Shown: piece after piece, positions 1-64,000 of the stretch | How positions within the stretch are numbered: position 1 is the first letter of the stretch | Layout: each line of letters begins with the position of its first letter | Notes under the pieces: model-generated | What the model saw: only the letters and a program-made list of their open reading frames with translations | Told to the model about the DNA's origin: nothing | The model's database searches: none | Virus record (IMG/VR): IMGVR_UViG_3300042691_036629 | Location: 53,500-117,499 of that record | Reading direction: 5' to 3' (one strand) | DNA length: 64,000 bases | DNA from: a virus | Taxonomy: Duplodnaviria > Heunggongvirae > Uroviricota > Caudoviricetes | Made by a program: the position numbers and the translations under genes

Positions 1-521
1 AACCATTTTATAACATTATTAAATTCTCCGTGATATTTATTTACTTCACTTAGATTAATATCTATACCATTTATAATTACATAATTGATAATTGGTATAA
101 CACATTTTGTAAAACCTTCGCATCTTTCTGAGTTTCGAGTGCCATAAGACATTCTGCCTCTCATATTCATTTTAGGTTTTGTCTTCCAACTACCATTTAA
201 TAATCGATCAAGAACAATTGGATCTCCAAATATCTTATCAAACTTTGGTTTTGTTTTATTACTAATTAGTTTTTTGAGCCTTTCACTTTTAGTGTTATTA
301 ACAATCAACTCTTTTAAATCTCTAAATGACCAATATTTGATAGTTTCATAATCGGAATTAACCACATACATAACAAAAGAACAAAATTCAGAAAGACCGG
401 ACTGAACCATCATATTCATAGATGATATACCTTTCACATAATTAGAAACTAGTGGTATTTGTTCAACCGATTTATTATAAGTTTCTAAATTCCTTTTAAT
501 TATATCGTAACTTAAAATCAT
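1..521 (-). CDS. hypothetical protein, N-terminal part only (gene continues beyond window start)
   Basis: ATG at 521-519 overlaps the TGA of the formyltransferase gene (ATGA). The frame stays open for about 173 codons to position 1. No recognisable motif. Confidence 0.4.
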   Translation of the reverse strand, partial: MILSYDIIKRNLETYNKSVEQIPLVSNYVKGISSMNMMVQSGLSEFCSFVMYVVNSDYETIKYWSFRDLKELIVNNTKSERLKKLISNKTKPKFDKIFGDPIVLDRLLNGSWKTKPKMNMRGRMSYGTRNSERCEGFTKCVIPIINYVIINGIDINLSEVNKYHGEFNNVIKW

Positions 522-1063
522 AGTATTTCTCTTATCACAATTGGTAAATTCTTTTCTAATTCTTTTACTTTATTACAAATTGTTTCTGGTGTGTCGTGAT
601 ATTCTACTTTACAAGAGTATTGTTTTATAATTGAACCTTTATCATACTCTTCATTAACCCAATGAATTGTTATACCGGTTTCAACTTCCTTTTCTTCAAA
701 AACTTTTTTATGAACATTCATACCCCACATTCCCTTACCACCAAACTTTGGTAGAAGTGATGGGTGTATGTTAATAATCTTAAACTTATCAGTTAAAACT
801 TTAGGTATCTTTAAAAGAAAACCAGCAAGAACAATTAAATCTGGTCTTAATTGTTCTAACTGGTTTATAAAATTATCATTATCTAAATCATCTTTAGATA
901 TGATACTAAAATCAATATTCTCATTTTTTGCAATGTCTAATACCTTTGCCTCAGAGTAGTTGCAAATTATCTTGGAAATATAAATATCACTATTTCGAAA
1001 ATAGTTTATTATATTCTGTGCATTAGTTCCATTACCAGATGCGAAAATGATAATATTTTTCAT
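518..1063 (-). CDS. formyltransferase-domain protein (PurN/GAR-transformylase-like)
   Basis: 181 aa. IIIFASGNGTNAQNI N-terminus and HPSLLPKFGGKGMW motif are typical of the PurN/Fmt formyltransferase core. Confidence 0.6.
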   Translation of the reverse strand: MKNIIIFASGNGTNAQNIINYFRNSDIYISKIICNYSEAKVLDIAKNENIDFSIISKDDLDNDNFINQLEQLRPDLIVLAGFLLKIPKVLTDKFKIINIHPSLLPKFGGKGMWGMNVHKKVFEEKEVETGITIHWVNEEYDKGSIIKQYSCKVEYHDTPETICNKVKELEKNLPIVIREIL

Positions 1064-1815
1064 TACTTACCTAAAACTTCTTTTTGGTAGTATTCATCAA
1101 ATCCTGATAGTAAATTACTAATGTTGTAAGTTTTATCATTAGTGATAACTTCATCAATGAAACCAAATTCTAAAGCTTCGTAAGCGTTTAACCATTTATC
1201 TCTACGAGCTGCTTCTAATACGTAATTGAAATCACGACCAGAATTTTCAGCTAACATCTTAAATAAGATGTAATTGTATTTTTCAGACTCCATTTGAGAG
1301 ATACGGTTATCTTCGATATGACCTTGAGCACCAGAACTAACTTGGTGGATCATAACTTTTGAAAAGTTCAAAGAAGAACGTTTTCCTTTTGTACCAGATG
1401 AAAGTAAGATTGAACCCATTGAAGCAGCCATACCAGTGTTGATTGTTTCAATATCAGAATTGATATATCTCATAACATCAACCATACTCAAACCAGATTT
1501 AACAGAACCTCCTGGTGAATCAATGTGCATTTTAATATCTCTCTTCTCAATCGAGTCTAAATACATTAACTGTGCTTGAACAACAGTTGACATATTATCA
1601 TTCACCACACCAGCAACCCAAAGAATACGATCTCTCATTAAACGTGAGAAGATATCCATTTGTGTTACTCTCATTTCTCTTTCTTCTAAGATGTAAGGAG
1701 TTAATGAGTTCTCAGGAGAAATTCCATTCTCTAAATTTTTCTCGAAATAGTGAAGGTTCATAGATGAAATACCTTTACCAAGTGCGTACTTTTTGAAATC
1801 TTTACCGAAATCCAT
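1063..1815 (-). CDS. clpP: ClpP-family serine protease (possible prohead protease)
   Basis: 250 aa. ClpP-like catalytic Ser/His context: GMAASMGSILLSSGTKGKRSSLNFSKVMIHQ. Confidence 0.75.
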   Translation of the reverse strand: MDFGKDFKKYALGKGISSMNLHYFEKNLENGISPENSLTPYILEEREMRVTQMDIFSRLMRDRILWVAGVVNDNMSTVVQAQLMYLDSIEKRDIKMHIDSPGGSVKSGLSMVDVMRYINSDIETINTGMAASMGSILLSSGTKGKRSSLNFSKVMIHQVSSGAQGHIEDNRISQMESEKYNYILFKMLAENSGRDFNYVLEAARRDKWLNAYEALEFGFIDEVITNDKTYNISNLLSGFDEYYQKEVLGK

Positions 1816-2001
1816 ATATTTAATTTTAAAGTTTACTTATTAAAAAACGATTTATCCAATTCTGGATATTTTTCTAAAATTTTAATTCCATCTTCTTGGA
1901 ATTTTTTTGAGTTCATAACCCAATCTTTATCAGTGGGTATACCACCCCATAATAACTGACAAATAAAGTTATATTGTTTTGTTGTTAATTTTTCCATATT
2001 C

Positions 2002-2271
2002 TTAGTTTAAGAAGTTGCCTGCTAAATCATTAAAAAGTGGAGATCTTTTTAAGATCTCATTAATCACATCAAAACCAATATCTTGAAGAGCTAATTTGAA
2101 AATTATATCACCATTCCAATCGGTGTGAATTTTTTCTACAATTTCACCTTTACATAAATTACTTATATCAGATTTGTATAGAGATACTTCGATACCATCA
2201 TATATAATGAAACCTTTCTTGACAAGAGAAGTGAAACTTGATTCGTTTAATAAAATTCTATTTTCTTTCAT
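2002..2271 (-). CDS. hypothetical protein
   Basis: 89-aa ORF in track with same-strand tight packing. No motif recognised. Confidence 0.4.
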   Translation of the reverse strand: MKENRILLNESSFTSLVKKGFIIYDGIEVSLYKSDISNLCKGEIVEKIHTDWNGDIIFKLALQDIGFDVINEILKRSPLFNDLAGNFLN

Positions 2272-2288
2272 ATCATGTTTTATTTTCT

Positions 2289-2492
2289 TTATTTATTAAG
2301 TTTAGAACCTTTACAAATATTTTTATTTGTTAAATTATTTTCATAATTCCAAACATCATTTGAAACCATATGACATTTATGATTTTCTATTTTACCAAGA
2401 CTTTTCATCTTTTCAAAATAACTTCTAAACTTAATACTATGTTGATTAGTATTGGTCCATGGACACTCTTTACACGGCTTACTACAACTCAT
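2289..2492 (-). CDS. hypothetical Cys/His-rich small protein
   Basis: 67 aa with CxxCxW and HKCH residues. Overlaps the neighbouring gene by 11 nt. Confidence 0.35.
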   Translation of the reverse strand: MSCSKPCKECPWTNTNQHSIKFRSYFEKMKSLGKIENHKCHMVSNDVWNYENNLTNKNICKGSKLNK

Positions 2493-2751
2493 CTTCTAAA
2501 ATCATTCTTAATTTCATTTCTCTAACCATTGAGATATCACCATCACAAATATCTTCTAAGGCAGCTTCTAAACAATCATTCTGAGAATACCAAACTTTAT
2601 CCCAAGAAGATATTTCAACATCACCTGGATAAATTATCGTATATGAAAAAGCATCACCAGCAATTTCACCACTCATGCGATCTCTATAAGGTTCTTGTAG
2701 AACTAAGACATCACAGTTGTAAAACTTATATTTCTTTACAATTTTATCCAT
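2482..2751 (-). CDS. hypothetical protein
   Basis: 89-aa ORF, acidic, end-to-start packed with neighbours. Confidence 0.4.
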   Translation of the reverse strand: MDKIVKKYKFYNCDVLVLQEPYRDRMSGEIAGDAFSYTIIYPGDVEISSWDKVWYSQNDCLEAALEDICDGDISMVREMKLRMILEDEL

Positions 2752-3026
2752 TTCTTTATTCTATCCATAAAACTTTTCTTTGGTATAGAAGCTTCGATAC
2801 GAGACCAATTCTTTTTAACATATTCTATTTTATCCAAATGTTGATTACACAATCTTCTTATCTCGTCATTCGGAAGACCTGTTGTAGCAGTCGTGTATTG
2901 CCAAAGGTTCTTACGAGATTGTTCCATTGATTCCCAAACATCTGGATAGGAATAACCATTTCGAATCGAATAGTCAATATAAAGATCCCACTCCTTCTCT
3001 AAGAATTCTCTTTCTGAAATTTTCAT
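2736..3026 (-). CDS. hypothetical protein
   Basis: 96-aa ORF with overlapping start/stop against both neighbours. Confidence 0.4.
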   Translation of the reverse strand: MKISEREFLEKEWDLYIDYSIRNGYSYPDVWESMEQSRKNLWQYTTATTGLPNDEIRRLCNQHLDKIEYVKKNWSRIEASIPKKSFMDRIKKWIKL

Positions 3027-3256
3027 ATAATATAAAAAGTTTTCATATCTAAACTATCAACACGAACTATACCATGTTTTGGGAAATCTCTCCATTTACA
3101 AGCATCTGTATATCTTTCTTCACTAACCGCAATTAACTCTTGATCCTTTACCCAGTTCATTAACTCTGTTAGCTTATTAGAAAGACGAATAACATCTATA
3201 TTAAGTGCTATATTAGAACTCTCTTGAAATATCGATTCATGATATATGTTGTTCAT
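3023..3256 (-). CDS. hypothetical protein
   Basis: 77-aa ORF. The GGTATTTAA tail motif of the upstream gene lies 36 nt before its ATG. Confidence 0.4.
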   Translation of the reverse strand: MNNIYHESIFQESSNIALNIDVIRLSNKLTELMNWVKDQELIAVSEERYTDACKWRDFPKHGIVRVDSLDMKTFYII

Positions 3257-3291
3257 ATTATTTCTTTTTTATAAAAGTAGTAAATATAATT

Positions 3292-3729
3292 TTAAATACC
3301 TAATTGTTCTAATCTTTTTCTTCTTGTATTTCTTGTTATAAGTATGTTTTTGAAAGCTTCTGAATTATAAACATTAAATAATTTATTTACATCTACTTTA
3401 GAAGTAATTGGATTAGTTTTAGTAGTACCATCACCAAATGTCATTACTCTAATATATTCTATAATAACTGTTTTTTTATTTTTCTTAATTATCTTAATTG
3501 TTTCACCTTCTCTTAAAAAATGTATCTCTTTAGAAAGACTAAAATGATTTTTATCAGTTGTAAATTGATCACCTACTTTTAGATAGTCTAAAAACTCTTC
3601 CATTAACGCAGTGTTATATAAAGAATTAAAATTACTTAATTGTTTATTTAACTCTTTTTCTTTATCATATAAATCGTTTAATTCTCTTCTAAACTCAGAT
3701 TGTTTCTGAATGATCTCTAATATATCCAT
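3292..3729 (-). CDS. hypothetical protein with C-terminal ELGI-tail motif
   Basis: 145 aa ending RRKRLEQLGI, a member of the C-terminal (R/K)xxKLxELGI family. Confidence 0.45.
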   Translation of the reverse strand: MDILEIIQKQSEFRRELNDLYDKEKELNKQLSNFNSLYNTALMEEFLDYLKVGDQFTTDKNHFSLSKEIHFLREGETIKIIKKNKKTVIIEYIRVMTFGDGTTKTNPITSKVDVNKLFNVYNSEAFKNILITRNTRRKRLEQLGI

Positions 3730-3859
3730 ATATTAATTTTCAACAAAAGTAATAATTTTTTTTATACTACTAAACTTTTTTAAAACATTATTAAATCTAT
3801 AAAATATAACATTCATACGAGTTCAATTAAGAAATCGTAATAAAAAAATATAAAGTAAA

Positions 3860-4132
3860 ATGAATAAAGCAGAATTAGTAGAAGCAATTGCTAACGAAAC
3901 TGGATTGAGTAAATCTAAATCTGGTGAAGTTGTTAACACTATCGTGAAAACAATTTCTGAGTCTTTAGCAAAAGGTGAGAAAGTTTCTTTAACTGGTTTC
4001 GGTACTTGGTCAACAAACACAAGACCTGAAAGAAAAGGAAGAAATCCTAAAACTGGTGAAGAAATTACTATCGCTAGTAAAACAGTTGCTAAGTTTAAAC
4101 CAGGTAATGAGTTAACTAAAAGTGTTAACTAA
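3860..4132 (+). CDS. hup: HU/IHF-family DNA-binding protein
   Basis: 90 aa. MNKAELVEAIA...GFGTWSTNTRPERKGRNPKTGEEI...KFKPG is a classic HU signature. Confidence 0.85.
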   Translation: MNKAELVEAIANETGLSKSKSGEVVNTIVKTISESLAKGEKVSLTGFGTWSTNTRPERKGRNPKTGEEITIASKTVAKFKPGNELTKSVN

Positions 4133-4153
4133 TTATCAGTTCAAATTTTTCTT

Positions 4154-4185
4154 AAAAACCACCAATTTAATTGGTGGTTTTTTTA
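4154..4185. terminator. rho-independent terminator hairpin after HU gene
   Basis: AAAAACCACCAA-TTTAA-TTGGTGG followed by a T7 run. Confidence 0.6.
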
Positions 4186-4196
4186 TATATACAAAT

Positions 4197-4706
4197 ATGA
4201 AATGGATTAAAAGATTTGAGAGCTTTGATATGCCTTACTACAATAGTGAATGGGAAAAGTATTTACCAAATGAAATAACTATTATAAAAGGTCAAGATGA
4301 TTTTACACAAAGAAAAGTATATAAAACGGGAAACATAATGATTCATTCAGATATGGTTCAAATAACTTATACACATGAAGAATATCCAATGGATACGAAA
4401 GATGTTGTTCCTGAAGTAGTTGATTTTGATATACACTTTGTTAAAAATGGAAGCATATCTTTAGATGTTGATATTACTTATGGTGACTCAATGGCTAGTG
4501 AGTTTAAGATAAAGGGTGATAAAGTTCATGTTATACAATATACTTCTTATGGTTCTAAATTTGATCCATCAAATACAGTTTTTGCTTTAGATGAAAATAG
4601 TTTAATGAGTTTTATTAAATTCTTTAATATGTTTGAGGGAATCGATGTTGATAGAAATGAATTTAATTTTTTAGACGATAATCCCAATAATTATACACCA
4701 GATTAA
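4197..4706 (+). CDS. hypothetical protein, MKxIKxFE N-terminal family (start corrected from 4122)
   Basis: The track ORF starts at 4122 inside the terminator hairpin. An internal ATG at 4197 gives MKWIKRFESF..., preceded by TATATACAAAT. Confidence 0.5.
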   Translation: MKWIKRFESFDMPYYNSEWEKYLPNEITIIKGQDDFTQRKVYKTGNIMIHSDMVQITYTHEEYPMDTKDVVPEVVDFDIHFVKNGSISLDVDITYGDSMASEFKIKGDKVHVIQYTSYGSKFDPSNTVFALDENSLMSFIKFFNMFEGIDVDRNEFNFLDDNPNNYTPD

Positions 4707-4742
4707 TTTTTATTTGTATATTTACATAAATAAAAATTCACT

Positions 4743-4892
4743 ATGGGAACTTTAGCACTTATAATAATCTTCATTTTATTATTTAGAATTTTGAGACCTG
4801 TTTTCTCATTAGCTCTTTCCATTTTAATGCCTTTCATTAAAATAGTATTAATAGCAATTTTAATATTTGTTGCTTTTATTTATCTTTTTTAA
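4743..4892 (+). CDS. possible small membrane protein (49 aa)
   Basis: MGTLALIIIFILLFRILRPVFSLALSILMPFIKIVLIAILIFVAFIYLF is entirely hydrophobic. Below the track cut-off. Confidence 0.3.
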   Translation: MGTLALIIIFILLFRILRPVFSLALSILMPFIKIVLIAILIFVAFIYLF

Positions 4893-5136
4893 AGGGACAG
4901 TGGCGACAACCAGTGTTACAACAAACTGGTCTTATTATCTTTAAGTATTCCTCGGTGAATACTCTCATTTTTATTCCATCTATTTCTTCCCAATAGAAGT
5001 CAACATCTTCTATAAGTTCGTCTGCTCTTAATCTTTTATTCTGACACATAATTTATATATTTTTTAATAAAAATTAGTTTTTAGAAAAATATTTTTAATA
5101 TATACTAAAAAATAGATTAAAAAATACATTATAATT

Positions 5137-6813
5137 ATGAAGTGGATAAAATCAAGAAAAAATTTCCTAAACGAAGCTAAGATTGGTGATGTTATCTTAC
5201 CATCTCAAAAGAAAGAAGTTATCAGAACTTTTGGTGAGAAGTGGTTAGACATGGAAGAAATTACAGCTACTGAGAAAATTATTCAAGGTGATTGGGAATT
5301 ATCTAAAGAAGATAAATTTAAAGTTCTAAACGTTCTTTTTGGATGTGACGTTGAAGAAGCTCAAAAACAATATGCTGATTTACCAGATGAGTTTATAGCT
5401 GCGGTTAATGAGTCTTTATCATTCTTAGAAACTGCTGATGATACAAGAGATGTTAATATCAAAAGAGCTAAAGAATCTTTGTCTGAATTAGATCTTAAAG
5501 ATATTGGTATTGATGAGATGATTGCTCTTAACTACCCAGTTTTAAGAAAGTTATCTAACGAAACTAACAAAGCTGAAATCATTCAAAGAGATGAAACAGG
5601 ACGTCCTGTTATGGGTGCCGATGGAAGACCAGTTAAAATTCAAGTTGAACCAGGTCCTGTATTTGAAAAAAACTTAATCAACTTAGAATCTTTCAGACAA
5701 GATTATAACAAATATTATGATAAAAAAGTTGAAGCTAACTTTAATGATAGAAATATTCAAGCTATTATAAACGTTGTTAAACAGGACCATAATAGTGAGT
5801 ACAAAACATCATATAAAGTATTTAATAGACCAGTTCATTTAAAAATATCACACAACCCAAAAGATATTTTAAATATGTCTATTTCAAAATTCTACGCATC
5901 TTGTCAACATTTATACTCAGGAGGTTATAGAAGTCAACTTATTGGAAACGTTTTTGATCCACATTCAATTCCAGCTTTCTTAATTGTTAAAACTCCTATT
6001 TATAATGGTGATGATTTACTTTCTGAGCAATTACCAATTGCTAGAAGTATGGTTAGATGGTTAGATGGATATGATAAGAATGAGAAAGGTGCTATCTTCT
6101 TTGATAGAACTTACCCTGATAGATTAAGAGAAGTTATGTATGAAATGCTAACTAAATATACTGGAATGGAACCTATCGGAACTCAAGCTAAATCAAATGG
6201 ATTGAAATATACTTTCTCTCCTGATATACCTGCTCAAGCACAAGGTGATATTAGAGATCCTTATATGGATTCATTAGGATTAAACAGAAAGAAATATGTT
6301 GGTATCAACACAACAAGATTAACTACATCAATGAGTGGATTTGATAAAATGATCATTTCTCCACAAGCTAAAGTTAAAGAGTTAATCGTTGATTCACCAT
6401 CTGTACCTGAAGCATTATTCTCATTACCATTGAAATTAGATTGGATTAAATTTAAGTTTATCAATATCAAAGAAATGCCAGATACAAGTAAGTTTGATTG
6501 TAAATCATTTGCTTTTGATAAATGTAAATTTTCTAGTGAAGATATTCAAAAAGTTATTGCTGATCACAAAGATATGAATAAATTACAATTAACATCTTGT
6601 GAAGTTGATGACTTAAAATTAAGTGGTTTAAATGTTGAAGAATTACAATTAGTTTATACTACAACTGATTCATTAGCTAGTGTTTTAGACGGAGCTACTT
6701 TCAAAAAATTAGTTGTTTCTGGTGATTTAATGTCAGATAAAGCAAATAAAGAATACATCAATAACTTAAAAAGAGGTGGTGTTAAAATTGAAACTGTTGG
6801 TTTAGTACTATGA
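5137..6813 (+). CDS. large hypothetical protein with MKxIKxxxxFxxE N-terminus and a divergent SCM-core domain
   Basis: 558 aa. N-terminus MKWIKSRKNFLNE. Internal ASCQH...PAFLIV...ARSMVRW...IFFDRTY...DPYMDSL aligns with the GTLGxSCM/GRALxW/FMDRVY/YPYLDTL paralogs. Confidence 0.55.
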   Translation: MKWIKSRKNFLNEAKIGDVILPSQKKEVIRTFGEKWLDMEEITATEKIIQGDWELSKEDKFKVLNVLFGCDVEEAQKQYADLPDEFIAAVNESLSFLETADDTRDVNIKRAKESLSELDLKDIGIDEMIALNYPVLRKLSNETNKAEIIQRDETGRPVMGADGRPVKIQVEPGPVFEKNLINLESFRQDYNKYYDKKVEANFNDRNIQAIINVVKQDHNSEYKTSYKVFNRPVHLKISHNPKDILNMSISKFYASCQHLYSGGYRSQLIGNVFDPHSIPAFLIVKTPIYNGDDLLSEQLPIARSMVRWLDGYDKNEKGAIFFDRTYPDRLREVMYEMLTKYTGMEPIGTQAKSNGLKYTFSPDIPAQAQGDIRDPYMDSLGLNRKKYVGINTTRLTTSMSGFDKMIISPQAKVKELIVDSPSVPEALFSLPLKLDWIKFKFINIKEMPDTSKFDCKSFAFDKCKFSSEDIQKVIADHKDMNKLQLTSCEVDDLKLSGLNVEELQLVYTTTDSLASVLDGATFKKLVVSGDLMSDKANKEYINNLKRGGVKIETVGLVL

Positions 6814-8717
6814 GAAATTTAAAACATATAAAATTATTTGAAAGTTTTTCTTTATTAGAAGCATTTGCTTCAACTAGTCTTAATAAAGTTTTTAACTATA
6901 TTAAAACAAAAGAGAGTAAAGAAAAGTTTTCTAACTATGTTAGAGCAATTGCGGGACAGATTGATGTCCCGTCAACTGCTATTACAGATGAATACTTTGA
7001 ATACCTACCGTATAAAGATGCTATTAGAAAGAATGTTTCTATGGATCTTGTTGATTGTAAAGCAACTTCTATTCAAGCTTTTGGAGATCCAACAAAAAGA
7101 GGTGGTAAAGGTGTACCAGGTGATGTTTGTACCAAGGGTAAATTAAAAAAGGCTTATGGTGCTTCAGGTAGAACAAGAGAGTATGATTGTCCTATTTGTA
7201 ATGGTACTGGTAAAGTAAGTCCTAGTGGTCAATTAAAATATCTTAAATTCTGGTTAAACTCAAAAGGTGATTTTATTGGTGTTACAGCTGTTGATGGTTT
7301 ATACCATGCTAATAAGAGAGATGTAAATCAATTTAAACAAATTGATATAACTGAAGAAGTTAAAGCTGTTTTAAATAGAGAAGGTAGAAATGATGCAACT
7401 GTTAAAGCGGATTTAGAAGCTATCGAATCTAAATATGGTTTAGAATCGGGTAAAACTAGATTAGCTACAGAAGGTTTAACAAATTATAGATGGAGAGATC
7501 CAAGTGGAATAACAATAGGAACTTATTGGAAAGACAGAGATGGTAAGGTTTATATAGCTTCTGGTAATAGTCGTTTAGATGATAAAAGACAAAGACCGGT
7601 TGGTGTTAAGTGGAAAGAGTTTGGAAGTTATTTAGCTCAATTACCTTATATTTTTAATGCTGTTACTGCGAATATTGATAGAGGAATTATAAAAATATTA
7701 ACTGATATTGAAGAAAAAGATGATGTTCTTTATAATGTTGGTGTAAACTTCACATATCCTAAAAGTGGTGGTGGAAGTTTCTCTTTGCAAGATAGTTTAG
7801 ATAAATCATTTTTAAGTGAGGCTGAGTTTGCTATTATATTTGATTTCAAGAAGTTTGAGGATGATATGATTGCTAATAATACAAAAAAACTTTCAACTAT
7901 CAAAGATGAAAGAACTGAAAGAAAAAAGGGTATTATTGGAGGTAAATTAGGTATCTCTGATAAAGATATTAGAAATGCTAATTTAGAAAGATATATAAAA
8001 GCTATTTCTGATGTTGATATAACAACTGGTTTTGATAGATTAGTTAAGAAACTACCTAGATTCTTTGGTGGTAGATTATCATTCTTTTATATTTATAGTG
8101 AGAAAAACTTTATTTCATATAGAAATACTATATTGAATTTATTACAATTCATGAGAGCTGAAGATGATGATGAGAAAAAAAATATTTCAGATAAAATATC
8201 TGATCGAATAAAAGAAACTTTTAATAACAATAAAATACACTCTGAGAGATTAGATAGAAGATTGGCATCATATAAAGATATTTTAGCTGATAGATCTGTT
8301 ACATCAGAAAATGATAATGAAAAAATTTTCTATAAATCTCAATTAGATATCTTAAATAAAATTATGCAGTTGAGTGCTAAAATATCTAATAAAATATCAC
8401 AACAGGAAGTTGAGTGTATTGAAGACTTTGAAATTATATACACTAAGATAAATGGTATATATAACGCACTCAAATCTGATAGAACGGGACTATTTAAGGG
8501 TAGTGGAGGACTTCAATATGTAGGTAGTGGAGGACTTCAATATGTAGATTATTTAATTGATTATGATGATGTAAATAGAACAATTAGGTCATTTGAATCT
8601 TATTATGGAAGACCAACACCTACACCGACTGATTTAGGTTCAACTAATTTTAATAGATATGTTGAAGATACTTTAAATAAGTTAGATTATATGATACGAT
8701 TAGTAGAAAGAATATAA
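6810..8717 (+). CDS. large hypothetical protein, MKxLKxFE N-terminal family, with Zn-ribbon-like CPICNGTGK
   Basis: 635 aa. Start MRNLKHIKLFESF overlaps the upstream stop (ATGA). Contains a 24-bp tandem duplication. Confidence 0.55.
   Translation: MRNLKHIKLFESFSLLEAFASTSLNKVFNYIKTKESKEKFSNYVRAIAGQIDVPSTAITDEYFEYLPYKDAIRKNVSMDLVDCKATSIQAFGDPTKRGGKGVPGDVCTKGKLKKAYGASGRTREYDCPICNGTGKVSPSGQLKYLKFWLNSKGDFIGVTAVDGLYHANKRDVNQFKQIDITEEVKAVLNREGRNDATVKADLEAIESKYGLESGKTRLATEGLTNYRWRDPSGITIGTYWKDRDGKVYIASGNSRLDDKRQRPVGVKWKEFGSYLAQLPYIFNAVTANIDRGIIKILTDIEEKDDVLYNVGVNFTYPKSGGGSFSLQDSLDKSFLSEAEFAIIFDFKKFEDDMIANNTKKLSTIKDERTERKKGIIGGKLGISDKDIRNANLERYIKAISDVDITTGFDRLVKKLPRFFGGRLSFFYIYSEKNFISYRNTILNLLQFMRAEDDDEKKNISDKISDRIKETFNNNKIHSERLDRRLASYKDILADRSVTSENDNEKIFYKSQLDILNKIMQLSAKISNKISQQEVECIEDFEIIYTKINGIYNALKSDRTGLFKGSGGLQYVGSGGLQYVDYLIDYDDVNRTIRSFESYYGRPTPTPTDLGSTNFNRYVEDTLNKLDYMIRLVERI
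8499..8546 (+). repeat. perfect 24-bp tandem duplication (GSGGLQYV x2) inside CDS
   Basis: GGTAGTGGAGGACTTCAATATGTA occurs twice in tandem. Confidence 0.8.
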
Positions 8718-8720
8718 TAA

Positions 8721-8750
8721 AAAAAACCACTCATTTGAGTGGTTTTTTTT
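8721..8750. terminator. bidirectional rho-independent terminator
   Basis: A-run, CCACTCA-TTT-GAGTGG, T8 run, between convergent genes. Confidence 0.7.
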
Positions 8751-8958
8751 ATTTCTCTTCAATTTTGATAGTCACTTCTACCTTAACATTCTTCTTATCA
8801 AACTCTCTTAACTTAGAATTGATAAAGTCCGAAACATCTTCTAACCTAACATGTCTAAGTGTATTCTCAGTTTCCTCCGAGATAACACTTTCAATTACAA
8901 AACTATCTTTAGTTTCATAAACACGTCCTTCAAAGGACTTTTCATTATATGTTTTCAT
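8749..8958 (-). CDS. hypothetical protein
   Basis: 69-aa ORF, acidic. Confidence 0.4.
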   Translation of the reverse strand: MKTYNEKSFEGRVYETKDSFVIESVISEETENTLRHVRLEDVSDFINSKLREFDKKNVKVEVTIKIEEK

Positions 8959-8960
8959 AA

Positions 8961-9539
8961 CTATTTAATATAACCTAACTCTTTTAAAGCGTAGTAACCA
9001 AAGATACAAGCAAATATACTAATCATTATGCTACCACTTAACATACCAAATATAAGTAAAAAAACCGAAGTAACAAGAGAAATACCCATAGATAATTCAA
9101 AAGCCTTTCGTCTATTTCTCATATTCAACATTAATAAGTCTTTACAAATATGTCCACCATCCATTGGATAGATTGGTAATATATTAAAAATGAATAAAAA
9201 GAAATTCACTGTAAAGAATACTTCAACTCCTAATATTAAACCAATTATAGCCAATATTAAATTACTGAGTGGACCAGCCGCAACTACTTTAATATTATCA
9301 CGAGTGTGCATATTACTATCAACTTGTGCTTGACCAGCAAACAAACCAATACTAATACCATAAGCACCATACCCAAGATGTTGTGCCATGAATGTGTGAG
9401 CCATTTCGTGTATTAAAATAGCGATAAACGCTGAAATAAATACATCGAATTGAAAATGAACCATTGGTAATAATAAGAAAAACCAAAGACTGAGGGTTAC
9501 CGGAACACCTCTAAATGTAAATAATTTAATATCACTCAT
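8961..9539 (-). CDS. M50-family (site-2 protease-like) membrane zinc metalloprotease
   Basis: 192 aa, multi-TM, with an HEMAH zinc motif and a downstream MDGGH (LDG-like) motif. Confidence 0.6.
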   Translation of the reverse strand: MSDIKLFTFRGVPVTLSLWFFLLLPMVHFQFDVFISAFIAILIHEMAHTFMAQHLGYGAYGISIGLFAGQAQVDSNMHTRDNIKVVAAGPLSNLILAIIGLILGVEVFFTVNFFLFIFNILPIYPMDGGHICKDLLMLNMRNRRKAFELSMGISLVTSVFLLIFGMLSGSIMISIFACIFGYYALKELGYIK

Positions 9540-9581
9540 AAATATAGATTTTAGAGTATAAAGATAGTAATTTATTTTTAA

Positions 9582-10733
9582 TTATTTAAATCTTCTGATA
9601 AAATTTCTAACTCTTGGTGAATATCCAGTTGCAATTCCATAGTTACCACTTGCTGATTGTAATCCAAGACCATTTTTACCACTATAATTTAAGAGTTTAC
9701 CAGCTTTAACGTCATAAAAACTAAATGTATCAAGATAAGGGAAAGCACCATAATATATTTTCTTGACGTTGACTTCCATTTCAACATCATATTTATTACC
9801 TTTATACTCAATGTATTCCTGAGATCCTAATCCTTGATTTAATCTGGTTGCCATCCCATTTTCTTTTGCCCATTTAGTCATACTATATACCATCCAATCT
9901 TCAGTTGAATAAACTCGGTCTAAAAACTTTATCTTACCTTTCAAATCAGTTAAATTCTCTTTGATATCAAAGGCTAATCTAATTTCGGCATCCCAGATAA
10001 AAGCTCTTGCGACTAATTTATTAGAACTATCTAACATAACTAATAAACTACATACTTCTGGATTTTTTGTATAAATATCAAATAGATTATTAGTTCCTTT
10101 AAAACCATATGTGGTGGAAGATCCAAAACGTGTTATGTCTGTTCGATCTGATCTACCCTGTTGTTTATCATTCATACAAGAATTACCCAAAGTTCCCTTC
10201 ATTCGAGCATAGTTAAAAGAATCATAATATTTAGCTATTTCATTACCTTTAACAACTTTAAATTTATACTCTTCTTTAGCACCAGATTGTGATTGTAAAT
10301 AAACTACAAACTTATCAATTAAAGATTCTGGGTATTTTTTAGGAGTGTTTATAACTTTATTTAAAAATCTACCAATTTTAATTCTCGATCTTGTTTTAGA
10401 GTCCAATAAATCAGGTGATATCTCCCTCATTTTACTAGTTGGTATCCAAATTAAATTATCGCTTTTTAAACCATCGATAAACTCAGGGTATTCTTTATTA
10501 ACATTTTTCTGAGTTGTATATGAAAGATTTTTATCTTCTAGATCAACAAATGTTATATCATCATCAATTTCTTCACCATATAAGTCAAGTAAGTCTCTAC
10601 ATATATTAGAAAATTCAGATGGTGCTTTACTAATAGCTTTGTGAAAATTAGTTAGAAAGTAAAATCTGGTTTCATTTAAGAACTCCAATTCGTTTTGACT
10701 TTCAAAAACTTTAAAAGATTTTATATGTTTCAT
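9582..10733 (-). CDS. SCM-core paralog family protein with MKHIKSFKVFE N-terminus
   Basis: 383 aa. Contains GTLGNSCMND...LVARAFIW...FLDRVYS...FPYLDTF. TATATA-like box AATATATAGAAT sits just 5' of the ATG. Confidence 0.55.
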   Translation of the reverse strand: MKHIKSFKVFESQNELEFLNETRFYFLTNFHKAISKAPSEFSNICRDLLDLYGEEIDDDITFVDLEDKNLSYTTQKNVNKEYPEFIDGLKSDNLIWIPTSKMREISPDLLDSKTRSRIKIGRFLNKVINTPKKYPESLIDKFVVYLQSQSGAKEEYKFKVVKGNEIAKYYDSFNYARMKGTLGNSCMNDKQQGRSDRTDITRFGSSTTYGFKGTNNLFDIYTKNPEVCSLLVMLDSSNKLVARAFIWDAEIRLAFDIKENLTDLKGKIKFLDRVYSTEDWMVYSMTKWAKENGMATRLNQGLGSQEYIEYKGNKYDVEMEVNVKKIYYGAFPYLDTFSFYDVKAGKLLNYSGKNGLGLQSASGNYGIATGYSPRVRNFIRRFK

Positions 10734-10858
10734 ATTCTATATATTAAAGATTAAATCTCACTTTTTAATGACCAAAATAATTATTTTCAAAATAATTAAA
10801 TAAAATAACAAAGGGAGAGATAATTATTATATATATAATTAAAAATAAAAATAATTAT

Positions 10859-11437
10859 ATGGACTTTACAGAAGAAGACTTAATCGAAATGAAGAAGAAG
10901 GTTAAGCAAATGGAAAAAGAATTGAGAGAAAAAAATAAACCAAAAACGATTACAATACCTGGTAAAACTCATTCTACTATTAAAAAGTATTGTAGTGAAT
11001 TAAATTTAAATATTGGTGAGTGGGCTTCTCAAGTTTTATTAAGAGAAATAGAAAATGATAGTTGTGTTATTAAGTTAGATGATGATTATGATACAAGAAC
11101 TAAGAAACTCGCGGAAGAGATTAAACAAAAGTATAATGTTAAAAGATCAGCATTTAAGTTGGATAAGATATTTATTCATAAAGATTTAAAATCTCTTGGA
11201 TACTCAAGAATTGATGCTTATCCTATTTATGAATATACAGGTGATAATATAAACGAGTTTAAGGAGAAATATAAAGAAAATATATTAAATATATTCAACT
11301 TAGATAATGATGATATTACTGAATTACCTATAAACGAAGACCTGGACGTTGTTATACCTTATATAGGTGGTGATATTCCTTGGCAACAATCAATTTTAAA
11401 AGATATTGAAAACCTAACAAAGAAAAACTCTCAATAA
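10859..11437 (+). CDS. hypothetical protein
   Basis: 192-aa ORF preceded by a TATATATA box. Confidence 0.45.
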   Translation: MDFTEEDLIEMKKKVKQMEKELREKNKPKTITIPGKTHSTIKKYCSELNLNIGEWASQVLLREIENDSCVIKLDDDYDTRTKKLAEEIKQKYNVKRSAFKLDKIFIHKDLKSLGYSRIDAYPIYEYTGDNINEFKEKYKENILNIFNLDNDDITELPINEDLDVVIPYIGGDIPWQQSILKDIENLTKKNSQ

Positions 11438-11456
11438 TTATTGAGAGTTTCTTTTT
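11424..11456. terminator. bidirectional terminator hairpin overlapping convergent gene ends
   Basis: CTCTCAATAATTATTGAGAG palindrome followed by a T-run. Confidence 0.55.
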
Positions 11457-11863
11457 AATTGGTCTTTTTTATAAACTTCTACACAAGATCCTTGTCCGTG
11501 AAGAACCTCAAATACCCAATCACCTAAGTAATACATTTCACCGGTAAACATACAAGAATAATCTTCATACTCTTGTTCAGTAAACTCTACACCATATTCT
11601 TTAGAATACTCAAGTAGTGTCCAGTAAAGAACTTCCATAGGTTCTCTACCTAAACTATATTCACGATCACGATACTTATCAGAACTATACTTATCATAAA
11701 TCTTTTGAATAAGTTCATCGAGATTATCTCTGAAGTTATCATGGATATATTGAGTATATCTTTCTTGTCTTTCTCTTTTTCTTTTGAGTTTTTCACCAAA
11801 CTCAATAATACTTTGTTGACCTTCTTCTGAGTCAAGCCAATCTCTTAAACTATCTAAATTCAT
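11438..11863 (-). CDS. hypothetical protein
   Basis: 141-aa ORF, acidic. Confidence 0.45.
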   Translation of the reverse strand: MNLDSLRDWLDSEEGQQSIIEFGEKLKRKRERQERYTQYIHDNFRDNLDELIQKIYDKYSSDKYRDREYSLGREPMEVLYWTLLEYSKEYGVEFTEQEYEDYSCMFTGEMYYLGDWVFEVLHGQGSCVEVYKKDQLKRNSQ

Positions 11864-11906
11864 TCTACAAAATTAAAAAATTTTTTTAATATTTTATATA
11901 TACATT

Positions 11907-12518
11907 ATGTTAAAAATTAAAACTTATAACCAATTTAATTCGAGTGATTGGTTTGGACCTGTTAAGGTTCTAGATATAAAAGATCGTAAAGTTTATACAA
12001 CTTCTGGAAATTTTGTAAATAATTCTATAAATCAAATAAAGAAAGGTTATACATATGTTTTTAGATTGAATGGTGATATGATAGTTGATACGGGTATGTC
12101 TTGTGTCGATTTAGTTATTTTAGTTGATACTGGCTCAAATTATAAGATGTTGGCAATTCTAAGAAATAAAGATCCATTTAAAGGCAAGTGGGCTTGTCCT
12201 GGTGGGAACATTGACGAAGGTGAAGAACCAATAGATGCTGCTATTCGTGAGTTGGAAGAAGAAACAAGTTTAAAAGTACCTAAAAGATATTTGAGATTTA
12301 TTGATGTATTCAATGAACCGTGGAGAGATCCAAGAAATAAGAATTGTATTTCTTATGCTTTCTCAGTTATTTTAAGTGATATACCTGAAACATCCGCGGC
12401 TGATGATGCTGATGAATGTGATTGGATTGATGTTAGTTATAGTGGTGAAACTATTGTTGATATGGCATTTGATCATAAATCTGTTATAAAAGGTGCTATT
12501 AAAAGAATTAAAAGATAA
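11907..12518 (+). CDS. Nudix hydrolase
   Basis: Nudix box GGNIDEGEEPIDAAIRELEEETSL (Gx5Ex7REuxEExGu). Confidence 0.8.
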   Translation: MLKIKTYNQFNSSDWFGPVKVLDIKDRKVYTTSGNFVNNSINQIKKGYTYVFRLNGDMIVDTGMSCVDLVILVDTGSNYKMLAILRNKDPFKGKWACPGGNIDEGEEPIDAAIRELEEETSLKVPKRYLRFIDVFNEPWRDPRNKNCISYAFSVILSDIPETSAADDADECDWIDVSYSGETIVDMAFDHKSVIKGAIKRIKR

Positions 12519-12536
12519 AGATTAAATATATAAGAA

Positions 12537-13658
12537 ATGAGAAAGTATAACCAATTTATTTTAGAAAAATTAAATAATGATTTAGTCATCTTATTAGAGG
12601 GGTATTTATATTCGACATCCGAATTTCATAGAAAGATTTCCGAATTATCTAGACAATCTGGTAGAGTGGGTGATATTTCTAAAATCATTGATGAATTCTT
12701 AAATAGAAAAGCAGATCCATTTCATCAATTAAAAGATGATTCAATAACTCAAAACTTTTTTGATACTACCAATCGAGTTGATATGGTTAGTTTCACTATG
12801 AATGATAAAGTTCCTAAAGATTGGGATAATGATGAAGATCCAGATTTGCCATACACATTAGGGAGATCTGAAATGAAAATTGGTAGAGTTTTGAGATCTA
12901 TTGTGTCTATGATACAAAGTTCAAAATCTATTAATTTTAATTTAACCGATAAAGATGTTGAAGACTTTGTGAACGCATATAAATCATTAGAAATAAATGA
13001 TAAATGGCAGTTTAAAATTGTTAAAGGTGATGATATTATCAAATATTATAACACATCTAATTACTTAAACACTAATGGGACTTTAGGAGGATCTTGTATG
13101 GGTGATGCTAGGGGTAAATTAAAACTATATGTGGAGAATGATAATAAAGTTGGTCTTTTAATTCTACACAATAAAGAAACTGATCAAATTTGTGGTCGAG
13201 CTTTAGTTTGGAAACTAAAAAAGTCACCTTGTGATGCTAAATATTTTATGGATAGAGTTTATGTAAATAATGATTCTGATGTTATAAAGTTTAAAAATTT
13301 TGCTAATGAGAATAAATTTTTATATAAACAGAAAATGAATAGTCATACGGAAACAAATGTTTGTTTTTTATATGATAATAAGGAATTTTTTGGCGAAATA
13401 TCTGTCAAATTAGAAAAATCAAACTTCAATAAATATCCATTCATTGATACACTTTGTTTCTTAAAAGGTAAAAAGTTATCAAACTTACCATCTAAGAATT
13501 GTAATTGGTTACATGAAACGGATGGTGGTGATGATCAATGTTATGAATGTGATGGTGAATGTTTCTCAAGTTACAATGGAATCTGTGATGTTTGTGGAGA
13601 TGGTCACATCTTTTTGAAAAGAAAAGGAATTGAAACTAAAATAAATAGATTAGTATGA
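12537..13658 (+). CDS. SCM-core paralog family protein with C-terminal Cys-rich Zn-ribbon
   Basis: 373 aa. Contains GTLGGSCMGD...VGLLILH...GRALVW...FMDRVYV...YPFIDTL, then CYECDGECF...CDVCGDGH. Confidence 0.55.
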   Translation: MRKYNQFILEKLNNDLVILLEGYLYSTSEFHRKISELSRQSGRVGDISKIIDEFLNRKADPFHQLKDDSITQNFFDTTNRVDMVSFTMNDKVPKDWDNDEDPDLPYTLGRSEMKIGRVLRSIVSMIQSSKSINFNLTDKDVEDFVNAYKSLEINDKWQFKIVKGDDIIKYYNTSNYLNTNGTLGGSCMGDARGKLKLYVENDNKVGLLILHNKETDQICGRALVWKLKKSPCDAKYFMDRVYVNNDSDVIKFKNFANENKFLYKQKMNSHTETNVCFLYDNKEFFGEISVKLEKSNFNKYPFIDTLCFLKGKKLSNLPSKNCNWLHETDGGDDQCYECDGECFSSYNGICDVCGDGHIFLKRKGIETKINRLV

Positions 13659-15676
13659 GATATATAAAAGAATTTTTCAATTACATAAAAGAAGAATGGT
13701 CAAAGAATGAACCAATTCCAGAAATATTAGATAAAGAAAAAGGATTAGCTGTTTTCCTAATCGGTGCTCCCGGTATTGGAAAGTGCTTAGAATATAATAC
13801 ACCCATTTTAGTGAATAATAAAATGACTAAAATTGGTAAATTGATAGATAACTATAACACCGAATCAAAAATTGGTGAAATAAATATTCCTGTTAAAAAC
13901 TTATATGTTAAATCATTAAATGATAGTGGTGAGTTTGTGGAAAATGAGATTTCGAGTTTATATAGAGGCTATTCAGAAAAGTTAATAAATATAAAAACAC
14001 AAACGGGTGTTGATATAAAAGTTACACCTATACACCCATTATTAGTTTTAGAAAAAAACGGTGATATTATTTGGAAAAAATCATCAGAAATAACAATAGA
14101 TGATAAGTTAGCCAGACCTAGAATAATAAATAACACTTTTAATAATAAATCAAAAATAAGTAATGAATTATCAAGGATTATTGGTTATTCGTTAAGTGAT
14201 GGTAATTTTATAAAAAATAAAAATAGTAAATTTCTAACACTAACAAATATAGATATTGATATAATAGATGATTTTAGAAAATGTGTCGAAAAAGAAAATA
14301 AAATATTAACAGTAAAATCTAAAAAAATAAGACATAGTGTTCAATATTCAGATGATATTAAATTAGGAAATCGAAGATTTAAAAAAGATAAATATGATTT
14401 TATTTCAAATATTTCTGAAATATGTGGTGATTATATTTTTGGCAACAAATCACATAAAGTTAGAATTCCGGATGATATAATATCAAACAGTGAATCATTA
14501 AAACATTTCTTAGGTAGTTATTTATCTTGTGATGGTTCTGTATTTGAAAATAGAGTTGAATATTACACATCGTCATATGAAATGGCTACTGATTTATCTT
14601 ATGCACTTTTAATGTTTAATTTATTATTATAAATTAATTCCACCATGTCATCATTTGGTATAAATCCACCAATATTTGTATTAGTTTTTTCAATTGGTTT
14701 AATTTTTTTTCTACTACATCTAATATATTTATTTAATATTTCTCCAAATAAATTAAAATCATCACTTGTTACCCTGACTATATATGATAAAAAATCCTTA
14801 TTATTTAAATTTGTTTTTTTATTTTTTATTACCGAATTTATACCAGAAGATGAAACTGGATATAGATTTACTAGAAGTTATAAATATAGAAGAGTAATAA
14901 CGAAAAAACGTTTTAATAAAATATGTAATTTTTTAAATGAGAATAATGTTTATATACCAGAAACATATATTAATCATCACAATAACTTATTTTTTGATAA
15001 AATAACTAATATATCAACAATAGAACATAATGATTATGTTTATGATATAGTCTTAGATAAACATCATAACTTCATAGGTGGTAACTTACCAACAATACTA
15101 CATAATTCACACTTTGTGAATAATTATTTACATACAAAAAATACAAACATTAAAGACTTCTCAACTGATGATATTTCACTTCTTTACACAAAAGATCCAA
15201 ATGTTTATTATAAAGGAAAAGAAAAAGAAGAAGGTGGTAGAACAAAAAATGCGTCTGAATTAAACTTAATGAAGATGAAAGGTTTTATGAAAACTGGTCA
15301 AAACTTTATCTATGATACAACCGGTGCTGGTAAAGAATATACTGATACTGGTTATGAACACATTAAGGATATATTTGATTTAGCAAGAGAGAATGGATAT
15401 GAAATAGTTTTTATTCACTTATTATCTACATTAGAAACATCAATTGAACAAGATAAATTAAGATCGAGACACGTTGATCCACACTATATTAAATGGGCTT
15501 ATGCCAAACAAATGGGTGGTGAAGTGGATGGTGTTAAGGTAACTGGTAATATGAAAAGATATAAGGAATTAGGACCAGATAAATATTATGTTATAACTTC
15601 TATTGATAAAAAATATAAGTTTTATAAATTAGAAGGAGATAAACTTCTTAAAAGAAAAAATGATAAATGGGTTTAA
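13655..15676 (+). pseudogene. P-loop NTPase gene carrying a LAGLIDADG intein, interrupted by in-frame TAA at 14630-14632
   Basis: N-extein ends LIGAPGIGK and C-extein begins SHFVNNYLH, so the spliced Walker A is GAPGIGKS. The two track ORFs (13655..14632 and 14645..15676) are in the same frame, separated by a single ochre codon. Confidence 0.5.
13784..15106 (+). mobile_element. intein (Hint plus LAGLIDADG endonuclease domain) in Walker A motif
   Basis: Starts CLEYNTPIL and ends VYDIVLDKHHNFIGGNLPTILHN before Ser. Two LAGLIDADG-like blocks: IIGYSLSDGNF and LGSYLSCDGSV. Confidence 0.7.
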
Positions 15677-15779
15677 TACTCATTTGAATAGTTTTTCTAA
15701 TTTATAAGCTATCATACCGGCAATAGCTCCTAAAAAAAATCCTAATATTAGAATGGTTTTCTTCATAAAGTGAAGATAG

Positions 15780-16313
15780 TTATTTCTTTTTACATTTCAA
15801 AATCATTAACCACTTTCCGGATTCTAATTTAGGAAGTGCCTCTGGTGTACCAAACTCTTCAACGGATTGAGCAAATTTTAACATAACTAACTCACCTCTT
15901 TCTGGAGATGCTTTCTCTCTACCTTTTAAAGAGATAACAACTTTTACTTTATCACCGTCACTTAAAAACTCTCTACCTTTTTTAGATTTAGTTTCTAAAT
16001 CATGATCTGATATATTAACCGATAATTGTATTTCTTTTAAAGAGGATTTAACAGCATTTTTCTTTTTCTCTTTCTCAATCTTTTCTTGATTATAAAGAAA
16101 TTTGTTGTAGTCCTCAATTCTAACAATAGGTGGAGTTTGATTTTCATTAATCATAATCAAATCTTTTTCCTCTGCTTCAGCCATTCTAATAGCTTCATTT
16201 CTAGAAATAACGATTGGTTCTCCATTACCAATCAATCTAACATCACTTGATGTTATTTCTAAATTAATTTTGTGTTTTCTTTTTGGTTCTACTCTCTTAA
16301 AGGGTTTTCTCAT
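15780..16313 (-). CDS. infC: translation initiation factor IF-3
   Basis: 177 aa. VRLIGNGEPIVISRNEAIRMAEAEEKDLIMINENQTPPIVRIEDYNKFLY and the C-domain DHDLETKSKKGREFLSDGDKVKV align to IF3 throughout. Confidence 0.8.
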   Translation of the reverse strand: MRKPFKRVEPKRKHKINLEITSSDVRLIGNGEPIVISRNEAIRMAEAEEKDLIMINENQTPPIVRIEDYNKFLYNQEKIEKEKKKNAVKSSLKEIQLSVNISDHDLETKSKKGREFLSDGDKVKVVISLKGREKASPERGELVMLKFAQSVEEFGTPEALPKLESGKWLMILKCKKK

Positions 16314-16336
16314 TTATTTTTTATTTTTTATTTTTA

Positions 16337-17098
16337 TTACCACAAATCGAACTCTTTATTCTTCTTTTTATTTATGGTTTTTGATTCATCTATATATTCA
16401 AAATTTTCGATATCAAAAATAGCATCTATTTTAAAATCTCTATAATCAGCAACTCCATTCAACTCTTCCCAACCTCTATTTATCAGCTTCCATCTTCTAG
16501 AACTAATTCTTTTTTGATTATACATTTTAGCTAAGTTATTTACAAGAAACTTTCTATGTTTAGCATGTGAAATAGCACCTGGATAGTTTTGATATAAGTT
16601 TTTACCATCATAAGATATACCACAACAACTAATATCAACATTAGCAATCAAATCAATAAACGTTTGCGTGTATAAATCTTGAGTAACATCGGATGGTCTT
16701 TCAACAGACATAACTCTTGGTCTTATAAGTTGAACCACTTTAGTTCCTTTAACATAAGAATAGGGTTCAGATATAACCATATTCATATCATAAACAGATG
16801 ATAGATCTTTAGGTGCTAAATTTTCATGATAAATATATCCATTCTCAACTAATACTTTATCAACAAAATTCATTGATTTAGTACCAATTAATATATCCAC
16901 ATCATTGATTTTTTGACCGGCTATAATATCTCTTAAAGCTCCACCAAAAACTCTAACTAACTTATTATAAATTATTCCACGATCTTTTAATTCATTAGTG
17001 ATGAAAGTATCATCACCAAATAACAAAGATGAATCAAACTCTAAGTATTCGTCTAATTTTTGTTTAATCATTATATTCAAGTTTAAGTTTCTTATCAC
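16337..17098 (-). CDS. polymerase-beta-type nucleotidyltransferase (CCA-adding / poly(A) polymerase head-domain-like)
   Basis: FGGALRDIIAGQKINDVDILIG matches the GGxVRD...DxD head motif. At 253 aa it holds only the head/neck. Confidence 0.5.
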   Translation of the reverse strand: MIRNLNLNIMIKQKLDEYLEFDSSLLFGDDTFITNELKDRGIIYNKLVRVFGGALRDIIAGQKINDVDILIGTKSMNFVDKVLVENGYIYHENLAPKDLSSVYDMNMVISEPYSYVKGTKVVQLIRPRVMSVERPSDVTQDLYTQTFIDLIANVDISCCGISYDGKNLYQNYPGAISHAKHRKFLVNNLAKMYNQKRISSRRWKLINRGWEELNGVADYRDFKIDAIFDIENFEYIDESKTINKKKNKEFDLW

Positions 17099-18788
17099 CT
17101 ATTTGTAGTATGTAAAGACCTTTAGAAAGTTGTGGTAACTCTACATCAAAATAATTATCACCTAATTGTAAATCTAATGATTTTTTATAAAATTGTTTAC
17201 CGGTTAAATCATATATCAATAAGTCTTCAACCTTACTAAAAGATGAATGTAAAGAAACATTTATTTCATTTGTAATTGGATTTGGATAAACCGTTAAGTT
17301 CTCAATATTTAATTGAATTAATATAGACTCCCAATCTGTTCTTTTATAATCACCATTATAATCAGTTTGTTTTAATCGATAGTAAGTTATTCCAGTTTCA
17401 ATATTTCGATCAATTGCTTGATAGTTTATTCTTTGAGTTGAATTACCAGCACCTGGTAGAGTTGTAACTATATCATAATCTAAACCATCTTTTGACTTTT
17501 CAATTGTGAAATAATCATTATTGTGTTCTGATGCTGTTGACCATCTTAATTTAACAACACCATCTTCAAATTTAACTTTAAAGTAAATCAACTCAATTGG
17601 TAAAGCAATACCATTTGATTCATAACATCCAACATCTGGATTACCAATACGACTATAATGTCTCAAATCATCAGTTGGTGCTCCGGTTGTTGTTCCCCAA
17701 TCTATACAAGGTGATGTACCAGAAAGTGTATAATCATCACTAGCACTATTTGTGAATAGTGGATTTGATATTAACGGTGATGTATTTGATGTAGCTGATT
17801 TTATCTCAGCTGAATTTCCATAACAACAATTTGTCATGTTAACGGTAGCGGCATTATTATAAACATCATTGAAAGTATTACCTAAATTATTATAAATAAT
17901 TGTATTTATTAAATTTATTTTAGCTGATGATAAAGCCAAAACACCTCCAGTTCCAACAGAAGCATTACCATTAGCAGTTATAGTACAGTTCATAATATTT
18001 AATGTACTATATGTATTCATAGCAACAATAACAGCCTCTCCTGATGATGTATTATTTTCATAAAATAAACAGTTTTCTAATGTTAGAGTAGAGGTAGATC
18101 CAACACCAAAGAATATAGCACCTCCGTAATTAGTAGCGGTATTTGAATAAAAAATTGAATGTTTTATTGATGATGATGATGTTGGTGATAATTCTATTGA
18201 AATAGCACCACCATAATATTCAGCATTACAATTTTTGAAAGTACAATAATCGATGGTTATTCCCTCAGCAGAATAAATAACACCACCTCGGTGATGTAAA
18301 GAGGCAGTTCTTGTATCACAATTATCAAACTGACAATAAGTTGCTTTAAATCCTGTACATCCAGCAATTATTTTAATTGCTCCACCACCTCCTGGATCAC
18401 CTCCATCAGAATTTTTATGATCCTTTATAATTAATTTAGTGATTGTGATATTATCATTATTTGTGTTATTTAACAATAACCATCTTGCGGTACTACCTGC
18501 ATCAAAAATAGATGTAGGTACACCAGATGATAAAGCCGCACCAGAAATTACAAAACCTTCATCATCAGTACCAACAGTAATACCTGTCTCAGAATAAGTT
18601 CCTGCTTCAACGAAAATAGTATCATTAGAACCTAAATTATAGGTGCTGAAAACGTTTGCTAATGTTAATTTTGGTGTAATAGATGATGTTCCATTGTTTG
18701 TATTGTTTCCGGTTGAACTAATATAATAATTAGTTGCTAATGAACTAAATGATAATAATAGTGTTAGTAAAAATAATATTCTTTTCAT
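17064..18788 (-). CDS. secreted right-handed beta-helix repeat protein with T9SS (Por) C-terminal sorting domain
   Basis: Signal peptide MKRILFLLTLLLSFSSLA. Many NxxGGAI/TxxNN beta-helix repeats. C-terminus VYPNPITNEINV...IYDLTGKQ...LSKGLYILQIGDKKLKLEYND. Confidence 0.7.
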   Translation of the reverse strand: MKRILFLLTLLLSFSSLATNYYISSTGNNTNNGTSSITPKLTLANVFSTYNLGSNDTIFVEAGTYSETGITVGTDDEGFVISGAALSSGVPTSIFDAGSTARWLLLNNTNNDNITITKLIIKDHKNSDGGDPGGGGAIKIIAGCTGFKATYCQFDNCDTRTASLHHRGGVIYSAEGITIDYCTFKNCNAEYYGGAISIELSPTSSSSIKHSIFYSNTATNYGGAIFFGVGSTSTLTLENCLFYENNTSSGEAVIVAMNTYSTLNIMNCTITANGNASVGTGGVLALSSAKINLINTIIYNNLGNTFNDVYNNAATVNMTNCCYGNSAEIKSATSNTSPLISNPLFTNSASDDYTLSGTSPCIDWGTTTGAPTDDLRHYSRIGNPDVGCYESNGIALPIELIYFKVKFEDGVVKLRWSTASEHNNDYFTIEKSKDGLDYDIVTTLPGAGNSTQRINYQAIDRNIETGITYYRLKQTDYNGDYKRTDWESILIQLNIENLTVYPNPITNEINVSLHSSFSKVEDLLIYDLTGKQFYKKSLDLQLGDNYFDVELPQLSKGLYILQIGDKKLKLEYND

Positions 18789-18798
18789 GTTTCTTAAT

Positions 18799-19236
18799 TT
18801 ATAAATCTATAATGTAGTTATAAGCATTAATAGTACCTATTGTACTAAACTGATAACACTTTGTTGGTGAAGTTCCTACTAAAGAAATTTTAATAGACCT
18901 TGATAATTCCAAATAATTAAAATATTCTTCTTTTTTTACATCAGGAGATAGTATAATAGTATAGTCATTAACAATTAAGTCTTTTAGGATAAAAGTTTTT
19001 GTTTCTAAACCATATGTTATTTCTAAAACTACGGTCTGTGTATCAGAAATAAAAGTAGAGTCATGTAAACAAAACATAACATCTTCATAATACTCTTGTA
19101 ATAACAATTCACTATTACCTGATTTAATATCAGCAACTCTATAAGCATCTAAACCACTTGTTACTTCCTCATGTAAATTCCATTGAGAGAAAGTAACAAA
19201 TGGTAAAAAAATCAAAAACAAAATCCAACTCCTCAT
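18799..19236 (-). CDS. hypothetical secreted protein
   Basis: 145 aa. N-terminal signal peptide MRSWILFLIFLPFVTFSQ. Confidence 0.4.
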   Translation of the reverse strand: MRSWILFLIFLPFVTFSQWNLHEEVTSGLDAYRVADIKSGNSELLLQEYYEDVMFCLHDSTFISDTQTVVLEITYGLETKTFILKDLIVNDYTIILSPDVKKEEYFNYLELSRSIKISLVGTSPTKCYQFSTIGTINAYNYIIDL

Positions 19237-19241
19237 AAAAA

Positions 19242-19679
19242 CTATTTAGTTTTAAACCAACCCAACACTTCAATTATTTTTTCTTTAATATTTTCACTAC
19301 TATCACTAGTTAAAGCATATGATAACATATCAATAACATCTGTTTCAGAATATAACTTTTTAACTGGTGAAACAACTACAACACCATTGTGTATTTTAAC
19401 TTTGTTATCACTATCATAGGAAACCTTAACTGATCTAATACTTGGACTTTTAATCCAAGTCCAAATAAAATCATATCCGATATTTGGGTATTCATCTTCT
19501 AAGTCAGAAGTAGCAACTACTTTATCAAAAATACGAAACTCTAATAAACAATTTTCACCACCTGGTATATTCTTACCTAAAATATCATAAGTATCATCAA
19601 ATCGTCTTATATTTGATAATTTTGATGTCTGAACAACATGAACAGAACATTCTATTTGTTTATCACCTATATTAATCAT
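19242..19679 (-). CDS. hypothetical protein
   Basis: 145-aa ORF. Confidence 0.4.
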   Translation of the reverse strand: MINIGDKQIECSVHVVQTSKLSNIRRFDDTYDILGKNIPGGENCLLEFRIFDKVVATSDLEDEYPNIGYDFIWTWIKSPSIRSVKVSYDSDNKVKIHNGVVVVSPVKKLYSETDVIDMLSYALTSDSSENIKEKIIEVLGWFKTK

Positions 19680-19834
19680 ATTACTGTAATAAAATTCTTA
19701 AATCGAACAAAAATTCTTTCAAATAATTATGAAATTTAACTTGTTTTCTATATCTTCTTTTCAACGGTTTAATTTCTCTACTTCTACACTTATTCATAAT
19801 TACTTTTTTTACAAAAATAAAAAAAAGTTTAATA

Positions 19835-20296
19835 TTATTTACATTTTTTTAAAATTTCTTTACAAGTTTCTAACCATTCAAAATGTTCAACATTTACCGG
19901 TTTACAAGGATCACCACTTCTAATAATAGCCCATAATTCATCCGGATCATCATCTAAATGAAAAATAAAGTTTTTACCTTCTAAAAACTCAATCTTATCA
20001 ACGTGTTCTGTAAATTGTATTCTTTCTCTTGGAATACCAACCAATTCAGCAACATCATATAACTCTTGATTTTGTTTTTCAACCCACCACCAACCCTTGG
20101 CTAAAGCTGGTTCAGTAGCACATCGACTTGTTACAATCCAAACTTCATAACCTTCATTTACTAGTTTGGTTGCGTATTCTTGTACATCTTTACGTGACAT
20201 AGTGCTATCAAAATCCATAGATATTTTATTTCTCTTCATATATAATATACTTTTTATTCTCATCATTACTGTATATAACTCGATAAACTTTAGCAT
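19835..20296 (-). CDS. HAD-superfamily 5'(3')-deoxyribonucleotidase-like protein (start probably at an internal Met)
   Basis: DFDST (DxDxT) motif near the N-terminus. An upstream TTTTTT run suggests the real start is near Met-20 or Met-27 (about 20239 or 20218). Confidence 0.45.
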   Translation of the reverse strand: MLKFIELYTVMMRIKSILYMKRNKISMDFDSTMSRKDVQEYATKLVNEGYEVWIVTSRCATEPALAKGWWWVEKQNQELYDVAELVGIPRERIQFTEHVDKIEFLEGKNFIFHLDDDPDELWAIIRSGDPCKPVNVEHFEWLETCKEILKKCK

Positions 20297-21059
20297 ATGT
20301 CATGTTAGTATTTTTAACTACATCCATTATACTATCATAGACAATATTACATTCAATATCTAAAACCTTAATACTATTAGTTGGTTTTTTTCTTTCTCTT
20401 TTTCTCCTTATTAGAATATCATCTATTTTAAGATCGGCATTTTTAAAAATCCATATAAAGTTAAATGCACTATTACTTTTATATCTAACATTACAGGAAA
20501 TGTTTTTCCTAGAAAATCCCAATTCCAATTCAATATCTTTAGCACTTTTCCATTCTTTGATAAAATTACCATCCAAATCATATTGCAATATTGGTTTTTT
20601 TATACTCTCTGCGTTATTTTTAATCCACTCTTCACTTTTATAAACCTTAGTCCCTCTTCTTTTTTCACTTGCTAAAATCTCTTTCTCCGTTCTTTTAGCC
20701 TTTTTCTTAGTTTCGGATATCATTTTTTTAGTTTTATCCGTATGTTTTAATCCACAAGATCCTTCACCACCAAGAGTTAAATTCATTCCAAATTTATAGT
20801 TGTATCTTCGAAAACTATTATATTCAATTATATACTTTGTCTCCAACTCAGATAAATATTCCTCACTACAAAAATCTTCAAATAGTATCTCAAAACTATG
20901 TTTATCCCAACCATATTTAACTAATGATTTATACAAAACTCTTTGTTTTTTACACCATAAACCTTTATAAGATCTTACTCTCTTTTCCAAATTAAAAGTT
21001 TTACCAATATAAATCCTGTTAGTTGGTGAAATTATTTTATAAATATATCCCTTTTCCAT
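20226..21059 (-). CDS. GIY-YIG homing endonuclease
   Basis: MEKGYIYKIISPTNRIYIGKT...R...E core, with a basic C-terminal DNA-binding region. Confidence 0.7.
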   Translation of the reverse strand: MEKGYIYKIISPTNRIYIGKTFNLEKRVRSYKGLWCKKQRVLYKSLVKYGWDKHSFEILFEDFCSEEYLSELETKYIIEYNSFRRYNYKFGMNLTLGGEGSCGLKHTDKTKKMISETKKKAKRTEKEILASEKRRGTKVYKSEEWIKNNAESIKKPILQYDLDGNFIKEWKSAKDIELELGFSRKNISCNVRYKSNSAFNFIWIFKNADLKIDDILIRRKRERKKPTNSIKVLDIECNIVYDSIMDVVKNTNMTYAKVYRVIYSNDENKKYIIYEEK

Positions 21060-21149
21060 AATAGTATATATTTATTATCAAAATCGAAAAGTTTCTTTTC
21101 ATAAAATGTGAAAAAATTTTTTTAAGTTAAACATTTTTATATATAAGTT

Positions 21150-22865
21150 ATGAGTAATATTTTAAGATATGATAGTTTCCTAAACGAGAGTAAACTCAAT
21201 TTACTACTTGAAGGTAATATGGTTTATAAAGATGATTTCAAAGAAATTTTGAAGTCGGTTAATAGTCCACTTTCAAAAGAGATTTTAGATTTAGAGGGTG
21301 TTGACGTTGATGTTGATACAAACTTTATTGATATTTCTGATGATAAAGACAACTTTATACAATTTAAATCCGATAAAAAGTCTAAAAACTCTTGTGTTAT
21401 AATTGATTTTGGCGCATCATTGTCTATCTTATCAAAAGAAATATTTACATCATTTGCTAAATTATTTGAAGATCCAAGAGTCGAAAAAGGTTTTTTGAAT
21501 TGGTATGAATTACTTCAAAGAAACCAAAAAGCTACTATTACTAAACAGATAACAAGTATTGATGATTTTAATGATGAGGATGTAAAAAATAGATTAAAAT
21601 GGTATCTTGATCAAGGACGTAAAATTTATCATATAAGATTTAATAGAAGTGGTGAGAATATTGATCTTATCATTGAAGATTATGGTCTTAAAATTGGTGA
21701 GGGAGCGGTTTCCTCACAAGAAGTTAGAGTTGGATCATTCGTTCAATCACTATTGAAGAAAGCTGGTAAAGAAGTTAAAGGAACTGAAGTTGAAGATTTT
21801 GTAACTAAGTTTTCAATTGCCACTAAAGCTAAAAAAGAAAATATATTCTCTGATTTTGAATTGGTTGAAGGTGATGATATTAAAAAGTTTTATTATGAAG
21901 GTAATTATTATCGAGGTGGTAATCATACTTTAGGAGCATCTTGTATGAGACATGCTAGATGTCAAGACTACTTAAACATATATTCTAAAAATCCTAAAAG
22001 TGTTGGATTAGTTATATTAAAATCTAAAGAAGATCCAACTAAAATTATAGGTAGAGCTCTTCTTTGGAAAAAACCAGAATATATGCCATGGGATGGTGGT
22101 GATGATGAAGGAGTAATAACGAAATATAATTTAGTAAAACATACCGAATCAGAAGGAAAACCATTTATGGATAGAATTTATGTGAGTAATTCACCAGACC
22201 AAGAATTGTTTATTAAATACGCAATTAAAATGGGATATGTTTATAAGAAAAATCAAAATATTTCAGAGGAAGAGTTTATGTTTAATGGTTCTGATTCAAA
22301 CATCGGAACAATTAAAGTTGATTTAGAAATGAACGGCTTTAGTAAATACCCTTATTTAGATACTCTTTGTTATTATGAATGGGATTATGGATTCTTAACA
22401 AATGAGCAAAAATTAGTAATAAATAGTAACTATTACGAACTAAGAGAAACTGATGGTGGTAATGGAGAAGAATGTGAAAGATGTGGTGGTGATGAAAGAA
22501 TTGATTGCTATGAATGTGAGGGTGATGGAAGATATGATTGTGAAGAATGTGGTGCCTCTGGTGAAGTAGAATGTTCTAATTGTGATGGACACGGTACTCT
22601 ACCTTGTGATAACTGCGAAGGAACTGGAAAAGAAGACTGTTCTAGTTGTGATGGAACTGGAGAAGATGATGAGGGAAATGAGTGTTCTTATTGTAGTGGA
22701 TCAGGTAAACAAGATTGTTCTGAATGTGAGGGTGACTGTACTAACGAATGTGATAGATGTGGTGGTGATGGTACCAGAGAGTGTGGTGATTGTGATGGTG
22801 AAGGTAGAATTTGGTGTAATCGATGTGATGGTGATGGTAGAATTGATTGTCCAGATTGTACATAA
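21150..22865 (+). CDS. SCM-core paralog family protein with C-terminal DnaJ-like CxxCxGxG zinc-finger array
   Basis: 571 aa. N-terminus MSNILRYDSFLNE. Contains HTLGASCMRH...VGLVILK...GRALLW...FMDRIYV...YPYLDTL, then about nine CxxCxGxG repeats. Confidence 0.55.
   Translation: MSNILRYDSFLNESKLNLLLEGNMVYKDDFKEILKSVNSPLSKEILDLEGVDVDVDTNFIDISDDKDNFIQFKSDKKSKNSCVIIDFGASLSILSKEIFTSFAKLFEDPRVEKGFLNWYELLQRNQKATITKQITSIDDFNDEDVKNRLKWYLDQGRKIYHIRFNRSGENIDLIIEDYGLKIGEGAVSSQEVRVGSFVQSLLKKAGKEVKGTEVEDFVTKFSIATKAKKENIFSDFELVEGDDIKKFYYEGNYYRGGNHTLGASCMRHARCQDYLNIYSKNPKSVGLVILKSKEDPTKIIGRALLWKKPEYMPWDGGDDEGVITKYNLVKHTESEGKPFMDRIYVSNSPDQELFIKYAIKMGYVYKKNQNISEEEFMFNGSDSNIGTIKVDLEMNGFSKYPYLDTLCYYEWDYGFLTNEQKLVINSNYYELRETDGGNGEECERCGGDERIDCYECEGDGRYDCEECGASGEVECSNCDGHGTLPCDNCEGTGKEDCSSCDGTGEDDEGNECSYCSGSGKQDCSECEGDCTNECDRCGGDGTRECGDCDGEGRIWCNRCDGDGRIDCPDCT
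22465..22860 (+). repeat. coding tandem array of about 9 Cys-rich CxxC(x)GxG units
   Basis: Repeated TGTGA(A/T)GGTGATGG...TGT units. The antisense ORF at 22701..22889 is an artefact of this repeat. Confidence 0.7.
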
Positions 22866-22880
22866 AATATAAAGATAAAT

Positions 22881-23264
22881 ATGAAACACTTAAAAAAGTT
22901 TAATGAGAATATTGAAGATGATAGTTTTGACTACGACTATGTAAAATTATGCTTTATTGATTTAATAGAGTCTGATAAAATCAAATATATTGATGATGAA
23001 GATTTTGTTTTAATAGAGTTTGAAAAGTTACCAGAGCCAAAAGTAGATTATCGAAATAATTGGGATGGATCACCTCTTATGAAAATTGAAGATTATATAA
23101 AAGATCTCCAAATTACAAAAGATATAATGAATGATATAAATAGTGGTATTAAAAAAGTAAAAGATGAATATCCAAATTACGAATGTGTAATAACATATGA
23201 TGATGGTATGGAATATGGAGAACTTATTAGAAATCCACAAATAAAAGTATCTATATTTGAATAA
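22881..23264 (+). CDS. hypothetical protein, MKHLKKFNE N-terminal family
   Basis: 127-aa acidic ORF. Confidence 0.45.
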   Translation: MKHLKKFNENIEDDSFDYDYVKLCFIDLIESDKIKYIDDEDFVLIEFEKLPEPKVDYRNNWDGSPLMKIEDYIKDLQITKDIMNDINSGIKKVKDEYPNYECVITYDDGMEYGELIRNPQIKVSIFE

Positions 23265-23272
23265 CTATAAAC

Positions 23273-23302
23273 AAAAAACCCACTCAATTGAGTGGGTTTT
23301 TT
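23273..23302. terminator. bidirectional rho-independent terminator
   Basis: AAAAAACCCACTCA-ATT-GAGTGGGTTTTTT between convergent genes. Confidence 0.7.
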
Positions 23303-23350
23303 AACGAGTGAATAAAGAAATTAGTTTACAAGTTTGGTGCCTTGTTTAAA

Positions 23351-24931
23351 TTAAACTAATTCAGGTTGTTCTTTAGAAACAAGATCCTCTAACTTCCCAC
23401 GTATGATGGTCAAAGTCGTTTCGTTATAGAACTTACCATCTTTGAAGATAACTTTCAGCTCATTATCTTCCGAGTTAACATCATCCCAAGTACATTTATC
23501 AATTAATGTAAACTCACCATCAACTTTAACTACTTTTAGTAATCCAGTTGCTGATTTTTTAGTACCATCATCAGTGATAGGGTCTTTAAAGATGTTGATA
23601 CCTTCAACATCACCATCAACTTCAATTTCGATGTAGGTTGCTTTTTGAGCCATACCATGTGTATCGCGTGTTACCATCTGAAGTGAATAGGATCCCACAC
23701 CGAGAACGATGTTTGTTGTTGCAAATCCTTTAGCTGATAATCTTTCATAAATACTCTCAGCTCTCTTATAGTTAATAGAGTCACCATAGATAGCACCAAT
23801 GTGTGAGTCTAATTTTTTATATCCGGTTGATGTTTCAGTACCACCAAAGATATCCCATAATAACTCGATAACACCTTTATATTGAGGTTGTTTGTATCTT
23901 TCATTATAAGAAGACATATCTGGAGTTATGCTACCACAAATAATATCTACTGGATCACCAGAGTCAGGACGGATAACAAGTTTGCCATCTCTTGCTAAAA
24001 TTTCATCTTTTAATATTTGACAGTACTCCGTAATAACTCTCCATAAATCCCAAGTATCAGATACTAATGACAATATTCCAGTTGGAAAAGTTCTTAATAA
24101 ATACCTAAATGTCTCAACTTCAAAGTTACCAACCTTATCCCAAGAACCATCTTTAGTCTTAATGAAAAATCCAGTCAATGAACACATAATAGCATGTTCA
24201 GATGCGATAACAGAGTTGATACAAACATCTTTTTCATCATAATACATTCTAGCAGCTGGTATAACAGGTAGTGTATCTGAACCTCTCGAACAAGTAGCAA
24301 ATCCTAAACCACTATTAACAATAGCTGATTTACCACCCATACCTCTCATTGAGAAATCATGATTTTGATAGTCAACAAACCACAAACTCTCCGGATCTGT
24401 TTTTGTGATCCACTTTGTTGATAACTCTCTTAATGCGAATGATAGCGTCGCTGAAGTTGGTGCTTGCCAAGATTCAGCAGAATTAATAGTTTCTAAGTAA
24501 TTAACTATCCAGTCAAAAACTTGACCATTTAAAGGTTTAGTATTAACGATAGTCGATAATGGTATTTTATACGGAATTCTCTCACCTTCAGTGATTGCTC
24601 TAAACTCAATCGGAAGATATCCCAATTTATGTAGTTCTTTGAAGTGAGTAACATCAAAAGGATCACTCAGCATTAACATATCTGTTAAATCCTTCCCAAA
24701 TTGATCGATTTCTTCAATTGGTCTTTGAAAAAAGTTAACATCCCAATCTTGTTTCATTTTTCTCACCATCATTTGTTGACCAAACGAAACAATTTTACCA
24801 TTATTTGGACAATTGCTATATTTACCACTCCTTGGTGTAAAATTTGATTGCATCAAAACACTACCCACTGGTAGCATTGGTTTGTGTCCTGTTTTATACA
24901 CATCGGTATAATAAATTTCTAAAAAGTTCAT
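23351..24931 (-). CDS. nicotinamide phosphoribosyltransferase (Nampt/NadV-like; possibly Namat-type)
   Basis: 526 aa. Conserved LVIRPDSGDP active-site block of the Nampt family. Confidence 0.75.
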   Translation of the reverse strand: MNFLEIYYTDVYKTGHKPMLPVGSVLMQSNFTPRSGKYSNCPNNGKIVSFGQQMMVRKMKQDWDVNFFQRPIEEIDQFGKDLTDMLMLSDPFDVTHFKELHKLGYLPIEFRAITEGERIPYKIPLSTIVNTKPLNGQVFDWIVNYLETINSAESWQAPTSATLSFALRELSTKWITKTDPESLWFVDYQNHDFSMRGMGGKSAIVNSGLGFATCSRGSDTLPVIPAARMYYDEKDVCINSVIASEHAIMCSLTGFFIKTKDGSWDKVGNFEVETFRYLLRTFPTGILSLVSDTWDLWRVITEYCQILKDEILARDGKLVIRPDSGDPVDIICGSITPDMSSYNERYKQPQYKGVIELLWDIFGGTETSTGYKKLDSHIGAIYGDSINYKRAESIYERLSAKGFATTNIVLGVGSYSLQMVTRDTHGMAQKATYIEIEVDGDVEGINIFKDPITDDGTKKSATGLLKVVKVDGEFTLIDKCTWDDVNSEDNELKVIFKDGKFYNETTLTIIRGKLEDLVSKEQPELV

Positions 24932-24966
24932 AGTTTTTATTTTTTATAAAGATAATAATTATTCTA

Positions 24967-25950
24967 TTATTCCAAAACATTTTTGTTGAAAATTTCAGTA
25001 CTCCATTTTTTATAAACTCTACTATCTATATTATCATTTAATATTTTACTCTCCATGATATATGATTCATATAAAGACATTTCCTTTTCAAATAAAATCT
25101 CAACATCTTTTATAAAACCTTTAGATTTACTCTTCAATGACTTTATTCTACTTTCAACCGAAACTGTTGTTATTCCTATTTTATAATAATCACCATTATT
25201 TATTCTCAAATAATATAATTTAGATTTTTTATCCTTTAATTCTGGTTTATCTTCAAATAATTTCTCAGTGTAACCACCAACTAAAATATTATTAAAAACC
25301 ATATTCTTAATTTTACACTCAAAACAATATTGACCGCTTTGGTGTTTTTGAACACTCTTAACAAATAGCCCATGATCCGGACAAATTATATCTATTTTCG
25401 ACCTCTTGTTAATATAAGTATCTCTATTATATTCAGGATAAATATATTTATCATTATAAATATTTGATAATTTTTCTATAACATCATCATAGGTTTGTGT
25501 TTTATTGAGTACTCTATTATCATTAGCACATAATTTACACCCATAGGTGTTATTACTTAATAAATGTATATTCGGTTTTGTATAAAAATCACCATGTTCT
25601 GAACAAGTTATTTTTATATAATCACCAACAAACCCATTGTAGTTTGATAAATCGTATTTGAATTTATCACCAAACTTCTCATAACATCTACCCAAGAACT
25701 CATCTTTTGAAATGATATTTGGACCCTTTACATAATCTCTTTTTATTTTCTTTTTTTCAATTTCCCAACATAATTTACATCCATATTTTGAACGTAAATG
25801 CTTATCAGGTGTTTGAAAAAAATCTTTATGTACTGGGCATATGATTATAGATTTAGTTTTAGCATTCACATAATTAAACTTACTATAATCAAATTTATTA
25901 CCAAATTTAACTATCGATTTTTTTATAAATTCTTCTAACATAAGTATCAC
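24967..25950 (-). CDS. Zn-finger repeat protein with C-terminal GIY-YIG-like/T5orf172-like domain (putative homing endonuclease)
   Basis: Three CPxHGxF...GCKLC-type units, then YYLRINNGDYYKIGITT. Confidence 0.45.
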   Translation of the reverse strand: MILMLEEFIKKSIVKFGNKFDYSKFNYVNAKTKSIIICPVHKDFFQTPDKHLRSKYGCKLCWEIEKKKIKRDYVKGPNIISKDEFLGRCYEKFGDKFKYDLSNYNGFVGDYIKITCSEHGDFYTKPNIHLLSNNTYGCKLCANDNRVLNKTQTYDDVIEKLSNIYNDKYIYPEYNRDTYINKRSKIDIICPDHGLFVKSVQKHQSGQYCFECKIKNMVFNNILVGGYTEKLFEDKPELKDKKSKLYYLRINNGDYYKIGITTVSVESRIKSLKSKSKGFIKDVEILFEKEMSLYESYIMESKILNDNIDSRVYKKWSTEIFNKNVLE

Positions 25951-25986
25951 TTCTTTTATACTTATATATATAAGAACCTATTACCT

Positions 25987-26844
25987 CTAAAATAATTTAG
26001 ATTTCCAGTCTTTATTTTCTTCAATAAGAGATATTTTTTGTAGATAATCAACTACTAATTCATAATCATTAACATCATTATCACCAGTGTAGTTCCATTC
26101 TACTTCATTCAACCAAGTAGAAGCTTGATCTTTTTCTAAGTTATATCTCCAAGAAATTTCATTTGAATAGAAATCATGTAATGATGGGTTTTTAATCTCA
26201 TTTGCGACACCACCAACGACTTTCATAACTTCTCTTAACAAATCTTTGTGTTGTTCATAGATCTCGTTTCTAACAGCAACTACGAAACAGGGCCAAGGTG
26301 TTACAACTTCACCGATACATTTACATTTCTCTGCTTTAACAAATGGATAAGTTGTAAACTTTTCCCATAAGAAAACATCAGACTGCCCATTCTCTAAAGC
26401 CCATAAACCACCATAAACATCACCAACAACTTCAAACTTTAAATCATCGGTATTCCAACCTCTTTGAAATGAGTTTACATAAGCCATTAAGTGTGAACCA
26501 GAACCTTCTCTTGAGATAGCAAATGTTTTACCTTTGATATCATCAGAAGTTTTCATTTCTGAATTAAAAGGTACGTGAATACCCCATCGTAATGGACTTT
26601 TAACATAAACTGTTAATATTTTGGCATCCAAACCATCTAAAATTGCTTTTGTAATTCCTTCAGTAAGAAGAACTGCGATGTCAATTGAACCTGCTTGTAA
26701 ACCTTTAATCATTTGACCAGTACCACCAGTCATATCAGACCAGTGTAGATTTACATCTAAATCATTTAATCTTCCTTCTTCAATGGCTAAACGCCAAGGT
26801 AAGTTGAAGTGTTCGGGAACACCTCCTATTTTAAAGTTTTTCAT
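25987..26844 (-). CDS. hypothetical protein (periplasmic-binding-fold/NMT1-like?)
   Basis: 285-aa ORF sitting between the Nampt-like and Prs-like genes. Assignment is weak. Confidence 0.35.
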   Translation of the reverse strand: MKNFKIGGVPEHFNLPWRLAIEEGRLNDLDVNLHWSDMTGGTGQMIKGLQAGSIDIAVLLTEGITKAILDGLDAKILTVYVKSPLRWGIHVPFNSEMKTSDDIKGKTFAISREGSGSHLMAYVNSFQRGWNTDDLKFEVVGDVYGGLWALENGQSDVFLWEKFTTYPFVKAEKCKCIGEVVTPWPCFVVAVRNEIYEQHKDLLREVMKVVGGVANEIKNPSLHDFYSNEISWRYNLEKDQASTWLNEVEWNYTGDNDVNDYELVVDYLQKISLIEENKDWKSKLF

Positions 26845-26849
26845 ATCTT

Positions 26850-27623
26850 TTATATAATACTTTTATAATCAATCAATTCTAAATTATTTAGAACATAATA
26901 GTCATACTTACTATTAGTAGTAAATATCTTATCATAACACTCAAGACTTGTATTTGGATCTTGAATAGTCATATGACTAACTGCTAAGTATATCTTACCA
27001 ACATTTCTCTCCTTTAACATATTCAATAGACCTATAAATGTACCACCCTTTACACATAAATCATCCAATACTAATATATCTCTACCACCAAAATCAGAAC
27101 AATCAATAACTTGCTTCAAATCATGTGTTTTTAAATCTCTAGACTTACTAGCACAATAAACATCACCATTAAATCCTATTTTATCAACTAATTTATTTAT
27201 CCATTTAAATGAACCAGCATCTGTTGAAAATAATATTGGATTAGAATCAATTCTACTTAAAACACTTGATATAAATTTAGAATTATCAACAACTCTAATA
27301 TTATTCAATCCCATTTGAGTGGAATCAGAATGTGGATGGAAAACATAAACTTTACTAAAATTACATGAGTTGATAAAGTCACAAACTATCTTTAGTTCAA
27401 ATGATTGATTATCAAAAAATCTACGGTCATGTTGCTGTTGAAACATACATGGTATAAATAACTCAACATCTTTAATTCCATTAAAATCACAAACCTCTTT
27501 GATGGATTTTATGAAAAAAAGGTCCTCATATGAATTTATTCTTTCGGTTATTATAGGTTCACTAAAATCCTCTACTTCAACATAAAAGCTACCATCCGGA
27601 TATTTCTTTTTTAAATATTTCAT
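26850..27623 (-). CDS. ribose-phosphate pyrophosphokinase (Prs)-like protein (possibly Adps-type)
   Basis: PCMFQQQHDRRF aligns to PYfgYaRQDRK. ILVLDDLCVKGGTF resembles the PRPP-binding loop. At 257 aa it is shorter than canonical Prs. Confidence 0.6.
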   Translation of the reverse strand: MKYLKKKYPDGSFYVEVEDFSEPIITERINSYEDLFFIKSIKEVCDFNGIKDVELFIPCMFQQQHDRRFFDNQSFELKIVCDFINSCNFSKVYVFHPHSDSTQMGLNNIRVVDNSKFISSVLSRIDSNPILFSTDAGSFKWINKLVDKIGFNGDVYCASKSRDLKTHDLKQVIDCSDFGGRDILVLDDLCVKGGTFIGLLNMLKERNVGKIYLAVSHMTIQDPNTSLECYDKIFTTNSKYDYYVLNNLELIDYKSII

Positions 27624-28408
27624 AATAATTCTTCTTTAAATAAAACTGACTCTTTTAATCTTCTCAATAATTTATACTTTATTCCTAAAACTCTACTAAT
27701 CCTAAGTAAAGGAACTTTATTATACAATAAATCCTTTATCTCATCAACCCTATCTAAAATAGATCCCATCTCACATTTATCACCATGCCATCTATTATAA
27801 TTAGCAGAGTCACACTCAACATTACAAATATAACAAATTTTTTTATTTTCTTCTATACCCTTTTTTATTTTTTCAATCTCATCATTGGATAATTCTCTAT
27901 TCTTATTCCAAGGTATTTTTCCCTTACCTGCTTCTGATATTTTTTTTCTATGTTCATCTGAAAAAGTTCGACCAGAATGTGATTTATTTCCAAATCTAGC
28001 TTTTATTAAATTTTTCTTCCACTCACCATCAATTACTTTACCAATGTGTGATTTAGATGCCTTCTTCCTAGACTCTTCACTCCAAACTCTTTTTATTTGA
28101 CCATCACCACCATCTGTCATATTTACTAAATTACCTAAACCTAGATCCTTTCTACCATAAAATAAAATCAGATTTTTTTCTAGACTTTTCACATATTCAT
28201 AATCATCGGTCTCACATACTATCTCAATTGAATAATCATCATTCAATAAAGAAACTGTATTTAACCAATGTTTATTTCTCCTTTTTTTATTAAAAGCCCT
28301 ACTATACTTATTATAAGTTATATCAGATTTATTTTTTGTCCCTATACCAATATAGAAAATGATATTACTATCATTTCTTATATGTTTATATAAATAATGT
28401 TTTCCCAT
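27620..28408 (-). CDS. GIY-YIG homing endonuclease
   Basis: HYLYKHIRNDSNIIFYIGIG...R...E, followed by basic repeat tracts. Confidence 0.55.
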   Translation of the reverse strand: MGKHYLYKHIRNDSNIIFYIGIGTKNKSDITYNKYSRAFNKKRRNKHWLNTVSLLNDDYSIEIVCETDDYEYVKSLEKNLILFYGRKDLGLGNLVNMTDGGDGQIKRVWSEESRKKASKSHIGKVIDGEWKKNLIKARFGNKSHSGRTFSDEHRKKISEAGKGKIPWNKNRELSNDEIEKIKKGIEENKKICYICNVECDSANYNRWHGDKCEMGSILDRVDEIKDLLYNKVPLLRISRVLGIKYKLLRRLKESVLFKEELL

Positions 28409-28446
28409 TATCTATATATAAAAAACTTACTCCCTCAGACGGGAAA

Positions 28447-28806
28447 TTATTTTAATAATTCTTTTAATTTTTTATCTCTGATTTTACCTTTTACCAATTC
28501 ATCACTATGTGAGCCAACTATATCTTTGAATTTAAAAGTAACAATTAAATCTTTGTGTTCATGATTATAACTCCATCTCGCAGGAGCGAAATGTAAAGTC
28601 TGAATCTCACAATTCAAGAATACCCAAGTGTAATGTCTTTTCATACACACCATTTTATCAATTTCCGGAAATGATTTTAAGTAATTTAAATCATCTTCAA
28701 CACAATCATAAAGATGAAGTACAACAGTTCCGGCTTTTTTTAATTCTGATGCTTTCCCAAGCATATCCATGGTTTTGTATTCTCGTTCTCCTATTTTAAT
28801 ATTCAT
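28447..28806 (-). CDS. hypothetical protein, C-terminal tail IRDKKLKELLK
   Basis: 119-aa ORF carrying a tail-motif variant. Confidence 0.4.
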   Translation of the reverse strand: MNIKIGEREYKTMDMLGKASELKKAGTVVLHLYDCVEDDLNYLKSFPEIDKMVCMKRHYTWVFLNCEIQTLHFAPARWSYNHEHKDLIVTFKFKDIVGSHSDELVKGKIRDKKLKELLK

Positions 28807-28808
28807 AA

Positions 28809-29405
28809 TTAAAATTTTAAAATACCATCCAATCTATTACTACGATTTAATGTTTTCATACTCTTATTGATAACATCAATATTATCTTTTATTTTATCAA
28901 ATATTTTCTGATTTTTATCTTCATAATATTTGATAATATAATCCCATGCAAATATAGTAACATCTTTCTTAATTTGGTGTTTTGTTGTACTTTTTATGTA
29001 TAGATGATGTTCTGTATTACCGACACCTAATTGTGTTCTACCAATTCGACAAGTTGAAAATTCAACTTGTTTACCATCGTAACAATTTAATGAAATATAC
29101 ATACAATATTCACCATCATGTGACTCAATCAAAACCGTCCAATATGAATAAGTATCCGTACAATAATCATCATCAATCTTTACCTTCCAGTTTTCTAACT
29201 TTATGTTCTCCATAAAATTATAAAATGTTTTATAATCAGGTTCGATATCTTCATATTGAGGCTCTTCAGGTATATTAGCAACTATCTTAACATCTTTATA
29301 CTTTTCAATAACCTCTTCACTTTCTTTCTTTACTTTTAATAACTCTGAATATTTCACAAATAGAAAAACTTGTGATGCTATCAATAACAATACTAAAACT
29401 ATCAT
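28809..29405 (-). CDS. hypothetical membrane-anchored protein
   Basis: 198 aa with an N-terminal TM segment. Its ATG is embedded in the upstream gene's GGTATATGA tail. Confidence 0.4.
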   Translation of the reverse strand: MIVLVLLLIASQVFLFVKYSELLKVKKESEEVIEKYKDVKIVANIPEEPQYEDIEPDYKTFYNFMENIKLENWKVKIDDDYCTDTYSYWTVLIESHDGEYCMYISLNCYDGKQVEFSTCRIGRTQLGVGNTEHHLYIKSTTKHQIKKDVTIFAWDYIIKYYEDKNQKIFDKIKDNIDVINKSMKTLNRSNRLDGILKF

Positions 29406-29653
29406 ATACCTAATTCATTTAATTTAAAATCTCTAACTATTTGATCAGAAGGTTCATTTAATAAACTTTCTAACTTTTCTATTTCTTTATTCTTTTCTTC
29501 TATTAAATCATCACATTCTTTGTCTGTTAAACCACCACCATAAACTCTATCTATATCTTCGAAGTGCCAAAACATTTTAACAAAGTATTTTAATTCAGAA
29601 AGTTCTTTTTTGAGTTTTCGCCTTTCTACACCAGATATTTTATACGGGCTCAT
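29402..29653 (-). CDS. hypothetical protein, ELGI-tail family
   Basis: Ends RDFKLNELGI. Confidence 0.45.
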   Translation of the reverse strand: MSPYKISGVERRKLKKELSELKYFVKMFWHFEDIDRVYGGGLTDKECDDLIEEKNKEIEKLESLLNEPSDQIVRDFKLNELGI

Positions 29654-29955
29654 AATAATTCATTTAATTTAATTTCTCTGATTATTTCTTTAACATCTTT
29701 TTCAAATTTTAAGTATTCAATTTCATCTTCATAATAAGGAATAAAGAATTTATGATTTTTATCTTCTTCATATTTATAATGTGGTTGTATCATAACTAAA
29801 TCATCAAGATAATCATCAATATTTTCATTTGATTCGTCATACAAGAATATATCACCATTATACCAATCCCAACCATCAGCATAAAGATAAGGTTTTATGA
29901 ACTCAAATTGTTCATAGTTACATTTTAAATTTTTATAATCAGTGAAGAATTTCAT
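29650..29955 (-). CDS. hypothetical protein, tail variant IREIKLNELL
   Basis: 101-aa acidic ORF. Confidence 0.4.
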   Translation of the reverse strand: MKFFTDYKNLKCNYEQFEFIKPYLYADGWDWYNGDIFLYDESNENIDDYLDDLVMIQPHYKYEEDKNHKFFIPYYEDEIEYLKFEKDVKEIIREIKLNELL

Positions 29956-30191
29956 TAGTCTAAAATTGATTCTAATTTTTTATCACGATATTCTTCAACA
30001 GTGAGAAAATCACGTCTATAATACTCACCAAGATAGTTATTACCATCAAATATCTTATACATATAAACAATACCATATGAAAAACCTAAAGAAACCTCAT
30101 TGGTTTTAGCGTTGTATTGTTTATTCAATTCTAACTTTTTATTTCTTGTATAAGAAATATCTGGTTCATTTATACAAATTACTTTTATCAT
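29955..30191 (-). CDS. hypothetical small protein, tail variant YRDKKLESILD
   Basis: 78-aa ORF. Confidence 0.4.
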   Translation of the reverse strand: MIKVICINEPDISYTRNKKLELNKQYNAKTNEVSLGFSYGIVYMYKIFDGNNYLGEYYRRDFLTVEEYRDKKLESILD

Positions 30192-30406
30192 TTTATTCCA
30201 ATTTTTCTTAACTGACTATCTCTCCATTCATCAATTTTAATAAAGAAACCAGGTTGATAAACCTCTGATATCATACCATTATCATCTTTTATTAAAATAC
30301 AATCAAGATCAGCAAATTTATTTAAAATCTCGGTATATTTTTTACCAACAGTTAGTCTATGTTCATTAGCAGTATTGTCAACACAAACCCAAATAATTCC
30401 AATCAT
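30188..30406 (-). CDS. hypothetical small protein, tail WRDSQLRKIGIK
   Basis: 72-aa ORF. Confidence 0.4.
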   Translation of the reverse strand: MIGIIWVCVDNTANEHRLTVGKKYTEILNKFADLDCILIKDDNGMISEVYQPGFFIKIDEWRDSQLRKIGIK

Positions 30407-30660
30407 ATACCCAACTCTTTTAACAATTCGTCTCTCATTTCAGACTTATTTAATGGTCTCATAATATCATCACTATAATTACCCTCTACACCATCTTCAT
30501 TAGTGACTTTATAGAAAGGTCCACTATAATCATCATATCTTCTCGAAACAAATGGTACGTGACCAGTTGATATAACATTATATACTTTACCAACTACTAA
30601 AGGGTAGGTACTAACTGACCCACCCCATCTCTTTTGATTGGAAATACATTTAACTTTCAT
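30403..30660 (-). CDS. hypothetical small protein, ELGI-tail family
   Basis: Ends MRDELLKELGI, with synonymous codons relative to other members. Confidence 0.45.
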   Translation of the reverse strand: MKVKCISNQKRWGGSVSTYPLVVGKVYNVISTGHVPFVSRRYDDYSGPFYKVTNEDGVEGNYSDDIMRPLNKSEMRDELLKELGI

Positions 30661-30682
30661 GTAACATCATGATATTAATTAT

Positions 30683-30892
30683 CTATTTTGAGGATTTCTC
30701 AAATAGTCCTAAATTACATCTATTATCTACTTCTTTTAAAGTTTCAAAATTTCTACAAGAAATAACTTTACTTTTAAATTTCACCCAGAAAAAATTATAC
30801 TTTTGATAAACAATATATTCATCATCAACTTTTTCATAAAATACTTTTATATCACTAAAGCCGTTGTTCAATATTTTGTTTATTTTTTCCAT
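30683..30892 (-). CDS. hypothetical protein
   Basis: 69-aa ORF. Confidence 0.35.
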   Translation of the reverse strand: MEKINKILNNGFSDIKVFYEKVDDEYIVYQKYNFFWVKFKSKVISCRNFETLKEVDNRCNLGLFEKSSK

Positions 30893-30915
30893 ATAACAAA
30901 GATATGGAAAATAAA

Positions 30916-31512
30916 CTATATTCCGAGTTCTTTTAATTTAATATCTCTTAATTCACTAAGAAAAATTTTATTATCTTCATCTGTGATCCACGATTGAACA
31001 TCAATATGATCCCAATAAAAAACTTTTTTTGTATTTGATACTTCTGGTTTATAATTTCCTAAACCTAAGAATCTATTATACCCATATTTTTTCTCAAATG
31101 TAACAATCTTTACTACTTTATTATCTTCATGTATATAAAGTTTTATATAAGGTTCAAATACTAGTTCCGGTCTTGGTAGAGATGTTTTAATTTCGGAAAT
31201 AGATGTCATGTTTGGTTTATCAAATTCAGAATTAGACATTATAATCATCTTATAACACTCTCTCCATCTAATATCAAATGACCAAGCATCACCTGGTGGT
31301 CTACCATTTTCATGCACTTTACAGTTACACCAATGTTTAACAGTTCGAAACTCAGCATTTTCATGATCTACTATTCCAATACCATTACAACTTTTACATA
31401 CATTGTTAAGAGCTTTTTCTACCTTGCGTTCTATTTCTTTTTCCTCAATTATTTCTTTTTGTTTCTCAACTTTTTCTAAAAAGTAATTGTAAAGTCTTTT
31501 AAAGATATTCAT
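30916..31512 (-). CDS. hypothetical Cys/His-containing protein, ELGI-tail family (start corrected)
   Basis: The track start at 31554 translates the terminator hairpin. An internal ATG at 31512 gives MNIFKRLY... The protein ends LRDIKLKELGI. Confidence 0.45.
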   Translation of the reverse strand: MNIFKRLYNYFLEKVEKQKEIIEEKEIERKVEKALNNVCKSCNGIGIVDHENAEFRTVKHWCNCKVHENGRPPGDAWSFDIRWRECYKMIIMSNSEFDKPNMTSISEIKTSLPRPELVFEPYIKLYIHEDNKVVKIVTFEKKYGYNRFLGLGNYKPEVSNTKKVFYWDHIDVQSWITDEDNKIFLSELRDIKLKELGI

Positions 31513-31520
31513 ATTTATTA

Positions 31521-31556
31521 TAAATAAAAATGAGTCACCATTTAGGTGACTCATTT
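31521..31556 (-). terminator. rho-independent terminator downstream of SPFH gene
   Basis: TGAGTCACC-ATTTA-GGTGACTCA. On the minus strand it is followed by U-rich UUUUUAUUUAU. Confidence 0.6.
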
Positions 31557-31570
31557 AGTTAAACTGTTTA

Positions 31571-32416
31571 TTACTTAATTCCTTTTATCACAGTAGTCCC
31601 TGAACCAAAGACGTTGCCAGAACCATAAGGTGAACCTTGACCATCAGCGTATCCTTTCCACTTAATGTATTCGATATACTGAGGGTTTTTATTTAATTGT
31701 TGAGCCTCTTTCTTAATTGCTTCTGCTTTAAAGGTTGCTGTAATGATTAAAGAAGAGTCACCACGTGCTTTTTCAATTCTAGCGTCTGCTAAGTTTTTCT
31801 CTTCAGTTTTCTTTAACTCAGAAGTTAAGTTTCGCTGTTTTTGAGTTTCTTTACTAACAATCTCATTCGCAATTGCTCCTGGTAAGTTTACGTCTGCTAA
31901 CTCAACATAGTTCAATGTTATAAAGTTTTTAGAAAAGTCTTCTCTTAGGATTTCCTCAATCTCTTCTTCAAGTGCTTCACGTTTAGTTGAGTAAACCTCT
32001 TGGTAAGTATATCGACCAATTACGTCTTTAATAGCACCTTTCACTTTATCATCAATAACTTGGATATAACCAGGTCCGTGTTTTAAGTGTAGTTTAGGTG
32101 TTTTACCTTTAGCCGCTGAATAGTTAGTTGATAAAACAACTGTGATATCTGTACCGTTGATATCCATTACGGTTGTTGTATCACGTTTTGATTGTTGACG
32201 AATGTTGTAAGTAACCATTTCGTTCCAAGGAGCTACAAAGTAAGTACCCTCGTCATAGATTACTTCTTTTTGGATACCTCCACTATATGGTTTATAAAGG
32301 AACCCTTCTGAACCTTGTTCTACATCTTCCCAAGACGTGATAAAGATGATAATACTGATAAGCGAAACTAAAGAAATCGCTACTAATTTAATGATGTTTT
32401 TTGGTGTCATTTCCAT
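31571..32416 (-). CDS. SPFH/band-7 (prohibitin/HflK-like) membrane protein
   Basis: 281 aa. N-terminal TM segment, then an SPFH core and a coiled-coil. Confidence 0.7.
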   Translation of the reverse strand: MEMTPKNIIKLVAISLVSLISIIIFITSWEDVEQGSEGFLYKPYSGGIQKEVIYDEGTYFVAPWNEMVTYNIRQQSKRDTTTVMDINGTDITVVLSTNYSAAKGKTPKLHLKHGPGYIQVIDDKVKGAIKDVIGRYTYQEVYSTKREALEEEIEEILREDFSKNFITLNYVELADVNLPGAIANEIVSKETQKQRNLTSELKKTEEKNLADARIEKARGDSSLIITATFKAEAIKKEAQQLNKNPQYIEYIKWKGYADGQGSPYGSGNVFGSGTTVIKGIK

Positions 32417-32418
32417 TT

Positions 32419-32709
32419 TTATTTTTGTTTATTGATTATTAAATAATTTACTACTAAATAGATGATTGTGAATTCTAATCCAATCACCGCGATTTTACCA
32501 ACAAGTGGTAAGACTTTCGCAAATCTCAGAGCTAATAAGATTGAGATTAGTGAAATAATAATACCAATCGGTATTTTAAAAAAAGGTTTGTTGATTAAAG
32601 TCATAAACTTACTGGGTTCACGTACTTTCTTTGGTTTTTCCAATACCTTATAGATCATAATCATGACTATAATAAGTGGAACAAATGCGATTAAAAATCT
32701 AAATATCAT
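32419..32709 (-). CDS. small polytopic membrane protein (possible NfeD-like partner of SPFH)
   Basis: 96 aa with three hydrophobic segments. Lies directly upstream of the SPFH gene on the same strand. Confidence 0.4.
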   Translation of the reverse strand: MIFRFLIAFVPLIIVMIMIYKVLEKPKKVREPSKFMTLINKPFFKIPIGIIISLISILLALRFAKVLPLVGKIAVIGLEFTIIYLVVNYLIINKQK

Positions 32710-32741
32710 ATTGTTTTTTTTGTAAAGATAATAAAAATATT

Positions 32742-32996
32742 TTAAATACCTAACTCATTTAATTTATTTTCTCTTTCTTTTCTTAAAACCTCATTAACTC
32801 TACATTTACCGAAATAAAAATTACCCATTATTCTGCGTTCCGGGTGGAATAAATCAACTGATAACATTTCTACGTGGATTTCTCTAAGTCTAATAACCTC
32901 AACACAATCATCAAACCAAATATCATTTACATTTGCTGTGTTTTCTTCTTTTAAGATAATTAGTATCTTCCTCATTACATCGATATCAATCTTCAT
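32742..32996 (-). CDS. hypothetical protein, ELGI-tail family
   Basis: Ends RENKLNELGI. Confidence 0.45.
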   Translation of the reverse strand: MKIDIDVMRKILIILKEENTANVNDIWFDDCVEVIRLREIHVEMLSVDLFHPERRIMGNFYFGKCRVNEVLRKERENKLNELGI

Positions 32997-33481
32997 TTTT
33001 TAAACAATAATTTACCGATTACTTTTGCTTTTTCTTGAAACTCTTCAAATGTACCATTATTATGTACAACAATATGAGCATCTTCGATTGATATTTTATT
33101 TGTGATTTCAGAGTTACCAAGACGCTTTGAAGCATCAACCCATATGATTATATCAAAAAGATGTTTAGACGCTTCAAACTCTTCTAAATCTCTCATTCCA
33201 ACATAACAATCATTTTCTTTCAAGATGGCTTTTGCTAACTTGGCTTTATCTTCTTTGTTGAAGAAACAGATAAGTTTATACCATAAACTTCTATGGTTTA
33301 CTCTATCTTCAAAACACTCTTCGATTGATTGGTAACCATATTCATCTTTAATTGTGTCGTAAATGAATAGCTCATTTGCCATTTCGGATGAAGATCTGTA
33401 AGTCATTCCGAAATACTCATTTAATAATTCAGCGAGTGTGTCTTTTCCAGACCTCATGTTACCAAGAATCAAAATCTTCAT
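32993..33481 (-). CDS. P-loop kinase, dNMP-kinase (T4 gp1)-like
   Basis: MKILILGNMRSGKDTLAELL Walker A resembles the T4 gp1 RSGKDT motif. Confidence 0.5.
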   Translation of the reverse strand: MKILILGNMRSGKDTLAELLNEYFGMTYRSSSEMANELFIYDTIKDEYGYQSIEECFEDRVNHRSLWYKLICFFNKEDKAKLAKAILKENDCYVGMRDLEEFEASKHLFDIIIWVDASKRLGNSEITNKISIEDAHIVVHNNGTFEEFQEKAKVIGKLLFKK

Positions 33482-33662
33482 ATTTAAATTTATTTATTAA
33501 AAATGTACCCACAACACCACTTCTATATTCTTGTTGCTGTTCGGTTCCTCTTCGGTTGGTCTCTGTAAAGTTATAATCATTTTATATATCAAGTATTATA
33601 TAACTACCAGAAGGTACATTACAAATATAATAAAATAAAGCTAAAAGTTTAATATATAATCT

Positions 33663-34295
33663 ATGAAATATTTAAAATCATTTAAAGAGAGTATTGCTGG
33701 TGTTGATACAAATTTAGAAAGAATAGAAAGATGTAAAGATCTTAACGAACAGGAATTCTTAGACTTATTAAGACAAAATTGTAAAAACTTCTCATTTAGT
33801 AATGATTTGTTGTGGAGAGGTAAAAATAAAGTTAGTAAGTCTGATTTACAATTATTTCAACCAAGTCCTCGTAATGCTAGACCAGTTGCATTTCCTAAAT
33901 TTTTTAATGACATAGCTGATGATCCTAATTTCCCAGTTAAAAGAAAGAATTCGTTGATTGGTGGTACCAATCTTGATACACTGAAATTTTTAGTTGATAG
34001 TGATATGTTCTTAGTTATACCTTATGATAATTCAGAAATTGTTTTTTGTCCAATTGTTGACTTATGGGCTTTATCTAATGATAGACCTGGTGGAAGTGAA
34101 TTAGTTGGTAGAAAACAAATTAGTAAAGATAATTTTATAATGGTTAATTATACTCCAGATTTTAAAGTTCCTTTAGAAGACTTATCTAAATTAGATAAAG
34201 CTAATTTACGTGGAGGTGTTGAGTTTTTCACATCAAGTCCTTGTTTGTTAGTACACGAATCAAAGGTTGATTGGTTAAGAAACTCTTTAGATTAA
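33663..34295 (+). CDS. hypothetical protein, MKYLKSFKE N-terminal family
   Basis: 210-aa ORF with a TATATA box just upstream. Confidence 0.5.
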   Translation: MKYLKSFKESIAGVDTNLERIERCKDLNEQEFLDLLRQNCKNFSFSNDLLWRGKNKVSKSDLQLFQPSPRNARPVAFPKFFNDIADDPNFPVKRKNSLIGGTNLDTLKFLVDSDMFLVIPYDNSEIVFCPIVDLWALSNDRPGGSELVGRKQISKDNFIMVNYTPDFKVPLEDLSKLDKANLRGGVEFFTSSPCLLVHESKVDWLRNSLD

Positions 34296-34787
34296 ATCAC
34301 TTAGTTTAATATCTCTAATTATGTTTTTTGAAATGGTGGAGTAAGCATCATTATCAGAAAATTTGATAAAGTCTTTCACATCGAAGTTTTCTTCTACATA
34401 AGAAAAGAAATCTCCCAACTTAGTAATCCATTTATTCTCATGATAATGTTGATTATGATAAAAAGGTAGATAAATATCTACATCACCTGTAAAATGTTTT
34501 AAAAACTCACTTGTTTCTTCTTTTAGAAATCTACCACCATCTTCTTCGTGAAACATTCTTAAATCTCTAATGAAAACTCTTTTGTGTTTCAATCTGTCTA
34601 AATTAAACTTTTTAATGTTTTTTAAACAATAACTATTGCCCCAAGTTTCTTGACTTGAATATGAATGTAACATCAAACTATTAGTTTGGTGATAAATAGA
34701 TTCAATAACTTTTGTTAAGTTATTACCCCATCTATCACCAGACAAAAAAGTGGTTTTATTTATCTCTATTTCTATCTTGTATATCAT
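34287..34787 (-). CDS. hypothetical protein, tail IRDIKLSDLI
   Basis: 166-aa ORF. Confidence 0.4.
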   Translation of the reverse strand: MIYKIEIEINKTTFLSGDRWGNNLTKVIESIYHQTNSLMLHSYSSQETWGNSYCLKNIKKFNLDRLKHKRVFIRDLRMFHEEDGGRFLKEETSEFLKHFTGDVDIYLPFYHNQHYHENKWITKLGDFFSYVEENFDVKDFIKFSDNDAYSTISKNIIRDIKLSDLI

Positions 34788-35019
34788 TTTTAGATAGTTC
34801 TTTTTCTATTAATGATTCGAATGTTTGATCTAATTCACTTTTTTTAATAATCCACTTAATCATATTATACATTATGTATAACATTAATAATTTGAAAACT
34901 AGTGGTATATTACCAAAAATTAAATCTACACCTAATATATATTTTGTGAAGAAATAAAAAAGGTTTAAATCAAATAAATGTAGAATTATTAGGTAACATC
35001 TAAGTAGAAATAGTTTCAT
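34756..35019 (-). CDS. hypothetical membrane protein
   Basis: 87 aa, hydrophobic. Confidence 0.35.
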   Translation of the reverse strand: MKLFLLRCYLIILHLFDLNLFYFFTKYILGVDLIFGNIPLVFKLLMLYIMYNMIKWIIKKSELDQTFESLIEKELSKNDIQDRNRDK

Positions 35020-35660
35020 TACTTTTGTAATTTAAGTTTCTTTTTAGCCTTTTTCTCAGCACTTACTACTTTCTTGGCTTCAGCAAAATTGGTTTTTTGA
35101 TCTTCTGTTAAATCAAGAACTAACTTTTTAACACTTTCATGTCGGTTAGTTACTCTATTATAAGTCCAATTTGAAGTATAAATTGGTTTTATATCAGCAA
35201 AATTGTAAATACTTAAAAGTGTTTGATACCACTCAACACTATCATTAGCATAATGTAATAAGTAAGTTCTATATTTCGCAAAAAACTTTTTAAGTGCTGG
35301 TTCATCACTTTTCTTTAAGAAGTCCCATTCTTTTTTAAGAGAGTTGAGATAACGTCTATCATATTCTCTATTAGGTGTGTTAGCACTTTCTAATAACTCA
35401 ATAAATTTAGAGTGAAGAATTGATTTTTCATCATCAACACAAAGTAAACTATCTAGTTGATTATCTCTAACTAAAGAAGATAAATGAGCTGCGATATCAA
35501 AAGTTTTGGTTAATTCAAAAACTTCAACTGTACCCTCTGTTGACTTTTTTAACTCTTGATTTAGTTTTTTCTCGCTATAAACATATGTTATGTTGTTGTA
35601 AGTATATTGGTTATTCTGACCATAATACTTCTTACTTGTTATTTTCCAAATCTTACTCAT
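35019..35660 (-). CDS. hypothetical protein
   Basis: 213-aa ORF with a Lys-rich C-terminus. Confidence 0.4.
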   Translation of the reverse strand: MSKIWKITSKKYYGQNNQYTYNNITYVYSEKKLNQELKKSTEGTVEVFELTKTFDIAAHLSSLVRDNQLDSLLCVDDEKSILHSKFIELLESANTPNREYDRRYLNSLKKEWDFLKKSDEPALKKFFAKYRTYLLHYANDSVEWYQTLLSIYNFADIKPIYTSNWTYNRVTNRHESVKKLVLDLTEDQKTNFAEAKKVVSAEKKAKKKLKLQK

Positions 35661-35752
35661 TTAATACAATTTTTGACAAATATAAAAAATATTTTTTTTA
35701 AATCGATATGAATTTTAAAAAACTTTATTTAATTTTACACTAAATATGTTGT

Positions 35753-35959
35753 ATGAAAAAAGACAAGAAAAAAAAGAATAAATTAAAAAAGAAAAATGAT
35801 AAGCTTGATAAAGTAATTGAAAAATTAAGGTATCATGTTTATAGAAACTATCAATGGTGTCATCACAACGATTGTGAAGAAACAGATTATATTAAAGGTG
35901 TGAATGATATTTGTATTTCAATGGTTGAATTCACAAAAAAACTTAAAAAGAAAAAGTAA
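35753..35959 (+). CDS. hypothetical Lys-rich small protein
   Basis: 68 aa, highly basic, with CHHNDC. Confidence 0.35.
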   Translation: MKKDKKKKNKLKKKNDKLDKVIEKLRYHVYRNYQWCHHNDCEETDYIKGVNDICISMVEFTKKLKKKK

Positions 35960-36309
35960 TGTATTGTATCTGTTGTAAGAAAAATAATGTATCACCATTT
36001 ATTGATAAAAATCTTGATGAAACCGAAGAAGATTTACTTTGGAGATCTGTTGAGAAACAAGGTAGAAGATTAACCATCAATAATGAAATGATCAATAATG
36101 GTATTATACATATAATTGATGCTGGATACGGATCTGTCCATGATATGGACCAATTCATTATTGCTATATGTGATGATTGTATAAAAGAAAATCTTAATGA
36201 TGCTACTTTATTAATATTTAAGAGTGCTGATTATAGAAACGCTGATAAACAATTAGAAGAATCAAAAAAGAAATATAGAAGAAGAAAAAATTTAGATGAT
36301 TTAGTATGA
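35959..36309 (+). CDS. hypothetical Cys-containing protein
   Basis: 116-aa ORF overlapping its neighbours at start and stop. Confidence 0.4.
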   Translation: MYCICCKKNNVSPFIDKNLDETEEDLLWRSVEKQGRRLTINNEMINNGIIHIIDAGYGSVHDMDQFIIAICDDCIKENLNDATLLIFKSADYRNADKQLEESKKKYRRRKNLDDLV

Positions 36310-36497
36310 AAATAGTATTAATTATAATAGTATTAATTTTAACTTCTTGTAATAATTACAATATATACCAACAAAGAATGAATGATAGAAAAGAAGATTC
36401 TATCAAAATGTTTCACGAAGTTCATAAGGTAAGAAAAAAATGTTCAAGTGGTAGAAGAACAAAAAAATTTAGAAAAAAACCAAAATACACGAATTAA
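36306..36497 (+). CDS. small putative lipoprotein
   Basis: MKIVLIIIVLILTSC lipobox-like signal. Confidence 0.4.
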   Translation: MKIVLIIIVLILTSCNNYNIYQQRMNDRKEDSIKMFHEVHKVRKKCSSGRRTKKFRKKPKYTN

Positions 36498-36540
36498 ATA
36501 AACATTTTTCACTATATTTGTTAAACAAAATCTGAGAAAA

Positions 36541-37224
36541 ATGGTATACGACATCAATCAAAAATTTAATTTCTTACAAGACTTAACCTCAATGGTAGTA
36601 GCTGGTATAACTCCTTCTATCTTAGTAACTGGTGAAGGTGGTTTAGGTAAAACTCATACAGTTAAAGAATCTATTAATGAGAGTGGTTTACAACCAGATG
36701 ATTATGTTTTCTTTAAAGGTTACTCAACAGCAAGAGGTCTTTATAATACTCTTTACGATAACAATGGTAAGTTGATTATTTTTGACGATTGTGACTCAGT
36801 ACTAGATGATAGAGTTGCTGTTAATATCTTAAAGTCAGCACTTGACTCTTATGATACTCGTGAAATTTCTTGGATGGCTAAAATGAATAAGAGTGATGAA
36901 TACCCACAACAATTTAAGTTTACAGGTAATATCATCTTTATTTCAAATAAAAATAAGTCTAGTATTGATCAAGCAGTTTTATCAAGATCTTTAACTGTTG
37001 ACTTGTCAATGACTCCATCTGAAAAGATACAACGTATGAAATTTATCCTACCAAATATCTTACCAGACTATGACATTAAAGTAAAAGAAGAAGCATTAAA
37101 CTTCTTAGATCTTAACAAAGATAAGTGTGAGTTGAATATGAGAACATTAATTATGATTTCAAAAATCAGATGTTGTTACCCAGATACTTGGAAAAACTTA
37201 GCAAGTTATATGATTAACTCATAA
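36541..37224 (+). CDS. AAA-type P-loop ATPase
   Basis: Walker A GEGGLGKT. Walker B LIIFDDCD. Confidence 0.55.
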   Translation: MVYDINQKFNFLQDLTSMVVAGITPSILVTGEGGLGKTHTVKESINESGLQPDDYVFFKGYSTARGLYNTLYDNNGKLIIFDDCDSVLDDRVAVNILKSALDSYDTREISWMAKMNKSDEYPQQFKFTGNIIFISNKNKSSIDQAVLSRSLTVDLSMTPSEKIQRMKFILPNILPDYDIKVKEEALNFLDLNKDKCELNMRTLIMISKIRCCYPDTWKNLASYMINS

Positions 37225-37252
37225 AAAAAAGAGGTCACAGACCTCTTTTTTA
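37223..37252 (+). terminator. rho-independent terminator
   Basis: AAAAAAAAGAGGTC-ACAG-ACCTCTTTTTT. Confidence 0.7.
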
Positions 37253-37389
37253 ATTTAAAATAACTATATTTATATAAAAATAAAAATCATGAACCAGTAC
37301 GAAGACTACTTTGACACAGAACTAATAAAACTTATGACAAAAGCGATTGCTTTAGACGCACTTATCTATGATTTAACTTATTATAACTA

Positions 37390-37821
37390 ATGTTAAAAGC
37401 ATATAAAGTTATTAAAAGTATAGAACTTTCTTTTCATAATAAAGAAAAGGTTGATTATGGTATTCATTTAGAAAATGGAGATTCATTTTTCATTGAAAGT
37501 GGATTCTGGAATAGTAATTATTCTTCTAAATCAGAGGAAGTCTTTATATTAAGAAGAGTTATCTATTCAGAACAAAATCTTTATAAAGATGAATCAGGTG
37601 AAATAAAAACAAAAGAACATACCAAAGATGTTGATAATATCAATATCATAAATCCTACTATAAAGTCATATGATGGTGATGGTGTGAGAACCATTGGAAC
37701 ATTCTTTGATAAAAAACCTTTTATTGAAAAAATTGATATACTAATATCAGAGGGGATAATAGAAGAGTCTGTTTCTTGGAATAGAGAATTAAAACTAAAA
37801 CAAATTATAAATGAGATTTAA
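37390..37821 (+). CDS. hypothetical protein
   Basis: 143-aa ORF. Confidence 0.4.
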   Translation: MLKAYKVIKSIELSFHNKEKVDYGIHLENGDSFFIESGFWNSNYSSKSEEVFILRRVIYSEQNLYKDESGEIKTKEHTKDVDNINIINPTIKSYDGDGVRTIGTFFDKKPFIEKIDILISEGIIEESVSWNRELKLKQIINEI

Positions 37822-38623
37822 CCACGACGCTAAAACAACTGATGAAGCAATTGAATATTTTATGGCGAGAGCTAAACAATTGTTACGATTTGGTTTTTCA
37901 TTAAATGAAATAATAACTCCGGATGAAGGTGTTGTTATTGCTTATTTTATTAAAGGTGGACTACCATACCAATCAATTTATATATTAGATGGGTACCGAG
38001 GTAAAGGAATTTACAAAGAGTGGATAACAAATAAAATTATAACGTCAACTGATTGTAACATTTCAGATTACTTAAAAAAGAATGATATACCATTCGTAGA
38101 AGTAGATTTTGAAGATACGAAAGAATACAAAACAATATCACAATTTTATGGTGATCAAAAGGCAACTCGTAGTGGTGTTTACTTAATGAACCACATAGAT
38201 GAAGGTCTTTATATTTTAGAAAAAATAGGAGCATCAGAAACAGCTAAAAAGGCTTATATGTTACACCCTATTATTCAAAGTGATGAGGCATTAAAACAAA
38301 ACTATGACCAATTAAAGGAATTTGATACAAAGACTATAATTGCTTTAACAGAATATCGTTCAGTAGCAAATGAATACTTATCTAAAAGAGAGATTAATTC
38401 TTTAGAAGAAATTAGATTATCTCCTTTAAAAGATGTAAATGATATGTTGATCGCTGATAAAATTCAAAATAGAAAAGATTTTGAACTTTATCATTTAGGA
38501 ACACATCCGAGAAGTAATGAATTAGATCAATACTTTAAGAATTGGTTAGAAAAATTAGGTATAAGTGATGAAACTTATCAGAAATTTAAAATTGAAATAA
38601 CAGATTTATATGAGACTTGTTAA
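37811..38623 (+). CDS. hypothetical protein
   Basis: 270-aa ORF. Confidence 0.4.
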   Translation: MRFNHDAKTTDEAIEYFMARAKQLLRFGFSLNEIITPDEGVVIAYFIKGGLPYQSIYILDGYRGKGIYKEWITNKIITSTDCNISDYLKKNDIPFVEVDFEDTKEYKTISQFYGDQKATRSGVYLMNHIDEGLYILEKIGASETAKKAYMLHPIIQSDEALKQNYDQLKEFDTKTIIALTEYRSVANEYLSKREINSLEEIRLSPLKDVNDMLIADKIQNRKDFELYHLGTHPRSNELDQYFKNWLEKLGISDETYQKFKIEITDLYETC

Positions 38624-38897
38624 AATAACAACACTTCCAAAAGCATCAGACGCTTGGATTGATCGAGATGTCATTATGTTACACTCTTGCTTTCAAATTC
38701 TTGTAGATTGTGTTGAAAAAGAAGGAGTTGACACTCATTGTAATTATGAAGCTCACAAAGATTTTGTAGATGAAGTAAGATTTCTTTATCAATGGTGGAA
38801 AATTCGTTCAGATAGAGATTGGAAGTTAAACTCTGATGATGAAGATGATGAAATGTTACTTCGTCTTATGAAAATCAGAAAATCACTTTGGACCTAA
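38610..38897 (+). CDS. hypothetical protein
   Basis: 95-aa ORF with an acidic C-terminus. Confidence 0.4.
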   Translation: MRLVKITTLPKASDAWIDRDVIMLHSCFQILVDCVEKEGVDTHCNYEAHKDFVDEVRFLYQWWKIRSDRDWKLNSDDEDDEMLLRLMKIRKSLWT

Positions 38898-39105
38898 ACC
38901 TTTTCCATAAAATAATTTTTTGATATAATTATATCTTTTCTTTGTGGTGGTCTCCAACCTTCAACCTTAATAAAACTCTCATCAAAAGAATATATCCAAT
39001 TGACTTAACATCTTCATAAATATCACAAACCTTTTGTATATCAATATCTTCTTTCTTGAAGTAAGCTTCGTATAACTTTAAGTATCTCATTCATTATATA
39101 TTAAA

Positions 39106-39140
39106 TAAAAAAGTCCTGATTTTCATCAGGACTTTTATTT
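39106..39140. terminator. bidirectional rho-independent terminator
   Basis: AAAAAAGTCCTGAT-TTTC-ATCAGGACTTTTATTT between convergent genes. Confidence 0.7.
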
Positions 39141-39576
39141 AATTCGGATAAACATCTGATAGATTCATCATCACATCTAACTCCTCTCTATTTCGTTCTA
39201 ACCAATTATTATAGAACTCGTGGAATGGACCACCTTCTTCAAACGAACTCTCGTCAATCTTTAAGAAACGATCTCCACTATATTTCTCACCTCTTTGTTT
39301 AGCAATGTAATACCTAACACACTCTAACGCCGCCATACTGTTTTCTTCTCGCCAAACATTATAACCTTTTGATGGCATGTAAAAGATATTAGACTCTGGG
39401 TGACCTAATGAACCACCAGTATTCTCAGCCACGCAAAGACCTTCTTCGATTAAATCATCAAGTATCTTTGCGATTGTTGGACCACCAGCAACTTTAACAA
39501 TTCCAGATGTTCCCTGACCTGTTAACTTTTGCGTTTCAATAAACGCTTTGTAAAATTCTTCTTTTGTATAACTCAT
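39139..39576 (-). CDS. hypothetical protein
   Basis: 145-aa ORF. Confidence 0.4.
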   Translation of the reverse strand: MSYTKEEFYKAFIETQKLTGQGTSGIVKVAGGPTIAKILDDLIEEGLCVAENTGGSLGHPESNIFYMPSKGYNVWREENSMAALECVRYYIAKQRGEKYSGDRFLKIDESSFEEGGPFHEFYNNWLERNREELDVMMNLSDVYPN

Positions 39577-39579
39577 AAC

Positions 39580-39783
39580 TTATATTTCAACTACTTCAAA
39601 TTCATTAACTGGAAAATCTCCATTCTCTGTGTAAATAACATCATCATAACAATCTAGCATTTCTTCAGCATCTAATTTTCTACCAAATGTTATAAAAGCC
39701 TCTTCCTCAGGAATTAAAAAGGCACCACCCTCATCTTCATATAAAAAGGTATTAGTGGGTTTGTGTTTAATTGCGTATCTCAT
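39580..39783 (-). CDS. hypothetical small acidic protein
   Basis: 67-aa ORF. Confidence 0.35.
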   Translation of the reverse strand: MRYAIKHKPTNTFLYEDEGGAFLIPEEEAFITFGRKLDAEEMLDCYDDVIYTENGDFPVNEFEVVEI

Positions 39784-39785
39784 AT

Positions 39786-40094
39786 TTATTTTTTAAATGA
39801 TCTTATATGACTTAATAAATCTTGTACAAAATAAATCTCAGATTGATGAAACCCATCAATCTCCAATATCTTCATAGACTTCTCTAAACTTCTTTCAAAT
39901 ATTCTATTGTAGAATAGTGCTTTCTCACCATCAAACTTCTGATTGAACTTATTAACAGCATCTCTGATGTAATCACATTGCTTATAAAGTCTAAGTAATG
40001 AACCACTTTCTGATTCCTTAACTATGAATTCAGATAACACCTCAGCAATGTTAACTAACTTCATGAAATTCTTATCTTTTAATAAATGTTCCAT
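39786..40094 (-). CDS. hypothetical protein
   Basis: 102-aa ORF. Confidence 0.4.
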   Translation of the reverse strand: MEHLLKDKNFMKLVNIAEVLSEFIVKESESGSLLRLYKQCDYIRDAVNKFNQKFDGEKALFYNRIFERSLEKSMKILEIDGFHQSEIYFVQDLLSHIRSFKK

Positions 40095-40095
40095 C

Positions 40096-40341
40096 TTAAT
40101 CAGTTAAACGACCAACCCAAGTTCCAATTAAAACCCCTGATATGGCAGCAATCGCACCAGTCAACATTCTTGGCATAAATAAACCAGTTACAAACTCGAT
40201 TGTGAAAATTGATGTCCATAATAAAAGACATAGTATTATTACAACTAAAATACCCCTAAACCCTTTATCTGGTCCCTTTCCAATAAAATTTCTAATAAAA
40301 TTTTCCATACTATCTATATAAAAATAAACAAAGAGAAACAA
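40096..40341 (-). CDS. small membrane protein
   Basis: 81 aa with two TM segments. Confidence 0.4.
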   Translation of the reverse strand: MFLFVYFYIDSMENFIRNFIGKGPDKGFRGILVVIILCLLLWTSIFTIEFVTGLFMPRMLTGAIAAISGVLIGTWVGRLTD

Positions 40342-40495
40342 ATATTACAGTGATTATAAATCCCCATAACAACCCATGTAGTGCTGTTATGAATATAAAG
40401 AATAAAAGACTACCTAAAATAGGTCTCAATTCCTTCAATAAAAATCTCTTTAGTTTCATATAACAAATATACTAAATTATTTTAATATATACACT

Positions 40496-40927
40496 ATGAA
40501 ATATCTAAAACTATTTGAAAAATTCACTATTGAAGAACTCATTGAAAATAATAAAAAGGCTAATGAAATACTAGAAGATATTAAAAGTATATCATATATC
40601 ATAGAAGATGAGGGATTTGATATTCAATATACCTTTCAATTCAGTAAAGATTGGAAACAATCATTTATAAATGTTGATGATTATAACACATCAAGAGATG
40701 CTGGTAGAGCTAGAAAAAAGATAAATGGAATTTCTTTAGTTATTCACAAAAATTCGATTGAGACATCTAAAAAAACTAGACTTGATTTTTCACCTTCTGA
40801 TAATGAAATACTTAATAATTTTATTGTTCTTCTGAAAGAACACTTAGATTATATAGATGGAAAATCTATTCTAAGTGGGCGCGGTAATTTTAATAATTCA
40901 ATGAGTATTTTAATTCAATTTGGTTAA
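40496..40927 (+). CDS. hypothetical protein, MKYLKLFEKF N-terminal family
   Basis: 143 aa, with TAATATATAC just 5' of the ATG. Confidence 0.5.
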   Translation: MKYLKLFEKFTIEELIENNKKANEILEDIKSISYIIEDEGFDIQYTFQFSKDWKQSFINVDDYNTSRDAGRARKKINGISLVIHKNSIETSKKTRLDFSPSDNEILNNFIVLLKEHLDYIDGKSILSGRGNFNNSMSILIQFG

Positions 40928-41640
40928 GAGTAGAATTTATCAGAAAACACACTATAATTATTACCAACAGAATTATGATCGTTTATAACAGCAAAAACAA
41001 CCTCTTTATATAAAGATGAATAACCTTCTTCAACTAAAACCTTTCTAAATAATTCTGACATCACATGGGGATCATTCCCAAAAACACCACAACCAAAAGC
41101 TCCCAAAACCAAGTTCTCAACACCATGTTTAGATGGGATAGTAAGCATCAATCTTATCTTTTGGAGTGTAATCTCTTCATAAGTCTCTTTATCATAACTA
41201 CGACTGTTTAAGTTTATAGCAGCTATCGTAATAATATCACACTCAACCGGTTCCATATCATTATAATCCTTATCTTTAAAGAATGTAGCATCTGATGTAT
41301 AAAGACAAGTACCATCTTCTAATGGATAAAAATCTTCTACAATTGAATTGATTAAGTTAGAACATCTAAATAAACATTCTTCTTGAGCTCTGGCTCCATT
41401 ACGAACTCCACCACCCGGTTTCTTATACGAAGCCATATTCAAGCCACAAGTTTTACCAGACTTAGATAACTCTACAAGAGCAGATACCGTATCTAAATTA
41501 ACGACCTTAACATTACCTTTATAAACTGATAAATAAGGTCCAACTATCTCATTATTTGAATGTTGTGTTGTAACACCATCATTAAACTTCACGGACTTGA
41601 TTTGAGTATCGTGAAATATCTCTACTAAATTATTTCTCAT
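40924..41640 (-). CDS. macro-domain-like / microbial PARG-like (DUF2263-type) protein
   Basis: KKPGGGVRNGARAQEECLFRCSNL matches the GGG-x6-8-QEE signature of PARG/macro-like ADP-ribose-processing enzymes. Confidence 0.5.
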   Translation of the reverse strand: MRNNLVEIFHDTQIKSVKFNDGVTTQHSNNEIVGPYLSVYKGNVKVVNLDTVSALVELSKSGKTCGLNMASYKKPGGGVRNGARAQEECLFRCSNLINSIVEDFYPLEDGTCLYTSDATFFKDKDYNDMEPVECDIITIAAINLNSRSYDKETYEEITLQKIRLMLTIPSKHGVENLVLGAFGCGVFGNDPHVMSELFRKVLVEEGYSSLYKEVVFAVINDHNSVGNNYSVFSDKFYS

Positions 41641-41642
41641 AT

Positions 41643-41942
41643 TTATAAATTATCTGGTTTAGGTGGTTGTTCACCTTCTTTTAAAATCCTATCTTTTGGT
41701 GGTGCAGGAACTGGATCACGCCCTTCTTTTATTATCTGACTTCTTGGTGGTTTTGGTTTACTAATCTTACCATTAACATACTTAACAGCCTCAGGTCCTC
41801 TTGTTACAATAACCTCTTTGATACTATCGACAACAGTATCCTCAATTTTACTTTTGAAAGAAACAATCTTCCAAATTAAAAATAATACAGCAATCGCAAT
41901 AATTCCTAATACGACTACTAATGATATTAAAATTCCATTCAT
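41643..41942 (-). CDS. membrane-anchored Pro-rich protein
   Basis: N-terminal TM segment and a C-terminal PKPPR...PVPAPPK...PPKP tract. Confidence 0.4.
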   Translation of the reverse strand: MNGILISLVVVLGIIAIAVLFLIWKIVSFKSKIEDTVVDSIKEVIVTRGPEAVKYVNGKISKPKPPRSQIIKEGRDPVPAPPKDRILKEGEQPPKPDNL

Positions 41943-41947
41943 ATTTT

Positions 41948-42208
41948 TTATATTACACCGATCTTTTTAAGTTTAAAATCTCTTCTATCAGAAACCGTTC
42001 TAAATAATTTCTTTGGATAAGAACATCTGAGCATTTGAGAACCCTTTGGTCCAGAAACATAATCATCAAAGTAAATTAAATATTGACCTTCGAGCCGAGG
42101 TGGGACCACTAAATCAGATACCTCTCTAAATTTATACCACTTACCAACCTTCAAACTCTTGTAATAACCACAACCATTTGATACACACTGAACCATCCCA
42201 TCTTTCAT
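41948..42208 (-). CDS. hypothetical small protein, tail RRDFKLKKIGVI
   Basis: 86-aa ORF. Confidence 0.45.
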   Translation of the reverse strand: MKDGMVQCVSNGCGYYKSLKVGKWYKFREVSDLVVPPRLEGQYLIYFDDYVSGPKGSQMLRCSYPKKLFRTVSDRRDFKLKKIGVI

Positions 42209-42247
42209 CCTAATATCTTTTTTAATTTACAAATTCCGTATAATAAA

Positions 42248-42574
42248 TTAAATACCTAACTCCTCAAAATTCATTTCATCTAAAACCTCAATAGGAACCG
42301 GACTTCCATCCATTATCTTAGACAAAACTCCATAAACCCAACCACTGAAACCAGCATAACTCTCCTTGTGACATTTATAACAACTACCACTAGCTCCTAT
42401 AAAGTAATAGTAATCACTATCAGATTCCACCTTAACAATACCAGAGTTCATCTTCCAACGATCACTGCCGGCATAACCACCACGCCAACCACCGAAAACT
42501 CGATAGTAAACACCATCAACACCGTCAATTTTTAATATAACCCAGTTCTCTGGGCTTTCAGTTACCACTCTCAT
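42248..42574 (-). CDS. hypothetical protein, tail EMNFEELGI
   Basis: 108-aa ORF. Confidence 0.4.
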   Translation of the reverse strand: MRVVTESPENWVILKIDGVDGVYYRVFGGWRGGYAGSDRWKMNSGIVKVESDSDYYYFIGASGSCYKCHKESYAGFSGWVYGVLSKIMDGSPVPIEVLDEMNFEELGI

Positions 42575-42870
42575 AACTTTGATATTTCTTCTTTTATACG
42601 TGGGAATAACAATTCATGATTTAAAACTCCCTTAACTACTTCTCTCTTATATTCAATACTTGCTCGATATCCGGGTTGACTCCAAAATCTTCTTAGACCA
42701 TAATTAACTTCTCTGAAAACATCAATTATATCATCATACTCATCAATTAATACACGTAAAGGTATATCTTTAAACCTATCTTCTCTTTCACGAGCATAAG
42801 ACGTAACATAATCAAAAATATAATTCACCTTTTCTTCTAAAGACTTTTCTCTTAACTCTTCTAATGTCAT
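42571..42870 (-). CDS. hypothetical protein, tandem paralog A
   Basis: 99 aa. Starts MTLEELREKSLEEKVNYIFDYV and ends GVLNHELLFPRIKEEISKL. Confidence 0.5.
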   Translation of the reverse strand: MTLEELREKSLEEKVNYIFDYVTSYAREREDRFKDIPLRVLIDEYDDIIDVFREVNYGLRRFWSQPGYRASIEYKREVVKGVLNHELLFPRIKEEISKL

Positions 42871-43166
42871 AACTTTGATATTTCTTCTTTTATACGTGGG
42901 AATATCAATTCATGATTTAAAACTCCCTTAACTAATTCATTTTTAAATACATTAGCACCTAATCGATACCAATCGGTATGATATTCAGCTGGTCTTAAAC
43001 TCCTATTAACTTCTCTAATAGCATCAAATATATCCTTATATTCAACAATTACTCCACGGAAAGAAATATTTCTAAACTTTGGTCCCAATCCATGAGAGAT
43101 AACGTAGTCACATATATAATCTACCTTTTCTTCTAAAGGACGATCTCTTAATTCTTCTAATGTCAT
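42867..43166 (-). CDS. hypothetical protein, tandem paralog B
   Basis: 99 aa. Starts MTLEELRDRPLEEKVDYICDYV with the same C-terminus as paralog A. About 65 nt of near-identical DNA at both gene starts. Confidence 0.5.
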   Translation of the reverse strand: MTLEELRDRPLEEKVDYICDYVISHGLGPKFRNISFRGVIVEYKDIFDAIREVNRSLRPAEYHTDWYRLGANVFKNELVKGVLNHELIFPRIKEEISKL

Positions 43167-43555
43167 ATTCCTATAATATTATTTAATTTTATTTCTCTTC
43201 TGATTGCTGGTAAATGTTTGTAAAACTCATCACCAAGATCGAGATCCCAAATAAACTTAGGTTTAATAGTTAAATTTACCTTACTAAGACCAGAACTCTC
43301 AAAACTTGTAATCTCTCCATGTATAACCCTATTTACAGTATTTATTCTAATTCTAAAACATCTCAATACAATTAAATCAAACCTCTCATTTTGTTTAAAA
43401 ATATTCTCAATATCATAAAACTCGTTAGTGCTAAAACCAGTATGTCTATTTACACCACTATAAGTTATGGAACCATCATCCAATAAAGTAAAGTAATCAA
43501 AATCAAATGAAAATGATTCAGCCTTATCCGATAAACAAAATGTGATCTTATTCAT
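43163..43555 (-). CDS. hypothetical protein, tail IRREIKLNNIIGI
   Basis: 130-aa ORF. Confidence 0.4.
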   Translation of the reverse strand: MNKITFCLSDKAESFSFDFDYFTLLDDGSITYSGVNRHTGFSTNEFYDIENIFKQNERFDLIVLRCFRIRINTVNRVIHGEITSFESSGLSKVNLTIKPKFIWDLDLGDEFYKHLPAIRREIKLNNIIGI

Positions 43556-43556
43556 A

Positions 43557-44018
43557 TTAAATCGACTTTAGAAAATCATCTAATGACTTATTACCCTTCT
43601 TACCATTACACTCACCACAACATGGAGTTATATTACTAACATCAAACCTACCTCCTCCTCTTGATACAGGAACGATATGATCAATCGTAGCCTTTATACT
43701 TTCTTTGACACGCATCCCATCATACTCAATAACCAAATCTCCCTTACCACAATAAGTACACTTAATATCACCATCACGAGATAAAACACTCTCTAAATAA
43801 CTTCTACTAAACTCAATACGTTTATTAATCAAATCCATCTTCTCTATATAATCCACATCCATCTCCATTAAATATTTTCTTAATAAGATAGAAGATGCTA
43901 ATGATTTACAATTACTAACATCAGATAATATTAAATCCACCTCTTTTGTAGACCCCGAACTCGACTTCTTAACAAACTTTATCATATTATGTGTGTGATT
44001 ATATACAAATATAATCAT
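43557..44018 (-). CDS. HNH endonuclease
   Basis: CTYCGK...IDHIVPVSRGGG...NITPCCGECNGKKGN is the HNH/zinc-finger signature. Confidence 0.7.
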   Translation of the reverse strand: MIIFVYNHTHNMIKFVKKSSSGSTKEVDLILSDVSNCKSLASSILLRKYLMEMDVDYIEKMDLINKRIEFSRSYLESVLSRDGDIKCTYCGKGDLVIEYDGMRVKESIKATIDHIVPVSRGGGRFDVSNITPCCGECNGKKGNKSLDDFLKSI

Positions 44019-44042
44019 TTAATAATTCTTTTCAAAGAAAAG

Positions 44043-44768
44043 TTAAATTGGTAGATTAACTTTATTTAAAAGTTGATTAGAAACGTGTGTATATATCTCT
44101 GTTGTTTTGGTGGATGAGTGACCTGCTATTTTCTGTATTATTCTTAGATCTGTTCCATTTTCTAAGAGGTTGGTAAAGGCTGAGTGTCTGAGGGTATGTA
44201 TAGATGAATTTTCATCAATATATTTTTTATAGATATTTTGACAGGATTGTATTGAATATTTGTTTGTGGATTGACCATTAAAAAGATATTCTTTTGGTGT
44301 ATATTTTTCTGAATATATTTTTATTAGATTTTGTACGTTTTCTGAAAGTGGTACAATTCTATCTTTTTTACCTTTAGCATTTTTAATATGAATAATCATT
44401 CTTTTGGAGTCAATATCTTCTATTTTAAGATTTATTATTTCGGAAACTCTTAAACCAACTGAATAGGTTAAAGTAAGTATAGTTTTATGCTTAAGGTTTT
44501 CTATTTTAGAAAGTTTAGATTTGATATAATCGCCTACATCATTTGTCCATTTTCCATTAAAAAACGCAGGTGTTTCAAATATAACATTAAACCCCTTATC
44601 AACAATGAAAAAATTCATAGTATCAGAAAATACACCCCAAAAAAATCCATTAGAATCTTTAGTGTTATCATCTATTATATCTCCAATAGTTTTACTCTCA
44701 CTAACATCAGATATATTCAAGTTTTCTTTAAACTCTTCGAAACTTTGTATGTTATTTTTACCTTTCAT
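44043..44768 (-). CDS. tyrosine recombinase catalytic domain with non-canonical N-terminus (truncated/chimeric integrase)
   Basis: Catalytic motifs GLRVSE (box I Arg), HTLRHSAF (HxxR) and GHSSTKTTEIYTHV (Tyr). The N-terminal about 70 aa are unrelated to a core-binding domain and are shared with the neighbouring gene. Confidence 0.65.
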   Translation of the reverse strand: MKGKNNIQSFEEFKENLNISDVSESKTIGDIIDDNTKDSNGFFWGVFSDTMNFFIVDKGFNVIFETPAFFNGKWTNDVGDYIKSKLSKIENLKHKTILTLTYSVGLRVSEIINLKIEDIDSKRMIIHIKNAKGKKDRIVPLSENVQNLIKIYSEKYTPKEYLFNGQSTNKYSIQSCQNIYKKYIDENSSIHTLRHSAFTNLLENGTDLRIIQKIAGHSSTKTTEIYTHVSNQLLNKVNLPI

Positions 44769-44830
44769 CTTTGTAAATTATTTTAGTTTATATATTAAAA
44801 AGAAAACCTAAATATATCTGTGACCGTTAG
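44694..44830. repeat. direct repeat unit copy 1 (5' coding end plus upstream region)
   Basis: ACTCTCACTAACATCAGATATATTCAAGTTTTCTT...TATATATTAAAAAGAAAACCTAAATATATCTG...CGTTAG, repeated at 45001-45140. Confidence 0.7.
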
Positions 44831-45075
44831 TGAGAATAGACTGGAATACATTTATCCATATCTATATCATCTAAAACTTGAATGTCACCTCTTTCTGCTT
44901 CTAAATCTTGTAGTGTAAAATATCCACCTTGTAGTTCTATATTGAGAATTCTGTATATTTTACCATTATATTCACATCTATCTGGAATCATATTCCATCT
45001 ACTCTCACTAACATCAGATATATTCAAGTTTTCTTCTGACTCGTTAAATCTTTTAAGGTGTGTTAATTTATTCAT
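44827..45075 (-). CDS. hypothetical protein sharing N-terminus with the integrase gene
   Basis: MNKLTHLKRFNESEENLNISDVSESR. Compare the integrase N-terminus MKGKNNIQSFEEFKENLNISDVSESK. Confidence 0.45.
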   Translation of the reverse strand: MNKLTHLKRFNESEENLNISDVSESRWNMIPDRCEYNGKIYRILNIELQGGYFTLQDLEAERGDIQVLDDIDMDKCIPVYSH

Positions 45076-45140
45076 AACTCGTTTATTATTTTTAAGTATA
45101 TATTAAAAAGAAAACCTAAATATATCTGAGTATCGTTAGA
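45001..45140. repeat. direct repeat unit copy 2
   Basis: Near-identical to 44694-44830. Confidence 0.7.
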
Positions 45141-45240
45141 TCACATTGAAACGCAATCTAACAAAGAATATTTATCATTGAAACGAAACATATTCTCAAC
45201 CGTTATATACAATAAAAATTTTACACCCTTCTTAAAAAAA

Positions 45241-45690
45241 TTAAAATTTTTTTGACATATAAAGAACACCTTGTCCAGTATTATGATAAATTTCAAATCC
45301 AAAACTCTTATATAAATTTACTGCAGGTTTATTATGTTCCATAACCTGTAAATCCACAATATCTACACTGTATCTTAAATATTCTAAAACTTTTTCCATT
45401 AATATTTTAGAATATCCTTTCTTTCTATATTGTTCTTTTATCATTAAATCCCACAAACTTATATGTGGTTGATTATTGAATTTATTATTTTTAATGACAT
45501 TACTAAACATTGTCCAACCTACCACTTCACCATCTTTCAACAATTCAAAACGATGTCCATCTATATTAGTTGAAAAATAATCTAATTTTTCAAGTTCTTC
45601 CCTAATAAACTCTCGTAGAGTTGTTTTTATTTTATGTTTCATATCTAATTTTAATTTTTTACCATCCCACATTTTTACGGTATATAACAA
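45241..45690 (-). CDS. GNAT-family N-acetyltransferase
   Basis: 149 aa with an acetyl-CoA-binding motif-A-like IKEQYRKKGYSKILM. Confidence 0.6.
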   Translation of the reverse strand: MLYTVKMWDGKKLKLDMKHKIKTTLREFIREELEKLDYFSTNIDGHRFELLKDGEVVGWTMFSNVIKNNKFNNQPHISLWDLMIKEQYRKKGYSKILMEKVLEYLRYSVDIVDLQVMEHNKPAVNLYKSFGFEIYHNTGQGVLYMSKKF

Positions 45691-45769
45691 GGTGTATATG
45701 CAAGTTTTTTATTAAGTCATAGTATATATTAAAGGTTAGAATTAAAAAACCTACATATACAACCAACCG

Positions 45770-46024
45770 TTAGTTCCAATATTTAATTTTATCAAAACTA
45801 TCTCTATGTTTATCACTTACCCAATACCAAAATTTACCATATTCAAGGTAGTTAAACATTGGTATTGCAATTAACATCATCAAAAAATATAAACCAAGTG
45901 CTATAAATCCACCTTTTACTAACCCAAAGTCAAGTGCAAAAAACGCATGAGATAATGGAAATGTAAGTGATAAACCACCTAATATTTTTAAATAAGAAAT
46001 CAAATCTGTTTTTTTCATAATCAT
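45770..46024 (-). CDS. small membrane protein
   Basis: 84 aa with two TM segments. Confidence 0.4.
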   Translation of the reverse strand: MIMKKTDLISYLKILGGLSLTFPLSHAFFALDFGLVKGGFIALGLYFLMMLIAIPMFNYLEYGKFWYWVSDKHRDSFDKIKYWN

Positions 46025-46434
46025 GAATTAAAATTAAATACTAAAACTAACAAAAAATATAAGCAATTATTTCATTACTTTCAAATAAAAGTTGTCTGTT
46101 AATAATTAAGTTCTGTGTTTCAATTTAAGTTTTCGTTAATAACTGCTTATATTCTCAACCGTTATGTGTAAGTTTTCTTAACATTAATTAAAAAAAGTGA
46201 AGTATATGTTAAAACCAAGTTCAGTTAAAACTACAAGTGCTAACAATATACATAACCACATAGTAATTAACATACTTCTATCACCTTTCCACAAAAAATC
46301 TATTTCTTCTATTATCTTTTTCATATTTATATTTTTTTAATTAACTAAAAACCTACACATAACAAATGATAAACAACATTAAAACGATAATTTATCATCA
46401 GACGTTATAAGTAATAAAATTGATGAAAGCTTCG

Positions 46435-46899
46435 CTATTTGAAATAAGTTTCAATAATATCAGATTTAGGTATCAGAACAAAACTATTTTCATCTGGATG
46501 ACTATTATATCCAATATCACTTAATTTACCAATTTTTATACCATTATTATTAATTAAATCATGAGTCTCATCAAAAGTATAATACCCATCTATACTTTTC
46601 AACTCATCTGGTATTATTTTACCAATTTCAAACCAAGTATCACCATTAAATTCGTTTTCAACTAATCCATATCCACAAGATAAAATACTACCATCTTTAA
46701 GTTTAGCAAACCAATACTGATTATTTAATTTAAAATCATTGTATATTTTTTCATAATCATATATAAACTCACAATTATCATTAGATAGTTTATAACACCT
46801 AAAAGCTCTCTGATACTCTAAATCACTCGTTGCTATTATTGAATTCTTTGAATTGACTAACCTCCAAACATCATCAACCTTAAATAATCTACCTTCCAT
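46435..46899 (-). CDS. hypothetical protein
   Basis: 154-aa ORF. Confidence 0.4.
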   Translation of the reverse strand: MEGRLFKVDDVWRLVNSKNSIIATSDLEYQRAFRCYKLSNDNCEFIYDYEKIYNDFKLNNQYWFAKLKDGSILSCGYGLVENEFNGDTWFEIGKIIPDELKSIDGYYTFDETHDLINNNGIKIGKLSDIGYNSHPDENSFVLIPKSDIIETYFK

Positions 46900-47130
46900 A
46901 ACTTATAAATTACCATTAAATAAACCTAATTCCCACATAACTATTGTGTCCTTTCATAGTGAGATATTTCTACAAATATAAATAAAAAATAACTACTTCT
47001 TACCGTTAGGTAAAAAAATTTTAATACATCTCATTTAATAAATCTATACCCTTGGTATAAACTATAACCTCTAACTCAGAAGAATGTTAGAAATCTTATC
47101 CAGTAATAAATTAATCTGTTTCATATTATT

Positions 47131-47472
47131 TTATAATTTAATCCCACATTCTATAAAGTCTTCTGACTTCATTACCTCTTTCAATTTGAAGTACATTTTA
47201 ATTTCATTGTAGGTTGCTTTCTCAATGAATTTAAGATAAGTTTCTAAGTTTTTGAATGTATCGTATGGTATGAATTCAAAATTACTAAAATCCCAATTAT
47301 CGTATTTATAACCGTGTCTCCAAGTTCTGGAAAACCAAACTGGTTTGTCATAAATAACTTTACCTGATAAGTATCTACTATATACTGATTCACCACCACC
47401 GATATAACCAGAAAGAAGTGTAAATCCGTCAAAGAAATATCCCTTTTTGTTTTTTAGATCAAATACATTCAT
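47131..47472 (-). CDS. hypothetical protein
   Basis: 113-aa ORF. Confidence 0.4.
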   Translation of the reverse strand: MNVFDLKNKKGYFFDGFTLLSGYIGGGESVYSRYLSGKVIYDKPVWFSRTWRHGYKYDNWDFSNFEFIPYDTFKNLETYLKFIEKATYNEIKMYFKLKEVMKSEDFIECGIKL

Positions 47473-47626
47473 ATATTTTCGTTTTGATTTAATAAATATA
47501 AGAACTCTATACGAATAATAAAAATAAATTATAGTGTAATGTGAACAATTTTACGTTTATAGAATTTGAATTAGTTTTGATTTAATTTGAATGGAACGAT
47601 TTCAAAGTCATACTTCACTTTTAGTT

Positions 47627-47656
47627 AATACTAAATTCCGCACACTTTTTAGTACC
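47627..47656. repeat. palindromic element copy 1 (ACTAAA-N-TTTAGT family, diverged)
   Basis: AATACTAAATTCCGCACACTTTTTAGTACC. Confidence 0.55.
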
Positions 47657-47667
47657 TTATTTTTCAA

Positions 47668-47697
47668 CATACTAAAATCCGGTCGTTTTTTAGTATA
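47668..47697. repeat. palindromic element copy 2
   Basis: CATACTAAAATCCGGTCGTTTTTTAGTATA. Confidence 0.55.
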
Positions 47698-47907
47698 TTT
47701 TTGTGTAAACTCTATCGCCATTTCATTTTCTCTACCAGTAGCCTTATTTTCAGCACCAATTTGTATATACACACCTCTCGGAAAGCCTTGACCTGCTTAC
47801 GTTTCCAGAGGGTCATTTTTCAGTAAAAAATCCACTGGGTTTTTACCTGGTTTTTAACAATTTTAATCGGTGATTTCGGGCGGCTCGGATCAATCAGAAC
47901 TAAAGAA

Positions 47908-47937
47908 GATACTAAAAAACGTGCGGATTTTAGTATC
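47908..47937. repeat. palindromic element copy 3
   Basis: GATACTAAAAAACGTGCGGATTTTAGTATC. Confidence 0.65.
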
Positions 47938-47956
47938 TTCTCTGAAGTTTAGTATA

Positions 47957-48029
47957 GGTCAGAAGGGACAGGATTCGAACCTTAATCTCTCTCTTAATGA
48001 GAGGCTCTTTCCAGTTGAGCTACCCACCT
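47957..48029 (-). tRNA. tRNA-like gene, anticodon loop AUUAAGA (possibly tRNA-Leu UAA), weak T-stem
   Basis: GGATTCGAACC on the plus strand, so the T-loop is read on minus. Acceptor stem AGGUGGG/CCCUUCU pairs 6 of 7. D-arm GCUC..GAGC. Anticodon stem CUCUC/GAGAG. Confidence 0.5.
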
Positions 48030-48039
48030 AACCTATTTT

Positions 48040-48459
48040 TTAATTTATTAGTGTTTCTAATTGGTAATCTCTTCTTAGTTGAGTTATTGTTCCTTCGAAA
48101 GTAGATTGGAAACGTGTGAATTTCCATTTAACATCGTTTAGGATTAGGAAGCCTGTTTTTGGGCATTTAGATTGAATTACTTTACCGTTTCTTGGTATGA
48201 TATGTTTATAGATTGCGTCTTTGTTTGTAACGATTATGATTGGTTTAGAGTAGTCGAAGTTATCGAATTGTTTAACGATTTCTGGTATTGATATACCTGT
48301 GTGGGTACCAACTTTGAATATTTGGATATTTTCTTTACCTAATATATCGGATAATTCGTTTGCGATTGCGTGTACGTTAAACTCGGTTGTTTTGATAACG
48401 TTTATTATTCCGATTTCTAATCCGATTATTTGTGATTTTATTATAGTGTCAAGGTTCAT
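48040..48459 (-). CDS. hypothetical protein
   Basis: 139-aa ORF. Confidence 0.4.
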   Translation of the reverse strand: MNLDTIIKSQIIGLEIGIINVIKTTEFNVHAIANELSDILGKENIQIFKVGTHTGISIPEIVKQFDNFDYSKPIIIVTNKDAIYKHIIPRNGKVIQSKCPKTGFLILNDVKWKFTRFQSTFEGTITQLRRDYQLETLIN

Positions 48460-48541
48460 ATCTCTTATTTTGTTTTAGTATTTTATACTCTCACTCTGTG
48501 AGTATAAAGATAATGATTTTATCTGTATATCACAAGCTAAT

Positions 48542-48569
48542 GATACTAAAATCCGCACGGATTTTAGTA
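48542..48569. repeat. palindromic element copy 4
   Basis: GATACTAAAATCCGCACGGATTTTAGTA. Confidence 0.65.
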
Positions 48570-48645
48570 GTTTCTTTAGAAACTCTAAACGAAGTTTAGT
48601 ACCTGAGTTAACGAAGGTTCACTATTTTTCCACGAAGTCAGAAAC

Positions 48646-48876
48646 CTATTTTTTCTCTTCGGGTATAATGAATAGTTCTTTGAGGCCTTCTATGGTACAA
48701 AGTCTTAATTGAGAGCTTCCATTCTCATTTATCCAGAACGCTGGACCTTCTAATCCGTACCAGTTTAGGACATCTTCCGATGCAATCTCTATTATTGTTG
48801 AAATAGTCCCTGAGTTTTTAGATGTGAATTCATCACCTTTCTTGTAATCTTTCATGATGTTTTTTATATTTAACAA
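48646..48876 (-). CDS. hypothetical protein
   Basis: 76-aa ORF. Confidence 0.4.
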   Translation of the reverse strand: MLNIKNIMKDYKKGDEFTSKNSGTISTIIEIASEDVLNWYGLEGPAFWINENGSSQLRLCTIEGLKELFIIPEEKK

Positions 48877-49172
48877 GCACTACTGACCGTTTCCGAATAG
48901 AGAGTTACGTCATAACCGTGAGAATAAAAATCACCCAACCCACCACTATCAATTACAAGTTTGTGGTCAAAATCGGGATGAATTACTACTACTTGCGTTC
49001 CATCATCTGTTTCGATATTATCCGTTGTTGCACCTATACAGTCAAGGAAATGTTGCATACTTTGGATGTTATCCATTTCCTGTATTGAATAGTCAATAAT
49101 GCGATAACTATTTTCGCCTTGTTCAAACATTTCCTTTACGGAGTTTGGTATTTCATAAATTACTGTTGCCAT
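48870..49172 (-). CDS. hypothetical protein
   Basis: 100-aa ORF. Confidence 0.4.
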   Translation of the reverse strand: MATVIYEIPNSVKEMFEQGENSYRIIDYSIQEMDNIQSMQHFLDCIGATTDNIETDDGTQVVVIHPDFDHKLVIDSGGLGDFYSHGYDVTLYSETVSSAC

Positions 49173-49312
49173 TGCTTTTGATTTTTATTTGTGTTTCAAA
49201 TTAAGTTCCTACTAAATTACCCGTGCCAGCGTATAACAGCGGTTTTGTGCAAGCTGCTCGACCGCTCAATGCCAAGGCTTCGTAGCCTAACACAAAACCG
49301 CAAAACGGGCCA

Positions 49313-49543
49313 TTAATACACCGACACCTTTTCGAGTGTGGCTTCTATATCTGACAACAATCCTTTTGCCCATAAATTAGGCTTAAATTGTCTTAAAATA
49401 TCTCTCATTTCAATCAAGTCACCTTGAGAAAATTCGATATTCACTATTGCTTCTTTGAGTGGTAAGAAGTCTGTTTCTTCTTCTGTGTGTTCGATAATTT
49501 TTTCTTCGTATCTCATTTTGTGAAATTTAACGGCACATAACAA
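49313..49543 (-). CDS. hypothetical protein
   Basis: 76-aa ORF. Confidence 0.4.
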   Translation of the reverse strand: MLCAVKFHKMRYEEKIIEHTEEETDFLPLKEAIVNIEFSQGDLIEMRDILRQFKPNLWAKGLLSDIEATLEKVSVY

Positions 49544-50067
49544 GGGCTTTGTGTAATAGCCCTATCAAGTGTCGTGGTTAATTTTAAGTTTCTACTAAGG
49601 ACTACTACGCAAAGCCCCGATACGTTAGTGTGCATTAGTAATACGACAAATAGTGTGTTCTATTTTAAAACCTTCGTATTTAGGTAGATTACTCCAATAC
49701 TCTAAACATTCGATAATAGGGTTGCCCTCAAGCCATTCTACTAATAAATAACGCACACTAACAGCATCTTGGCTCAATGCCTTAGTTTCATTGAAGGTTA
49801 GATATATTTGCCTCCTATTGGATTATGGAGATGGACGCTGATTAGGTTTGTATCTAACCTTTAAGATTATAATTCAATTACTTCATTACCGAATGATGTT
49901 GATACATTTAATTTTCTTTTATTGCAATTGTCACATTGGTGGACTTTGATATTTAGTTTTTTATCGTTTTGTACAAGTTCCCACTTGTGATTACAATCTT
50001 TATTGAATAGTTTTTTGAATAAGGTTATCATGGTTGTTTATTTTTAGTTTATACAAATATAAGAAAT

Positions 50068-50097
50068 AAATACTAAAAAACGTGCGGATTTTAGTAT
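50068..50097. repeat. palindromic element copy 5
   Basis: AATACTAAAAAACGTGCGGATTTTAGTATT, preceded by the shared TTTAGTTTATACAAATATAA leader. Confidence 0.65.
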
Positions 50098-50111
50098 TTT
50101 ATTAGTAAAAT

Positions 50112-50315
50112 TTAGATTATTCCAAGTTCATTTAACTTCTCTTCTCTTATTTCTTGTTGTGTTCTGAAAAAGTCTTTACCTATCAATTGCATATGACCTT
50201 CATCATCTATGATCCAATATTGGTGAGTTGAATGTGCGTTTACTTGGTAGGTCTTGCCTTTAGTTATTTTGTAAGTACCTTCAGCTATACATATAATATT
50301 CATTTGTTGGTCCAT
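50112..50315 (-). CDS. hypothetical small protein, ELGI-tail family
   Basis: Ends IREEKLNELGII. Its own ATG is preceded in the non-coding DNA by GAATTAGGAATATGG. Confidence 0.45.
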   Translation of the reverse strand: MDQQMNIICIAEGTYKITKGKTYQVNAHSTHQYWIIDDEGHMQLIGKDFFRTQQEIREEKLNELGII

Positions 50316-50328
50316 ATTCCTAATTCTT

Positions 50329-50622
50329 TTAGTTTATTACTTCTCCAATATTATCTATGATGAATTTATTTAAATCGTTAAATATTTCTTCTAAAATTTC
50401 ATCTGAAGTTAAATCGTTGATAAAATAACCATATAATAATTCACCATCAATTTTCAAATCACATAAATCAAAAGAAACACCATATATTTCTTCAATTTCT
50501 TCTTGTTTATTATAAAACAATTCTTTTGAATCATTAAATATTGAATCAAAAACAGTCTGTTCTATATTGTGGTCCAAGACTAATGTTTTATTTGTCTTGG
50601 GGTTAGTCAAATGTGTTTTCAT
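50329..50622 (-). CDS. hypothetical acidic protein
   Basis: 97-aa ORF. Confidence 0.4.
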   Translation of the reverse strand: MKTHLTNPKTNKTLVLDHNIEQTVFDSIFNDSKELFYNKQEEIEEIYGVSFDLCDLKIDGELLYGYFINDLTSDEILEEIFNDLNKFIIDNIGEVIN

Positions 50623-50657
50623 TTTAATAAAATAATTTTACCTACATTAAATCTTGA

Positions 50658-50936
50658 TTACATATTCCCGGTTACTGCCAATATACCTACTATTATTGAC
50701 CATAACAACAGAGCTGACGCTGGTATCACGAAAAGGGTGTAGATTAGTACGCGGTCCTGAATGTATCGTCTCTTTATGGTGGAGTGGTCTTCCAGGTATG
50801 CCTGTCCCTCTTCTTTGCTACTGACGAGGAATAGGTAATCCCATTCACCTTTTTTATTTTTCTTGTATATAGCTGGGTGGCAGTCTCCTTCCCACATACG
50901 GAAAGTATCCATTTTATATTCTTCGGTAGTTTTCAT
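50658..50936 (-). CDS. hypothetical protein with C-terminal TM segment
   Basis: 92-aa ORF. Confidence 0.4.
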   Translation of the reverse strand: MKTTEEYKMDTFRMWEGDCHPAIYKKNKKGEWDYLFLVSSKEEGQAYLEDHSTIKRRYIQDRVLIYTLFVIPASALLLWSIIVGILAVTGNM

Positions 50937-50980
50937 AGGAACTTGTTTTGTAGAACAAATATACTAAACTTTGTTTAGAT

Positions 50981-51010
50981 TATACTAAAATCCGCACGTT
51001 TTTTAGTATT
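50981..51010. repeat. palindromic element copy 6
   Basis: TATACTAAAATCCGCACGTTTTTTAGTATT. Confidence 0.65.
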
Positions 51011-51209
51011 TTTCCTCAAAATTTAAAGGTTTTCTTTTTAGTTTACCTTTACTATTAATACTTTTATACAGAATAAAAGATACCAACATCCATAAAGATG
51101 TTACACCTAATTGCATTATTGGGTAATTTTTATCAATTCCATTTTGGTAATTATTCACAACTATAAATATTGCACAAACTATTATTAGTATTTTAAAAAA
51201 CTTTTCCAT
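51003..51209 (-). CDS. small membrane protein
   Basis: 68 aa with two TM segments. Its 3' end overlaps palindrome copy 6. Confidence 0.35.
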   Translation of the reverse strand: MEKFFKILIIVCAIFIVVNNYQNGIDKNYPIMQLGVTSLWMLVSFILYKSINSKGKLKRKPLNFEEKY

Positions 51210-51279
51210 TTCTATTTAATTTAGTATTAGTTTTAGCCATAACATTTAGTTTATACAAATATAAATAAAAATGAGACAA

Positions 51280-51309
51280 AATACTAAAATCCGCACGTTT
51301 TTTAGTATT
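51280..51309. repeat. palindromic element copy 7
   Basis: AATACTAAAATCCGCACGTTTTTTAGTATT with the same leader as copy 5. Confidence 0.65.
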
Positions 51310-51633
51310 TATTTGTTTTATTATTTATATAAGCAGGTTGGAGTTTACCCTCTACGTATTGGAGTTATACGGACCCGTCTTCGATGTTCTCATTGACATT
51401 ATAAAGATAGTCATTTTATATGACTCTCACAAGTGAGTAGGGTTTTTATTTCATAAAAACAACTTCTTATGGATTTAGTTTTTTATTCTTTTTAACCCAC
51501 TCTTTACCCCATATCATTTTACTTATCATTTTATTTGCATACTTTGGGTATTTAATTAATAACCAAAGTGTGGTAAAAAGAAAAAATGTGAATACCAATA
51601 ATCCTACTATAAGTATTATTTCTAATAAATCTA

Positions 51634-52065
51634 TCATATATTTAAAGTATTTAGTTTAGCGTTACGTATTTCTAAAGTTATATCATCACTATTATTAGTG
51701 AATATCATATTTAATTCATTTCTTGTGAATGATCTTCTTTTTCCAAAATCATCTATGATATAGAATCTTTCTTTCTTTTCATTCTTTTGTTTGCCTATTT
51801 TCTTTTTACGCATAGCGTTCCTTTTAGATAGGTAATCAAAATACTCATATGGACTTACATATCCATCATATTGATAGTGGAATGCTATCCAGTCATGATC
51901 ATTTGAGCCAATGATTTCGTGTGATTTCTTAGTCCCTGGTGAGTTATCTAATATAAGATACTCTTTACCTAAGGTGAACCCTTTAAATGACTTTATATTG
52001 AAGATACGTGTGTTAATCATTTGGTTTGTTTTTTGTTTCATTGACATGGTAAAGACCATTTTCAA
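51634..52065 (-). CDS. hypothetical protein, tail IRNAKLNTLNI
   Basis: 143-aa ORF. Confidence 0.4.
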   Translation of the reverse strand: MKMVFTMSMKQKTNQMINTRIFNIKSFKGFTLGKEYLILDNSPGTKKSHEIIGSNDHDWIAFHYQYDGYVSPYEYFDYLSKRNAMRKKKIGKQKNEKKERFYIIDDFGKRRSFTRNELNMIFTNNSDDITLEIRNAKLNTLNI

Positions 52066-52379
52066 AGTATTTCTCTTATTTTCTCATCCCTTATTATTTG
52101 GGTCATATGTTTATCTAAATATTCTTCAATTTTATTATCTAATGAACTATGTCTCTCAGAAGTATAGAAATTCATATTTTTATCACCTATTTCATAATTG
52201 ATAAGATATGACCATTTACCAAATACGAGTGTAAGTAGAATACTCTTTATTTTGATTTCACAATTACTATATGGCTTTGAAGAATAATGAATACCAGAAA
52301 CAGTAATATCCTGAATTAGTTCAATTATATCATCATGAACTTCTTCACCAATCTGAGTAAATTTTGGATTTTTAATCAT
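52062..52379 (-). CDS. hypothetical protein (start trimmed to internal Met to avoid 74-nt overlap)
   Basis: The track ORF runs to 52460. An ATG at 52379 gives MIKNPKFTQIGEE and clears the upstream gene. Confidence 0.35.
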   Translation of the reverse strand: MIKNPKFTQIGEEVHDDIIELIQDITVSGIHYSSKPYSNCEIKIKSILLTLVFGKWSYLINYEIGDKNMNFYTSERHSSLDNKIEEYLDKHMTQIIRDEKIREIL

Positions 52380-52386
52380 ATCTGAT

Positions 52387-52611
52387 TTACATCCATTGAT
52401 TTTTCTTCTTGAATGAAACGTAGGCACCACCATTATATTGGAAACCATCAGTATCAACATGGAAGCCTTCGTCTCTAAGGCGTTGTATGTTATTCTCTAA
52501 AAGGTTGCTATCAATAAGAACTTGAGATTTACCGGAAGAGAATTCTCTTTGTAGTTGTGATATTATCTTATTAAAGTTAATATCAGCTTTCATTTGGTCT
52601 GCTAAATTCAT
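52387..52611 (-). CDS. hypothetical protein
   Basis: 74-aa ORF. Confidence 0.4.
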   Translation of the reverse strand: MNLADQMKADINFNKIISQLQREFSSGKSQVLIDSNLLENNIQRLRDEGFHVDTDGFQYNGGAYVSFKKKNQWM

Positions 52612-52880
52612 TATTTCTCAGGTTTTAATAGTAAATAAGCAAGAATGTATATAACCATTCCAAAAAATGTATAAGCTAAGTATTCCATATATTTATGTTT
52701 TAGTTTGTTTAGTCTAGTTATTTGCCCAATAATCTGAATGATTTAGATTAGGGTTATTTGGTTTAGGAATTCTACCTAATTTGATTAGTTTATTCCATTG
52801 AAATCTCTCTGTATATTTCCCGATAAGGAAACTGGTGATTATTATTGGTATAAGAATAATTGCTATCATAGTTTATTTTT

Positions 52881-53066
52881 TTAAAAAGTCAAATTTGTAT
52901 TATATCTAACATCTACGCCATTTAATTCTATAATATCAGCAATAATAAATGACATATAATTATATTCACCATTTATATTGAATTTACCTTTATGTACATC
53001 AATTTCATTTATAGTCTCTTTAAAGCCGTTTAATAACTTAACACTATCACCTTTTCTTACTTTCAT
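52881..53066 (-). CDS. hypothetical small protein
   Basis: 61-aa ORF with a KGDSV beta-barrel-like start. Confidence 0.35.
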   Translation of the reverse strand: MKVRKGDSVKLLNGFKETINEIDVHKGKFNINGEYNYMSFIIADIIELNGVDVRYNTNLTF

Positions 53067-53078
53067 ATGTATTATATT

Positions 53079-53435
53079 TTAATCTATCAATATAATTGAT
53101 TTTTGTTTCGCCTTTGATTTAACTCCTTCTAAGTTAGGATCTTTATGTGAATAACTAAACCCTTCATCATCGATACATTGGTATAATTCTCCTAAACCCC
53201 ATGTAGATAAATCTCTTTCTGTGGCATATCTTTCAACTTCATCTTTAACGTTAGATAGATCAAACCAGCATTGTTTACCATCTTTAATTAGTTTTCTTTC
53301 TGAAATAACATCAAAATTATCACGATTTAATATTCTGAATGATTTAAACCCAAAGTCCCATGAAACATAAGCTTTTAGATAATTTTGTTTATCTTCTTTG
53401 GGTCTTAACTTTTTTCTAGCTTTCTTAGATGCCAT
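53079..53435 (-). CDS. hypothetical basic protein
   Basis: 118-aa ORF. Confidence 0.4.
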   Translation of the reverse strand: MASKKARKKLRPKEDKQNYLKAYVSWDFGFKSFRILNRDNFDVISERKLIKDGKQCWFDLSNVKDEVERYATERDLSTWGLGELYQCIDDEGFSYSHKDPNLEGVKSKAKQKSIILID

Positions 53436-53445
53436 ATCTTATAAT

Positions 53446-53679
53446 TTAAAAAATTTCAAGGAATTTTTCAAAATCATTATCCGGCATTTCATCAAGTAGT
53501 TCGGATAATGTAATTGAATGTGCTTTGGTTTTAGAACAACTCATAGGTACTAATGTTGCAAATTCAACTATATCAGATTCAACATCGATGAAGTTTACCA
53601 TTTGGCAATCTTCAGTATAGAAACCAAGAGTTCCACAAAAATCGGGAAATTGAGATTTGAATATTTCGGACTTTGTCAT
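53446..53679 (-). CDS. hypothetical protein
   Basis: 77-aa ORF. Confidence 0.4.
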   Translation of the reverse strand: MTKSEIFKSQFPDFCGTLGFYTEDCQMVNFIDVESDIVEFATLVPMSCSKTKAHSITLSELLDEMPDNDFEKFLEIF

Positions 53680-53770
53680 ATAATAAAATTATTATTAACA
53701 AAGATAAGCATTTTATCTGGATTTCACAAGCTCAGGTATACTAAACTTAGTTTAGATTTTTACGTAGTAA

Positions 53771-53800
53771 AATACTAAAAAACGTGCGGATTTTAGTATT
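53771..53800. repeat. palindromic element copy 8
   Basis: AATACTAAAAAACGTGCGGATTTTAGTATT, preceded by the TTTATCTGGATTTCACAAGCT leader also seen at 48521. Confidence 0.65.
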
Positions 53801-53959
53801 TTCTGGACTTTTTCCAATTGTATCTTCTCTCATTGTAAATTACAAGAAAAATAGACCAAACTATAATCATTGGAAGTGACCAATAAAACCACAACATATA
53901 AAACATAAAAATATGTAGTATTAGTGAAATGGCTGGTGAATAAATTAATTTTTTCATCT

Positions 53960-54220
53960 TTAGTATAAGATTAGAGTATAAGTTGTTTCTGATCCATTAC
54001 TATTATACCAATTCTCTGTAACGAATTCGACTCTATAACCTCCTTTAACGAGTTTATTTACTACTTTGATATCATTCGTTGTAATTACTCTCCTTTGTTT
54101 AAGAGGGATGTTGTAAATCGTTCTATGATTATAATTGGTGCGACTATTATCAGTTGTTGTATAACTAAATAGAGCGAGTGTTATGATGGTGATAAGACCA
54201 CCTAAGATTACATTTTTCAT
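53960..54220 (-). CDS. small secreted protein (paralog of 62221..62484)
   Basis: Signal peptide MKNVILGGLITIITLALFS. Shared KGGYRVEFVT / KGYQVQQVVT block. Confidence 0.45.
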   Translation of the reverse strand: MKNVILGGLITIITLALFSYTTTDNSRTNYNHRTIYNIPLKQRRVITTNDIKVVNKLVKGGYRVEFVTENWYNSNGSETTYTLILY

Positions 54221-54376
54221 TTTATATGTATTTTTTAGCTTCTTTAATCATTTCTTTAGCTTGTTCCTCCACGATTTTAGGATCAGCTTGAGGGTGAAGA
54301 CTTTCAAAGTATTCTAATACTTCTTTAACTTTTAGTCTACCACTCTCAGCAATTATTTCTCTTATTTGGAATATAT

Positions 54377-54712
54377 TCATAATTCTAATATTAATTTTAA
54401 TCTCATATCTCTTCTTAATTCTTTACCATCAGATCTGTTTCCACAGATAATTTCAATTGCGTATTCTAAAGCATCCTTATATGTTTTAAATAGAATCTCA
54501 TTATTATCTCCATAACCACCACACATCATAGTTCCACCTGGATAACTAATATTAATAGACCATCTCCAACCAGAGTATTCATCATCATAAAACCCATCAA
54601 GAGTTATATTCCACTCATAATGCGACTTTAACTCATGGTAAAATTGGCAATCAGTACCATAGTTGAATACTTTTTGGCTAGTAAAAGTATTTAAATCTGT
54701 ACTATAATCCAT
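54377..54712 (-). CDS. hypothetical protein, tail RRDMRLKLILEL
   Basis: 111-aa ORF. Confidence 0.4.
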   Translation of the reverse strand: MDYSTDLNTFTSQKVFNYGTDCQFYHELKSHYEWNITLDGFYDDEYSGWRWSINISYPGGTMMCGGYGDNNEILFKTYKDALEYAIEIICGNRSDGKELRRDMRLKLILEL

Positions 54713-54969
54713 TAGTATCTCTTTTTCTCCATGAAATCTATAAATATAGTTGCTGGATCAAATGATATAACTAAACTTGATATTGCGTAGAGTTCTTCAT
54801 CTACGATCTCAGTAATATCTTTTAGTTTATCTAAACTATCGATTTCAATTTCGAATACTTCAAATGGTGGATATTTAGTACTTCCAGTGGGTACTAATTT
54901 GGCTCCTAATTTTATTAGGAGATCATCATTTTGGTAATGAGTATCGTTGAAGTCTATTTCGAATTTCAT
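54712..54969 (-). CDS. hypothetical acidic protein
   Basis: 85-aa ORF. Confidence 0.4.
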   Translation of the reverse strand: MKFEIDFNDTHYQNDDLLIKLGAKLVPTGSTKYPPFEVFEIEIDSLDKLKDITEIVDEELYAISSLVISFDPATIFIDFMEKKRY

Positions 54970-54981
54970 AGTTTTAATAGA

Positions 54982-55344
54982 TTATATACCTAAATGTGTA
55001 AGTCTCGAATCTCTTATCTGAGCCAGATATACTCTTAAAGATTCTTCTGCTCTTTGTATTTTGTTATCATTCATATATAACCAAACCTTAATAAGAGATT
55101 GGTGTCTTTCATTTAGGTCGGATAGGACTTGATCATCTGCCTGGTCTTCATCGATGAGGTCCACCATATGCATTCCTACTATAAGTCTTTCGAATGGATC
55201 TGTTATTGTATCCAGTTTATCAGCGAACTCTGATTTAATATTGGTTACATTATGTTTCTCTAAGATTTCAGGGAATGCATCTTTTACATAATCATGTTTC
55301 TCTAAGAAATCTTTTAACTTATTTAAAATATTGGTGGTATTCAT
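54982..55344 (-). CDS. hypothetical protein, ELGI-tail family
   Basis: Ends IRDSRLTHLGI. Confidence 0.45.
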   Translation of the reverse strand: MNTTNILNKLKDFLEKHDYVKDAFPEILEKHNVTNIKSEFADKLDTITDPFERLIVGMHMVDLIDEDQADDQVLSDLNERHQSLIKVWLYMNDNKIQRAEESLRVYLAQIRDSRLTHLGI

Positions 55345-55406
55345 AGTTTAACTCTTTTACAAATATAGTAACTTTGTTACTCTTTTCAAATAAAAATGAT
55401 TAAAAT

Positions 55407-55643
55407 CTAAATAACTTTCATACTTAATGGGGTGAAGAATGAAGGATCTTCCTTACACTCAAATTCAAATGTTGAACTATAATAAGGCTGTTGAGAAAGA
55501 TTTTCTGGTCTGATATATTGAGAATTAATATATTTCCCACCAATATTCTCAAATTGCCATATAATCATTTTTAATTGTTCATCACCTATAAACTTACCAT
55601 TAGGTAGGTGAGCACTAACATCTATTGTTATTTGTGTTTTCAT
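55407..55643 (-). CDS. hypothetical protein
   Basis: 78-aa ORF. Confidence 0.4.
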   Translation of the reverse strand: MKTQITIDVSAHLPNGKFIGDEQLKMIIWQFENIGGKYINSQYIRPENLSQQPYYSSTFEFECKEDPSFFTPLSMKVI

Positions 55644-55644
55644 T

Positions 55645-55944
55645 TTAATAAGTTTTTAATAAGTTTGCTAATCTAACATCTCTCAGAAGTATTCTAACAT
55701 CTTCTGAATATTCAAATAGGTGTTTATCTTTTATTTTATGAAGATCCCACCAAATATTGGTTTGATAAGACCCATTTTTCGGGTATCGAACCGTTATGTC
55801 CCAAATACCCTTTTTACTTCTACGTCCTATATTTGCATCACAACCTTCCCATGGGCCGGATGTAAACTTTACGCCTTTACCCTCTAATATATTCATAGGG
55901 TGTGAGCATTTTCTTAATGCTTGTCTCCGTTTCTTAGAACTCAT
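55645..55944 (-). CDS. hypothetical basic protein, tail LRDVRLANLLKTY
   Basis: 99-aa ORF. Confidence 0.4.
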   Translation of the reverse strand: MSSKKRRQALRKCSHPMNILEGKGVKFTSGPWEGCDANIGRRSKKGIWDITVRYPKNGSYQTNIWWDLHKIKDKHLFEYSEDVRILLRDVRLANLLKTY

Positions 55945-55945
55945 A

Positions 55946-56128
55946 TTATTTATACATTTTCTCTAACATAAGAATCATTTGTTCTGATTGTTCTTTTGTT
56001 AATGTGAGAATGATTGTTTCTTGACAATCGAACTCAAGTCTTAGTTCATTATGTTCTCTAAAAACACATACATCATCGGTAAATTTATCTACTGATGAGG
56101 TTGATTTAATATTGTTTATTCCTTTCAT
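55946..56128 (-). CDS. hypothetical small protein
   Basis: 60-aa ORF. Confidence 0.3.
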   Translation of the reverse strand: MKGINNIKSTSSVDKFTDDVCVFREHNELRLEFDCQETIILTLTKEQSEQMILMLEKMYK

Positions 56129-56483
56129 TTTAATCTAAGTCTTTTGATATTCTTTTGAGTACTATGAATATTAGAATTATGACGGTAATAACCAGTGGAA
56201 CTACTGATAAAATGATATGCCATGGTTGTACTCCTTCTTTCATGATTATTTACAATTAGGGAAGTTTTGGTGTATATGTGATAATACGACCATTGTACAA
56301 ATGATGGTGAATATCATACTAATTACTAATGAGGTAAATGGAGACAATTTCATAATTCTATTTTTAGTTTATATAAAGATATGAATTTTTTTAGAATAAA
56401 CAAAGTTAATATATACTTTATGAAGATAAGAAAATTTAATGAATCTATCCATCTGAATCATTTAATAAATAATATATAGAAAT

Positions 56484-57056
56484 ATGAAATACTTAAAATT
56501 ATTTGAAAACTTCGATGGAGAAGATCCTAAATGGATTGTAACATCTGCTTTAGATCCAATAGAGGTTGATGAGGTTACCTTTGATGAGAAGTACGGAGAT
56601 ACATCTATGTTTCGTTTATTTGAATTTAGTGAAGAACCTAGTGAAGATAAAATAAACCATTTAAAATCATGGATAGAAGAGGAAGGATATTACTCTCATA
56701 AAACAAGTAAAGGAATTATAGTTACTGATAAACCAATAGAGAATGTATGTATTGATTGGTTAAATAAAAACTTTTCTGATATGGAAAAAGTTGAGAGTAA
56801 GGATCACCCTGGATGTGTTCTTTATAGGTATAATCCAGGTGACAATATAATTTTTTATGATAAAAGTAGAGATAGACGAATTTACGTAAGCACTTCAATC
56901 TGGTCGTTTTTTGAGAGATATGGTTTTTTATTGAATATATACAAGAAGGAGGCGTGGGAATGGAGTAAAGAAACCATCATGAATAATTGGTTAAATATTG
57001 ATGGTAAATTAGTAGTATTATTAAATAAAGGTTCACTTCTTCAAGTATGTGTATAA
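56484..57056 (+). CDS. hypothetical protein, MKYLKLFENF N-terminal family
   Basis: 190 aa with AATATATAG just 5' of the ATG. Confidence 0.5.
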   Translation: MKYLKLFENFDGEDPKWIVTSALDPIEVDEVTFDEKYGDTSMFRLFEFSEEPSEDKINHLKSWIEEEGYYSHKTSKGIIVTDKPIENVCIDWLNKNFSDMEKVESKDHPGCVLYRYNPGDNIIFYDKSRDRRIYVSTSIWSFFERYGFLLNIYKKEAWEWSKETIMNNWLNIDGKLVVLLNKGSLLQVCV

Positions 57057-57173
57057 AGCAGGTTGGAGTTTAATAGTAATATGATACCAGAAAATAATGA
57101 TGAAGAATAATGAAATATCTATCATTTCAAAATTCTTTTCAAAGAAAAATATATAAATAAAATATTATCAATT

Positions 57174-57413
57174 TTATTCAAGTAAAGTGGATAATCTCAT
57201 ATCTCTCAACTCCTCTTTGGTATAAAAGAATTTCCCATAGTAATGAATATCATATTCATCTGGAGAAAAGAACCAAGCTTTTAAAGTATCATCATAAATA
57301 TTTAGACCACCATATGTATTTTTTATTACATATTCTTTACCAATAGTCAATTTATTATGGTTATTATAAATTGAGCTCGTTTTAGCAATTAATATATCTC
57401 CCTTTTTAAACAT
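57174..57413 (-). CDS. hypothetical small protein, tail LRDMRLSTLLE
   Basis: 79 aa with the KGDILIAK..IGKEY small-barrel-like pattern shared with other tail-family members. Confidence 0.45.
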   Translation of the reverse strand: MFKKGDILIAKTSSIYNNHNKLTIGKEYVIKNTYGGLNIYDDTLKAWFFSPDEYDIHYYGKFFYTKEELRDMRLSTLLE

Positions 57414-57735
57414 ATGATAATGGTCTTAGAGTTTTCAAATACTTAATAAGTGATGATTTTATACTTAGATATGGGAATATATTCTTTAAGTCGGAGATCT
57501 TTTGGATATTATCATCCAACTCTTGTTTATTTCTATAAGTATATGACACTATATGGTATTTACCTTCTCTACGTAGATCTTCTGATTTTTCGTTTTTATC
57601 TTCCCATTCAACAAATATCTTTGAATATTCACGAGTATGTTGTATAGATATTTCTGGCTTACAATATTTAATTTCTATACTCTTATGAGTTTCACCTTTT
57701 TTAATTTTAAGTCTTCGTTTTCTGGATGATGCCAT
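57406..57735 (-). CDS. hypothetical basic protein
   Basis: 109-aa ORF. Confidence 0.4.
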   Translation of the reverse strand: MASSRKRRLKIKKGETHKSIEIKYCKPEISIQHTREYSKIFVEWEDKNEKSEDLRREGKYHIVSYTYRNKQELDDNIQKISDLKNIFPYLSIKSSLIKYLKTLRPLSYV

Positions 57736-57827
57736 TCTGGTGGTTTTAATTTACACATCAAAGATAATAATTTTTTCAATTAGTTTCTATAATGTTGTTA
57801 ATCTTTATATCTCCATAACCGTTAGTT

Positions 57828-58040
57828 TTAATTTTCTCCAAGTAACTCACTAAGTTTTTTATCACGAACTTCAGCTTTATTTTTCACCATTCTTTCCACT
57901 TCCACTCTCAATTCAAATGGCTCTAATATAGCAATTAATCCACCACTATTATAAATTTCAATAGAAGCAAAATTTTCAGGTATGTACTTAATCTTACACC
58001 CAGGATTGAGCTTCTCATATTCTTTAATTAACTTTTTCAT
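57828..58040 (-). CDS. hypothetical small protein, tail VRDKKLSELLGEN
   Basis: 70-aa ORF. Confidence 0.4.
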   Translation of the reverse strand: MKKLIKEYEKLNPGCKIKYIPENFASIEIYNSGGLIAILEPFELRVEVERMVKNKAEVRDKKLSELLGEN

Positions 58041-58171
58041 TATGTTTATGTTTATTTAAATAACAAAACTTACTCAAAGATAATAAATTTTTTCAATTAA
58101 CTCATCAGTTGATTGATTTTAATATCTCTCAATTCTCCTTTAAAGGTTTTTTTTATTATTTCTATAATAGT

Positions 58172-58666
58172 TTAAAAATCTGGTTCAGTTTGTGAAGAAC
58201 TTAGATTTAATGTAAATGAATCATATTTAATATAACCATAATCGATTTTGGTATCTGTACCGACTAATCTGGATCCAGTATATCTAAATCCTGGATCTCT
58301 TCTTTTTTCAATATCATTTCTATTATATGAGTATTCAACATCTTCACTTATTAAAAAATCATATCTATTCCCAAAATTAGTAGCTTCCAGTTTGATTGAA
58401 ATATTTCCTTTTCTGAATTCCAATACTTCTAATCTACTCTTTGATGCAATGTTATCAATTAATAGTTTATTTATTTTGAATCCAATAGTTTCAACTAAAT
58501 CGTTAATTCTACTATTAGGATTCAGTCTAAACATAATTGAATTACCAACTAATCTAATATCAAATAAAGGACCCTCGTGTCTATGACCTTCATTTTGATG
58601 TGCGGGCTTTGTCGTATGTGGTTCTTCGGCAAGACCCAATCTCCTATCTTGAGTTTCATAGTCCAA
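58172..58666 (-). CDS. hypothetical protein (start uncertain; track uses a non-ATG start inside a GC-rich patch)
   Basis: 164 aa. The first codon is TTG. The N-terminal about 35 codons lie in the GC-rich island. Confidence 0.35.
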   Translation of the reverse strand: MDYETQDRRLGLAEEPHTTKPAHQNEGHRHEGPLFDIRLVGNSIMFRLNPNSRINDLVETIGFKINKLLIDNIASKSRLEVLEFRKGNISIKLEATNFGNRYDFLISEDVEYSYNRNDIEKRRDPGFRYTGSRLVGTDTKIDYGYIKYDSFTLNLSSSQTEPDF

Positions 58667-58934
58667 TTTCTTTCAGCTTCATTTCTCTCGTCTCTTCTAT
58701 GGAGAAGAACCTTCCTTTGCCAAGGGTCAGACGGTTTCCGTCGTCGCCGATCACCTTGTAGTACTTGTCATAATCAGGGAAATCATCAGGGGATGTCCCG
58801 GAGATGTCCTCGCACTCGTAGATCTTCCCTCTCGTGAGCACCTTGTTGGGGGTGGGATTTTTATATCCCAGGTCGAGCGTTAGGAAGTAGTCTTCCTTGG
58901 CAATCAGCTTTGCGGTCATAATATCTTTTAACAT
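58656..58934 (-). CDS. hypothetical small protein, ELGI-tail family, encoded in GC-rich island
   Basis: Ends TREMKLKEIGL using GC-rich synonymous codons (CTG, ATT, GGA, CTA). Confidence 0.45.
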   Translation of the reverse strand: MLKDIMTAKLIAKEDYFLTLDLGYKNPTPNKVLTRGKIYECEDISGTSPDDFPDYDKYYKVIGDDGNRLTLGKGRFFSIEETREMKLKEIGL

Positions 58935-59191
58935 ATTCCTAATTCCTTTAGTTTATCATCCCTCATTTTCTCCCTATCTAATTCGAATACATAATGATAG
59001 TCTGTGTTTATAGAACCATCTTCTCTTACTATGGTTATCGAACCTGGTTCAGGAGATCCGGTATGAGGACATGTATAAGGTTCTATGATATCGATTATCT
59101 GACCTCTATGATATTTACGAGTGAAATGTGATATACTTGGATGAGATTTATATTTGACGAAGTCTCCAATACTTAGTTTATTTTCCATCAC
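58928..59191 (-). CDS. hypothetical small protein, ELGI-tail family
   Basis: Ends MRDDKLKELGIC. GAATTAGGAATATG overlaps the next start codon. Confidence 0.45.
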   Translation of the reverse strand: MMENKLSIGDFVKYKSHPSISHFTRKYHRGQIIDIIEPYTCPHTGSPEPGSITIVREDGSINTDYHYVFELDREKMRDDKLKELGIC

Positions 59192-59744
59192 TACTTAATT
59201 TATAAATTCCTTTATATTTGAATAAGACACCATCAATATATGATAATTTATCTAAGACAATTCTATTAGGCATATTTAATGTTGAATCCATACCACCTGA
59301 TATATGTGTAGCATATATAATTTCTTGTACATCACCAGTTCCATTTGAATAATTAGCTGGTATGACACCTGATTTTGATATATCAGTTAAACCAGGAGAT
59401 ACACATAAATTTCTATCAGCATATCCATCCAATTCACGTTCCAAGGATGTTCTAATGCCACCCTTACCATAATTAATACTAATTAAGTGTGATAATTTTA
59501 CCATATGTGAATCTATACAAGATAAAACTTTCTCATTCAAATTATTTATATCCAAATCATCATATAAATTATCAATCAAATCAATTAACTGTGAAATATC
59601 TCCATCTATATCACTATATTTTTGATTTAATAGTATATTTAATTTATAATCCCTATTAGATATTTCTTTGAACTTTTCCTTTAAAATTAAATATTTATTC
59701 AATAAATATGTAAAATATTTATAATGTTCAGTTTCAAACTTCAT
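59178..59744 (-). CDS. hypothetical protein
   Basis: 188-aa ORF. Confidence 0.4.
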   Translation of the reverse strand: MKFETEHYKYFTYLLNKYLILKEKFKEISNRDYKLNILLNQKYSDIDGDISQLIDLIDNLYDDLDINNLNEKVLSCIDSHMVKLSHLISINYGKGGIRTSLERELDGYADRNLCVSPGLTDISKSGVIPANYSNGTGDVQEIIYATHISGGMDSTLNMPNRIVLDKLSYIDGVLFKYKGIYKLSSDGK

Positions 59745-59762
59745 TTATTAATTTATTATTAT

Positions 59763-60101
59763 TTAAATACCTAACTCTTCCAATTTTTTATTTCTAATAT
59801 AAGATTTACTAGGTAGTAATTGATCTTCTTGAAATGTAAGTGTTAGAAAATCAATGTCAAATTCATAACCCATACTGGTTGTATGATTATTTTCAAATGG
59901 TGTATTATCCTTAACTACACATAACCACATATTATCATGCTTATTATATCTCATAGAGATTATTTCACCTTCAATTTTATAACCATTAGTATTAAGATAA
60001 CCATCTGTTACAACAGAGTCACCTATTTTAAATTTAGGAGCAGGTGCATTATAAAATAATTTATATGTTCTATAAATGAACCAGGTTTTAATTTTTTTCA
60101 T
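59763..60101 (-). CDS. hypothetical protein, ELGI-tail family
   Basis: Ends IRNKKLEELGI. Confidence 0.45.
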   Translation of the reverse strand: MKKIKTWFIYRTYKLFYNAPAPKFKIGDSVVTDGYLNTNGYKIEGEIISMRYNKHDNMWLCVVKDNTPFENNHTTSMGYEFDIDFLTLTFQEDQLLPSKSYIRNKKLEELGI

Positions 60102-60465
60102 TTTTACTTAGAATGGTATTAATCTTTATATCTCTAATTTCAGCAGTTGTTAGAGCCTCGTCTCTTTGTAGTACAGAATCTAATATTAGTTTTTCTTGTT
60201 CGGTCGCAAGACGAGTTGGTCTATTCCATACAGAAGTACCTTCACCTAATGTCCAGGGGTAAGTGTTGGCCCCATCTGATTTTCTAATGAATACAACACT
60301 ATTTTTGTGCCAGTGGTTATTCATATTAGAGAAGCTTTGGCAATCTATTATAGAGTCGAATACATTTTGTGTTGAGTTGGGTCTAAATATACTAAAGCCT
60401 TCAGTACCATCAACTCTGATTGATGTTACGTGGTATGTTTCTCCTTTTTTGAACTCTCTATACAT
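60088..60465 (-). CDS. hypothetical protein, tail-like EIRDIKINTILSKNEKN
   Basis: 125-aa ORF. Confidence 0.4.
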   Translation of the reverse strand: MYREFKKGETYHVTSIRVDGTEGFSIFRPNSTQNVFDSIIDCQSFSNMNNHWHKNSVVFIRKSDGANTYPWTLGEGTSVWNRPTRLATEQEKLILDSVLQRDEALTTAEIRDIKINTILSKNEKN

Positions 60466-60501
60466 TTAATTTCTTTAGAATGTTTTAAATCAGATTCGAG
60501 T

Positions 60502-60981
60502 TCATAACTCTAAGTTATTTAGTATTTCTATTGCCTTATCCGTACAGATTCTTGTCAAACCATAACCAATATCAACACAATCTTCGTGATCTTTATTACC
60601 AGATGTTTTTACGAAATAAGGTAGTTGGTGTTCTTCCATATCTGTATCATCGTCTAAGATTAAATAACTCGTAATATCTTTGTTCTCTTTAAGATAAGCG
60701 TCTATTTCTTTTCCTCTACATAAAGTTGTGCCATAATGTCTCATAAAGTTTGGAGTTATACCAATAACCTCACCTGGTAAACCTCTTTTAATCCACATTT
60801 CTTTCATTATTTCTAACCCACTTAAACGCCAAGTACTACTTATAACAATCTTAGCACCAGTTTCATCAATCAATCGTTTTAGATTGTCTACTAAGTGTGG
60901 ATGAAATAGTGATCCATATTCATCTCTACCTTCGTAACAAAGGTTAAGAACGCCATCTATGTCTAAAAATATTACTTTCAT
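60502..60981 (-). CDS. HAD-superfamily phosphatase
   Basis: Motif I FLDIDGVLN and motif II ISSTWR. Confidence 0.55.
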   Translation of the reverse strand: MKVIFLDIDGVLNLCYEGRDEYGSLFHPHLVDNLKRLIDETGAKIVISSTWRLSGLEIMKEMWIKRGLPGEVIGITPNFMRHYGTTLCRGKEIDAYLKENKDITSYLILDDDTDMEEHQLPYFVKTSGNKDHEDCVDIGYGLTRICTDKAIEILNNLEL

Positions 60982-61051
60982 TTAGATACTTTTATAACAA
61001 ATATAATAAAAAATCACACACTATAAACCCAATTATTATAAATCTCTCATA

Positions 61052-61369
61052 TTATTTTTTTAATAATTCACTTATCTTCTTATCTCTTAAATATGTCTTA
61101 TATTCGTTCATACTTATTCGATGTATCTCTTCATAGAATATTGTCTTCTCCTCAGAGAAAAATGGTTCACTTGAAATCGTTTTACGACGGATTGATATAA
61201 AATCATCATCGATTGTATTGTTTGAATCTATTGTAAATATTCCAATAGATTCATCATCAAAATCCTCCCCTGTAATCTCTGACAATATTTCTATATCGTA
61301 TTCACCGGAATAATCATTTTTTTCATTCACCAAATAAAATAATTCGGTGACCTTTTTAATAGATCTCAT
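61052..61369 (-). CDS. hypothetical protein, tail LRDKKISELLKK (start trimmed)
   Basis: The track ORF (to 61489) runs across the tRNA-like gene. An internal ATG at 61369 gives MRSIKKVTELFY. Confidence 0.4.
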   Translation of the reverse strand: MRSIKKVTELFYLVNEKNDYSGEYDIEILSEITGEDFDDESIGIFTIDSNNTIDDDFISIRRKTISSEPFFSEEKTIFYEEIHRISMNEYKTYLRDKKISELLKK

Positions 61370-61371
61370 AG

Positions 61372-61537
61372 AAGTCAGAACAGGACTCGAACCTGTACAC
61401 ACTCGTTCCCGTTTATAGGGCCGCCTTGTCGATTGTACTTCTCGTGCGTCTACCAAATTAACATTGTCCCCGTAGTGGATTCTAACCACATTATTTTTAC
61501 AACTAGAACGGGGATGTTAATATTCCGCCACCTGACT
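61372..61537 (-). tRNA. class-II-like tRNA-like gene with about 65-nt structured insertion in the D-loop
   Basis: Acceptor stem AGUCAGG/UCUGACU is perfect. T-arm ACAGG-UUCGAGU-CCUGU. D-arm GCGGAAU[insert]UUGGUAGACGC. The insert (about 61457-61521) is flanked by the 8-bp inverted repeat ATTAACAT/ATGTTAAT plus CCCCGT/ACGGGG. Anticodon not resolved. Confidence 0.5.
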
Positions 61538-61594
61538 AACGAGGGTTTTAATCTGTTATACCCACAAACTTAATTTCATCTATGAAGTTACCCT

Positions 61595-61819
61595 TCATAC
61601 ACAAGTAATTATAATTCTTTCTCTATTCGGATATAAAACATACTTTTTATTATCTAATAATATATGTTTTAAATTTTTTTTCCATTCAATATTATCTCGA
61701 GTATCATAAACCACTATTGATTTATTCTTTAATAACTCTAATATATTATCAACAATATCATCAGTATTATTACCACTCTCAATGATTTTTCTAATTTCGT
61801 CTTTCATATTATTTAGCAA
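61595..61819 (-). CDS. hypothetical protein
   Basis: 74-aa ORF lying between tRNA-like genes. Confidence 0.35.
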   Translation of the reverse strand: MLNNMKDEIRKIIESGNNTDDIVDNILELLKNKSIVVYDTRDNIEWKKNLKHILLDNKKYVLYPNRERIIITCV

Positions 61820-61828
61820 CCATGTTCG

Positions 61829-61918
61829 TAGTCAGAAAAGGATTCGAACCTATATAAGCAAAATTTTCAGAATCAGTATCTGAGTCATCTAGCCGTCCTA
61901 CCATTAGACGATCTGACT
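61829..61918 (-). tRNA. tRNA-like gene, anticodon loop UACUGAU (CUG, Gln-like), non-canonical D region
   Basis: Acceptor stem AGUCAGA/UCUGACU is perfect. GGTTCGAATCC T-loop. Anticodon stem UCAGA/UCUGA is perfect. 90 nt long. Confidence 0.5.
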
Positions 61919-61924
61919 ATTTAG

Positions 61925-61999
61925 TGGACAGATTGAGATTTGAACTCACGTAACACCTGATCAAGGTCAACCCAGTTGTATTAAGTTACATTTCCGCCC
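61925..61999 (-). tRNA. tRNA-like gene, weak anticodon stem (loop UUGAUCA, GAU, Ile-like?)
   Basis: Acceptor stem GGGCGGA/UCUGUCC with two G-U pairs. D-stem UGUA/UACA. T-loop GAGUUCAAAUCUC. Confidence 0.4.
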
Positions 62000-62073
62000 T
62001 GGCGTGTATTTTTTATTCAATAAATGGTATTTACTAAACCTCACCCTATGTAATACACAAAACCACACATAGT

Positions 62074-62167
62074 TAGAACCTCGTAGTCAGGACAGGACTC
62101 GAACCTGTATGAGAACCTTTCGATTTTACCTACATGGATTTACCTCTAATAACGTCTACCAATTCCG
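62074..62167 (-). tRNA. class-II (Leu-like) tRNA, anticodon unresolved
   Basis: Acceptor stem AGUCAGG/CCUGACU is perfect. D-arm GCGGAAUUGGUAGACGU. T-arm ACAGG-UUCGAGU-CCUGU. Variable arm AAUC-GAAA-GGUU. Same 5' half as the insertion-bearing gene. Confidence 0.6.
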
Positions 62168-62220
62168 CCACCTGACTAAAACAAATATAGTAATATTTTT
62201 ACAATAATCACCAAAATCTT

Positions 62221-62484
62221 TTAATATTTAACCATTAAGAAACTATGATTTCTTGGTTCATTATAATCACCAGTCACTACTTGTTGTACTTGATATCCCT
62301 TTTGTAGATATTTATTTAATTGATCGTATCCTACATATACCGTCGAAGTTGGTTTAGCAGGTACAGTTAACATAACACCACTGTTTCCACCAAATCTATT
62401 ATCATTCGTTGCACCACTAATAGTCATTGATAATGTAGTGATTACGGTTATACCGATTGCTATTCCTAAAAGTATTCTTTTCAT
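62221..62484 (-). CDS. small secreted protein (paralog of 53960..54220)
   Basis: Signal peptide MKRILLGIAIGITVITTLSM. Confidence 0.45.
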   Translation of the reverse strand: MKRILLGIAIGITVITTLSMTISGATNDNRFGGNSGVMLTVPAKPTSTVYVGYDQLNKYLQKGYQVQQVVTGDYNEPRNHSFLMVKY

Positions 62485-62515
62485 ATTATTCCAGTTTTAT
62501 TTTTAACGAAGTCAA

Positions 62516-62752
62516 TTAAGAGAACCAACAATTACAAGTACCTGAGTTATATCTACCACACTCTGGACAACGGTGTTTTTTCTCCTCCTTGACCTTCTCT
62601 ACTTTCTCTAGTTTTAAATTAGATAAATATTCAGTCTCTATTTTAAGATAAGATTGTAAAACATCTTTTAATGTAAACATATTAATACCACCATTTTTAT
62701 CGTATAAATCAATCTTATCAATCAATTGTTCCATTGGAGTTTTATCAGCCAT
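62516..62752 (-). CDS. hypothetical protein with C-terminal Zn-ribbon
   Basis: Ends CPECGRYNSGTCNCW. Confidence 0.4.
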   Translation of the reverse strand: MADKTPMEQLIDKIDLYDKNGGINMFTLKDVLQSYLKIETEYLSNLKLEKVEKVKEEKKHRCPECGRYNSGTCNCWFS

Positions 62753-62833
62753 CTCTTTTCGTTTTTAATTTATACTACAAATATAAAAAAAATAAAAATT
62801 ACTTTTTAATATATAAAGAAAATAAAAATTATT

Positions 62834-63130
62834 ATGAAGAATATTAAAACATTTGAAAATTATGGACGTGATAGAGGAACATATCAAGAAAATGAAAGAC
62901 GTTCAGATAGAACTAAAGAGTTAGACAATTTTTTAAGAAAGAAAAATGTAATCAATGATGATAAAACATCCGAAATTATCGAAAGATTTAAAGCTGAGTT
63001 TGGTAATAGAGATTTTTCAACTCAAGAGTTTGCTGAGTTCTATCATGTATTAAGAACTGAAGGTTTTGATGGTATTCAGATTTTTAATGCTTTAGGTAAT
63101 ATGATACCAGAAAATAATGATGAAGAATAA
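62834..63130 (+). CDS. hypothetical protein, MKNIKTFENY N-terminal family
   Basis: 98-aa ORF with TAATATATAAAG upstream. Confidence 0.45.
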   Translation: MKNIKTFENYGRDRGTYQENERRSDRTKELDNFLRKKNVINDDKTSEIIERFKAEFGNRDFSTQEFAEFYHVLRTEGFDGIQIFNALGNMIPENNDEE

Positions 63131-63669
63131 TGAGATATTTACAAACATATGAGTCACTATCAAATGATAGTTTAGTTTCTTTAGTAAAAGAACTTAATAA
63201 TATAAAACCAGATGCTATTATCTATTCATCACCAGGAAGGTTTACATTTAACCACCCAAGCGTTAAATTGATTAAATTGAATTTTGAAGAAGGTGATTTA
63301 GTTAGTACATCAAAGTCTAGTTTTGATAATTCAAATGATAAAGGTGCTCATTTATTGAGTATGGGAAATTCAATTGAATACCTTTATAAAAATGATCCAG
63401 ATTATATTAAAACTAAGAATATAAAAAAATTAAACTTACCAATCTATGTAGTTTTAGATAAGGTTGATAAAAAGAAGTTATTTGAAATTGCTAATAAAAT
63501 AACTGATAGTGGTTATTCGGTTACTTATTATATGTTTACATATAGTGAACAAGATTGGTTAAAACCTGAAAACTTCTCTGTAAATTCACTTAGATATTCA
63601 AAGAAAATTTCAGAAAGTGAAATAGTGGGACTTAAACATGATTTTAAGTTTGTTATAGAGTTTAAATAA
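63130..63669 (+). CDS. hypothetical protein, MRYLQTYESL N-terminal family
   Basis: 179 aa. Its start overlaps the upstream stop (ATGA). Confidence 0.45.
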   Translation: MRYLQTYESLSNDSLVSLVKELNNIKPDAIIYSSPGRFTFNHPSVKLIKLNFEEGDLVSTSKSSFDNSNDKGAHLLSMGNSIEYLYKNDPDYIKTKNIKKLNLPIYVVLDKVDKKKLFEIANKITDSGYSVTYYMFTYSEQDWLKPENFSVNSLRYSKKISESEIVGLKHDFKFVIEFK

Positions 63670-63699
63670 TTTATTATTATATTTAAAAAAATAAATGAA

Positions 63700-64000
63700 A
63701 TGAAAAAATTAAAAACATTTGAAGGTTTTTTTGACTTCTTCGAAAAAAGTGATGAACAAAAGTTAAAGTCCGCTAAAAATAAAGTGATTGGACTTTGTAA
63801 TTTATATTTAATTGGTGATAGCTCTATTGGTAAAAGGTTTAGAGTTAATGATGATTTATCTGTTGATGTTTATTGTCATGTTGATTTATCTGGTTTAAAG
63901 CTAACTAAGTTACCGGTTAAGTTTAATAAAGTCAATGGTGATTTCAATTGTAGTAACAATCAATTAACATCCTTAGAAGGTGCTCCAAAAGAAATTAATG
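63700..64000 (+). CDS. hypothetical LRR-like protein, MKKLKTFEGF N-terminal family (3' end beyond window)
   Basis: The first ATG at 63695 hits TGA after two codons. ATG at 63700 opens a frame to the window end. GDFNCSNNQLTSLEGAP resembles bacterial LPX-type leucine-rich repeats. Confidence 0.45.
   Translation, partial: MKKLKTFEGFFDFFEKSDEQKLKSAKNKVIGLCNLYLIGDSSIGKRFRVNDDLSVDVYCHVDLSGLKLTKLPVKFNKVNGDFNCSNNQLTSLEGAPKEIN

Follow-up and report, generated by a model that had tools for sequence, protein, structure and literature searches.

Palindromic elements at the borders of small-gene units in a large freshwater Bacteroidota phage: a possible counterpart of the PeSL of T4-like phages

In the PeSL of T4-like phages a stem-loop directly precedes an early promoter, and they are found in hyperplastic regions, beside indels (PMC4122927). 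Here we analyzed a window (the whole stretch of DNA under study, 64 kb in length) from an uncultured, large freshwater phage that has a host among the Bacteroidota and may be related to T4. It contains a family of eight palindromic elements, here termed E1 to E8, whose architecture agrees with that of the published PeSL (PMC4122927). This likeness had already been pointed out in an initial annotation of the sequence and it is borne out by our results: the elements lie upstream of host-type early promoters, among small orphan genes and at the borders of indels between close relatives. We favor the view, with a probability of roughly one half, that the element contributes the stem-loop half to PeSL-like terminator-promoter cassettes and is at the same time a recombination hotspot.

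The family itself is real. A search of the 64 kb for the exact pattern ACTAAAA-N8-12-TTTTAGT, proposed along with the annotation, gave 7 sites against 0.04 expected, while none of 100 shuffled controls reached 7. The relaxed pattern ATACTAAAA-N10-TTTTAGTAT with up to 3 mismatches added the eighth site at 47628 (2 mismatches). It also matched at 54311, which is a compositional false hit and not a family member. The near-identical copies, 28 bp each, span 47628-53799, their annotated positions were correct to within 1-3 nt, and no further copy exists in the 64-kb window. As had been claimed they are intergenic: all eight fall outside credible ORFs in a window 89% of whose bases are assigned to ORFs by greedy calling. 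Only two copies, E6 (50982-51009) and E8 (53772-53799), overlap an ORF, in each case just its last 7 nt, and their arms provide the TAA stops of genes 51003-51209 and 53793-53957, respectively. E1 (47628-47655; ATACTAAATTCCGCACACTTTTTAGTAC) and E2 (47669-47696) form a tandem pair with 13 nt between them, E1 being the downstream one, and this pair is also kept in the related loci L038, L034, L103, L104, L096, L118 and others. The centres differ: E1 has TTCCGCACAC, E2 has TCCGGTCGTT, E6 and E7 (51281-51308) show the plus-strand centre TCCGCACGTT, E3 (47909-47936), E5 (50070-50097) and E8 its complement AACGTGCGGA, and E4 (48543-48570) the fully palindromic version TCCGCACGGA. Thus both orientations of the centre occur, as annotated. 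The CGTGCGG core is present in 6 of the 8 copies; instead of a conserved core, a variable centre, usually with a C-N4-G pair kept, is the better description.

The elements are linked to promoters. A Bacteroidota-type box TAnnTTTG usually lies 0-45 nt downstream of the element; exact boxes within 40 nt point away from it in 62 cases versus 6 toward it, and for 68 of 122 elements one flank, but not the other, contains such a box. Both shared leaders that had been annotated are present and, if read on the gene strand, are promoters. The first, TTATATTTGTATAAACTAAA, contains the minus-strand -7 box TATATTTG at 50054-50061 (gene 49867-50031), 8 nt after E5, and the same leader recurs with a minus-strand TATATTTG box at 51256-51263 (gene 51003-51209), 17 nt after E7. 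Another TATATTTG box is located at 50956-50963 on the minus strand (gene 50658-50936). The second leader, AGCTTGTGAnATnCAGATAAAATnnTTATCTTTG, comprises the minus-strand box TATCTTTG at 53699-53706 (gene 53446-53679) and a -33 TTG 20 nt upstream, and a leader of this type also holds the near-match -7 box TATCTTTA at 48505-48512 (minus strand; gene 48040-48459). E2 abuts a plus-strand TATTTTTG box at 47696-47703. In addition, a second and smaller hairpin type, CTAAAC-N3-GTTTAG, has three exact copies, each no more than 30 nt away from an element (0.19 expected): at 48585-48599 adjoining E4, at 50964-50978 between E6 and the -7 box, and at 53741-53755 between E8 and its promoter. However, the hairpin-bearing promoter class considered in the initial annotation does not describe the element accurately, since its distance to the -7 box ranges from -1 to ~60 nt, it is followed by promoters of at least three types, and some copies are followed by no promoter or are flanked by convergent gene ends. 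For the same reason, a classical operator with a fixed place in the promoter is not supported.

Beyond the window, the element was found in more than 118 metagenome contigs, chiefly from freshwater, but in none of the genomes of 185,579 bacterial species. In related loci, relaxed matches amount to 258 versus 19 in shuffles, and 173 of 203 are extragenic, in sequence of which ORFs make up 83%. The arms TACTAAAA/TTTTAGTA and their spacing are essentially invariant (arm positions 2-9 at 98-100% in 119 distinct copies, spacing fixed in 124 of 127 cases), while the centre falls into different classes and is found either way round. Compensatory changes in the arms are almost absent, and the 2x2 mismatch adjoining them is conserved and not repaired. 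Invariant arms, fixed spacing and the kept mismatch represent more constraint than a plain hairpin requires and thus argue against a terminator. The invariant arms and fixed spacing, together with the near-absence of compensatory change, could instead point to a binding site in double-stranded DNA for a dimeric, sequence-specific protein of phage or host (a roadblock, an insulator or a repressor of early cassettes), which would read the invariant half-sites TACTAAAA at fixed spacing and leave the centre uncontacted. Such a site would fit the orientation of the centre, which is indifferent to transcription (F 30 vs R 17), and the copies in divergent promoter regions and in a 5' leader. RNA-level strand asymmetry was not detected (G-U 17 vs A-C 10, p = 0.25, with the opposite bias, 1 vs 12, at the apical pair), which favors the protein site over the terminator. 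However, the variable place relative to several types of promoter and the promoterless copies between convergent gene ends are at odds with it. The ~19-20 bp between the half-site centres are long for a simple dimer, none of the 30 neighboring small ORFs could be assigned to a DNA-binding protein, and an operator would predict neither conserved A-run/T-run flanks nor replacement by ordinary terminators. We consider a protein-binding site rather unlikely.

Placement relative to transcript ends speaks for the stem-loop of a terminator-promoter cassette. Each copy in the window comes after a gene stop, a tRNA or a conserved non-coding RNA. E5 is located 14 nt past the stop of gene 50112-50315 and E3 23 nt beyond the 3' end of a tRNA-Leu(UAA) (47960-48029, minus strand); a tRNA followed by an element after ~22 nt is found in L034 as well. 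Across loci, 29 of 52 oriented copies are preceded, within 70 nt, by the end of an ORF of 50 or more codons on the same strand, at several loci with the stop codon inside the element arm. Copies also occur between convergent gene ends, for example at position 2553 of L095, where the two stops are 4 and 5 nt away. E7 follows a newly seen small RNA, ncRNA-2 (51326-51397, minus strand; GUCAAUGAG...AUCGAAGACGGG...hairpin), which has its own -7 box TATCTTTA at 51402-51409. More than 20 homologous loci were found for ncRNA-2, their alignment takes in the promoter box, two pairs of its hairpin fully covary, and a comparison with Rfam gave no match. E2 and E3 enclose ncRNA-1 (47697-47908), a conserved structured non-coding stretch with a covarying hairpin (47774-47812) and a decayed element remnant (~47816-47825); L096, L118 and L038 possess an intact or half element where the window retains only TTTTTCAGTA. 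In ~12 loci the element lies at the 3' end of the small RNA, in either centre orientation and with different centre classes, while in L139 and L095 a classical hairpin with T-run takes its place. Such a hairpin with T-run also substitutes for the element in ncRNA-1 of the window.

As a terminator, the element would nevertheless be weak. The AT-rich stem is weak, as the annotation had stated: with 1-3 G-C pairs, the hairpin reaches -7 to -12.6 kcal/mol (the strongest being E4), whereas ordinary terminators of the window reach -18 to -19 kcal/mol. Its flanks, on the other hand, resemble those of a terminator: A accounts for 56-79% in the 6 nt ahead of the element and T for 50-71% at positions +2 to +6 behind it. 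At least 3 T are found in the first 4 nt after 29 of 66 copies, compared to ~9 expected by a rough estimate from composition, and no other canonical terminator was detected on the gene strand of the element-rich stretch. However, only ~44% of the copies run straight into T's, and ~20 copies lie between divergent genes, where, judged by crude ORF calls, there is nothing to terminate. In L108 the order is promoter, element, gene, and in L103 an inserted cassette carries the element without a promoter before the next gene. Thus some genes must be transcribed through the element, and termination there is probably weak or factor-assisted. One might speculate that the hairpin is instead a processing or protein-binding site in RNA, at which a nuclease or RNA-binding protein of phage or host cleaves or stabilizes the transcript. 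This would suit the copies within operons and in the 5' leader, where read-through is needed, and the tRNA and two small RNAs flanked by the element, whose ends need precise making; the invariant lower stem could serve recognition. Yet, because both centre orientations occur, the loop sequence would be unreadable in RNA, and a stem of 9-11 bp is short for RNase III. Together with the missing G-U versus A-C asymmetry and the copies at places where transcription is unlikely, such as divergent promoter regions, this makes RNA processing very unlikely as the explanation.

The same ordered placement has to be weighed against a selfish or neutral palindromic repeat, similar to REP or MITE, that is tolerated only between genes, has no regulatory role of its own and is spread and homogenized by recombination or hairpin-templated copying. 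The elements are indeed extragenic, multi-copy, present in both orientations, at times clustered in tandem, and decayed copies exist, while related phages do without them. Furthermore, the centre of the E4 locus varies among genomes at least 97% identical, and flips of the centre or its 'correction' to a perfect palindrome at one locus are a signature of hairpin-templated mutation. However, a mere repeat would hardly be placed after transcript ends and directly before promoters, nor be restricted to the cassette-type early region. It would also not be expected to keep its position across divergent phages, as it does behind the small RNA, behind a tRNA and inside ncRNA-1, with ordinary terminators standing in at those conserved places. 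The absence from the 185,579 bacterial species genomes shows that it is not a host REP, and a non-exhaustive look revealed no transposase nearby. We thus regard a selfish repeat as quite improbable.

Comparison with relatives supports the second part of the favored view, a role of the element in recombination. Cassette gains and losses between close relatives end exactly at the element. One such case is a cassette of a promoter and a 68-aa gene (51003-51209) at 51010-51280 on the minus strand, which is bracketed by E6 and E7, two copies of the same orientation and centre. L067 is without this cassette, with E6 as the left and E7 as the right border, and both of its flanks abut one single element, so that the two genomes differ as [E-cassette-E] versus [E]. 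Homology breaks off at E5 in comparison with L067, L077 and L295; relative to L077 and L295, breakpoints coincide with E5, E7 and E8 and with elements of L295, which also has a 424-bp insertion adjoining E8. In total, 19 of 61 breakpoints have an element no more than 40 nt away in one genome or the other; among gene ends, 6.9% are that close to an element of their own genome. However, the link is incomplete, as many mosaic breakpoints are free of any element.

The element might also be a dif/lox-like site, at which a Xer-type tyrosine recombinase of the phage would excise and insert cassettes site-specifically, comparable to the pdif modules of Acinetobacter plasmids and to integron cassettes; the authors of the PeSL study likewise left site-specific recombination open (PMC4122927). 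The 28 bp can be parsed as 11-6-11 (arm-centre-arm), with asymmetric inner arm positions that lend each site polarity, and both the units of 1-3 genes that elements flank and the polymorphism between sites of the same orientation and centre would fit. In addition, an ORF for a Xer-like recombinase (44043-44768, minus strand; PF00589, 8.7e-35; XerA/XerD-like by NCBIfam and PDB sequence search) is located 2.9 kb from the elements. In the window it lacks the N-terminal domain, while L291, which equals the window except for 770 bp extra at 44534/44535, encodes an intact protein of 266 aa with a SAM-like N-domain. Yet the eight elements of the window are identical to those of L291. Moreover, none of 80 phage loci with close recombinase homologs (58-85% identical over the best segment, mostly the catalytic domain) carries an element within 10 kb up- or downstream. 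In dif/pdif sites it is the inner arm parts that form the conserved palindrome, with variation in the outer ones (PMC6449649), which is the reverse of the conservation found here. No inversion between oppositely oriented elements was observed among ~10 relatives, and tandem sites 13 nt apart as well as the A-run/T-run flanks are not accounted for. A dif/lox-like site is therefore highly improbable.

Taken together, we suggest that each element is the stem-loop half of a PeSL-like cassette that would close one unit and open the next in an early, hyper-variable small-gene region. Either strand reads A-run, ATACTAAAA, a centre of 8-10 nt, TTTTAGTAT and T-run, and the RNA is predicted to fold into an A/U stem of 9-11 bp with a small internal loop and, in most cases, a tetraloop closed by C-G. 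Being palindromic, the element should work both ways, so that the orientation of its centre would be irrelevant. The hairpin may set or protect the 3' ends of the gene, tRNA or small RNA that precedes it, with termination partial or helped by a factor, and may insulate the upstream unit from the host-type promoter that usually follows. The identical 28-bp copies, in turn, would act as crossover points at which cassettes are lost, gained and replaced, and would keep one another uniform.

The palindromic elements of the window may act both as hairpins at transcript ends and as recombination hotspots, a reading to which we assign a probability of about 0.5. The initial annotation had described a palindrome family in the intergenic DNA of a small-gene region, and this description was correct. 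A search for ACTAAAA-N8-12-TTTTAGT returned seven exact matches, all confined to 47.6–53.8 kb, compared with 0.04 in shuffled sequences, and none of 100 shuffles reached seven. A tolerance of at most three mismatches to ATACTAAAA-N10-TTTTAGTAT added one further copy at 47628 and a compositional false match at 54311. The eight copies (E1 to E8) are 28 bp long each, and their plus-strand centres read TTCCGCACAC in E1 (47628), TCCGGTCGTT in E2 (47669), AACGTGCGGA in E3 (47909), E5 (50070) and E8 (53772), TCCGCACGTT, the complement of AACGTGCGGA, in E6 (50982) and E7 (51281), and TCCGCACGGA in E4 (48543), which is a perfect palindrome. Pattern searches found no copy in the remaining 58 kb of the window. 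All eight lie outside credible open reading frames (ORFs), while E6 and E8 overlap ORFs by their last 7 nt only, supplying the TAA stop. A CRISPR-like array was ruled out, as the copies are spaced 41–2500 bp apart with genes between them.

The window derives from a large phage of Bacteroidota. It has a G+C content of about 28% and encodes a prohead protease, NAD-salvage proteins with Tenacibaculum phage PTm1 as best phage match, homing endonucleases, intein-bearing genes and a protein with a type-IX-secretion sorting domain. No close relative was found at the DNA level among the deposited phages of INPHARED. Hints of a T4-like nature are limited to the NAD-salvage genes, the prohead protease and the T4_baseplate and Gp51 domains on the related contig L292. 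Two adjoining ORFs at 13655–15676 carry intein-splicing and LAGLIDADG domains, and further homing-endonuclease-like ORFs lie at 24967–25950 and 27620–28408. In and around the element stretch, two of 30 ORFs match Pfam above the curated cut-off, a GNAT protein (45241–45672) and a recombinase (44043–44768), both located below the element cluster; the other 28 have no such match. Ten of these ORFs compared with PHROGs gave no match.

Elements with the core found in the window gave no match in IMG/VR. A stems-only search of the same database yielded mostly unrelated matches and one related 344-kb viral contig (L028), which comprises seven copies within 2.7 kb that have identical arms and CACGTG as their centre. 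A metagenome scan revealed at least 118 contigs with the element, of 28–35% G+C and, by their record names, mostly from freshwater among the matches listed. Multi-copy contigs are frequent among these listed matches (10 copies each in L038 and L103, 8 in L034), and contigs 97–100% identical to the window were recovered as well. One of the sequences compared, L293 (JAVQID010115057.1; positions 1–5100 concerned), is identical to window 45093–53335 and switches inside the gene at 53079–53435 to genes of Bacteroidota-cell type (H+-pyrophosphatase, a BlaI-like regulator, PorP/SprF), which reflects a junction of phage and host DNA or else chimeric assembly. Among 185,579 bacterial and archaeal species genomes the element was absent, the matches being chance hits and an unrelated repeat of Sulfurimonas; an origin as host REP sequence or prophage was thereby ruled out. 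This repeat (GTCCCTGCCACTAAAACGGACGTGTTCGTTTTAGTGCGTAACATCAG), abundant in Sulfurimonas and other Campylobacterota (loci L149–L210), was picked up because it fits the search pattern by chance, and looks like a REP-type family of Sulfurimonas. Rfam contains no family matching the element or the adjacent non-coding stretches at gathering or E-value thresholds, and a literature text search for the motif delivered nothing relevant.

Across 119 distinct copies, the element is strikingly uniform in its arms. Positions 2–9 (TACTAAAA) and their partners are 98–100% invariant, and only the outermost pair varies (A-T 43, G-T 17, A-C 9, G-C 6). ACTAAA and TTTAGT are separated by 12 nt in 124 of 127 cases. 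As full ACTAAA...TTTAGT pairs are almost confined to this spacing, a second hairpin type with the same lower stem was ruled out as evidence for recognition of the folded form. The centre comprises at least 37 variants, among which TCCGCACGTT is commonest and TCCGGTCGTT, ACTGTTGCTT and TATGTATCTT are others, and a C-N4-G pair is present in 42 of 70 copies. Once co-oriented, the copies show a consistent asymmetry, A4-TC...TT-T4, and the facing mismatches at the two inner arm positions are conserved rather than repaired. As RNA, the copies are predicted to fold with -7 to -12.6 kcal/mol into an A/U stem of 9–11 bp with 1–3 G-C pairs, a 2x2 internal loop and a tetraloop closed by C-G; E1 is an exception, its minimum-energy fold (-5 kcal/mol) differing from the family hairpin. 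In the main class, the centre occurs in both orientations relative to transcription (18 versus 11). The 6 nt preceding the element are 56–79% A and positions +2 to +6 following it 50–71% T, and therefore either strand reads A-run, element, T-run.

The elements are closely coupled to promoters. Between 47 and 62 kb, many gaps on the minus (gene) strand carry TATATTTG or TATCTTTG shortly before the start codon, which we take to represent TAnnTTTG, the -7 box of the primary sigma factor of Bacteroidota, while elsewhere in the window a TAATATATA-type motif precedes genes instead. TAnnTTTG is not enriched in the window overall (114 versus 109 expected), thus its meaning depends on where it lies and which way it points. 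Within 40 nt of an element, 62 exact boxes point away from it and 6 toward it; a box is found within 70 nt on exactly one side of 68 of 122 elements and on both sides of one. In the window, an exact or one-mismatch box follows five of the eight copies. The two leaders which, according to the initial annotation, are shared between copies turned out to be promoters read on the opposite strand (TTATATTTGTATAAACTAAA and AGCTTGTGAnATnCAGATAAAATnnTTATCTTTG), the latter with TTG located 20 nt before the box. The distance between element and box ranges from -1 to about 60 nt, with clusters around 5–10, 15–20, 25–30 and 40–45 nt that correspond to different promoter modules, and these varying distances ruled out the element as a fixed-spacing promoter part. 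Sigma-70-type promoters are not enriched in the window (56 versus 55.6 expected). An N4-type hairpin promoter or a nut-like antitermination site would not fit the element's place upstream of promoters and its occurrence in both orientations, and was rejected on this anatomy.

Other intergenic motifs accompany the genes as well. A smaller hairpin, CTAAAC-N3-GTTTAG, lies at 48585–48599, 50964–50978 and 53741–53755. At many loci, small hairpins of this kind and TTTCTAAAGAAA form multi-hairpin modules beside elements together with a direct repeat, GTTCAC-N3-GTTCAC, which sits just upstream of some -7 boxes and could be a regulator site. A second module precedes genes at 44769–46434 (e.g., 46360–46400) and consists of GTCYGATGATAAACAATCGTTTTAATGTTGTTTATCATTTGTT with related ACGGTTGAGAATAT...TTTTTAATATATA leaders. 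Among 80 related IMG/VR loci (L211–L290), 32 contain it, with 57 occurrences in total and always in one orientation, and it probably constitutes a class of middle or late promoters.

Upstream of the promoters, the elements would mark transcript ends. At related loci, 173 of 203 copies fall outside greedily called ORFs, while 83% of all bases are ORF, and most copies scored inside ORFs fall into spurious ones covering non-coding RNA. Of 52 oriented copies, 29 have an ORF of 50 or more codons on the same strand that ends within 70 nt upstream, its stop sometimes inside the arm. E3 is located 23 nt past a tRNA-Leu gene, E7 after a conserved small RNA (ncRNA-2), and E2 and E1 form a tandem pair adjoining another conserved non-coding stretch (ncRNA-1). 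Copies are found between convergent gene ends (e.g., at position 2553 of contig L095) and also between divergent genes, with a TAATATATA-type promoter on one side and an early-type promoter on the other (L067, L091). In a single case (L108), promoter, element and gene follow each other in this order. Such a location downstream of transcription units, convergent pairs included, is that of intrinsic terminators.

The two non-coding stretches provide further positional equivalences. ncRNA-2 (51326–51409, minus strand, about 70–100 nt) represents a new small-RNA family without match in Rfam. It is known from over 20 metagenome loci, with two copies on some contigs, and falls into two subfamilies. 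Its own TAnnTTTG box lies 4–6 nt before GTCAATGAG; the RNA starts with GUCAAUGAG, continues with a hairpin that has the loop UAACUCCAA and two fully covarying pairs, and ends in the tail AAACUCCAACCUGCU, which recurs as a fragment at 57057–57076. At about 12 loci an element follows the conserved 3' part by about 10–25 nt, in either orientation and with several centre classes, and in L139 and at one copy in L095 a classical hairpin with a T-run takes its place. ncRNA-1 (47697–47908) is a conserved structured stretch common to L028, L038, L034, L096, L118 and others, with an invariant ATGTATATACA block and a covarying hairpin at 47774–47812. Promoter boxes are present on both strands, TATTTTTG on the plus strand abutting E2 and a TAATATATA-like one opposite. 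Its interpretation as a 34-aa ORF (47712–47816) was rejected by inference, the frame being closed in L028. Right after the covarying hairpin, L096, L118 and L109 carry a full element and L038 and L034 half of one, while the window retains TTTTTCAGTA alone, after hairpin and T-run. No other canonical terminator was found on the gene strand of the element-rich stretch. From these equivalences, the A-run and T-run flanks and the copies between convergent genes, we infer that the element is a putative two-way transcript-end hairpin.

Besides these two stretches, tRNA-like genes of 90–94 nt lie on the minus strand at 61829–61918 and 62084–62177, where Rfam finds and ARAGORN misses them. In a third tRNA-like sequence (61370–61594), the D-loop region seems to be interrupted by an insertion, with the inverted repeat ATTAACATCCCCGT...ACGGGGACAATGTTAAT flanking. 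These sequences at 61–62 kb may be tRNAs with unusual insertions. The GC-richer intergenic segments 49173–49312 and 49636–49866 fold no better than shuffles.

As terminators, the elements would be weak. The canonical terminators of the window reach -18.3 and -19.3 kcal/mol, far beyond the values of the elements, which lack a stable G+C-rich stem. In a simple terminator scan E4 alone passes, on the plus strand only, and at least three T in the first 4 nt after the stem are found in 29 of 66 copies (about 44%), an enriched, yet not universal feature. One gene of L103 has no promoter of its own and is preceded by a replacement cassette comprising two small ORFs and an element; this gene must consequently be transcribed through the element, and the same holds for L108. 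Weak fold energy and these read-through contexts argue that termination, if it takes place, would be partial. Arm mismatches oriented by the downstream promoter comprise 17 G-U versus 10 A-C (p = 0.25), while the apical pair shows the opposite bias (1 versus 12); therefore, no strand-specific sign of selection on RNA structure is apparent.

A plain hairpin would not require invariant arms, a fixed length and a conserved internal mismatch. The sequence of the element is read by a protein, or else frequent recombination between copies keeps them uniform. The main rival of the proposed dual role regards the element as a double-stranded DNA site for a sequence-specific protein. The uniform sequence would fit such a site, while operators and stoperators hold a fixed position or orientation relative to promoter or transcription; the distances of the element form several clusters between -1 and about 60 nt, and its centre faces the downstream promoter in either orientation (30 forward versus 17 reverse). 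Pfam and PHROGs revealed no candidate DNA- or RNA-binding protein among the neighbouring small ORFs. We regard this explanation as rather unlikely.

Comparison with close relatives bears on the second part of the proposed role, the recombination hotspot. Compared with the related contig L067, the window contains one extra unit (51010–51280) consisting of a promoter and a gene for 68 aa. The left homology block stops at E6 and the right one begins at E7, two copies of identical orientation and centre, while L067 has a single element there. Further breakpoints relative to L067, L077 and L295 are located at E5, E7, E8 or at elements exclusive to the other genome. In total, 61 distinct breakpoints were counted, of which 19 are at most 40 nt away from an element in one or the other genome, compared with 6.9% of gene ends within this distance of an element in their own genome. 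Contig ends at elements were left out as evidence, because repeats break assemblies. Since many breakpoints coincide with plain gene borders, elements are hotspots, but other routes exist. Four centres (TCCGTGCGGA, AACGTGCGGA, TCCGCACGTT and TCCGCGCGTT) occur at the E4 locus among genomes sharing at least 97% identity, a pattern that shows in-place flipping and "correction" toward a perfect palindrome. Such changes are the signature of hairpin-templated template switching. Inversion of segments between oppositely oriented elements was not seen in the relatives compared with the window.

The ORF at 44043–44768 (minus strand) encodes an Xer-like tyrosine recombinase, of which residues 79–241 alone match relatives. 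Contig L291 (13925–14695) has 770 bp more at window position 44534/44535, is otherwise identical and encodes an intact recombinase of 266 aa with the usual N-terminal domain. The 770-bp deletion appears to lie between repeated segments of promoter and 5' gene part, 44665–44829 resembling 44954–45141. With such an enzyme nearby, one might speculate that the element is the recognition site of a sequence-specific phage factor which moves gene cassettes, and not, or not only, a transcript-end hairpin; the Xer-type recombinase would be the leading candidate. The 28-bp element can formally be parsed 11-6-11 (ATACTAAAATC-CGCACG-TTTTTTAGTAT), which is the geometry of dif and pdif sites, and the asymmetric centre of such a site would set polarity and compatibility classes. 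A parallel exists to the dif modules of Acinetobacter plasmids (PMC6449649), in that small gene modules with numerous flanking copies in both orientations are shuffled among relatives; the flanked units of one to three genes are reminiscent of pdif modules. However, in dif and pdif sites the inner arm parts form a conserved palindrome and the outer parts vary (PMC6449649), whereas in the element outer positions 2–9 are the invariant ones and the inner two are 81–87% conserved and unpaired with the other arm. Furthermore, no element was found within 10 kb of recombinases 58–85% identical (best segment) at 80 viral loci, and flanking elements are not consistently inverse in orientation. These three results weigh against a link to the recombinase, and we consider a cassette-moving factor of this kind improbable. 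If it existed, the early region would correspond, in a phage, to integron arrays or pdif modules, and freshwater phages of Bacteroidota would possess a system devoted to exchanging host-takeover genes, tRNAs and small RNAs with one another. Integron attC sites come one per promoterless cassette and in fixed orientation, whereas the cassettes described here carry promoters and their elements lie in both orientations.

For an element that would end transcripts and attract recombination, other repeat families offer partial parallels. It resembles bidirectional intrinsic terminators as a palindrome with A-run and T-run flanks, located where a gene, tRNA or small RNA has ended or where two genes converge, and replaced by ordinary terminators in relatives. 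It differs from them in its stem, poor in G-C pairs and with a large loop or internal loop, in a T-run that is interrupted by AGTAT and absent in about half of the copies, and in being conserved in sequence and not in structure alone. REP elements and BIMEs of bacterial chromosomes, with possible roles in transcript-end stabilisation and termination, are likewise short, extragenic, imperfect palindromes of many copies in both orientations, sometimes clustered; the element, however, is confined to phages, lacks a conserved GTAG-type flank and is tightly coupled to promoters, and no RAYT (Y1) transposase, the cognate enzyme of REP elements, was noticed beside it. Stoperators and start-associated sequences of mycobacteriophages are short motifs in many intergenic copies that presumably influence transcription. 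Asymmetric, 13 bp long and fixed in orientation to transcription, stoperators are repressor sites of temperate phages, whereas the element is palindromic and shows no orientation preference.

The closest known system is the promoter-early stem-loop (PeSL) cassette of T4-like phages (Arbiol et al., 2010, PMC2839356; Comeau et al., 2014, PMC4122927). There, a stem-loop terminator lies directly upstream of an early promoter in hyper-variable regions and adjoins insertions and deletions, and cassettes between copies can be lost (PMC4122927). The element agrees in position and in comparison between genomes: its stem-loop is found just upstream of a host-type early promoter, among small, mostly orphan genes of a hyper-variable region and at the borders of insertions, deletions and replacements between close relatives, and one genome possesses a cassette between two copies that another lacks. 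Differences exist as well. The promoters are of Bacteroidota type (TAnnTTTG) instead of sigma-70 type, and the element is a separate module, combined at variable distance with at least three promoter types and independent of any one. Solitary and tandem copies exist too, as do copies behind tRNA and small-RNA genes. The 28 bp of the element are near-invariant across many uncultured phages, AT-rich and weak in fold, with the centre in both orientations, whereas PeSL stems are short, contain G/C and are more variable. While the terminator activity of PeSLs was tested, that of the element is suggested by its placement, its flanks and its replacement by ordinary terminators.

As a sharp, searchable marker, the element delimits independently transcribed units and helps to annotate the orphan genes, tRNAs and two new small-RNA families of these phages. 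Its invariant arms, fixed length and flipping centre provide a test case for whether recombination suffices to keep such repeats uniform or a protein recognising their sequence does so. If the proposed dual role is true, the PeSL principle, in which repeated terminator-promoter modules organise early transcription and drive the shuffling of cassettes, would reach beyond the enterobacterial and Vibrio T4-like phages of its description and include phages of Bacteroidota that are uncultured and abundant in freshwater and whose promoters are adapted to this phylum.

Follow-up and report, generated by a model that had tools for sequence, protein, structure and literature searches.

A tRNA-like phage gene with a conserved RNA module in its D-loop belongs to an apparently undescribed RNA family

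A tRNA-like gene with a structured insertion in its D-loop lies on the minus strand of the window, the whole stretch of 64,000 nucleotides of viral DNA that was analysed here. The insertion is an autonomous, independent and conserved RNA module that is accessory to the tRNA-like frame around it. This gene, called gene A, is best understood as a non-decoding, tRNA-shaped small RNA in which a tRNA-Leu frame is held constant, the stretch at the place of the anticodon arm (the cargo) is exchangeable, and the module is retained as an accessory domain. The probability of this reading is estimated at about one half. The RNA family to which the gene belongs is widespread and apparently undescribed; a text search of the literature returned no published description of it.

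Gene A (61537..61372, 166 nt) consists of AGUCAGG-UG-GCGG-AAU, the 65-nt insert, UUGGUAGACGC, a 49-nt middle, ACAGG-UUCGAGU-CCUGU, UCUGACU and a final U. The 5' part of its frame (61522..61537) comprises the acceptor 5' strand AGUCAGG, U8 and G9, the D-stem 5' strand GCGG and the D-loop residues AAU. The module (61457..61521), delimited by its fold, covariation, RNAalifold and a covariance model, interrupts the D-loop, the rest of which (UUGGUAGA) follows together with the D-stem 3' strand CGC (61446..61456). The 49-nt cargo (61397..61445) replaces the anticodon arm and the variable region; it contains a 3-bp hairpin with the loop UAUAAAC and is predicted to be weakly structured (fold z = +0.7). 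The 3' part of the frame (61372..61396) is made of the T-arm, the acceptor 3' strand and a discriminator U. Both the 7-bp acceptor stem, which has one G-U pair, and the 5-bp T-stem with its 7-nt loop correspond to those of a canonical tRNA, and the D-arm is of the type found in annotated phage tRNA-Leu genes. An identical gene is present in the metagenome contig L291 (JACCDY010739594.1). An earlier note on this DNA had described a 65-nt structured D-loop insertion at 61372-61537, and the insertion, on the minus strand, proved to have exactly the sequence quoted there.

The same frame is used by gene B (62084..62177, minus strand), which has no module and carries a different cargo of 46 nt, predicted to be unstructured (fold z = +1.5). 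Its 5' half agrees with that of gene A, the T-arms of the two genes are identical, and its discriminator is A73. This is the uninterrupted twin that the earlier note had placed at 62074-62167; the shared halves stand, and the position was off by 10 nt.

Genes A and B are not decoding tRNAs because neither has an anticodon arm, that is, a 5-bp stem with a 7-nt loop, U33 and R37 at positions 27-43. An ARAGORN call or a score of at least 29 bits against the Rfam tRNA model (RF00005) was taken as the mark of a canonical tRNA. With default settings, ARAGORN called neither gene A, nor gene A without its insert, nor gene B, so a tRNA search with and without the insert, which the earlier note had proposed, recovers neither form. 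Relaxed settings that allow introns returned mutually inconsistent calls (Thr, Arg). Gene A did not match the Rfam tRNA model even at E<=10, and gene B, at 35.2 bits, matched it only with large insertions, requiring 27 nt for the 17-nt anticodon arm of the model plus a 13-nt insertion. Once the insert is removed, gene A measures 101 nt and still lacks an anticodon arm. A true tRNA, with or without the insert, was rejected for gene A since no consistent ARAGORN or Rfam tRNA call was obtained, and the suggestion of a permuted or processed tRNA fails because there is no anticodon arm in either copy. Across 86 distinct family members, the canonical anticodon-arm position pairs no better than chance. 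A search of whole cargos for anticodon-like hairpins gave no clear enrichment (8 against 3.5 +/- 1.7 expected, several of the 8 being parsing artefacts), nor did a search for a shared loop motif.

Two kinds of intron were also considered. Group I introns have about 200 nt or more, core helices P1-P9 and a G-binding site; the insert has 65 nt and matches no Rfam intron at E<=10, so this candidate was rejected, as the earlier note had judged from length. An endonuclease-spliced tRNA intron was rejected as well, again in line with that note, because the insert borders hold neither a bulge-helix-bulge nor a relaxed variant of it (there is one 3-nt bulge and none on the 5' strand) and no normal tRNA is left after removal. 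No splicing endonuclease or ligase domain appears in the 25 listed of the 41 Pfam families found among 103 ORFs of the window.

The module has a well-defined architecture. An outer stem of 7 bp (61521-61515 / 61463-61457) is followed by an inner stem of 7 bp (61514-61508 / 61473-61467), which encloses a linker (61507-61490) with the invariant sequence GUAAAAAUAAU and a T-loop-like hairpin, GUGG-UUAGAAU-CCAC (61489-61475). Folding gives a stem of 8 bp plus 6 bp together with this hairpin, as had been claimed for it, and the comparative reading is 7 + 7 bp with a 3-nt CAA bulge (61466-61464) in the 3' strand between the two helices; the bulge is conserved as YAA across copies. The minimum free energy of -18.1 kcal/mol (z = -2.9) is matched by 3 of 200 shuffled sequences, and identical helices are recovered by RNAalifold. 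Covariation is seen in 5 of the 7 pairs of the outer stem. Pair 12:59 occurs as AU, UA or CG and pair 21:28 switches between UA and CG, while linker and T-loop are invariant among copies.

A covariance model of the module (R1) has a single match in the window, at 98.5 bits, and neither this model nor a pattern search with 3 mismatches detected a second copy there, which answers the earlier proposal to look for the insert elsewhere as a mobile hairpin. The module occurs once per genome. It recurs in 13 viral and 41 metagenome contigs, in 36 distinct contexts among the loci fetched from both collections, and it was seen only in loci fetched by its own exact core, never in those fetched by the scaffold; no divergent relatives were found in 1.2 Mb of scaffold loci. 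This recurrence and the compensatory changes in the closing stem place the insert far beyond chance. Usually, the module occupies one D-loop site. Elsewhere, it fills a free-standing slot in dense tRNA arrays, between tRNA-Ile and tRNA-Trp and 2 nt from each (for example, at 3921-3990 of locus L121). The same cargo types occur both with and without the module. The D-loop site is permissive, since in loci L118 and L029 other hairpins, unrelated to the module, sit at the same place.

The frame itself, AGUCAGGUGGCGGAAU(U)GGUAGACGC … ACAGGUUCGAAUCCUGUCCUGACUA, recurs across more than 120 contigs of uncultured viruses. A single contig may hold as many as five copies, whose middles are unrelated, and the copies adjoin true tRNAs that score 55-72 bits. 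It is an RNA structure, as its helices show compensatory changes: 8 of 15 pairs are altered on both sides across the family, acceptor pair 3:70 switches between UA and CG, pair 4:69 switches between CG and AU, and 4 of the 5 T-stem pairs change in a compensatory manner. Hardly any variation is seen in the acceptor sequence AGUCAGG or in the Leu-type D-arm, and the discriminator is usually A73. Such near-invariance exceeds what a pure stability handle needs, which hints at sequence-specific recognition of the frame, for example by LeuRS or another tRNA-binding factor; such recognition lies outside the main explanation. Among 50,697 deposited phage records, T4 included, blastn revealed no member of the family beyond the D-arm of tRNA-Leu genes. 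Curated covariance models (Rfam, E<=0.5), run on the window and 20 related loci, matched neither cargo nor module, RF00005 being the only model to match at the gene positions. Accordingly, tmRNA, the bacterial Y-RNA-like YrlA and other curated tRNA mimics were rejected. ARAGORN labels some family members tRNA-Pro, tRNA-Ile or "tRNA-?".

At the position of the anticodon arm, the family carries cargos of 20-110 nt that are unrelated between genes. These cargos are under selection, because one cargo family carries a covarying 8-bp stem, cargo and frame are about 95% identical between contigs whose flanks are unalignable, and the mean folding z over the family is -0.8. The cargos of genes A and B have no homologues in the fetched loci, with the exception of L291 for gene A. 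No k-mer motif is shared among cargos. An antisense or spacer role was rejected, since blastn-short searches of the cargos against all loci returned only scaffold genes or chance matches and antisense complementarity within the window was not above that of shuffles; one 15-mer match of the gene C cargo in the window is a sense match to an mRNA.

Gene C (61829..61918, minus strand) represents a second type of frame, with a Gln-like D-arm, the acceptor AGUCAGA/UCUGACU as in the family and an elongated central arm. It scores 40.3 bits against the Rfam tRNA model, with 32 nt standing for 13, and as an exact 24-mer its frame had no match in the viral contigs. A candidate gene D (61925..61999, minus strand) is suggested by folding, with an acceptor-like stem GGGCGGA/UCUGUCC, a T-arm-like hairpin and one long arm, and without a D-arm. 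The three genes and this candidate are clustered, and the sole ARAGORN tRNA of the window is 13 kb away. The earlier note had regarded the 5' part of ORF 61052..61489 as an artefact of the RNA gene. This is reasonable: its GTG start at 61489 falls within gene A, and the ATG at 61369, 2 nt past the 3' end of gene A, opens what is likely the true reading frame (61055..61369, minus strand, 105 aa), which has no Pfam match. Two genes downstream, a HAD_SAK_2 "RNA repair" phosphatase is encoded (E = 1.7e-27).

The Bacteroidota-type element TAnnTTTG is enriched ahead of the family genes: it precedes 20 of 183, where 1.3 would be expected, and its positions peak at -12. This enrichment argues for a transcribed gene. 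Gene B is among the 20, with the promoter-like element at 62189-62182. These promoters and a T9SS sorting domain suggest that the host belongs to the Bacteroidota, and the uncultured phages of the family, mostly from freshwater, probably infect this phylum. When genome contigs were scanned for hosts with a 16-mer query against 596 Gb, most matches were due to chance, because a 16-mer is too short for such a volume, and real copies were confined to a few MAG contigs assigned to Sediminibacterium, Flavobacterium, Chitinophagia and others. To look for a protein partner, 3,204 ORFs taken from 180 loci and part of the window, 181 sources altogether, were clustered all against all. No ORF family was present in more than 20 loci and none was consistently linked to the RNA; those confined to module-bearing loci seem to reflect lineage or spurious ORFs that overlap the RNA gene.

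Several other explanations have to be weighed against that of a scaffold RNA with a retained module. The module might instead be a separate small-RNA gene inside the D-loop, cut out by RNase P/Z, or by RNase III acting on the 14-bp stem, to give a free RNA of about 70 nt and a frame split into two base-paired pieces. A minihelix of acceptor and T-arm is an established RNase P substrate, and the 7-bp stem of the module, which leads directly into a T-arm, resembles it; moreover, the free-standing copies are exactly tRNA-sized and closely flanked by tRNAs, and a given cargo type can occur without the module. However, these free-standing copies keep the covarying outer stem, so the stem belongs to the functional unit, which is thus more than a trimmed minihelix. 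There is also no 3' CCA, for which the conserved YAA bulge does not qualify, and the stem is short for RNase III, which together make excision unlikely. A comparably low likelihood is assigned to the idea that the whole family consists of decoys or sponges, anticodon-less tRNA bodies, possibly chargeable by LeuRS, that soak up host toxins or enzymes reading the acceptor, elbow or D-arm while decoding is left undisturbed. LeuRS does not read the anticodon, the sequence of the acceptor and the Leu-type D-arm is strongly conserved with A73 as the usual discriminator, and the genes sit in tRNA clusters. The phosphatase gene near gene A would fit such a role, as would ORFs resembling P-loop kinases and metallophosphoesterases (judged by eye) in some related loci. 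Nevertheless, of 180 loci, only 7 have a HAD gene in the vicinity of the RNA, and a decoy has no need of cargo, yet cargo types are conserved and covarying. LeuRS is known to read a D-loop region, and in gene A the module interrupts this very region and the discriminator is U.

Less probable still is that the frames act as processing punctuation in the manner of plant mitochondrial t-elements, so that cuts by RNase P/Z would fix the mRNA termini of adjacent genes and most of the middle would be filler. Hypervariable middles would suit this role, as would the end of gene A directly ahead of the ATG at 61369 and that of gene C about 10 nt ahead of the next ORF. Cargo and module are far better conserved than the flanking genes, however; many copies lie among tRNAs and not ahead of ORFs, and in some a promoter-like element of their own is found at the mature 5' end. 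It is very improbable that gene A is a true tRNA-Leu(UAA) from which proteins splice two introns, located in the D-loop and ahead of the anticodon stem, although the frame is of Leu type and a CCC/GGG stem bears a 7-nt loop, UAUAAAC, that includes the triplet UAA, the same loop occurs at the canonical position in locus L005, loci L012 and L094 have UUCAAAC, which would be CAA and thus Leu, and relaxed ARAGORN does return calls. The supposed anticodon stem is just 3 bp long, with A instead of U at position 33; the borders lack a bulge-helix-bulge, the ARAGORN calls disagree, the anticodon arm is not above chance across the family and the module also exists outside any tRNA. The host, moreover, is presumably bacterial, and protein-based tRNA splicing is not known to occur in bacteria. 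Finally, the miniature hairpin element proposed in the earlier note, a MITE-like insertion at the DNA level into a tRNA-like gene, can hardly be credited. An inverted repeat closes the insert, orthologous RNAs are polymorphic for its presence, and at least four kinds of context are known. On the other hand, one copy per genome (a single one in 64 kb), a closing stem that covaries and the lack of target-site duplications at the flanks (AAU|…|UUGG) all contradict mobility, and so do its restriction to loci fetched for the module core, never scaffold-only ones, and the constant nucleotide of D-loop insertion. Between copies, changes on one side of the supposed inverted repeat are compensated on the other and the interior stays constant, a pattern that marks an RNA helix.

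In the reading of gene A as a non-decoding scaffold RNA, the constant frame consists of the acceptor stem, D-arm and T-arm retained from a bacterial-type tRNA-Leu and would be a natural "tRNA scaffold" that provides an L-shaped, nuclease-resistant body. By analogy with processing through RNase P/Z, such a frame could let the RNA be made and trimmed like the neighbouring tRNAs, and the cargo would be its working part. The module may serve as a second, independent payload, an ultra-conserved three-way junction with a 7-bp stem and T-loop hairpin resembling the top half of a tRNA. Its insertion point falls between D-loop positions 16 and 17, a place that tolerates extra nucleotides, and G18-G19 are left free for the elbow. 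Again by analogy, the module most likely stays part of the mature RNA, from which it would protrude to bind a conserved protein or RNA partner. The anatomy of these genes, their conservation and covariation, their genomic context, the combination of module and cargo and the absence of an anticodon arm were observed directly; from them we infer transcription, processing, retention of the module and binding partners for cargo and module. Tentatively, at somewhat less than even odds, the family can be regarded as a modular class of phage ncRNAs with a tRNA-Leu chassis of sequence-specific acceptor and D-arm, interchangeable cargos and a T-loop "plug-in" in the D-loop, the parts being reassorted between unrelated phages. 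Its members may be substrates for charging by LeuRS or targets of a tRNA-binding factor, and they may act in the tRNA conflict between phage and host.

The closest known analogues are the T4 species 1 and 2 RNAs (rnaC, rnaD), small stable RNAs encoded, like the family, among phage tRNA genes. Of the options named in the earlier note, this analogy fits best: rnaC also has a canonical T-arm end (CCGGGUUCGAAUCCCGG), an acceptor-like closing helix and long foreign hairpins at the places of tRNA arms. There is, however, no sequence similarity, as only a generic T-arm is shared. rnaC has no Leu-type D-arm, T4 has no D-loop module, and this cultured coliphage carries one copy of each RNA, whereas the frame of the uncultured phages is reused with many cargos. 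The "tRNA scaffold" of Ponchon and Dardel reportedly replaces the anticodon arm by arbitrary RNA and keeps the acceptor, D and T arms, giving a chimera that is processed and stabilised like a tRNA. Its architecture is exactly that of the phage family, but it is a laboratory design, while the family is natural and uses the D-loop as a second insertion site. In the TMERs of murine gammaherpesvirus 68, a tRNA-like unit serves to express and process the small functional RNAs attached to it. Here too, the tRNA-like part of a viral RNA is not used in decoding; in contrast to the family, TMERs belong to a eukaryotic virus, depend on Pol III and tRNase Z and carry pre-miRNA hairpins off the 3' end, not inside the cloverleaf. 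In Archaea and red-alga nuclei, tRNA introns can occupy D-loop positions, with bulge-helix-bulge or relaxed borders, and endonuclease excision yields a normal tRNA. The short structured D-loop insertion of gene A resembles them and differs in its borders, in leaving no normal tRNA and in its presumed bacterial host. Plant mitochondrial t-elements are tRNA-like structures that do not decode and are recognised by tRNA-processing enzymes (PMC1920247). They share the lack of a decoding function with the family, but they are degenerate, linked to mRNAs and devoid of conserved cargo, whereas conservation in the family applies to the RNA itself.

Phage tRNA clusters are commonly interpreted as supplies of tRNAs that serve codon usage or anti-defence. 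In a large group of uncultured phages, such clusters contain, besides these, numerous RNAs of tRNA shape that are unable to decode and are prone to mis-annotation as tRNAs. If the frame is indeed a chassis, nature has reached the "tRNA scaffold" trick of RNA engineering, and dozens of conserved cargos together with the invariant 65-nt module would form a ready collection of small functional RNAs, such as aptamers, decoys or regulators. Comparisons with the family may also help to approach the T4 species 1 and 2 RNAs, which have been a puzzle for 50 years.

Gene A, the tRNA-Leu-like gene with an interrupted D-loop, spans 166 nt at 61537..61372 as read from the sequence and, like all features of the locus that it shares with gene B, lies on the minus strand. 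It is composed, in this order, of AGUCAGG-UG-GCGG-AAU, 65 nt (61521..61457), UUGGUAGACGC, a 49-nt middle, the T-arm ACAGG-UUCGAGU-CCUGU, the acceptor 3' strand UCUGACU, and the discriminator U. The D-loop insert reported in the earlier note was confirmed in length, position, and sequence. It occurs once within the 64-kb window and, taken alone, folds into the hairpin described there (MFE -18.1 kcal/mol, z = -2.9). Gene B, the uninterrupted twin, does share its 5' half with gene A, and the two T-arms are identical, but its coordinates had been placed ten bases off and are 62177..62084 (minus strand).

Gene A belongs to a large, apparently undescribed family of modular tRNA-framed phage RNAs. 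Exact matches to the first 16 nt of the gene were found in at least 120 IMG/VR contigs. The extracted matches have a constant frame of acceptor stem, D-arm, and T-arm, AGUCAGGUGGCGGAAU(U)GGUAGACGC … (U)ACAGGUUCGAAUCCUGUCCUGACUA, around middles that range from about 20 to more than 110 nt and show no relation from one contig to the next. A contig can carry as many as five copies, no two of which share their middle. These genes sit among bona fide tRNA genes (55–72 bits), whose acceptor stems all differ, and some of them are mislabelled by ARAGORN as tRNA-Pro, tRNA-Ile, or "tRNA-?". Their D-arm is that of annotated phage tRNA-Leu genes (87–93% identity over positions 4–34). The whole frame is present in no deposited phage, and a comparison of the window with 50,697 deposited phage records gave no nucleotide match. 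In 596 Gb of prokaryotic genomes, most matches to a 16-mer were due to chance; real copies were located in a few MAG contigs from bins labelled Sediminibacterium, Flavobacterium, Chitinophagia, and others. No description of the family was found in the open-access literature, where absence of evidence is not proof of novelty.

The frame is an RNA structure under selection in its acceptor stem, D-arm, and T-arm. Covariation was assessed in 26 distinct frames that were found via the insert and are therefore unbiased as to acceptor sequence. Both sides had changed in 8 of 15 pairs, including acceptor pairs 3:70 (UA<->CG) and 4:69 (CG<->AU; AGUCAGG/CCUGACU versus RGCAAGG/CCUUGCU) and four of the five T-stem pairs. 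Frame cells were paired in 99.7% of cases, compared with 30–44% when the partner was slid by 1–3 columns; the 3' frame half was chosen by best pairing, which inflates this percentage and leaves the compensatory changes unaffected.

The RNAs of the gene A family lack an anticodon arm and are non-decoding. With default settings, ARAGORN made no call for gene A, gene A without its insert, or gene B; relaxed thresholds with introns allowed gave conflicting calls (Thr with an 86-nt intron versus Arg with a 14-nt intron). The Rfam tRNA model did not match gene A even at E<=10. Gene B reached 35.2 bits, only with a 27-nt stretch replacing the 17-nt anticodon arm and with a 13-nt insertion. At positions 27–43, both middles lack a 5-bp stem capped by a 7-nt U33 loop, and among 86 distinct family members the base-pair counts at the anticodon-arm position follow the chance distribution. 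Anticodon-like hairpins anywhere in the cargo, the middle region standing where the anticodon arm would be, were not clearly enriched (8 versus 3.5 +/- 1.7 expected), and several of the eight are parsing artefacts.

The 65-nt insert, referred to here as the module, is an autonomous, accessory, and conserved plug-in domain. Freshwater lakes are the main source of the 13 viral and 41 metagenome contigs in which its core (GUGGUUAGAAUCCACUACGGGG) was found; these provide 36 distinct contexts, one of which (L291) is identical to the window. The outer stem has 6–9 bp, with both-side changes in 5 of 7 pairs. A 3-nt YAA bulge on the 3' strand separates it from the inner stem, which has 7 bp (N-CCCCGU/ACGGGG-N'), and its first pair was seen as A:U, U:A, and C:G. 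In the otherwise invariant linker UC-YAG-NN-GUR-AAAAY-AAU, covariation links the Y of YAG to the R of GUR (UA 16, CG 5). The hairpin GUGG-UUAGAAU-CCAC has a T-loop-like loop. The same three helices were predicted independently by RNAalifold. The module resembles the "top half" of a tRNA, in that its T-arm-like hairpin comes immediately after a 7-bp stem. Its covariance model matched only loci fetched for the exact core (once in the window, 98.5 bits) and matched nothing in 1.2 Mb of loci with the frame alone; a linker-seeded search returned only near-identical cores.

The module is optional in the D-loop, ultra-conserved, and also viable alone. In most contexts, it occupies exactly the same site, GGCGGAAU|module|UUGGUAGACGC, where it separates D-loop nucleotides 16 and 17 and precedes G18-G19. 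The frames that host it have completely different cargos and include both acceptor variants, and the same cargo type occurs with and without it (L257/L056, L258/L010, L279/L101, L270/L105). In L121, L255/L289, and L295/L298, the module is free-standing with its outer stem kept; it then fills a tRNA-sized slot between tRNA-Ile and tRNA-Trp, with 2 nt to either side. Other long helices enclose it in L263 and L264. Unrelated hairpins were found at the same D-loop site in two other scaffold genes, L118 3737-3917 (hairpin of 56 nt, also a closed multi-helix element, z = -2.7) and L029 484-642 (hairpin of 34 nt).

The cargo is not filler. Within one cargo family (six members), three pairs of an 8-bp stem are compensatory and the interior is conserved, and for four cargo types, contig pairs share frame and cargo at about 95% identity while their flanking DNA cannot be aligned at all. 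Cargos are somewhat more structured than shuffles on average (mean z = -0.8); those of genes A and B are not (z = +0.7 and +1.5), and no homologues of these two were present in the fetched loci. No Rfam family matched the cargos at E<=0.5, and no loop motif or k-mer is common to them. L274 and L284 are near-identical in the left flank, the frame 5' half, and the module and differ from the cargo onward, including the right flank, which places a recombination breakpoint inside the gene. Such sequence comparisons make the conserved halves of the frame look like joints for the recombination that produces phage mosaicism. The frame 5' half and module of the window (61446-61537) are 100% identical to those of L274 and L284, whose flanks are unrelated to the window. 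In three module-bearing loci (L130, L259, L292), a tRNA-like element is nested in a tRNA-like element: the cargo contains an anticodon arm like that of tRNA-Met (loop CUCAUAA), after which come another T-arm, AAAGG-UUCAAUU-CCUUU, and a short closing helix.

Other tRNA-like genes are present in the window. Gene C (61829-61918, minus strand), which may represent this phenomenon with a second type of frame, has the same acceptor as gene A (AGUCAGA/UCUGACU), a Gln/Glu-type D-arm, and an elongated central arm of about 11 bp with an internal loop. Its apex, a 5-bp stem with the loop UACUGAU, is like the anticodon arm of tRNA-Gln(CUG) except for A at position 33. The exact 24-mer of its 5' end has no IMG/VR match. 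In its cargo, 15 nt (CUGAAAAUUUUGCUU, 61856-61870) are sense-identical to 57965-57979 in the mRNA of a 70-aa ORF (57828-58040, minus strand); this is probably chance, as about 1 in 300 shuffles gave an equally long match. Between genes B and C, folding points to a candidate fourth tRNA-like RNA (61925-61999, minus strand), which is closed by a 7-bp stem (GGGCGGA/UCUGUCC), has a T-arm-like hairpin (GAG-UUCAAAU-CUC) and a single long arm, and lacks a D-arm. The sole ARAGORN tRNA call in the window, a 70-nt type-I "tRNA-Leu(UAA)" (47960-48029, minus strand), is odd for a leucine tRNA: the long variable arm is absent, the acceptor stem is mismatched, and it barely passes the Rfam threshold (30.3 bits versus 29).

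The window genome is phage-like, with 28% G+C, and encodes NAMPT (23351-24931), HU (3860-4129), an integrase, and homing endonucleases. A survey of 103 window ORFs detected a type-IX-secretion sorting domain, a Bacteroidota marker. The host-like function set of this phage is unusual and also comprises translation initiation factor IF3, a formyltransferase, microbial PARG, NUDIX, a ClpP-like protease, and the T9SS-sorted protein. An HNH endonuclease (24967-25950), two intein-containing ORFs, and LAGLIDADG and GIY-YIG/NUMOD endonucleases were also observed. Of 183 distinct family genes, 20 have the Bacteroidota -7 promoter element TAnnTTTG in the 20 nt upstream of them, an enrichment of about 15-fold over the 1.3 that shuffles predict. 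Its position peaks at -12, where 4 nt separate the motif from the mature 5' end; the element of gene B is at 62189-62182 (minus strand). Given this placement, transcription would start at the mature 5' end, and some family RNAs would then not need an RNase P cut. Two genes downstream of gene A, a gene (60502-60981, minus strand) encodes a phosphatase domain of the HAD_SAK_2 type ("HAD domain in Swiss Army Knife RNA repair proteins"; E = 1.7e-27). Of 180 loci, just 7 have a homologue of it close to the RNA, and none of the protein families shows a consistent link to the RNA across these loci.

We infer, with a probability of about 0.5, that the frame is a natural tRNA scaffold that carries cargo and module as payloads and that the module is retained in the mature RNA. 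The frame would fold into a stable L-shape and would be made and trimmed together with its tRNA neighbours or started at its own promoter. Cargo and module would be functional payloads, the latter projecting from the variable part of the D-loop and leaving the elbow undisturbed. Excision of the module, which would leave the frame split, is unlikely. The scaffold reading does not account for the near-invariant acceptor sequence and the Leu-type D-arm, which suggest sequence-specific recognition by LeuRS or another tRNA-binding factor; LeuRS does not read the anticodon. A decoy or sponge for tRNA-targeting host factors, partly compatible with the scaffold, is similarly improbable, and it is rather more doubtful that the frames serve as processing punctuation for neighbouring mRNAs. 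A true tRNA-Leu(UAA) restored by splicing is very improbable, since the stem would have just 3 bp, position 33 is A, the bulge-helix-bulge motif is absent, and the reading is unsupported across the family. That the insert is a MITE-like DNA element is hardly credible.

The earlier note, which had considered a miniature hairpin element, a processed or permuted tRNA, or a small stable RNA comparable to those of the T4 tRNA cluster, was right in part. The closest analogue in nature is T4 species 1 RNA (rnaC), which is encoded within a tRNA cluster and whose long foreign hairpins are enclosed by a terminal T-arm and closing helix (fold z = -4.6). It has no sequence homology to the gene A family, and T4 has no reusable frame. 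Archaeal D-loop introns have only their position in common with the module. Both the engineered tRNA scaffold and herpesvirus TMERs operate in the mode proposed here but are not known to be relatives. There is more of interest in gene A than "a tRNA with an odd intron".
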